A stretch of 32,000 bases of DNA from Bdellovibrionales bacterium (lineage in GTDB: Bacteria > Bdellovibrionota > Bdellovibrionia > Bdellovibrionales > UBA1609). Each line of letters opens with the position of its first letter. The stretch's first letter is position 1. The notes under the pieces are model-generated. The model searched no databases. It was not told the DNA's origin and was given only the letters and a program-made list of their open reading frames with translations. The stretch covers positions 840,001-872,000 of the forward strand of contig OY843585.1 of assembly GCA_963692945.1 (NCBI GenBank), read 5' to 3'. The position numbers and the translations under genes are program-made. Shown here one piece after another: positions 1 to 32,000 of this stretch.

Positions 1-209
1 GATAAAAGAAATTCTATAGGAGTATACTTTGTTATAAATTTTTGTTCCATTTCAGGAGTTAAATTTGAAAGTAACTCTGTTAAAAGAAGATTCCTTATTT
101 GAGAAGGTCTTTTTTTCCAACCTCTAACAAGCAATTTATCACTTATTTCTTTAAGCCTTTCTTTGTCTTTAGAAGTTACATTGAATTTTATAACACTATC
201 TTTTTCCAT
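1..209 (-). CDS. small protein, N-terminal 69 codons only (gene runs off window start); possible ribbon-helix-helix DNA-binding protein
   Basis: Absent from the ORF track (no stop in window). ATG at 209-207 follows AGGAGGA (220-214), right after the stop of the upstream gene (221-223). My translation MEKDSVIKFNVTSKDKERLKEISDKLLVRGWKKRPSQIRNLLLTELLSNLTPEMEQKFITKYTPIEFLL stays open to nt 1. The RHH call is only a strand-then-helix pattern guess. Confidence 0.45.
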   Translation of the reverse strand, partial: MEKDSVIKFNVTSKDKERLKEISDKLLVRGWKKRPSQIRNLLLTELLSNLTPEMEQKFITKYTPIEFLL

Positions 210-220
210 AACATCCTCCT

Positions 221-805
221 TTATTTTATGATGATTTTTATAGGTTTAGTTTGTTTGATAACTAAATACTCACTAAGTTCTTTTTTCTCTTTTTCTATAA
301 GGTTTATTTTTTGACTATCAAAAAAATGAAAAGACCTTTTAAACAAAAAACTTAAGTTTTTTGGTAATTCTAAGAAGAAATTAAGAAGTATTTCTTTTAA
401 AAAAGCTTCTTTTTTATCTCCTTGTAAAATAATAGGAAAAACATCAATAGGAATTGTTTTTTCATTTAAAAGAACTTTATTCAAAGAAACAAGAGCGTTG
501 CTTGTATTTTGTAAAGCTTTTATTTCACCAAGAAATAAAGATTTAGGTTTATAAACTTTTACATAAACTGGAAGAGCCGTTTTGTCTGTAGCAAAAACTT
601 CTTTTTCCATATAACCTTTTAAAATTGTTCCTTTTTTAAAAAGAGTGCTACTAGAGTGAATTAAGAAATTCTCATTAAATTTAAACCCTGTTCTTTTCAT
701 AACAAAAGACGAGTCTTTTTTCTTCTTCTCTTTTACTATAGGATTTTTAAGATTAAAAATGATTTCAGAGTGAGCATAAAAACTTAATAAAAAAAGTGTT
801 ATCAT
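221..805 (-). CDS. short VirB10/TrbI-like T4SS protein (194 aa from ATG 805)
   Basis: The track ORF 221..817 starts at TTG. The internal ATG at 805 forms an ATGA overlap with the upstream stop (802-804) and gives a signal-like N-terminus, MITLFLLSFYAHSEI. The core LFKKGTILKGYMEKEVFATDKTALPVYVKVYKPKSLFLGEIKAL resembles the VirB10 C-terminal barrel pattern. Its position after a VirB9-like gene supports the call. Confidence 0.4.
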   Translation of the reverse strand: MITLFLLSFYAHSEIIFNLKNPIVKEKKKKDSSFVMKRTGFKFNENFLIHSSSTLFKKGTILKGYMEKEVFATDKTALPVYVKVYKPKSLFLGEIKALQNTSNALVSLNKVLLNEKTIPIDVFPIILQGDKKEAFLKEILLNFFLELPKNLSFLFKRSFHFFDSQKINLIEKEKKELSEYLVIKQTKPIKIIIK

Positions 806-1257
806 TTGATTCTCCAAGAGCTTTTAAGGATTTTTTTTATATCTTTAGATTTATTGATTTTTATAGATTTATAATGGGAAAAAGATTTTATTTGAGGATG
901 TTTTATTTTAGATTGAAATAACACTTCAACTAAATCATTATGTGTGATTTTTGAAGGAACAATATCAAATATCAAGTAAGATTTTTTACATTTAACTAAA
1001 AGATTTGTAGGCTGAGATTTCCATTTTTTTAAAAGAAGATGAATTTCTTTTTTACCCATAGAAACAGATAAATCATTAGGGGAACCTACTAAAACCTTAT
1101 TGATCTCACAAGGGACTTGTAAAACAGAGATTCTTCCTGCTGAAAGATAGATTCTTAAAGCACTATCTTCTTTTAAAATAACTCTATTGACTCTTTTAAA
1201 TCCATAAGATGAGAATCCTATAAGAAATAAACTACTTAACTTTAATATCAGATACAT
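802..1257 (-). CDS. short VirB9/TrbG-like T4SS protein (151 aa)
   Basis: Signal peptide MYLILKLSSLFLIGFSSYG. RIYLSAGRISVLQVPCEINKVLVGSPNDLSVSMGKKEIHLLLKKWKSQPTNLLVKCKKSYLIFDIV matches the VirB9 N-terminal domain pattern (..I..v.vGd...w.v......l.lKP....TNL.v.t..r.Y.F.l). Synteny fits. Confidence 0.45.
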   Translation of the reverse strand: MYLILKLSSLFLIGFSSYGFKRVNRVILKEDSALRIYLSAGRISVLQVPCEINKVLVGSPNDLSVSMGKKEIHLLLKKWKSQPTNLLVKCKKSYLIFDIVPSKITHNDLVEVLFQSKIKHPQIKSFSHYKSIKINKSKDIKKILKSSWRIK

Positions 1258-1780
1258 AATATCTCCAAGGATTTTTATAATTTCTTTGATTGTTTGATAA
1301 ATGAATGACTAATTTTTTAAAACTTTTATCTGTTTTTCCTTTTTTAAATTTAATATTTTCAACTTTTATTTCATAAGTTCTATCTGTAATTTCTTTAACC
1401 TCTATAATCTGCGTTGTTTGTATGATTTGATTTTCTTTGATATAAAAACTAGTTTTTATAAAATCCTTTCTTTGTTTATTCCATAAAGCATCTGACATCA
1501 TATCACCTGCTTTTGATATATTTTTATCATAAGAATTTTTATCAAAATTGAGTGAAAGACCTATAAAATGTCTAAGAAAATTTTGAACTTCTAAATTGGT
1601 TTCTTTTTCTTTTTTTAAGACTTCAAAAAAACCTCTATCTTTTGTAATAACTAAAATCTCATTTTTTTGATTAAAAATTAAAATACTCATAAAGCTTGCC
1701 CATAAAAATAAACAAATAAACAAACTAGATAAAATAAATTCTTTTTTATATAGTTTAAATATCAACATCTTGACCCTCAT
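1232..1780 (-). CDS. VirB8/TrbF-like T4SS inner-membrane protein
   Basis: 182 aa with one N-terminal TM (FILSSLFICLFLWASFMSILIF), then a periplasmic domain ending in NYKNPWRYYVSDIKV, like the NPlG..V..y end of VirB8. It lies between VirB6-like and VirB9-like genes. Confidence 0.5.
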   Translation of the reverse strand: MRVKMLIFKLYKKEFILSSLFICLFLWASFMSILIFNQKNEILVITKDRGFFEVLKKEKETNLEVQNFLRHFIGLSLNFDKNSYDKNISKAGDMMSDALWNKQRKDFIKTSFYIKENQIIQTTQIIEVKEITDRTYEIKVENIKFKKGKTDKSFKKLVIHLSNNQRNYKNPWRYYVSDIKVK

Positions 1781-2795
1781 TGTGTTCTTCTCTATGCTCT
1801 TTTATAAAAGATTCTTTTTCTTCTTTTGCGGGGGGCGATGTATTTTTATCCTCGCAAACAAAATCTAACTGATTGTGATCTTCATTAAACAAATTATAAT
1901 TTTCATTTTTTGTATCTTTAATAATTTCATTATTCAATAAAGAGTGATCTTCAAGTCTAATTCTAGTGTCTTCATTGATGTCCATTTCTAATTGATTTTC
2001 CTGAGATTCTTCTTCAAACGAATTGGCTTCAATAGAGCTTAATTTTACATTTTCTTGAAAATTGGAATTTAATTTTTTATGATTCTCATTTCTAAATAAA
2101 CTTAAAGTTTTATTTAATCCTCTAGAACTTAAAAAAGCTGTTTGTTTTAGTTTATTTCCAATTTGTATTTGAGATATTTTGCTAAATACCCAAAGGGGAA
2201 GCAAGACTTTAGCAATACTTGCAGAACTAACAATCACATTATTAGAAAAAGCGTTATCGCTTACAGCAATCACTAAAACAGCAAAGTTTATAGAATGCCA
2301 AATCAATGGCCAAAGACCTGCCACTAACAAAAGTAAAAAGAAAACTTTAAGCATATTATACATTCTAAACATTGTTCCTAAAAACAAGATGTAACCTGAA
2401 AAAAATCCCAAAAGACAAACAATGACCATATAAATAGAAAAACTAATCCAATAACAGATAATCCCTATCATATCTGTTAAATGCTTAAGTTTTTCAGAAA
2501 AAAACCCTCCTTCAAGTTTTATTTCTGAATAAGAAATAGATAAGTCACTTGCAACAAAGTAGGGAATTTGAAGAGTTAGTTTTAAAATATCAGTGAAGAA
2601 AAAAAGACCAAGAGCTAAAAGAAGAGTGTCTTTTAAGATATTGATGAAATCTTCTGAATTTTTAAATAAAAGAAAATTCAATAAAATCCTTGTGAAAAAA
2701 GCCAATGGAAAAAGAAGCAATATGTAACTTCTTGTTTGATTAAAAACTTCTACAATTTTATTTAGAATAAGACTGTCTAAAGGAAAACTTGTCAT
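1755..2795 (-). CDS. VirB6/TrbL-like polytopic T4SS membrane protein with acidic C-terminal tail
   Basis: 346 aa. Several hydrophobic helices occupy the first ~230 aa, followed by a ~110-aa D/E/N-rich tail. Position between VirB5-like and VirB8-like genes. Confidence 0.5.
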   Translation of the reverse strand: MTSFPLDSLILNKIVEVFNQTRSYILLLFPLAFFTRILLNFLLFKNSEDFINILKDTLLLALGLFFFTDILKLTLQIPYFVASDLSISYSEIKLEGGFFSEKLKHLTDMIGIICYWISFSIYMVIVCLLGFFSGYILFLGTMFRMYNMLKVFFLLLLVAGLWPLIWHSINFAVLVIAVSDNAFSNNVIVSSASIAKVLLPLWVFSKISQIQIGNKLKQTAFLSSRGLNKTLSLFRNENHKKLNSNFQENVKLSSIEANSFEEESQENQLEMDINEDTRIRLEDHSLLNNEIIKDTKNENYNLFNEDHNQLDFVCEDKNTSPPAKEEKESFIKEHREEHNEGQDVDI

Positions 2796-2796
2796 A

Positions 2797-3438
2797 TTAA
2801 AAAACTCCTAAAAATTTCTTTCTCTTTTTTTTAAAAGATTCTTTTTTTCTTTTAAAAGGATGAAAAGTATTAAATTTTAAAGTTTTTTGATGCTTATTCA
2901 TATAAGCATATTGATTTTTAACAAACTCTTTTTTTTCTCCTTCTTTTTTAATCTTTTTTCTTTTTTGAGAGACTTTTTCTCTTAAGTCTCTAATGTCTTT
3001 CGCTTGAGATTCCTTTAACAAAGCTCTTAAGACTCTATTGGTTTCAAAAGATTGACTTGCAATAATAGAGTCATTATCTAAAATTATTGTTTCCAAAACA
3101 TTGAAAAAACTTTTAGCTCTTTTTATATAATCATTAAAAAATTTCATTTTATTTTTTAAGGATGATTTTTTATTTGGAGTGAAATCTTTTAAATCTTCAA
3201 CATAAGAGCCTATCTCTTCTAATGCTTTTAATTCTTTACTTAAATTTTCTAATTCTTCTTCATATTTGAAAATCTCTTCTTCTAATTTTTTAAAGGTTTC
3301 TAATTCTTTAAGAAAATATCTTCCCTCTTTTGCTTGTAAGACATAACTATTTATCTCTTTTTTAATATCTAAAACACCTGAGATAAAAGCCTTTGAGTGT
3401 AAGGGAACAATTAAAAGTAAAACAAACATTTTAGACAT
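2797..3438 (-). CDS. secreted coiled-coil protein, VirB5/TrbJ-like by position
   Basis: 213 aa with signal peptide MSKMFVLLLIVPLHSKA. It is rich in heptad-like K/E/L segments and sits directly after VirB4, overlapping it by 8 nt. Confidence 0.4.
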   Translation of the reverse strand: MSKMFVLLLIVPLHSKAFISGVLDIKKEINSYVLQAKEGRYFLKELETFKKLEEEIFKYEEELENLSKELKALEEIGSYVEDLKDFTPNKKSSLKNKMKFFNDYIKRAKSFFNVLETIILDNDSIIASQSFETNRVLRALLKESQAKDIRDLREKVSQKRKKIKKEGEKKEFVKNQYAYMNKHQKTLKFNTFHPFKRKKESFKKKRKKFLGVF

Positions 3439-5515
3439 AACTCATCACCTCTAAAGCTTTATCTTCATTGATTTTCAAAACACTTTGTAATTTTTGAATT
3501 TTTGTTAAAAATTCAGGATCCGTGTTAGACCTTAAATACTCTCTTTTTGAGAGTCTTAAAAATCCCACTCTTGAACCTATAGAATCTTTTAAGAGAAAAG
3601 AAGAGTAATCTCCTTTTATCATCTGAAGATTTCTTATCTTATTATATTCTTCTAAACTTAAACCAAAAGTTTCCATAAATTTTTCTTTTAATCCGTCAGA
3701 AGAAAACAAAAACTTAAATTCTGAATTATCTATTAAAGAAGGATTATTATTTATAATTAAATCCCTTGAGTTTTGAGCTACTAGAATCAATGAACCATAG
3801 AGTTTTCTTACATTTTTAGAAAGCAGACAGAAAGTTTGAAAGGAGTTCTTAATAAAGAAAGGTGTTTCATCTGATATAAAAATTAACTTTTCATCTGGCT
3901 GTTTTGTTAATAGCTTGATTGAAAATTCAGCCATTATAGCTGCTATAATGGCTTTTCCAATTTGTGAGTTTGAAGCCGTATTAATATTTTTGAAATTAAA
4001 ATAAGAAAGCCTATTGTTTAAATCATTAGTTTTTCCATTAAAAATAAATTCATTTAAACTTCCTTTAATCCATTTTGATAAATGAATCTTTCTTGGATGA
4101 TTAAACATTTGATAAAAATGATCTAAAGTTTTTTCAGTATTACTTTTTGAAAATTTGATTAAACTTTGATCTAAAAGAATTTTATCTTTTACATCTAAGG
4201 AAACTTCTTTATCTTCTAAAAGAAGTTTTTCTATAAAATCTGATAAAATTTCAATCCTATCCTTGTTTGTTGTTAAATATCTGAAAGGATTTAATCCACA
4301 AGAATTTGTAATGTCTATATTATGAGTTTTTCCCTCCAAAAATCTCACGGTTTTTGTATGTGACCCTTTGACATCAACTAAGAAAATATGTGCTTTATTG
4401 TCAAAATGAAGTGCTTTTACAAGAAGATTGATGAATACAGACTTACCCTTACCACTTTTGCCTATTATGATGCCCGAATGATTAGAATAAGAGGGTGAAA
4501 ATGGGTTAAAACTATCAAGACTTAAGTCTTTCCTTTGGAAAGTTAAGGCTTCATCTTTAAAGGTGCTTTGACCAAAAGAATAAAGGGGCAAAAAACACTT
4601 CAAAACAGAACTTAATTCCAAAAGTTTTGTATGAAAATTGCCACTTGGAACTAAAGCTTTTAAAGAGGGTAAAGCCCCAACACTTTCCTCACTAAAAGTC
4701 CCAAGAGAGCTTAAAAATCTTTGAGCAAGGTTTAAATCTCTTACAAGATGTTTTCCTTGTTTTCTTCTCATCACAATATGAACTTCAAAACGATAAAGAT
4801 TTTCTCCACCAAGTATAACCTTAGTTTGACTAAGCTGTGATTCTTTATATTTTTCAAATGCAACCCTCCCTCGTCCTTCTTCTTCAATTTTAGACTTATG
4901 CTTTAAAACTTTATCACTTTCAAAATTTCCTAATTTCTCAAATAAAATATGAAACTCTAAAGGCTTTGGAATATTTTCAAGGCTAGATGCTAAAGTGTGT
5001 AAAGAGATAAGATGACTTGATGTATTTTTTAATTTTAATACACCAACAAAATCTTTATTTGTTTTTAATCCAATAGGAATAATTTTAAAAGGTCTATTTA
5101 TTTGATAAAATTCCTTAAAGTCTTTTATAGGTAGAGACTTTAATTTTTCTAAAAAATTATTGTTTAAACTCTCTAGAATTTCTTTTTCACGACTTCTAAC
5201 TGCTTCTTCCTTATTAAATAAAATTTCTTTTAAAGATAGTTTTCTTTTATTTTCAAAATGAATGAGTCTCTTATTTAAAACAAAACCTCTGTCTTCTAAA
5301 TCTAAACTTCTATCTGTTTTAAAATTATTTTCTTTTTTCCAAGATTGAAAAAGACTAATTCTTACTCTTAAATTATCAGGTAGAGATTTTAAAAAACTAT
5401 CTAACTGATTTTCTAAACTTTTTAAATCTTCCAATTCTAAGTCTAATCCATTGCATGTAAAACTTGTTCCAACAATGCCATTCTCAAAAATCCAAAAATT
5501 TTTTCTATCATTCAT
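3431..5515 (-). CDS. virB4: T4SS ATPase VirB4/TrbE family
   Basis: 694 aa. Walker A is IIGKSGKGKSVF (nt 4442-4465 on minus) and a Walker B-like LIFISDETPFF is present. Size and operon context fit: it is preceded by pilin-like and VirB3-like genes. Confidence 0.85.
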   Translation of the reverse strand: MNDRKNFWIFENGIVGTSFTCNGLDLELEDLKSLENQLDSFLKSLPDNLRVRISLFQSWKKENNFKTDRSLDLEDRGFVLNKRLIHFENKRKLSLKEILFNKEEAVRSREKEILESLNNNFLEKLKSLPIKDFKEFYQINRPFKIIPIGLKTNKDFVGVLKLKNTSSHLISLHTLASSLENIPKPLEFHILFEKLGNFESDKVLKHKSKIEEEGRGRVAFEKYKESQLSQTKVILGGENLYRFEVHIVMRRKQGKHLVRDLNLAQRFLSSLGTFSEESVGALPSLKALVPSGNFHTKLLELSSVLKCFLPLYSFGQSTFKDEALTFQRKDLSLDSFNPFSPSYSNHSGIIIGKSGKGKSVFINLLVKALHFDNKAHIFLVDVKGSHTKTVRFLEGKTHNIDITNSCGLNPFRYLTTNKDRIEILSDFIEKLLLEDKEVSLDVKDKILLDQSLIKFSKSNTEKTLDHFYQMFNHPRKIHLSKWIKGSLNEFIFNGKTNDLNNRLSYFNFKNINTASNSQIGKAIIAAIMAEFSIKLLTKQPDEKLIFISDETPFFIKNSFQTFCLLSKNVRKLYGSLILVAQNSRDLIINNNPSLIDNSEFKFLFSSDGLKEKFMETFGLSLEEYNKIRNLQMIKGDYSSFLLKDSIGSRVGFLRLSKREYLRSNTDPEFLTKIQKLQSVLKINEDKALEVMSYV

Positions 5516-5768
5516 AAAAATTTCCGTTGATGAGACAATGAATCTTAAACTTTAAATAATCTCTTATAATCCCTCTTCTAAATTTTAAACGAATTGGAAT
5601 TAAAAATAAGGCTATTAAGAAAACAAAAAAGATAGCTAAAATCTCAAGACCAAGGCTTAAAAACAAAACTTGTAAAAGACTATAAGTTATACTTAAAAAA
5701 AGTAAATCATCTAAAGTTAGACCAAAAAAATTAGGTTTGATATTTAAAGTGTGAGAGGGTTTATACAT
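5508..5768 (-). CDS. VirB3/TrbD-like small membrane protein
   Basis: 86 aa with two hydrophobic helices. It sits immediately upstream of VirB4 and overlaps it by 8 nt. Confidence 0.45.
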   Translation of the reverse strand: MYKPSHTLNIKPNFFGLTLDDLLFLSITYSLLQVLFLSLGLEILAIFFVFLIALFLIPIRLKFRRGIIRDYLKFKIHCLINGNFYE

Positions 5769-5779
5769 TAAAATATCTT

Positions 5780-6052
5780 TTAATTGAAAATAGAATAAAA
5801 CAGACTAAATAAAGCTCCTGCTGAGGCGAAAACCACAGTTCCAATAACAGCACTCATAAGTCGTTCTGTTCCAACTCTTTTAGACCAATAAAAAGTTGCA
5901 CCTGAAACCATCAACGCTAAAACTCCAACAACAGCTATAATTTCTTTTAAACTTGAACTTGCTTCTTCCACAGAATGAAGAAAGTCACGAGCTAAAATAG
6001 AATTTGAGTAAATTATCAAAAACAAATAAAAATAAATAAAATCTTTTTTCAT
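5780..6052 (-). CDS. VirB2/TrbC-like pilin
   Basis: 90 aa. Signal peptide MKKDFIYFYLFLIIYSNSILA is followed by two hydrophobic helices (IIAVVGVLALMVSGATFYW, VIGTVVFASAGALFSLF), the typical pilin layout. First of the VirB2-3-4 order. Confidence 0.55.
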   Translation of the reverse strand: MKKDFIYFYLFLIIYSNSILARDFLHSVEEASSSLKEIIAVVGVLALMVSGATFYWSKRVGTERLMSAVIGTVVFASAGALFSLFYSIFN

Positions 6053-6321
6053 AAAATCTCCTTTAATTTTAAAAAAACATTTGGTTTAAAAATGAAACAA
6101 ATCACTAAAGTAAGAGTTAATCCAATGAGGACTTTAATATCCATAAACAAAAAAGAAATGATTTGAATAAAACTGACCAAACAACTAAGAGTAATATTCA
6201 AAATAAATAAAAGACTTAAAATCTTAAGTGTAATATCTCTATTAGAGTCTTCTTTTCTAAGACTTAACCCGTAATCTATAAGAGATAAGAATTTATCCCT
6301 AATTTTAAATAACATTTTCAT
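6049..6321 (-). CDS. small polytopic membrane protein, T4SS operon
   Basis: 90 aa. SD GGAGGAGCA precedes the ATG. ATGA overlaps occur at both ends (6318-6321 and 6049-6052). Two or three hydrophobic helices. Confidence 0.5.
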   Translation of the reverse strand: MKMLFKIRDKFLSLIDYGLSLRKEDSNRDITLKILSLLFILNITLSCLVSFIQIISFLFMDIKVLIGLTLTLVICFIFKPNVFLKLKEIL

Positions 6322-6830
6322 TGCTCCTCCTTAACTTTCGCTCCCGTTAGTTCAAACATTTTATTTCCCTTTATCAATCTGTTATTTCCAACGAAAACCC
6401 ATTCCTTATTTCCATAATCTTTTTGAAGTTCGTATAAAGACCATTGCCCAAAATCAATAAATTCTTTAAATTCTTTTGGAATATTTTTTTCAGTAAGATA
6501 AGATTTTCCACCTGTTAAGAATTTGATTTTATTTCCCTCATAAGTTAGACCAAAATCTTCTTCTAAAACTTTAATTTTGTTTTCAAGGTCTTTGATTGTT
6601 TCTTCTTCACTAAAGAAAGATGAAGAAAGAAGAAGGGCTAGAAAACCTAACCCTCCTCCATATAAAAGTGCGTTTTTGACTTTTTGTTCTTTATGTGTGT
6701 AACCAACTGCACTTCCTATTCCAAAACTTAAAATTCCTGCACCAAGTATTTTTTCTTTATGTCTCAAATTGGCACATCCCACCAAAAAGAAAAGACAAAT
6801 AAATAAAATTTTATTTGATATGTTTTCCAT
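6318..6830 (-). CDS. lipoprotein, T4SS operon (possible VirB7-type role)
   Basis: 170 aa. Lipobox FFLVGC follows the signal peptide and SD GGAGG lies 5 nt before the ATG. The VirB7-like role is inferred from position only. Confidence 0.55.
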   Translation of the reverse strand: MENISNKILFICLFFLVGCANLRHKEKILGAGILSFGIGSAVGYTHKEQKVKNALLYGGGLGFLALLLSSSFFSEEETIKDLENKIKVLEEDFGLTYEGNKIKFLTGGKSYLTEKNIPKEFKEFIDFGQWSLYELQKDYGNKEWVFVGNNRLIKGNKMFELTGAKVKEEQ

Positions 6831-7158
6831 AGCGACCTCCTATACATTCGTTAGAATGATTTTTAGGTCTTCTTTCAATAACAATTCTAGCTCCTCTTTC
6901 TATAGTTAGAGGCATAAAACTGATGTCTGGAGATTCAAAATACTTGATTCTTAATTCAAAATAACTTCCTAAAATTAAATTATCATTTCCAGCGAAAGCC
7001 ATTGCTTTCAAAAAACTTTCTATTGTATGAACACCTGTAAGTTTTACAGGTTGAACTTCTTTTTTTACAATTTCATCCTTAAAACCTAGTTCTTGTAATT
7101 CTGCACAGCTAACAGAAAAAATACTTAAACTTAAAAAAATAATCTTAAAACAATTCAT
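6811..7158 (-). CDS. small secreted or lipoprotein, first gene of T4SS operon
   Basis: The track ORF begins at GTG 7161. The ATG at 7158 has AAGGAG 6 nt upstream. Signal peptide MNCFKIIFLSLSIFSVSC. Confidence 0.5.
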   Translation of the reverse strand: MNCFKIIFLSLSIFSVSCAELQELGFKDEIVKKEVQPVKLTGVHTIESFLKAMAFAGNDNLILGSYFELRIKYFESPDISFMPLTIERGARIVIERRPKNHSNECIGGRYGKHIK

Positions 7159-7189
7159 CACAAACTCCTTTTTTCTTGGACTTGTGAGA

Positions 7190-7239
7190 ATTACAAATAA
7201 AAAAATAAAAAGAAAGGGTAGGGGTTAAATCAACCCTAC
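7190..7239 (-). terminator. rho-independent terminator after the DUF2806-like gene
   Basis: On the minus strand the hairpin is gtagggtt-gattt-aacccctac (7218-7239), followed by a U-rich tract (plus-strand A-run 7190-7217). Confidence 0.5.
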
Positions 7240-7327
7240 GTGTGTTGAACCAAGAAGGGATAAATGGATAAAAATAGAGAGTTTCATCTCATCATGGGAT
7301 GAATAAAAGGAACTCTATAAAGTAAAT

Positions 7328-8176
7328 CTACATTATATTGTCTTTATCAGAATAGTTAAATTTAAATTGTCCATTATTTAATTTACTCTTTTTTAATTGA
7401 TATCCTTTTAATTTTAAATATTTAGATAAACTAGATAAATATATCTCATCTGGTTCATGATGAACAAATTTAGCTAATTCTCTTCCGGAGCATGTTAAAA
7501 AGAGAAAATCTGGTAATACATCCTCTGTTTTAGGTTTAGGAGTTACATATAGCATATAACCATAGTAGGAACCTATTCTTGCTATATTGTAAGTAATATC
7601 AGGTGTAACAGGTTTTCCTTCCATTACGTTGAATGGCATAACTAAAGAAGCTTCAACTAATATAGAAATTTCATGATGAAATGGAAAACTTGGAAGTGTC
7701 TGATTTATTTTGTCTGTATAAAATATACAACCATCTATACTATATTTTAAGAATCTATGAAAAAGATTAGCTTCTTCAGAAGTTAAATTGCTAAGAACTG
7801 ACATTGTTCTTTTAGAAGTATTGGTTGTTCCATTTATTTTTCCATCTAAAATTTTAGCCCAAATTTGTTTTAAATCTTCTTCACTTACATCTTTACATTT
7901 ATCTATAAAATTTCCTACCCAACTTGGTTCCATATTTTTAATATTTTCTTTATTTACATTTTTTGTTGCTTTTAAAAATACATCAGTTACATTGTTTTTT
8001 CTGGTTTGTGGTAATGATTCTATAATTTCTTTTGTTGAAGAAGGATTAAGAATAATAAGATTTGTATTTTGGATTGTGGACGTAGATTTTTTTTGGTTAA
8101 TCTCAATTTTAAAAAAATTTTTGAAGTTAACTACTAGGCTGTCAAATACTTTGCCAATAATACTAAAAACACTCAC
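7328..8176 (-). CDS. DUF2806-like protein
   Basis: 282 aa. PSWVGNFIDKCKDVSEEDLKQIWAKILDGKINGTTNTSKRTMSVLSNLTSEEANLFHRFLKY matches my memory of the DUF2806 core (W..F.n.a.dvSdeelq.lWAkiLagE....gs.S.rtl..L..Ls..eA.lF). The start is uncertain: GTG at 8176 with no SD. Confidence 0.55.
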   Translation of the reverse strand: MSVFSIIGKVFDSLVVNFKNFFKIEINQKKSTSTIQNTNLIILNPSSTKEIIESLPQTRKNNVTDVFLKATKNVNKENIKNMEPSWVGNFIDKCKDVSEEDLKQIWAKILDGKINGTTNTSKRTMSVLSNLTSEEANLFHRFLKYSIDGCIFYTDKINQTLPSFPFHHEISILVEASLVMPFNVMEGKPVTPDITYNIARIGSYYGYMLYVTPKPKTEDVLPDFLFLTCSGRELAKFVHHEPDEIYLSSLSKYLKLKGYQLKKSKLNNGQFKFNYSDKDNIM

Positions 8177-8197
8177 AGAATAAATTTATAATATAAA

Positions 8198-8581
8198 TTA
8201 TTTCACAGGCTGATATGGGCCACCACCACCCCCACCTGGCATAGATGCTAAAACTTCATATACAAACCATTTATACTCTACTTCTTTTTCTAAATAAGAA
8301 TGAGGAGCATAAATCAAAATATCATTATTATTGATCATTTTTTGAATTTCATTAACTTTAGCATTTGAAAGAGGAAGTTCTTTTACTTGTTTTTCTATCA
8401 ATGAAGATACAAAATTGCTTTCTGTGATAAGAGAAGCAAATTTATTATCCATTTTATGATTTACATTAAAGGGTCTTAACTGATGAGTTGGATAAGACTT
8501 TATACTAAAATTGTTATATCCTGTTTGAGCCACAGCAAAAGCTGGCACAATAAAAGTAAAAAATATTAAAATTGTTTTCAT
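8198..8581 (-). CDS. small secreted protein with C-terminal Gly run
   Basis: 127 aa. Signal peptide MKTILIFFTFIVPAFAVAQ and C-terminus PGGGGGGPYQPVK. An ATGA overlap with the upstream regulator (8578-8581) implies translational coupling. Confidence 0.6.
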   Translation of the reverse strand: MKTILIFFTFIVPAFAVAQTGYNNFSIKSYPTHQLRPFNVNHKMDNKFASLITESNFVSSLIEKQVKELPLSNAKVNEIQKMINNNDILIYAPHSYLEKEVEYKWFVYEVLASMPGGGGGGPYQPVK

Positions 8582-9312
8582 TTTGTATCTCCTTTTTGTT
8601 TTGATGTTCCAATTCTATCACTACAACCAATGGAAAAAACAGGAATATCTCCCTTACACTCATCGTCATCAAGAACTTCTTGTATCTTTCTATGCATTTC
8701 TTGATGAAGATACATAACTTTTTTCATTCCTTTTTCATTGAGAAACTCCGTCCAACAATGAACATAATTTTTATTAGAATCAGAAGGTTTGTATTGCTCA
8801 ACCAAAAACATCAAATGATTTTTTATAAGTTTAAAAGAAAGAATGGTGTCTTTACTTCGGTCTATAACTTTATAATAACCTTTCTCATTTTTTTTTATAA
8901 TTTTATTTTCTTCAAGACTTTTCAAACCATCAAGAGCTAACTCTCCAAAATGTGTTTGAACTTCTTTTTCTGTAATGCCTTTTTCAGAAAAAGATAAAAC
9001 CCAACATAAATAGGAGTATTTGTCATAAAGCAGAGTCTCAACAGATTCCTCTAAAGGATTAAAATTTCTTCTTTGTGTTGCAACTTGCATAGGTCTTAAA
9101 TCTCTAGGTATAAACTTTTCAACTTCAGGAACAAAACGACTAATTTTTAAAATAGTTTCTAAACTTGGTTCAGAATAACCATTTAAAAGCCTATTAAAAG
9201 TCGTAGAAGAGACACCAAATTCTCTTGAAAGAGAATTTTCACTTGTTGAAGGATTCTTCTTTTTTCTATCTGAAACATAATTTCTTAGGATTTCTTGAAA
9301 ATTCTCATTCAT
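8578..9312 (-). CDS. HTH transcriptional regulator, TIGR02147/DUF4423-like
   Basis: 244 aa. The N-terminus YVSDRKKKNPSTSENSLSREFGVSSTTFNRLLNG looks like an HTH. The middle region YSYLCWVLSFSEKGITEKEVQTHFG..LEENKIIKKNEKGYYKV resembles the winged-helix part of that family. Assigned from memory. Confidence 0.5.
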   Translation of the reverse strand: MNENFQEILRNYVSDRKKKNPSTSENSLSREFGVSSTTFNRLLNGYSEPSLETILKISRFVPEVEKFIPRDLRPMQVATQRRNFNPLEESVETLLYDKYSYLCWVLSFSEKGITEKEVQTHFGELALDGLKSLEENKIIKKNEKGYYKVIDRSKDTILSFKLIKNHLMFLVEQYKPSDSNKNYVHCWTEFLNEKGMKKVMYLHQEMHRKIQEVLDDDECKGDIPVFSIGCSDRIGTSKQKGDTK

Positions 9313-9431
9313 AACTTTACCTATCTATGCAAACTTGATGCTAGAATTAAATACAAAAAAACCTGTTATTTGTCAATATTTAGACAGATTTATCCGTTAA
9401 AAATGTAGAATTTACAATATTTTTAAATTTA

Positions 9432-9953
9432 CTAAGGGTGATAAGGTGGATAATGGCATTCTGTTTTTTCATCATATACAACCATTTCCCTACGAAGAGG
9501 ATGATCTTTAATTACACTTTCTTCCCTTAATTTTTTTTGAGAATCAATATTTCCAAATTTACTAAGAAGGATTTCTTTTTTGTCCTCCAATTTTATAGTC
9601 AGAATTACACTACTTTCTTCATAATAAGGAATATAGGCTGCCACATAAAATACAGGATCATGCTCAGATTTATCCTGTCTAAGCCTTAAAAAATCTTCTG
9701 CAAGTATTTTACCAGTTTTATCATAAATACGCACTTTAAAATTTTTATCAAAAATAGGTTCCTTGTTTTTCTCTTTATTGTAGCAATAGCTTGATCCTGC
9801 ATATCTAAATTCTTTTTTTAAAGGATCATATTGACTATTAATACTAATCTCTTGTAAATCCTTATCAGGATAGACAATAGGTTTTGGTGGATTTGGATTT
9901 TTTAATATACAACTGCAAGGTATAATAACCAATCCTAACAAAAATATTTTCAT
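9432..9953 (-). CDS. putative lipoprotein
   Basis: 173 aa. Signal peptide MKIFLLGLVIIPCSC carries Cys residues at the cleavage region. It lies 53 nt downstream of the metalloprotease gene on the same strand. Confidence 0.5.
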   Translation of the reverse strand: MKIFLLGLVIIPCSCILKNPNPPKPIVYPDKDLQEISINSQYDPLKKEFRYAGSSYCYNKEKNKEPIFDKNFKVRIYDKTGKILAEDFLRLRQDKSEHDPVFYVAAYIPYYEESSVILTIKLEDKKEILLSKFGNIDSQKKLREESVIKDHPLRREMVVYDEKTECHYPPYHP

Positions 9954-10006
9954 AACTTATTTAATCCCTTTCCAATAATTTTTGTCAATCTCATCTTCTT
10001 CTTTCT

Positions 10007-12865
10007 TCATCTGTTTTTTTTAGCATTGCTTTTTCTTTTAATAAGAGGAGCTTTATAAAGAATCCTTCTATTAGAATTTAAAATCCTAATACTTAAATCT
10101 TTAATTTTTGTATCTTTTGTCTCTTTTGGTAATTCAAAAGCTGCTGTGATGAGTGATATAGGAAGCACTTCTGTCTTTTCGGTTCTATCTTTATAAATTG
10201 TTCTTATTCTCATTTTGAAAGCAGGTCTTTCAATTGTTTCAAAATCATCTCCATGTCTATCAAGTTTAATAATCAAGTTAGGAATATTTTTATGTTGTCC
10301 AACTGAAAAAGAAGGTGTAGTCAAATCAGTTTTTAAAATTTCTTGTTTAGGAAGAATAATTTTATCTTTAGTTTGGTCATAAAAACCAGTTATGACAATT
10401 TTATTATTACGTACTATTGATCTACCAAATAATTCTGTTGTATTAGAAATTACAGCACCAAATCTTAAAAGAGCAGAGAATATTTTTTGAAAAGTATCTC
10501 TATCTATCCATTGATCTAAAATTCCTCCCCTATTATTCATAATACTCCATTTATTTTTTACAAAATTAAAAGAAGATCCATTATTCCAAGAATCTAAACC
10601 TCTCGCAATTTGTTGGTTATGACACAATATGGGAGTTTGACCTCTAAACTCCTGACATAATTCTGTATGTTGTTTTTGATCATATTGCTCTTTTTCTTGC
10701 CCTAAAGTATGAGCCAACTCATGAGCTATAGTTCCTTGATTTTTTTGGTCATCTGAAATAAATGTAATATTCCAACTTCCACCTAAAAAACCACTTTTAT
10801 ATCTCCAGTCTTGAAAAATAAAATATCTCCAATACTCCCAATAAGGTTGTATTACAAAACCTGCAACAGCACGTCTCTTTTTATCAACTTTATTGTGAAA
10901 AAGAAAATAATTTTCTGGAACAATAGCAACAAATTTATCCAGTTTATGAGCTTGCCTATGTTTTTCTAAAATATCAATATCCCTAAGGATACCTATAGTC
11001 TGTCCACTTCTTTTGTGATAACGATTATTATCACAAGAACCAGAAATATAATTTATAACTTTAGTAGTAACTTTATTTATGGGAAACATAGAGGGTATGT
11101 ATCTTTTAACTTCTTTTGAACCAGCAAAATCGGTTACAATTTGCAGGGAGGAATAACCATAGCTTGTGCATCTTTTACCTCCGTATATTCTTGTAAACCC
11201 TAGTTTTAAATCTGGGGTTTTTATAATTTTTACTCTAAAAGACTTTTGAATAAAACAACTTGTATTTTTATCATAGTTTATGGGAAGAAGAGTAACTATG
11301 ATGTTTAAATTCATTTCTCCATTGTTTAAAATATTTTCTCTCATAGGAAGAGGAATAAATTTAAATTTACCTTCTTTTCTCAGACTTCTGTTATTAAATA
11401 GACAACGATTGATTTGAGAAATTTCCATTTGTCCGTTAAAAGGTTCATGAAAACATCTATTTTGAAAATTATTAATTCCAGGTATCTTTAACCCTACTAT
11501 AAACAATTCATTTTTATCCATACCTTTCCTATCCAATTTGATTAAAACTCCAGCTGGTTTGCCTTGAACTAAGTCATAGTTATTATAAGGTAAAGCTGGC
11601 TGTTGATTCATAGGTTCTATTTGAGGAGCTTCTACGGATTGATAAACCACAACAGATTCTATTTTTGGCACATTGATAGGGCATTTTTGTGAATTGCTTG
11701 ACTGAGCAAGTTTTAAATTATTTGTATTTCCAGCTACATTTCCAGTAGAAGTGGATGTTTTAGACTGAGTGGATGATTTGCTTGATTCTTTTAAATTTTT
11801 ATCTGGCTTTTGAGAAGATTTACTAGGCTTATCTAAAAGAGCTTTAGTTCCTAAAACTCCTGCTCCAGCCAAAGCACCTGCTCCTAAAAGAGCAGACGAA
11901 CTGGAACTCTTTTTAGAACTAGCAGATTTTGGATTTTGATTCTCAGCTAGATTAGCGATTTGAGCAGGGATATTTGTTTCCGCTTGTCTTGTAGCAGCTT
12001 GTTGTTGCTCTTTAAACTTTCGTTTTCGCTCTTCAAACTTTTGTTGGGCTTTCTCCAACACTTTTTGTGCTTCTTTAGCTCTTTTAGCCTCTTCAGCTTT
12101 TTGTGTCTCTTCAACTCTTTGATTCTCTACTTGCTGTTCGCTTTTGGCTCTTTCACAAATTTGAAAAGACAAACGGTTTAAACCTTGTGTGGTTTTTGAT
12201 TTTTCAATTTCTTTACATTGGACAATATCTTTTGGTTCAATGTCTTTTTTAAAAAGAGACACTTTGTCTAAACTTTGTTCTTTGTATTTTTTGGAAACCT
12301 CTTTCATCTCTTTCCAACAATCTGAGTTGCTTGTTGTTTTTTGAGATTCTTTTAAAACAGAATCTATAGTATGAGGAAATCTAATATTAAAACATTTTTT
12401 AAAATTTGTTTTAAAGTTTAACAATTCCTGATTACAATCTGTCTCACAATTTTCTATCCCTAACTCACATAAATTGGATTGTGTATTGAATAAAAAACTT
12501 GAAAGCTTTGATAAATTATTAGACTGACAACTGCCCCCTGATTGTTGAACTAAACCAAGACTATCTTTTTCAACAGATTGAACGAAGGTTTCTGCATAAG
12601 AGTCATTACAACTTGTAGGATTAGCACAACAATTTTTATAAATATTAAGTCGCTTCTCACATATATTGTAAATACTCTCACTATTATCTTTATCTAAAAG
12701 ATTGTTTTTTAAATGATTCAAACATTCCTTATCTACTGTGCAACGATAGGAATTATCAATTTTTTTAGCAGGTTCTTCCCAGACATCTGGAGGAGACTCG
12801 TCAAATGATGTAGCTATTGAGTTGCCTACAAAGAGAATAAAGATTTTTAATAAGATAAGTTTCAC
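10007..12865 (-). CDS. large secreted Cys-rich protein with C-terminal HEXXH zinc-metalloprotease domain
   Basis: 952 aa with a GTG start. Signal peptide MKLILLKIFILFVGNSIA. The N-terminal ~240 aa hold many Cys. Then come a K/E/Q coiled-coil, a Ser-rich linker and a Gly/Ala hydrophobic segment, ALLGAGALAGAGVLG. HELAH lies in IAHELAHTLGQ (nt 10709-10723). A paralogue lies at 28434-32000. Confidence 0.7.
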   Translation of the reverse strand: MKLILLKIFILFVGNSIATSFDESPPDVWEEPAKKIDNSYRCTVDKECLNHLKNNLLDKDNSESIYNICEKRLNIYKNCCANPTSCNDSYAETFVQSVEKDSLGLVQQSGGSCQSNNLSKLSSFLFNTQSNLCELGIENCETDCNQELLNFKTNFKKCFNIRFPHTIDSVLKESQKTTSNSDCWKEMKEVSKKYKEQSLDKVSLFKKDIEPKDIVQCKEIEKSKTTQGLNRLSFQICERAKSEQQVENQRVEETQKAEEAKRAKEAQKVLEKAQQKFEERKRKFKEQQQAATRQAETNIPAQIANLAENQNPKSASSKKSSSSSALLGAGALAGAGVLGTKALLDKPSKSSQKPDKNLKESSKSSTQSKTSTSTGNVAGNTNNLKLAQSSNSQKCPINVPKIESVVVYQSVEAPQIEPMNQQPALPYNNYDLVQGKPAGVLIKLDRKGMDKNELFIVGLKIPGINNFQNRCFHEPFNGQMEISQINRCLFNNRSLRKEGKFKFIPLPMRENILNNGEMNLNIIVTLLPINYDKNTSCFIQKSFRVKIIKTPDLKLGFTRIYGGKRCTSYGYSSLQIVTDFAGSKEVKRYIPSMFPINKVTTKVINYISGSCDNNRYHKRSGQTIGILRDIDILEKHRQAHKLDKFVAIVPENYFLFHNKVDKKRRAVAGFVIQPYWEYWRYFIFQDWRYKSGFLGGSWNITFISDDQKNQGTIAHELAHTLGQEKEQYDQKQHTELCQEFRGQTPILCHNQQIARGLDSWNNGSSFNFVKNKWSIMNNRGGILDQWIDRDTFQKIFSALLRFGAVISNTTELFGRSIVRNNKIVITGFYDQTKDKIILPKQEILKTDLTTPSFSVGQHKNIPNLIIKLDRHGDDFETIERPAFKMRIRTIYKDRTEKTEVLPISLITAAFELPKETKDTKIKDLSIRILNSNRRILYKAPLIKRKSNAKKNR

Positions 12866-13283
12866 ATCTAATTATCGGTGTATTTTCTAAAAAGCTAAAG
12901 GGTATTTATGATGAATGTTCTGATTTTTAAATATCAATCTTTAAACTGTATTAAATAGAGACATAAGTGTTAAAAGATTGAACAGTATGAAAGGGTTTTA
13001 ATGGAGATGGTAAATTCCTTTATAACCTCTCTTCATTAAAGTCCAAATAATTCCCCATTCCATTAGTGGTTATTGTATCAAAAGAACATACTTATGCAAA
13101 GCATCAATCACAAAATATTGTGGAGGGTAATGTTTGGATATTTATAAGTATGTTTATTATTCTTAAAAGATCAAACTGTTAGTCTAGAGTAATCTTTACT
13201 ATACAAGATTTCATTTTGCTCAATGAACTTCTTTGTAATATCATTTCATATGATACATTCAAAATTATAAATATAAGAATCTT

Positions 13284-14339
13284 ATGGTAAAAAATACATT
13301 TATAGATTTATTTTCTGGCATTGGAGGCTTTAGATTAGGTTTAGAAAAAGCTGGATTTAGATGTGTGTTTTCATCTGAAATAGATAAACATTGTAGAATA
13401 GCGTATAAAAATAATTTTGGGGAAACTCCTGCAGGAGATATAACAAAGATTCCTTTAACTGATATTCCTGACCATGAAATATTGGCTGGCGGATTCCCAT
13501 GTCAATCTTTTAGTATTTGTGGAAAAAGAAAAGGATTTGCAGATAAAAGAGGGGATTTATTTTTTCGTATTTGTGAAATCATTAAATTTAAACAACCTAA
13601 AGTAATTTTTTTAGAAAATGTGAAATACCTAATGTATCACAATGGAGGAGCAACTTTAGATTTGATGCTATCATCATTAAATGATTTAGGCTACCACATA
13701 AACTTTAAAATTTTAAATTCACTTCACTTTGGAGTACCTCAAAACAGAGAGAGAATTATTATCATAGGAGCAAAAAAAGGTTACTTTAATTTCAACTATC
13801 TAGAATATAAATTAGACTTTAATATTAAGCTTCTTGATTTTTTAGATAAAAAGGGAACTTTTGAGTATCTGAAAAAAAAGGAATACACTTTAATAAAAAG
13901 CCCCACCCGAAAAAAAGACTCAGGGTTGTTTTTTGTCGGTTATAGAAATAAAGGCATATGGAAAAAAGGTATCAGACCAAATACAAAACATCTTTCCAGA
14001 GTTCACAGACAACCAAATAGAATTTACTCTGCTCTTGGAACTCATCCAACAATACCCTCTCAAGAACCATCTGGTAGATTTTTTGTCTATATACATGAAG
14101 AACAAAAAGTGAGAAAATTAACAATAAAAGAATGTTACCGTATCATGGGATTTCCAGACAATTTCAAAATATATGAAAAAAAACAGGAAGCCTATAAACA
14201 AGTAGGAAACTCTATATGTGCCCCTATGGTCTATAGAATAGCAAAACAAATCAAATCTCAAGGACTATTAAAGGGGAGGGTGTATGAAAAATCACAAACA
14301 ACTATTAGAAACAGTATTCAGCAAAGCTTCAACTTATGA
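13284..14339 (+). CDS. DNA (cytosine-5)-methyltransferase, M.HhaI-like
   Basis: 351 aa carrying the canonical m5C motifs: I FSGIGG, IV GFPCQSFS (Cys codon 13500-13502), VI FLENV, VIII QNRER, IX RKLTIKECYRIMGFP and X QVGNSI. The N-terminal half aligns closely with my memory of M.HhaI, but the target-recognition region differs. Confidence 0.9.
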   Translation: MVKNTFIDLFSGIGGFRLGLEKAGFRCVFSSEIDKHCRIAYKNNFGETPAGDITKIPLTDIPDHEILAGGFPCQSFSICGKRKGFADKRGDLFFRICEIIKFKQPKVIFLENVKYLMYHNGGATLDLMLSSLNDLGYHINFKILNSLHFGVPQNRERIIIIGAKKGYFNFNYLEYKLDFNIKLLDFLDKKGTFEYLKKKEYTLIKSPTRKKDSGLFFVGYRNKGIWKKGIRPNTKHLSRVHRQPNRIYSALGTHPTIPSQEPSGRFFVYIHEEQKVRKLTIKECYRIMGFPDNFKIYEKKQEAYKQVGNSICAPMVYRIAKQIKSQGLLKGRVYEKSQTTIRNSIQQSFNL

Positions 14340-15384
14340 TACTTTCTCTATTCCTGAAACAATTAAAAACAATTTAATCTTAATAGCTGACAACTCAAAA
14401 AAACAAAAGGGTGTATTTACTGTTTTAACTACATTGCTTATTCATAAAATATATGACCCTAATCAAGACATTAGAAAACACCAATCCGATATGAACAATG
14501 GATTTTCTGGCAGGAGTATAGACACACAATATATTACACCAACTCTTAAAAAATTGAACCTTCCTGCCATGGCAGAAAGTGGCTGGTTAACACGCTCTCT
14601 TGAACAACCCTATCCCTATGATTTAAAATACCGAGGAAAAATCCAAAATCAAAAAGTTAAAAAAGCTTTCTTAGAGATAATTGACTATATTCAGAATAAT
14701 CCCAAAAAAACAGAAGAATGTTCCATTTTTTTAATTTATTTAGCACAGAAAATTATAAAAAATAAAATCAATATAACAAAATTAAAAAATAAAGAAAGTA
14801 TAGATATTGAAAAAATCATTTCCTTTTTAGATAAATGTTTTAATTATCCATACAAAGAGCGTGGTGGTTCAAAAATACCAGTGATAGCAATTTACAGTAT
14901 TTTCATGATTCTAGTAAAAGAATTAGAACGTTACAAAGGTTGTAAATTAAAGCCACTTGGAAGTCACACAGCATCCGACAGAACTTCTAAAACTTCTGGT
15001 GACATTGAAATAGTAAATATACGCAATTCCCTTGAAGAATCTATTGAAATAAAATTTGGCAAGACAATAGATCCTCATTTAATCAGAAATATAAAAAATA
15101 AAATATATACATATAACCCAAAAAGATACTGTATATTCTCAACTAAACCTATAAGAAATAAAAATGAAGTTTTTCAAATTGTATCAAAAATAAAAAAAGA
15201 ACACGGATGTTATTTAATTCTCAATGGCATCCTTCCTACACTTAAATATTATTTGAGATTAATTTCATCTAAAAAAGCTTTTTTAAATAATTTCTTTACA
15301 ATGATTATGGATGACTCTGAGCTACAATCCATACATAAACAAGTTATTAAACAATTAAAAGAACAATTCTTTAAAGAAGAATAG
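14284..15384 (+). CDS. putative type II restriction endonuclease
   Basis: 366 aa. The strong SD GGGGAGGG sits inside the methylase 3' end, and the two genes overlap by 56 nt. A candidate PD-(D/E)xK motif reads GD(15001)IEIV...E(15046)-I-K(15052). No family was recognised; the call rests on context plus that motif. Confidence 0.5.
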   Translation: MKNHKQLLETVFSKASTYDTFSIPETIKNNLILIADNSKKQKGVFTVLTTLLIHKIYDPNQDIRKHQSDMNNGFSGRSIDTQYITPTLKKLNLPAMAESGWLTRSLEQPYPYDLKYRGKIQNQKVKKAFLEIIDYIQNNPKKTEECSIFLIYLAQKIIKNKINITKLKNKESIDIEKIISFLDKCFNYPYKERGGSKIPVIAIYSIFMILVKELERYKGCKLKPLGSHTASDRTSKTSGDIEIVNIRNSLEESIEIKFGKTIDPHLIRNIKNKIYTYNPKRYCIFSTKPIRNKNEVFQIVSKIKKEHGCYLILNGILPTLKYYLRLISSKKAFLNNFFTMIMDDSELQSIHKQVIKQLKEQFFKEE

Positions 15385-15416
15385 ATACTTGTTTTAGAAA
15401 TCATTTTATTAATCTG

Positions 15417-15899
15417 CTAAATCTTCCTTTTAATTTGAAGATTATTGGTATCTCTACTCTCTAAAAGGTTTTCTAAATCATATATCCAATAGTAAGTTGA
15501 ACCATCATCAAAACTCATAATCTCTTCATCTTCTTCTAAACTAGAAATATATTCATCTTGAGCTAAATCCCAATCACAAGGACTTATTTCTTTTAAAACC
15601 TCTAGAGTGTTGAGTTTAAGCCAACCCACTTGCACTTCATCTTGATAACAATCTTCTATCATACTTTCAAAAACTTCTTTTTCATCTATAGGTTTAAGTT
15701 CTTTTTTGAGAATCTCATCAATAACCCATTCTGTACCATATTCAACGCCTACACCTTCCAGCAATCTCATATTGTCATCACTTCCACAATGAAGACAAAA
15801 AGCATCTTTAACTTCTTCATAGCAAGGGTAACAAAAAGGCTTTGATAGCTTAAAAGCTAAACCTGTTAACTGTTTTAAAATGATTTCTTTTTTATTCAT
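15417..15899 (-). CDS. highly acidic zinc-ribbon protein, function unknown
   Basis: 160 aa. SD GGAGGAAC precedes the ATG. The zinc ribbon is CxxC-x9-CxxC (CYPCYEEVKDAFCLHC), and the rest is D/E-rich (..LEEDEEIMSFDDGSTYYWIYDLE..). It is convergent with the R-M pair. Confidence 0.6.
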   Translation of the reverse strand: MNKKEIILKQLTGLAFKLSKPFCYPCYEEVKDAFCLHCGSDDNMRLLEGVGVEYGTEWVIDEILKKELKPIDEKEVFESMIEDCYQDEVQVGWLKLNTLEVLKEISPCDWDLAQDEYISSLEEDEEIMSFDDGSTYYWIYDLENLLESRDTNNLQIKRKI

Positions 15900-15977
15900 A
15901 GTGTTCCTCCTTTTGATAATGAACTTGTTTTTCTGTCATTTACCAAAAACGAAGAGAATGCTTTGCAAGATTAAAAT

Positions 15978-16011
15978 TGGGGGAAACCAAAGCGAAGCGA
16001 ATGGGGGAACC
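15978..16011 (-). promoter_or_regulatory. paired G5/C5 motif in the putative leader of the acidic zinc-ribbon gene
   Basis: tgggggaaacc (15978-15988) and tgggggaacc (16002-16011) flank agcga-agcga (15991-16000). On the minus strand each reads GGUU(U)CCCCC, complementary in 7 of 8 positions to the gene's SD GGAGGAAC. Confidence 0.25.
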
Positions 16012-16090
16012 GATTTTGATCTTGAGGACAACTTTTTCAATCCTTTAAAAAATAAAGATAAAAATTGTTCGTCAAAGTAAATGAACGAAA

Positions 16091-16171
16091 TTTTAATGAC
16101 AAGATACAAAAACAAGTTCTAAAAGGGAGTTATAAACATAAAAAAAGTTCTCTAAAATAGAGAACTTTTTT
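16091..16171. repeat. direct repeat DR-L (~81 nt), partner at 16544-16627
   Basis: The first 34 nt, ttttaatgacaagatacaaaaacaagttctaaaa, match DR-R with 1 mismatch. The remainder is similar and ends in a hairpin. Confidence 0.85.
16141..16171. terminator. bidirectional terminator-like hairpin (A6-stem-T6)
   Basis: aaaaaa gttctcta aaa tagagaac tttttt: a perfect 8-bp stem. No annotated gene ends here. Confidence 0.45.
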
Positions 16172-16199
16172 GAAGGTTAGTTACAGAATGTTTCTACCA

Positions 16200-16260
16200 T
16201 TTATGGCGTGATTTTGGCGTGATTTTCTAGTTATGAGAGGTTATGAGCAGTTACTAGCAG
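16200..16260. repeat. iteron-like tandem repeats (2 x 11 nt, then 3 x 10 nt)
   Basis: ggcgtgatttt occurs twice (16205-16226). ttatgagagg / ttatgagcag / ttactagcag follow at 16231-16260. The first 27 nt recur at 19337-19363. Confidence 0.8.
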
Positions 16261-16319
16261 GATGAAAAGTGTTTTGGTTACTTGATTTTTTACTTATTTT
16301 AACTCTTTAAAATCACTTT

Positions 16320-16341
16320 TTCTAACCCTCCGTGGGCACCA
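16320..16341 (+). other. tRNA 3'-end-like fragment (T-loop-like, C-rich arm, ..GGCACCA); candidate att core
   Basis: ttctaaccctccgtgggcacca compares with the tRNA-Leu(CAA) 3' end ttcgagtctcccccgaggcacca. They share ggcaccattt exactly and about 14 of 23 positions overall. No 5' half is present, so this is not a tRNA gene. Confidence 0.35.
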
Positions 16342-16344
16342 TTT

Positions 16345-16544
16345 ACAAAACTCTAGTGTGTACCTTTCTTATTTTCTGACCTTTCATCGTAAGAGGGACA
16401 CTCTTCAAGTTCAGAAAATAAGTAGAGTTTCATAGAGAAAAACTGCTGTTTTTCGCAACTCTGGTTTTCGTAAGAGGGACACTCTTCAAATCTCGTTAAA
16501 ATAAGAGTTACTTAATAGATTTATTGTTTGAACTAGAGTTTTGT
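16345..16544. other. 200-nt nested inverted-repeat element (candidate structured RNA, MITE-like unit or protein-bound DNA site)
   Basis: A perfect 13-bp closing inverted repeat spans 16345-16357 / 16532-16544. Inside are a 12-bp stem (16368-16379 / 16411-16422), a 7-bp hairpin (16437-16454) and a 6-bp stem (16457-16462 / 16504-16509). An identical 22-mer appears at 16387-16408 and 16468-16489. Confidence 0.6.
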
Positions 16545-16627
16545 TTTAATGACAAGATACAAAAAAAAGTTCTAAAAAGGAGGATAAAAATAAAAAAAAG
16601 CCCTCTACATAATAGAGAGCTTTTTTT
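16544..16627. repeat. direct repeat DR-R (~84 nt), partner of 16091-16171
   Basis: See DR-L. It ends in the terminator hairpin of the pentapeptide gene. Confidence 0.85.
16592..16627 (-). terminator. rho-independent terminator of the pentapeptide-repeat gene (bidirectional form)
   Basis: A8 - gccctcta cataa tagagagc - T7, an 8-bp stem with 1 mismatch, about 50 nt past the stop at 16674. Confidence 0.55.
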
Positions 16628-16673
16628 AAGCTTAGTAATAAAGATATATGTTTTTCTTTAGAATTATTTTAAA

Positions 16674-16988
16674 TTAGGGAACAAAAACCATTCCTTTTTT
16701 TATTGCTTGTTCTTTAGAGAATGGAAGTATTGTGTACTTATTAAATTTAGCCCTTTGAAGATTAGCCCCTTTAAGATTAGCCTTTTGAACCCTAGTAAGA
16801 TCAGCCTTGGAAAGTTTAGCCCCTTGAAGATGAGCCCCTCTAAGATAAGCCCCTTGAAGATTAGCCTTTGTAAGATCAGTGTTTTCAAGATCAGCCTTTG
16901 GTTTTATCTTATATGTTGTTTGTACTGTTATAGTCTTCCCTATACCTTGAAAAGAAAACATTATTAAAATTGCTATTAGTTTCTTCAT
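16674..16988 (-). CDS. secreted pentapeptide-repeat protein
   Basis: 104 aa. SD AAGGAG. Signal peptide MKKLIAILIMFSFQGIG, then ADLENTDLTKANLQGAYLRGAHLQGAKLSKADLTRVQKANLKGANLQRAKF, about 10 A(D/N)LxG-type pentapeptides. The DNA shows a 15-nt periodicity that creates spurious ORFs in other frames. Confidence 0.8.
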   Translation of the reverse strand: MKKLIAILIMFSFQGIGKTITVQTTYKIKPKADLENTDLTKANLQGAYLRGAHLQGAKLSKADLTRVQKANLKGANLQRAKFNKYTILPFSKEQAIKKGMVFVP

Positions 16989-17031
16989 TTGGACTCCTTG
17001 TTATTATTATCGGCTGACTTCTTTAGGTTTT

Positions 17032-17826
17032 TTAATTGAGGTCTTTAAAAATCATTCTACACTGATTTTTATTATTTTCTCTAAAGTTCCAATCATTTGA
17101 ATACAATATAGGTTCTACTTTTTCTTTAGCTCCTGTGGCAGAGAAGAGAGGTTTGCGTATAATAAATTCAATATTGCGAAGAAATGCTACAGCCGTCTCT
17201 TTATCTTTAAACTCAAAGTCTATTGGTCTTTTGTTTTGCATATTACCCATCGTTTCTCTAACGGTATAATAACGTTCTTCATAGGCTTTTTTGGATTCAA
17301 GAGTTTTCCCTTTGATTGTATTGCTGGCAATAAAACTTTTACTTGTTTTGGGAGGTTTAAAAGGTTTAAATTTTTCATTTTCAATATAAAAATAGATTCC
17401 TATGATACTAAGTAGAGTAAGAGAAGAAATATCTATTACTCCCAGTAGATCAAATAGGACTGACGCTTTAATAAAAAGAGTTATTTTGTCAAGTTGAGGA
17501 TCAGGGTTTGCCAAATATCTTTCCATAGCCTCCATTCTATCCATTTTTTCCTTTTCAAGATAGTGTATTGGAGATGTTGATTTTTCTAATTTATTATAGG
17601 CTTTTTTCAAAGATTCCTCACTCACTTCAAATTTCTTTTTTTTGTGAGTTTTGATGTCAAATATCTTAGGTGAAACTTCAAACTCTATGGTTTGTCCATC
17701 GTTGATCCAGCGTTGACTCACAATGTAGGTTTGCCCCTCATTGACTTGATGAGATTCTCCCTTCGCAAATTGGAATGGAATCAAACTCAATATATAAAAT
17801 AAAAAAATTAAGTTCTTATTTTTCAT
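17032..17826 (-). CDS. hypothetical secreted/membrane protein
   Basis: The track ORF extends to TTG 17904. ATG 17826 gives a clean signal peptide, MKNKNLIFLFYILSLIPFQFAKG, with AAGGAG 12 nt upstream. One internal hydrophobic segment, VIDISSLTLLSIIGIYFYI. No family recognised. Confidence 0.55.
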   Translation of the reverse strand: MKNKNLIFLFYILSLIPFQFAKGESHQVNEGQTYIVSQRWINDGQTIEFEVSPKIFDIKTHKKKKFEVSEESLKKAYNKLEKSTSPIHYLEKEKMDRMEAMERYLANPDPQLDKITLFIKASVLFDLLGVIDISSLTLLSIIGIYFYIENEKFKPFKPPKTSKSFIASNTIKGKTLESKKAYEERYYTVRETMGNMQNKRPIDFEFKDKETAVAFLRNIEFIIRKPLFSATGAKEKVEPILYSNDWNFRENNKNQCRMIFKDLN

Positions 17827-18087
17827 AACTAAGACTTTCTCCTTTTCAACATTAAAATGGATTACATTATGATCAAAAAAATAAGGAAACACTATCTTTT
17901 TCAATGAAAGTGAAATTTTTTCCTGTATTTATATGTAGATATTCCAGAGATCAACTTGCATTGGTCTTAGTAAAGCGTCATCAGATGAAAATAGTATTTA
18001 AAACAACCCTTATGTCATTGGGGCGATACGATGCCTCATCTTTCAAACAAATTTTGGATTGGGATAATAAACTAGAAGAGGCTTTTA

Positions 18088-19008
18088 TTAGAAGTAGTAT
18101 CTAAGATTAGCTGATATAACCATTGAATCTCTTTTATCTAAAACTTGCACTAAATCATTATAGTAGGTGTCTTTTGTTTCTGTATAGATATTCCAGTTGT
18201 ATCCAAGATTTACATTCAGTCCTAATTTCCGACCTAAACCAATATCAGCACCTGTATTCAAACCAGCATCAAAAGATTGTCTCCATCTTTTTATAGCAAT
18301 ATCATTTTCAGGGTTAGCATCGCTGATTAATTCTCCTGTTTTTTGAACAATAAACCATCTACGAGCAACAAGAGAACCTGAAACTCCAGCATAGGGTTTT
18401 ATACGACCTTTAAGTGGTGAAAATTTAACAGCCATAGCAACAGCAGGTTGAGCCAAACCTTCACGAACATTGTGATTGTTAACATTATTGCCTGTAACAG
18501 GAATGATATAATGTTCAGAGTAAAAAATATTTAAATCAAAAATAAAATTACCGTGACCATAGCCTCCAAAAGAAAAAAAGAAAGCGGGAGAACTGGAAGA
18601 ATTAATATTTTCAGCTCCTGGATACTGGACAGAACCTACACCAAGAGATATAAAAGCTCTATTAAACCAGTGCATACCATAAAAAGATCTTTGTGATTTT
18701 TGAGATGTAACATTTTTCAAATTTGAACTTGTTTTATTTGATGACCGACCTTTTGAAAAAAGTTTATTGTATCTTTTTTGTTCATCTTTTAATCTTTCAG
18801 TTTCTAATTTTTGAATAATAGCATCTTCTGTATCTAACTCAGCATCTTCTCTAGCGGAGCGTAGTTTTTTAGATTTGGAAGGAATTAAAGATGGAGCGGT
18901 TATATTTTGGGCTTTATTCTTATTGATAATAACAATATCGCTTTTTTTTGCCCCATAAGATGGAAATAAAAAAATAGATAAAAAAAGAACAGAAAATAAT
19001 TTAATCAT
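18088..19008 (-). CDS. outer-membrane beta-barrel protein (OmpA-like / OMP_b-brl type)
   Basis: 306 aa. SD GGAGG. Signal peptide MIKLFSVLFLSIFLFPSYGA and a charged linker. The C-terminal ~190 aa show alternating aromatic/Gly beta-strand patterns and end in the OMP signature ..ANLRYYF. Confidence 0.7.
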   Translation of the reverse strand: MIKLFSVLFLSIFLFPSYGAKKSDIVIINKNKAQNITAPSLIPSKSKKLRSAREDAELDTEDAIIQKLETERLKDEQKRYNKLFSKGRSSNKTSSNLKNVTSQKSQRSFYGMHWFNRAFISLGVGSVQYPGAENINSSSSPAFFFSFGGYGHGNFIFDLNIFYSEHYIIPVTGNNVNNHNVREGLAQPAVAMAVKFSPLKGRIKPYAGVSGSLVARRWFIVQKTGELISDANPENDIAIKRWRQSFDAGLNTGADIGLGRKLGLNVNLGYNWNIYTETKDTYYNDLVQVLDKRDSMVISANLRYYF

Positions 19009-19200
19009 AATAAAGCCTCCTATTTGCTCTATAAATTTTAAATAAAAATACTGTTAAATACAAGAGAAACTCTTAGAATAAAACCTTTAAATAAATTCTA
19101 TTTGATGTTTTCTTAGGCTAAAGTCTATATCAGGCAGAGACTTGGTAGAAGAAAAATTCTTGACTATTTTGGACTTGTTTTTCACATTAGACTTTCCCTA

Positions 19201-19287
19201 GCCTCGGTGGCGGAACTGGTAGACGCGCTGGACTCAAAATCCAGTGAAGTTCGCTTCATGGGAGTTCGAGTCTCCCCCGAGGCACCA
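19201..19287 (+). tRNA. tRNA-Leu (anticodon CAA), CCA encoded
   Basis: Folded by hand. Acceptor gcctcgg/ccgaggc. Anticodon stem ctgga/tccag with loop cuCAAaa. Long variable arm tgaag-ttcg-cttca. T arm gggag-ttcgagt-ctccc. Discriminator A plus CCA. Confidence 0.95.
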
Positions 19288-19336
19288 TTTTTAAAAAAGC
19301 GTATTTAAATACAAGACTTTCATATCTGAAAAATGG

Positions 19337-19363
19337 TTTATGGCGTGATTTTGGCATGATTTT
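19337..19363. repeat. second copy of the 27-nt ggcgtgatttt-type double repeat
   Basis: tttatggcgtgattttggcatgatttt matches 16200-16226 at 26 of 27 positions. It lies about 50 nt after tRNA-Leu(CAA). Confidence 0.85.
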
Positions 19364-19390
19364 TTTTGAATCAATAAGTATATAGATCCC

Positions 19391-19557
19391 TTTCTTTTAA
19401 ACTTGAATTTGCTTTTTCCATAGCATGAAGAAAGTCACGAGCTAAAATAAAATTTGAATGATTATCAAAAATAAACAAAAACTTTTTTATTTTTAAGTGG
19501 ATTTTGTAGTTTTTTCACTTTTTAAAAAAATTTAGTTTAAAAATGGAACAAATCAAC
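19391..19557 (-). pseudogene. relic of T4SS pilin (VirB2-like) 5' end plus the 3' end of its upstream gene
   Basis: Aligns in direct orientation with 5941-6107, about 80% identity by eye with one ~12-nt gap. The encoded remnant ..ILARDFLHAMEKANSSLKE compares with ILARDFLHSVEEASSSLKE. The start-codon position reads ATA, and the frame stops about 8 codons after the homology ends. Confidence 0.75.
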
Positions 19558-19644
19558 CTTGATTTATAATTTACCAAAAATATACTTGATTTTTTTTAAG
19601 AATAATTGTAAAAACCATTCATTATAAAGTTAAAGGGGGATTTT

Positions 19645-20697
19645 ATGAAATTATTAATTGTATCATTATTATTTTCAACTATGGTAACTTCTTTGCCAGC
19701 TACGGCTTCGGTGGAAGCTACATCTTCTTCAGTTTTAGAAACCACTGCTAATAAGGTAAGGTTTATTTTTTATGGTCATCTAAATAAAGATAATAAAAAA
19801 TACTCCATACTTATGAGAGACAGTACAACTCCTCTTATGAGAGCTTCTATTAGGAAATATGCTTCTATTAGGAAATATCATGAAAAGGAAAAACACCTTG
19901 AATTGAAATTAGTGTTGTCTCAAAACCCAGATCCTAATGTTCAGAATGCTAATGGAGATACGGCTCTTCTTTTGGCTATGAAGAATGCTTATGACATGAT
20001 TATTACGAGAAGAGTTGACGACCCATGGTCTGCACTTTTTCTTCACGAAAAGATTGCTAAACAGTTACTCAAAGCAGGAGCAGATCCTCTTATTCAAAAT
20101 AATCAGGGAGAAACCGCTCTTACATGGATTACGGAAACTTTGTACCGGATACCTACAGGTAAAGCAGGAATACTTCCATCTCGTTTGTACAATCTTATTT
20201 ATATGATGGGAAAAGAGTTAGTGAAGCAAAAAAAATTATCTCCTCTTATGGAACTTTCTGTTTCCCAGATATATAAAGGTGATGAAAAAAAGAAAAGAGA
20301 TTCTGTTGAACAGTTACTCAAGAAAGGGGTGGATATCAATTCTCAGAGCAATGAAGGATATACGGCTCTTATGTTAGCTTCCATGTTTGATTATGGTACT
20401 GTTGTAGGTGCAAACCACTTCGTTGAATTCTTACTAGAGAAAGGAGCAGATCCTAATTTGCAGAACAATAAAGGGGATACAGCTCTTACATTAGCTGCTA
20501 TGATAGGTAATGAATCTGTAGCTGAAAACCTTATCGATAATAAGGCTGACTTATATATTCAAAATAATCAGGGAAAAACCGTTTTTGATATAGTTCGTAA
20601 GGGTGATAAAACTCTCCGTAATTATTTAGCCTTTGCAAAGCAAAAGAAACAGAATAATAAAGATCCTAATCTTTGTCAGAAAAGCTTTTTAAAATAA
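19645..20697 (+). CDS. secreted ankyrin-repeat protein
   Basis: 350 aa. SD AAAGGGGGA. Signal peptide MKLLIVSLLFSTMVTSLPATASVEA. ANK motifs include NGDTALLLAM, NQGETALTWI, EGYTALMLAS..LLEKGADPNLQNNKGDTALTLAA..LIDNKADLYIQNNQGKTVFD. Confidence 0.85.
   Translation: MKLLIVSLLFSTMVTSLPATASVEATSSSVLETTANKVRFIFYGHLNKDNKKYSILMRDSTTPLMRASIRKYASIRKYHEKEKHLELKLVLSQNPDPNVQNANGDTALLLAMKNAYDMIITRRVDDPWSALFLHEKIAKQLLKAGADPLIQNNQGETALTWITETLYRIPTGKAGILPSRLYNLIYMMGKELVKQKKLSPLMELSVSQIYKGDEKKKRDSVEQLLKKGVDINSQSNEGYTALMLASMFDYGTVVGANHFVEFLLEKGADPNLQNNKGDTALTLAAMIGNESVAENLIDNKADLYIQNNQGKTVFDIVRKGDKTLRNYLAFAKQKKQNNKDPNLCQKSFLK
19843..19878 (+). repeat. perfect 18-bp in-frame tandem duplication (ASIRKY x2)
   Basis: gcttctattaggaaatat occurs at 19843-19860 and again at 19861-19878. 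Confidence 0.95.
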
Positions 20698-20802
20698 TTT
20701 TTTAATTGTTTCCGAATACTTAAGGGGTAAGAAAGTTTCAGCTGGTTGGTTGTCTAAATAATCTCAATGATCGTTAAAATTTCTACTAAATGAGGGAACT
20801 AT

Positions 20803-20889
20803 TGGTGTGCCTGAAGCGACTTGAACGCTCACATTCAAAAGAATACTAGGCCCTCAACCTAGCCTGTCTACCAATTCCAGCACAGGCAC
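20803..20889 (-). tRNA. tRNA-Leu (anticodon GAG), CCA encoded
   Basis: The reverse complement folds by hand. Acceptor gtgcctg/caggcac. Anticodon stem ctagg/cctag with loop uuGAGgg. Long variable arm attc-tttt-gaat. T arm gagcg-ttcaagt-cgctt. A plus CCA. Confidence 0.95.
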
Positions 20890-20907
20890 AAAAAATTAAC
20901 CATTGCT

Positions 20908-20936
20908 ATCTTAAACACTTTGACATCTTTTGTAAA
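20908..20936 (-). promoter_or_regulatory. possible divergent promoter for tRNA-Leu(GAG)
   Basis: On the minus strand: -35 TTTACA (20936-20931), 17-nt spacer, -10 TAAGAT (20913-20908), about 18 nt before the tRNA 5' end. It overlaps the yajC promoter face to face. Confidence 0.35.
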
Positions 20937-20947
20937 TATCCTATAGT
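20920..20947 (+). promoter_or_regulatory. sigma70-type promoter for yajC-secDF
   Basis: -35 TTGACA (20920-20925), 16-nt spacer, -10 TATAGT (20942-20947), about 48 nt before the yajC ATG. Confidence 0.55.
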
Positions 20948-20994
20948 ATTTCCCAGAAAGAATTTCTTAAGAGAATAAAAGAAGGAGTAGAAAT

Positions 20995-21378
20995 ATGAGA
21001 ATCAGAAATTTTATTTTAAAAGGACTGGTCTTTACGAAGGCTGTTTTTTTTAGTTCTTTCAGTTTGGCAAATGAAGCGGCTCAAAGACCTTCTGGTTTTG
21101 AGCAATTTGTTCCTTTTCTTATTATAGGCTTGGTTTTTTACTTTCTTCTCATTCGTCCTCAACAAAAAAGGCACAAACAACATAGTAGTTTTCTTTCTCA
21201 AATAAAAAGGGGTGACGAAGTTCTCACAAATAGTGGTATTTTTGGGACTATAGAGGGGTTGACAGATCAGTTTGTTGTTCTAGAAGTGGCCGAAGATACA
21301 AGAATAAGAATTTTAAAATCTCAAATATCTTCTTTTGCAAATAATAGTGATAACAATAGGAAAAAAGAGAATTCATAA
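20995..21378 (+). CDS. yajC: preprotein translocase subunit YajC
   Basis: 127 aa. SD GAAGGAG. TM followed by IRPQQKRHKQHSSFLSQIKRGDEVLTNSGIFGTIEG, the hallmark YajC motif (RPQQKR...GDEV.T.gG..G). It sits upstream of secD. Confidence 0.9.
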   Translation: MRIRNFILKGLVFTKAVFFSSFSLANEAAQRPSGFEQFVPFLIIGLVFYFLLIRPQQKRHKQHSSFLSQIKRGDEVLTNSGIFGTIEGLTDQFVVLEVAEDTRIRILKSQISSFANNSDNNRKKENS

Positions 21379-21408
21379 GATCTTCTTTATTAAGGTATAT
21401 AAAAACAA

Positions 21409-23106
21409 ATGATTGAAAGTTTAAAAGTTAGATTTATCATCATTGCGGTAACTACAATATTAGCTATTAGTTACTTAGTTCCAAATTTTGTATCTCTGGA
21501 AAAATACTCTTGGTGGCCTTCAAAAAACAAATTGATTTATGGATTAGATATTCAAGGAGGTTTGCATCTGGTTCTTTCTGCTAATGTTAATGAGATTATT
21601 CATGAGCGATTGCTTCGTTTGCAAAATGATCTTACAAAAGAACTAAAAAAAGCATCTATAGATGTAAATTCCACTTCATTAAGCAATGAATATCCCTATA
21701 TTCTGAGTTTGTCTTTAAAAAAATCTTCTGATTTAGACAAGGTCAAAAGTATTATTAAAGAATCTGATGATACAAGCTCTATTCAAATCCTTAAATCTTA
21801 TGGGACTAAGCTGACATTAACTTACTATGAAACTCGCATAAGAGAACTCAAAGAAAAAGCTATAAACCAGTCTATTCAAGTTATCAGGAATCGTATTGAT
21901 GAATTTGGTGTGAGTGAACCTCTTATCAATTCACAAGGAGGAGATCGTATATTGGTGCAACTTCCAGGTGTTGAAGATTCAGAAAGAGCAAAAGATTTGA
22001 TTCAAAGGACAGCCAAATTAGAATTTGCTGTGGTCAATGAAAAATTCTCTCTTGAAAAGCTTATGTCTCTTATTAGTAAAGCAGAAAAAAGAGGAGGCTA
22101 CTCCTTAGAGTCAGGAGATATCACTTACAGGGAGTATGTAAAAAAAATCAATAAAGATTTGAAAAAGGATATTCCTAAAAATCATCGTGTTGTTTTTGAA
22201 AAAGCTCCTTCTGTCACTCAAATGAAATCTGGAAAAATTCCTTACCTTATAAATATGGAAAAGAGTGTGCAAGGAAGTCTTTTAGAAGATGCCAGTGTAA
22301 GTTTTGATCAAGATTTTAATAGACCTCAAGTTTCTTTTAAATTTCAACCTGTCGGGCGGAAACTTTTTGGAGATTTAACCAGTCAAAACATTGGTAAAAG
22401 ATTAGCTGTTATTTTAGATAATGTTTTAAAGTCAGCTCCTACAGTTCAATCTAAAATTCAAGATCAAGGTCAAATCTCTCTAGGCCAAGGCAACTACGAA
22501 GATCTTTTTTCAGAAGCGAATATGATTGCTACCACTCTTAGAGCAGGTTCTTTACCTACAAGTTTAGAACAGTTAGAGGAAAAAACGGTGGGACCAACTT
22601 TAGGGAAAGATTCTATTGATAAGGGTAAAAAAGCAGGAATTATTGGATTGCTTTTAGTGATATTTTTCATGTTGGTTTATTATAAAACTTTAGGTGTTGT
22701 TTCCAATATTTGTCTGTTGATGAATATGTTTTTTCTTTTATCTCTTTTATCTTCTTTGTCGGCCACTTTAACTTTACCTGGTGTGGCTGGTATTATTTTA
22801 ACAATTGGTATGGCTGTGGATGCCAATGTTATTATTTTTGAACGAATTAAAGAGGAGTTAAGAAAAGGTGCCAGCTTGAAGTTGGCTGTTCGTGATGGTT
22901 TTGGAAATGCTTTTTCAGCTATTGTAGATGCTAACGTAACAACAGCCATTGTATGTTTTGTCCTTATCTATTTTGGAACAGGACCTATTCGTGGTTTCGC
23001 TGTAACTTTATTTTGTGGTATTTTAACATCCCTTTTTACTTCTATATTTTTGTCCCGAACTTTATTTGATTTTATGATTGTAAAACTAGGTTTTAAAAAG
23101 TTGTAG
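21409..23106 (+). CDS. secD: protein translocase subunit SecD
   Basis: 565 aa. Motifs GLDIQGGLHLVL, VGPTLGKDSI and AVDANVIIFERIKEELRKG, plus a C-terminal multi-TM block. The yajC-secD-secF order fits. Confidence 0.92.
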   Translation: MIESLKVRFIIIAVTTILAISYLVPNFVSLEKYSWWPSKNKLIYGLDIQGGLHLVLSANVNEIIHERLLRLQNDLTKELKKASIDVNSTSLSNEYPYILSLSLKKSSDLDKVKSIIKESDDTSSIQILKSYGTKLTLTYYETRIRELKEKAINQSIQVIRNRIDEFGVSEPLINSQGGDRILVQLPGVEDSERAKDLIQRTAKLEFAVVNEKFSLEKLMSLISKAEKRGGYSLESGDITYREYVKKINKDLKKDIPKNHRVVFEKAPSVTQMKSGKIPYLINMEKSVQGSLLEDASVSFDQDFNRPQVSFKFQPVGRKLFGDLTSQNIGKRLAVILDNVLKSAPTVQSKIQDQGQISLGQGNYEDLFSEANMIATTLRAGSLPTSLEQLEEKTVGPTLGKDSIDKGKKAGIIGLLLVIFFMLVYYKTLGVVSNICLLMNMFFLLSLLSSLSATLTLPGVAGIILTIGMAVDANVIIFERIKEELRKGASLKLAVRDGFGNAFSAIVDANVTTAIVCFVLIYFGTGPIRGFAVTLFCGILTSLFTSIFLSRTLFDFMIVKLGFKKL

Positions 23107-23117
23107 GAAGGTAAAAA

Positions 23118-24014
23118 ATGTTTCAAATTAATTTTTTAAAAATATCAAAATTTCTCACACCTCTATCTCTATCTCTTTCTTTGATATCTTTAGCCATTGT
23201 TTTAATTTTTGGATTCTCCTATGGGATTGATTTTATTGGAGGTAACGAAATACAGGTTCGTTTTCAAAAACCTGTAGAGATTTCAGATTTAAGGAATCGA
23301 TTAGCATCTGCTGGAGTTGAGAAACCCAGAGTTCAAAAATTTGGAACAGAGAGTGAATTTTTGATTCGTGTTGAAGTTCTTAAAAATGAAAAGAAAAATA
23401 ATAAACGGCTAAAACTTTTAACTTCAACTTTAAAAAACAATTATCAAGAACAAGGAGTTGAAATTAGAAGAATTGATTCTGTAGGGCCTCAAATTGGACA
23501 AGAGCTACGAACAAAAGGTATTTTAGCAGTAGTGTATAGCCTTTTAATGATTCTTATTTATCTTGGCTTACGATTTGATGCAAAATACGCTCCTTCAGCA
23601 GTGATCTGTTTATTTCATGATGCCATTATAACCATGAGTGTTTTTTCTATTTTTAGATTAGAATTTAATGTTCAAACTCTGGCTGCTATTTTAGCAATCA
23701 TAGGTTATTCTCTTAATGATACCATTGTGACTTTTGATAGGATAAGGGAGAATCAAGGTTTATTTGGAAATAAAAAATCCTTTTTTGACCTTTGCAACCA
23801 ATCCATCAATGAAATGTTATCCCGAACTTTACTTACTTCTATTACAACATTGCTTGCAGTTTTCTCTATGTGGGTTTTTGCTGATGGAGTCATTAAAGAT
23901 TTTGCTTTCACTCTTGGATTAGGGGTTCTTATTGGAACTTATTCTTCCATTTATGTTGCCACTCCTCTTTTAATTTATATTGATAAATTGTTAATGAAAC
24001 CAAAAGAAGTCTAA
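23118..24014 (+). CDS. secF: protein translocase subunit SecF
   Basis: 298 aa. Motifs GIDFIGG, VGPQIGQEL and SLNDTIVTFDRIREN, plus a 6-TM layout. Confidence 0.92.
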   Translation: MFQINFLKISKFLTPLSLSLSLISLAIVLIFGFSYGIDFIGGNEIQVRFQKPVEISDLRNRLASAGVEKPRVQKFGTESEFLIRVEVLKNEKKNNKRLKLLTSTLKNNYQEQGVEIRRIDSVGPQIGQELRTKGILAVVYSLLMILIYLGLRFDAKYAPSAVICLFHDAIITMSVFSIFRLEFNVQTLAAILAIIGYSLNDTIVTFDRIRENQGLFGNKKSFFDLCNQSINEMLSRTLLTSITTLLAVFSMWVFADGVIKDFAFTLGLGVLIGTYSSIYVATPLLIYIDKLLMKPKEV

Positions 24015-24083
24015 GGCTTATTGAAGTTTTATATTTCTATTCTATTCAAAGATTTTTAAATGAAAAAATAATATTTCAAACTC

Positions 24084-32000: not shown

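What the first reader, a model, noticed from the sequence alone, without database searches (positions are those of the whole stretch)
16345..16544. 200-nt element closed by a perfect 13-bp inverted repeat, with three internal hairpins and a 22-mer repeated at 81-nt spacing
Seen: acaaaactctagt (16345-16357) is the exact reverse complement of actagagttttgt (16532-16544). Three hairpins lie inside. Hairpin A has a perfect 12-bp stem, cttattttctga/tcagaaaataag (16368-16379 / 16411-16422). Hairpin C is gaaaaac-tgct-gtttttc (16437-16454). Hairpin B is aactct/agagtt (16457-16462 / 16504-16509). A and B each enclose the identical 22-mer tcgtaagagggacactcttcaa (16387-16408 and 16468-16489), which is itself a mini-hairpin aagag-ggaca-ctctt. 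There is no credible ORF. The element sits in a 775-bp gene-free block at the edge of the T4SS/cargo region, next to a tRNA-3'-like fragment. Inference: it could be a structured ncRNA, a MITE-like TIR element (ttt on both flanks), or a protein-bound DNA site (oriT, recombination or replication) of the mobile element. I do not recognise it as any known RNA family.
Basis: partly seen in the sequence, partly recalled or inferred. Interest (0 to 1): 0.72.

Follow-up and report, generated by a model that had tools for sequence, protein, structure and literature searches.

The report
Hairpin-repeat debris beside an ICE junction
The 200-nt "closed" element is real sequence but not a self-contained unit: it is a fast-rearranging patch of duplicated hairpin modules just outside the right end of a conjugative element inserted in a tRNA-Leu gene, and its closing stem and biggest hairpin exist only in this strain.

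Summary
No public collection matched, but one conspecific contig (L091, 99.2% identical in the flank) settles the question. The window's left 16.3 kb is a T4SS-bearing integrative conjugative element (ICE). Its right junction (attR) ends in a 19-nt copy of the 3' end of tRNA-Leu(TAG) at 16326-16344, and the finding starts 1 nt later. L091 lacks the ICE. There the intact tRNA-Leu(TAG) is followed directly by a homologous but differently built array: 2.5 tandem modules (9-10-bp hairpin, then the 22-mer), then the integrase arm repeats GGCGTGATTTT x2. In the window, 34 nt (16353-16386) are an inverted copy of a module tail, which creates hairpin A and half of the left "TIR". The right "TIR" spans a 1.26-kb deletion junction. 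L091 has neither stem. MITE, oriT and any Rfam family are rejected. It is most likely decaying att-flank DNA: an amplified tRNA-terminator segment left by an older ICE copy, next to which the present ICE integrated. A residual role in recombination or as an RNA is not excluded. The finding is ordinary and of low interest.

The parts
1..16325 (.). Right part of an integrated conjugative element (ICE): T4SS genes (VirB4-like 3431-5515, TrbC/VirB2-like 5780-6052), HTH protein, Abi-like protein, C5-methylase plus putative restriction enzyme, and the 160-aa CxxC protein
   Evidence: Pfam scans. This stretch is absent from conspecific contig L091/L092, which is 99.2% identical from 16916 onward.
15900..16095 (-). 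Conserved 5' leader of the 160-aa gene (an ICE right-end gene)
   Evidence: DNA-level homology in at least 14 loci of other Bdellovibrionota. The homology stops at about 16091-16097.
16091..16182 (.). DR1, an ICE-borne copy of a ~92-nt segment with a bidirectional terminator hairpin (16141-16171)
   Evidence: 79-85% identical to DR2. Terminator scan. P-arm homology of other ICE copies reaches into it.
16194..16325 (+). P arm of attR: two 11-nt arm repeats GGCGTGATTTT (16205-16226), three 10-nt repeats GTTATGAGAG/GTTATGAGCA/GTTACTAGCA (16230-16259), then ~65 nt more before the core
   Evidence: A profile built from four loci finds homologous P arms in L005, L009, L021, L006/L016, L003/L004 and L040, each ending in the 3' end of a tRNA.
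16326..16344 (+). att core: copy of the 3' end of tRNA-Leu(TAG) (CCCTCCGTGGGCACCA) plus TTT
   Evidence: Identical to the 3' end of the intact tRNA-Leu(TAG) of L091 (3864-3882), with one mismatch to L001.
16345..16352 (+). ACAAAACT, the native sequence after the tRNA, shared with L091; it is the first 8 nt of the left 'TIR'
   Evidence: Alignment A2.
16353..16386 (+). Window-specific inverted duplication of a module tail. It supplies CTAGT of the left 'TIR' and the whole left arm of hairpin A, and it replaces the first hairpin-C module of L091
   Evidence: Its reverse complement matches L091 AAGTTCAGAAAATAAGAAAGGTA at 22 of 23 positions. Score 41 against 15.7 +/- 2.4 in 500 shuffles, none reaching it. 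Alignment A2.
16387..16408 (+). 22-mer copy 1, TCGTAAGAGGGACACTCTTCAA (mini-hairpin AAGAG-GGACA-CTCTT)
   Evidence: Identical in L091.
16409..16436 (+). Tail of module 1, including the right arm of hairpin A (16407-16422). It differs from L091 by a cluster of changes (TAGAGT against AAAGGTA)
16437..16454 (+). Hairpin C (GAAAAAC-TGCT-GTTTTTC), the head of module 2. It is homologous to the hairpin that follows the tRNA in L091
   Evidence: Three copies in L091. The first copy, 11 nt after the tRNA, scores as terminator-like.
16457..16509 (+). Hairpin B (AACTCT/AGAGTT) enclosing 22-mer copy 2 (16468-16489)
   Evidence: L091 copy 2 has three substitutions (GGACAC to GGATGT).
16510..16538 (+). Tail of module 2 plus ACTAGAG, the head of a third module that is truncated here
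   Evidence: L091 continues AAAAACTACTGTTTTTCGC..., a third hairpin C, then the arm repeats.
16539..16543 (+). Junction bases TTTTG. Relative to L091, 1.26 kb is missing (L091 4077-5339: arm repeats A1, two small ORFs, arm repeats A2, distal leader piece). These bases complete the right 'TIR'
16544..16637 (.). DR2, a remnant of the right end of an older ICE copy. It now serves as the terminator of the convergent pentapeptide gene (hairpin 16593-16627)
   Evidence: In L091 the same segment still carries the distal piece of the ICE leader on its left. Terminator scan.
19201..19555 (+). Comparison site: tRNA-Leu(CAA) followed by a canonical post-core flank (47-nt spacer, arm repeats 19342-19363) and a fragment 76% identical to the ICE pilin region. 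This is a decayed ICE copy without the repeat modules

Best explanation
The finding is the DNA that lies immediately on the far side of the right junction (attR) of an ICE integrated into tRNA-Leu(TAG). It is not a discrete element. It is a local array of ~82-100-nt modules. Each module has a 7-10-bp hairpin (GAAAAAC-TGCT-GTTTTTC, homologous to the terminator hairpin that follows the tRNA) and then the 22-mer. The array arose by tandem duplication of the spacer between the tRNA core and the integrase arm repeats of an earlier, now decayed ICE copy. The present ICE later integrated into the same tRNA gene (tandem accretion). That cut the array off from the tRNA and left it beside the 19-nt tRNA fragment. 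In the window's strain two further events occurred. An inverted duplication of a module tail created hairpin A and the CTAGT of the left arm. A 1.26-kb deletion joined the head of the third module to a remnant of the old ICE's right end (DR2). Together these events produced the perfect 13-bp closing stem. The strong predicted folding therefore reflects recent duplications rather than selection for structure, and the array most likely has no function of its own today. What is shown: the position, the junctions, the module structure, and the absence of both large stems in the sister strain. What is inferred: the order of events, and the absence of function.
For: 1. The P arm (16194-16325) is homologous to att P arms in at least 7 other loci, and each of those ends in a tRNA 3' end. 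The 19 nt at 16326-16344 equal the 3' end of tRNA-Leu(TAG).
2. Conspecific L091 (99.2% identical over 11.5 kb) has gcvH, then an intact tRNA-Leu(TAG), then the homologous array, then GGCGTGATTTT x2, with no ICE.
3. The L091 array is 2.5 tandem modules, and its first hairpin scores as a terminator 11 nt after the tRNA.
4. Window 16353-16386 is an inverted copy of a module tail (22 of 23 positions, 0 of 500 shuffles reach the score).
5. In L091, read along its own contiguous sequence, the outer IR does not exist; hairpin A is 6/16 paired. The small hairpins are kept.
6. Unoccupied or differently occupied tRNA-Leu(TAG) sites in related species lack the modules: L001, L093, L094 and L005. So does the CAA site of the same genome.
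7. No module homolog was found in 0.7 Mb of related loci or in any collection scanned.
8. DR2 with its L091 counterpart is a remnant of an ICE right end.
9. Integration, decay and a second integration at the same tRNA is a described route to such tandems (PMC5704250).
Against: The alignable part of the array differs by about 7% between the two strains, against 0.9% in flanking non-coding DNA. That fits intrinsic instability. It fits equally well if the two copies are paralogous (an attL-side and an attR-side copy), in which case the array could be part of the live ICE's own attachment site. Three of the four 22-mer copies are identical, and the small hairpins are intact in both strains, which could reflect constraint. 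The left end of the ICE in the source chromosome could not be read. Genome-wide copy number in the source genome is unknown. Both sequences are metagenome assemblies, so the small inverted duplication has not been checked against reads.
Confidence: 0.6

Rival explanations
1. The array is a working part of the ICE's attachment site (the P' arm). On this reading the 22-mer, with its 5-5-5 palindrome, and/or the hairpin are binding sites for an excisionase, a recombination directionality factor or a host bending protein. Alternatively, extruded hairpins shorten the path between the core and the arm repeats. The copy in the window would then be the attR-side twin of a copy at attL.
For: In L091 the array sits exactly between the tRNA core and arm repeats that are 100% identical to those of the window's P arm. 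In L005 attL and attR share about 170 nt beyond the core, so long shared flanks occur in this family. Divergence of 7% against a 0.9% background fits paralogous copies. Three of four 22-mer copies are identical.
Against: Every other att site of the family has a 45-60-nt spacer without such modules, including the CAA site of the same genome with the same arm repeats. L091's copy adjoins a decayed island with no integrase. The window's copy has lost the arm repeats. The palindrome is not enriched elsewhere in the ICE. The architecture differs between the two strains.
Confidence: 0.15
2. The array is, or was, the 3' trailer of tRNA-Leu(TAG). On this reading it is a terminator or processing region, or a trailer-derived small RNA, that was orphaned in this strain when the ICE inserted.
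For: In L091 it starts 3 nt after CCA, and its first hairpin is terminator-like on the tRNA strand. Related species have a simple hairpin at the same place. The one change in a conserved stem is G-C to G-T on the + strand, which an RNA would tolerate.
Against: There is no Rfam match. There is no covariation beyond that single change. The modules are absent from related species. In the window the first hairpin has been overwritten, and no promoter lies upstream of or inside the element. Perfect Watson-Crick stems that arose by duplication need no RNA-level explanation.
Confidence: 0.12
3. It is a miniature inverted-repeat transposable element (MITE) that inserted into the T-run after the tRNA, with 13-bp terminal inverted repeats and a TTT target duplication.
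For: It has a perfect 13-bp IR, a size of 200 nt, no ORF and TTT on both sides. Removing it would place the tRNA end next to a terminator.
Against: The sister strain has the homologous interior at the same site, but neither terminal repeat. The left end is an inverted duplication and the right end is a deletion junction. There is no second copy in the window, in 0.7 Mb of related loci, or in any collection scanned. The 13-bp IR alone is within chance for this composition.
Confidence: 0.03
4. It is the origin of transfer (oriT) or a single-strand origin of the ICE.
For: It gives the strongest folding z-score as single-stranded DNA (-5.3), and it is close to a T4SS-bearing element.
Against: It lies beyond the att core, outside the segment that would excise and transfer. 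It is present in a strain without the ICE. It is absent from related ICE copies.
Confidence: 0.02

Closest known systems
attL/attR junctions of tRNA-targeting tyrosine-recombinase elements (lambda-type sites with a core plus arm-type repeats)
   Same: The core overlaps the 3' end of a tRNA gene and leaves a duplicated tRNA fragment at the far junction. There are tandem arm-type direct repeats on both sides. In relatives the integrase gene sits next to the tRNA side (L005, L009, L094).
   Different: The spacer between the core and the arm repeats is normally 45-60 nt in this family. Here, in one species only, it has been amplified to about 240 nt of hairpin modules and then rearranged. No integrase lies in the window.
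Tandem accretion of an ICE with a decayed related element (ICE-CIME tandems, e.g. ICESt1/ICESt3; review PMC5704250)
   Same: An older element decayed in place, leaving att-flank and end remnants (the array, arm repeats and DR2). A related ICE then integrated at the same tRNA, giving new ICE, att fragment, old debris.
   Different: The old element here is reduced to a few hundred bases and no longer has a second att core, so it is not a cis-mobilisable element. The order of events is inferred, not shown.
MITEs and foldback elements
   Same: Size, AT-richness, lack of an ORF, a perfect terminal inverted repeat and internal sub-repeats.
   Different: The ends are not conserved in the sister strain. 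There is no second copy and no clean empty site. The terminal repeat is made of two rearrangement junctions.
Intrinsic terminator hairpins and 3' trailers of tRNA genes (3' external transcribed spacer RNAs; from general knowledge)
   Same: The module head is homologous in position to the hairpin that follows tRNA-Leu(TAG), and it is terminator-like in L091.
   Different: It is amplified in tandem, lineage-specific, and in the window detached from the tRNA by the ICE.

Membership tests
MITE | Terminal inverted repeats that mark the ends of the mobile unit in every copy | tested here: not met
   The IR is present in the window. The homologous sequence in conspecific L091 has neither arm complete, and the ends are an inverted-duplication junction and a deletion junction.
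MITE | Several dispersed copies in the genome or in relatives | tested here: not met
   No further copy was found in the 32-kb window, in 0.7 Mb of related loci, or in the genome, metagenome and viral collections. The rest of the source chromosome could not be read.
MITE | Target-site duplication and an empty site in a relative | tested here: not met
   TTT on both flanks is uninformative in 29% GC DNA. The sister strain shows a filled, differently arranged site, not an empty one.
att junction of a tyrosine-recombinase ICE | Core identical to the 3' end of the target tRNA gene, with a partial tRNA copy at the distal junction | tested here: met
   16326-16344 equals the 3' end of the tRNA-Leu(TAG) of L091. 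Only the last ~19 nt of the tRNA are present.
att junction of a tyrosine-recombinase ICE | Arm-type direct repeats and a P arm conserved among related elements | tested here: met
   GGCGTGATTTT x2 lies at 16205-16226 and again after tRNA-Leu(CAA). The P-arm profile hits at least 7 loci, each next to a tRNA 3' end.
att junction of a tyrosine-recombinase ICE | Presence/absence polymorphism of the element at that tRNA | tested here: met
   L091/L092 has gcvH and an intact tRNA-Leu(TAG) and no ICE, in a 99.2% identical background.
att junction of a tyrosine-recombinase ICE | Cognate integrase gene at the other end, and excision to a circle | not testable with these tools
   There is no integrase or remnant in the window. 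The left end lies outside the window and the source genome could not be retrieved.
Rfam RNA families | Score at or above the gathering threshold of a curated covariance model | tested here: not met
   Only tRNA-Leu passes in the window. Inside 16345-16544 there are only chance-level miRNA-model hits with E above 2.
oriT or single-strand origin of an ICE | Lies inside the excising and transferred segment, near the relaxase or conserved in related elements | tested here: not met
   It lies beyond the att core, is present in a strain without the ICE, and is absent from related ICE copies.
Retron msr/msd, CRISPR mini-array, IS200/IS605 end hairpins (considered from shape only) | Adjacent reverse transcriptase, cas genes or Y1 transposase respectively | tested here: not met
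   No such domains occur in the neighbouring ORFs. The repeat and spacer sizes (22/59 nt) are outside the usual CRISPR range (general knowledge).

The most novel reading that the evidence does not exclude
The hairpin-plus-22-mer modules might be a functional, rapidly varying spacer of the attachment site. For example, extruded hairpins or a bound accessory protein could set the distance between the core and the arm repeats and so tune integration or excision. Alternatively they might be a tRNA-trailer-derived small RNA kept in this symbiont lineage. Either reading would explain why three of four 22-mers and all the small stems remain intact while the surroundings are reshuffled.
Probability: 0.08. 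Interest if true: 0.55.

Novelty: new member of a known kind. Interest (0 to 1): 0.2.

Why it matters
The finding matters mainly as a caution. A perfect closing stem, nested hairpins and an exact internal repeat look like a designed RNA or a MITE. Here they are by-products of recent tandem and inverted duplication and of a deletion in the debris next to an ICE junction. A useful side result is that the window documents a strain-polymorphic T4SS ICE in a small-genome (about 1.56 Mb, 29% GC), ankyrin-rich Bdellovibrionales lineage. The ICE has a well-defined att architecture shared across Bdellovibrionota, and there are decayed copies at two tRNA-Leu genes. If the modules did turn out to act in recombination, they would be an unusual expandable att arm.

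Tried and rejected
- **Rfam.** A gathering-threshold scan of the whole window and a permissive scan of 15900-16700 found nothing relevant.
- **BLASTN against plasmids and phages.** No plasmid hit and only 33-nt chance hits in phages.
- **Exact-pattern scans.** The 22-mer gave 0 hits in genomes and metagenomes. An 18-mer core, the TIR-gap-TIR pattern and a loop-degenerate hairpin pair gave 0 hits in viral contigs. The DR consensus 32-mer gave 0 hits in metagenomes, and a DR 20-mer gave four chance hits of 20-24 nt in viral contigs.
- **Look-ups of the source genome.** Window proteins, SecD (P0001) and GcvH (P0380) all failed to return the source contig. The ICE's left end and genome-wide copy number are therefore unknown.
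- **Similarity of the element to nearby sequence.** Comparison with the P arm, the leader and the CAA-site flank was not above shuffles.
- **Coding remnant.** tblastn and tblastx found none.
- **Integrase remnant in the window.** None found.
- **The AAGAG-N5-CTCTT palindrome as an operator elsewhere in the ICE.** It is not enriched.
- **Module profile against 0.7 Mb of related loci.** No hits.
- **Shape-based ideas.** These were retron msr/msd, a CRISPR mini-array, IS200/IS605-type end hairpins, integron attC, iteron origin and parS. All were dropped because the required neighbouring genes or motif layout are missing.
- **Earlier working idea.** An insertion into the loop of the tRNA terminator hairpin was superseded by the L091 comparison.

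Full report
**Observation**

The sequence at 16345-16544 is as described. It has:
- a perfect 13-bp inverted repeat at the ends (I13);
- hairpin A with a perfect 12-bp stem, extendable to 16 nt with one mismatch (I8);
- hairpins C and B;
- two identical 22-mers 81 nt apart (none expected by chance);
- no ORF above 26 aa.

It folds better than shuffled sequence as RNA on either strand and best as single-stranded DNA, with z = -3.7, -4.2 and -5.3. One correction on significance is needed. In this 29% GC window, perfect 13-mer inverted repeats within 400 nt occur in shuffles at a mean of 2.7 k-mer hits (maximum 10), against 7 observed at 5 separate repeats. The closing stem on its own is therefore not remarkable. 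The 22-mer repeat is.

**Known families and public sequence**

Rfam gives nothing for the element. BLASTN against plasmids and phages gives nothing beyond 33-nt chance matches. Exact scans were run for the 22-mer, the two ends with a gap, and a loop-degenerate hairpin pair. They found no match in the genome, metagenome or viral collections.

**Context**

- The left half of the window is a conjugative element. It carries a VirB4-like ATPase, a TrbC/VirB2-like pilin, an HTH protein, an Abi-like protein, a C5-methylase with a probable restriction partner, and a 160-aa CxxC protein.
- To the right lie a pentapeptide-repeat gene, two unknown genes, tRNA-Leu(CAA), an ankyrin gene, tRNA-Leu(GAG) and yajC-secD-secF.
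- SecD relatives place the source among small-genome Bdellovibrionales/Oligoflexia MAGs. The source contig is 1.56 Mb.

**The att junction**

The 16-nt fragment CCCTCCGTGGGCACCA at 16326-16341 is the 3' end of tRNA-Leu(TAG). The 130 nt to its left have this layout: two tandem GGCGTGATTTT repeats, three 10-nt GTTAnnAGnn repeats, and ~65 nt more before the core. They are homologous to regions in L005, L009, L021, L006/L016, L003/L004 and L040, each of which ends in the 3' end of some tRNA. L005 shows the complete arrangement:
- gcvH, tRNA-Leu(TAG), an integrase, then a homolog of the 160-aa gene;
- then this P arm and a tRNA fragment.

Window 1-16344 is therefore the right part of an ICE integrated into tRNA-Leu(TAG). 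Position 16326-16344 is the attR core, and the finding begins one base later on the far side of the junction. The same arm repeats recur 55 nt after tRNA-Leu(CAA). They are followed there by a fragment 76% identical to the ICE pilin region. That site holds a decayed copy of a related ICE.

**The decisive comparison**

The 90%-identity cluster of the source SecD has one other member. Its contig, L091/L092, is 99.2% identical to window 16916-28405. It has no ICE at this locus. There folD-gcvT-gcvH is followed by an intact tRNA-Leu(TAG), and directly after CCA-TTT comes a homolog of the finding. The L091 version consists of tandem modules:
- module 1 (82 nt): a 9-10-bp hairpin GCGAAAAAC-TGCT-GTTTTTCGC, then AACTCTGGTTT, the 22-mer and a tail;
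- module 2 (101 nt): the same, with a 22-mer carrying three substitutions;
- a third hairpin;
- then TTCATAGAGAAAAATGGTTTATGG and GGCGTGATTTT x2, which are 100% identical to the window's P-arm repeats.

Each module starts with TTCATAGAGAAAAA, the sequence that precedes the arm repeats in an ordinary post-core flank. The first hairpin, 11 nt after the tRNA, scores as a terminator. The array is thus an amplification of the terminator-containing spacer between the core and the arm repeats.

**How the window's "element" differs (alignment A2)**

1. ACAAAACT after the tRNA is shared.
2. The next 34 nt (16353-16386) replace the first hairpin module. They are the reverse complement of an L091-type module tail, AAGTTCAGAAAATAAGAAAGGTA, matching 22 of 23 positions. 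The score is 41 against 15.7 +/- 2.4 in 500 shuffles, none reaching it. This inverted duplication creates the left arm of hairpin A and the CTAGT of the left "TIR".
3. 16387-16538 aligns with about 7% differences.
4. After ACTAGAG, the head of the third module, the window continues TTTTG and then DR2. L091 continues with the third hairpin, the arm repeats, two small ORFs, a second arm-repeat cluster and a distal piece of the ICE leader before reaching the same DR.

The right "TIR" therefore spans a 1.26-kb deletion (or insertion) junction. Read along its own contiguous sequence, L091 has no outer repeat at all. Hairpin A is 6/16 paired in L091. The small hairpins (C, B and the 22-mer stems) are kept, with one G-C to G-T change. 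The L091 array also folds well (z = -4.3 as DNA, -2.4 as RNA) with a different overall structure. This shows that good folding is a property of the repeated palindromic modules, not of a conserved architecture.

**Distribution**

- tRNA-Leu(TAG) sites in related species have either a plain hairpin (L001, L093) or a normal 45-60-nt spacer followed by arm repeats and an integrase or its remnant (L005, L094). None has the modules.
- A profile of the modules finds nothing in 0.7 Mb of related loci.

The array is confined to this species.

**The flanking direct repeat**

DR1 (16091-16182) continues the family-conserved leader of the 160-aa gene, whose homology in other genomes ends at about 16091-16097. 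DR1 is also overlapped by the P-arm homology of other ICE copies. It is therefore native ICE sequence. DR2 (16544-16637) is its 79-85% identical counterpart. In L091 that counterpart still has the distal leader piece attached on its left. DR2 is therefore a remnant of the right end of an older ICE copy, and it now terminates the convergent pentapeptide gene.

**Most likely history and mechanism (inferred)**

1. An earlier ICE integrated at tRNA-Leu(TAG).
2. Its post-core spacer was amplified by slippage.
3. That element decayed to a few hundred bases, which is the state seen in L091.
4. A related ICE with the same arm repeats then integrated into the regenerated tRNA in the window's lineage.
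5. An inverted duplication and a 1.26-kb deletion followed.

Integration, decay and renewed integration at one tRNA is the described route to such tandems (PMC5704250).

**What stays open**

The alignable part of the array differs by about 7% (11 of 152 positions), while neighbouring non-coding DNA differs by 0.9% (13 of 1442) and the decayed CAA site not at all. There are two readings:
- the array is intrinsically unstable;
- the two copies are paralogous, one an attL-side copy and the other an attR-side copy.

In the second case the modules could belong to the live ICE's attachment site. The left end of the ICE in the source chromosome would decide this, but it could not be retrieved. Both sequences are metagenome assemblies, and the small rearrangements have not been checked against reads.

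**Verdict**

The unit it suggests is not real. MITE, oriT and any known RNA family are rejected. The best reading is rearranged att-flank debris next to an ICE junction (confidence 0.6). Small residual probabilities remain for a role in recombination (0.15) or as a tRNA-trailer RNA (0.12).

Noticed in passing
window 15900-16095 (minus strand): The 5' leader of the 160-aa CxxC...CxxC gene is conserved at DNA level in at least 14 loci from other Bdellovibrionota genomes whose proteins are only 56-64% identical. Its motifs are CCTCAAGAAAAAAATCGGTTCCCCC ... GGTTTCCCCCAATTT.TTTTCTTGCAAAGC, with an 8-bp pairing CAAGAAAA/TTTTCTTG that keeps a few compensatory changes. It is a candidate cis-regulatory leader or operator.
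   Followed up: partly
window 15417-15899 (minus strand): The 160-aa protein with four invariant cysteines has no Pfam domain. It has at least 134 relatives among species-representative genomes, almost all Bdellovibrionota. There are often several copies per genome, usually close to an att P arm.
   Followed up: partly
window 19288-19555: After tRNA-Leu(CAA) come a canonical post-core flank (47-nt spacer, GGCGTGATTTT GGCATGATTTT at 19342-19363) and a 165-nt fragment 76% identical to the ICE pilin region 5941-6104 in the same orientation. This is a decayed second ICE copy. It is identical in strain L091.
   Followed up: yes
window 1-16344 vs L091/L092: The whole T4SS ICE is absent from a conspecific contig that is 99.2% identical in the flank. 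The ICE is therefore strain-polymorphic and probably recent. Its proteins have no relatives at 90% identity or more in the 15-billion-protein collection.
   Followed up: partly
window 16091-16182 and 16544-16637: These are ~92-nt direct repeats (79-85% identical), each with a bidirectional terminator. They are explained as the ICE's own right-end sequence and the remnant of an older copy. L091 has a single copy whose left side resembles DR1's context and whose right side resembles DR2.
   Followed up: yes
window 16739-16915 (pentapeptide gene 16674-16988): The pentapeptide-repeat core of this gene is deleted in L091, leaving a 42-aa ORF. A 19-nt indel lies just downstream of the gene.
   Followed up: no
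window 1027/1166, 5078/5317, 6744/7114: Three other perfect inverted repeats of 13 bp or more, with arms 140-370 nt apart, lie inside the T4SS part of the ICE. They were not examined.
   Followed up: no
L005 3430-3600 and 10270-10450: The ~7-kb island in L005 is flanked by ~170-nt direct repeats: the tRNA-Leu(TAG) 3' end, a small hairpin, arm repeat(s) and about 90 nt more. There are two arm repeats at attL and one at attR. Long shared post-core flanks therefore occur in this integrase family.
   Followed up: partly
window 10007-12865 (minus strand): This 952-aa secreted-looking ICE cargo protein has no Pfam hit but contains an HELAH (HExxH-type) motif, seen in the translation. It was not analysed further.
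   Followed up: no
window 27544-32000 vs L091 17048-21493: Identity to the sister strain drops from 99.2% to 95.3% in the ankyrin-gene region to the right of 27544. L091 also has a ~55-nt insertion at that boundary and calls one more ankyrin ORF (17154-17858) than ORF listing does in the window.
   Followed up: no
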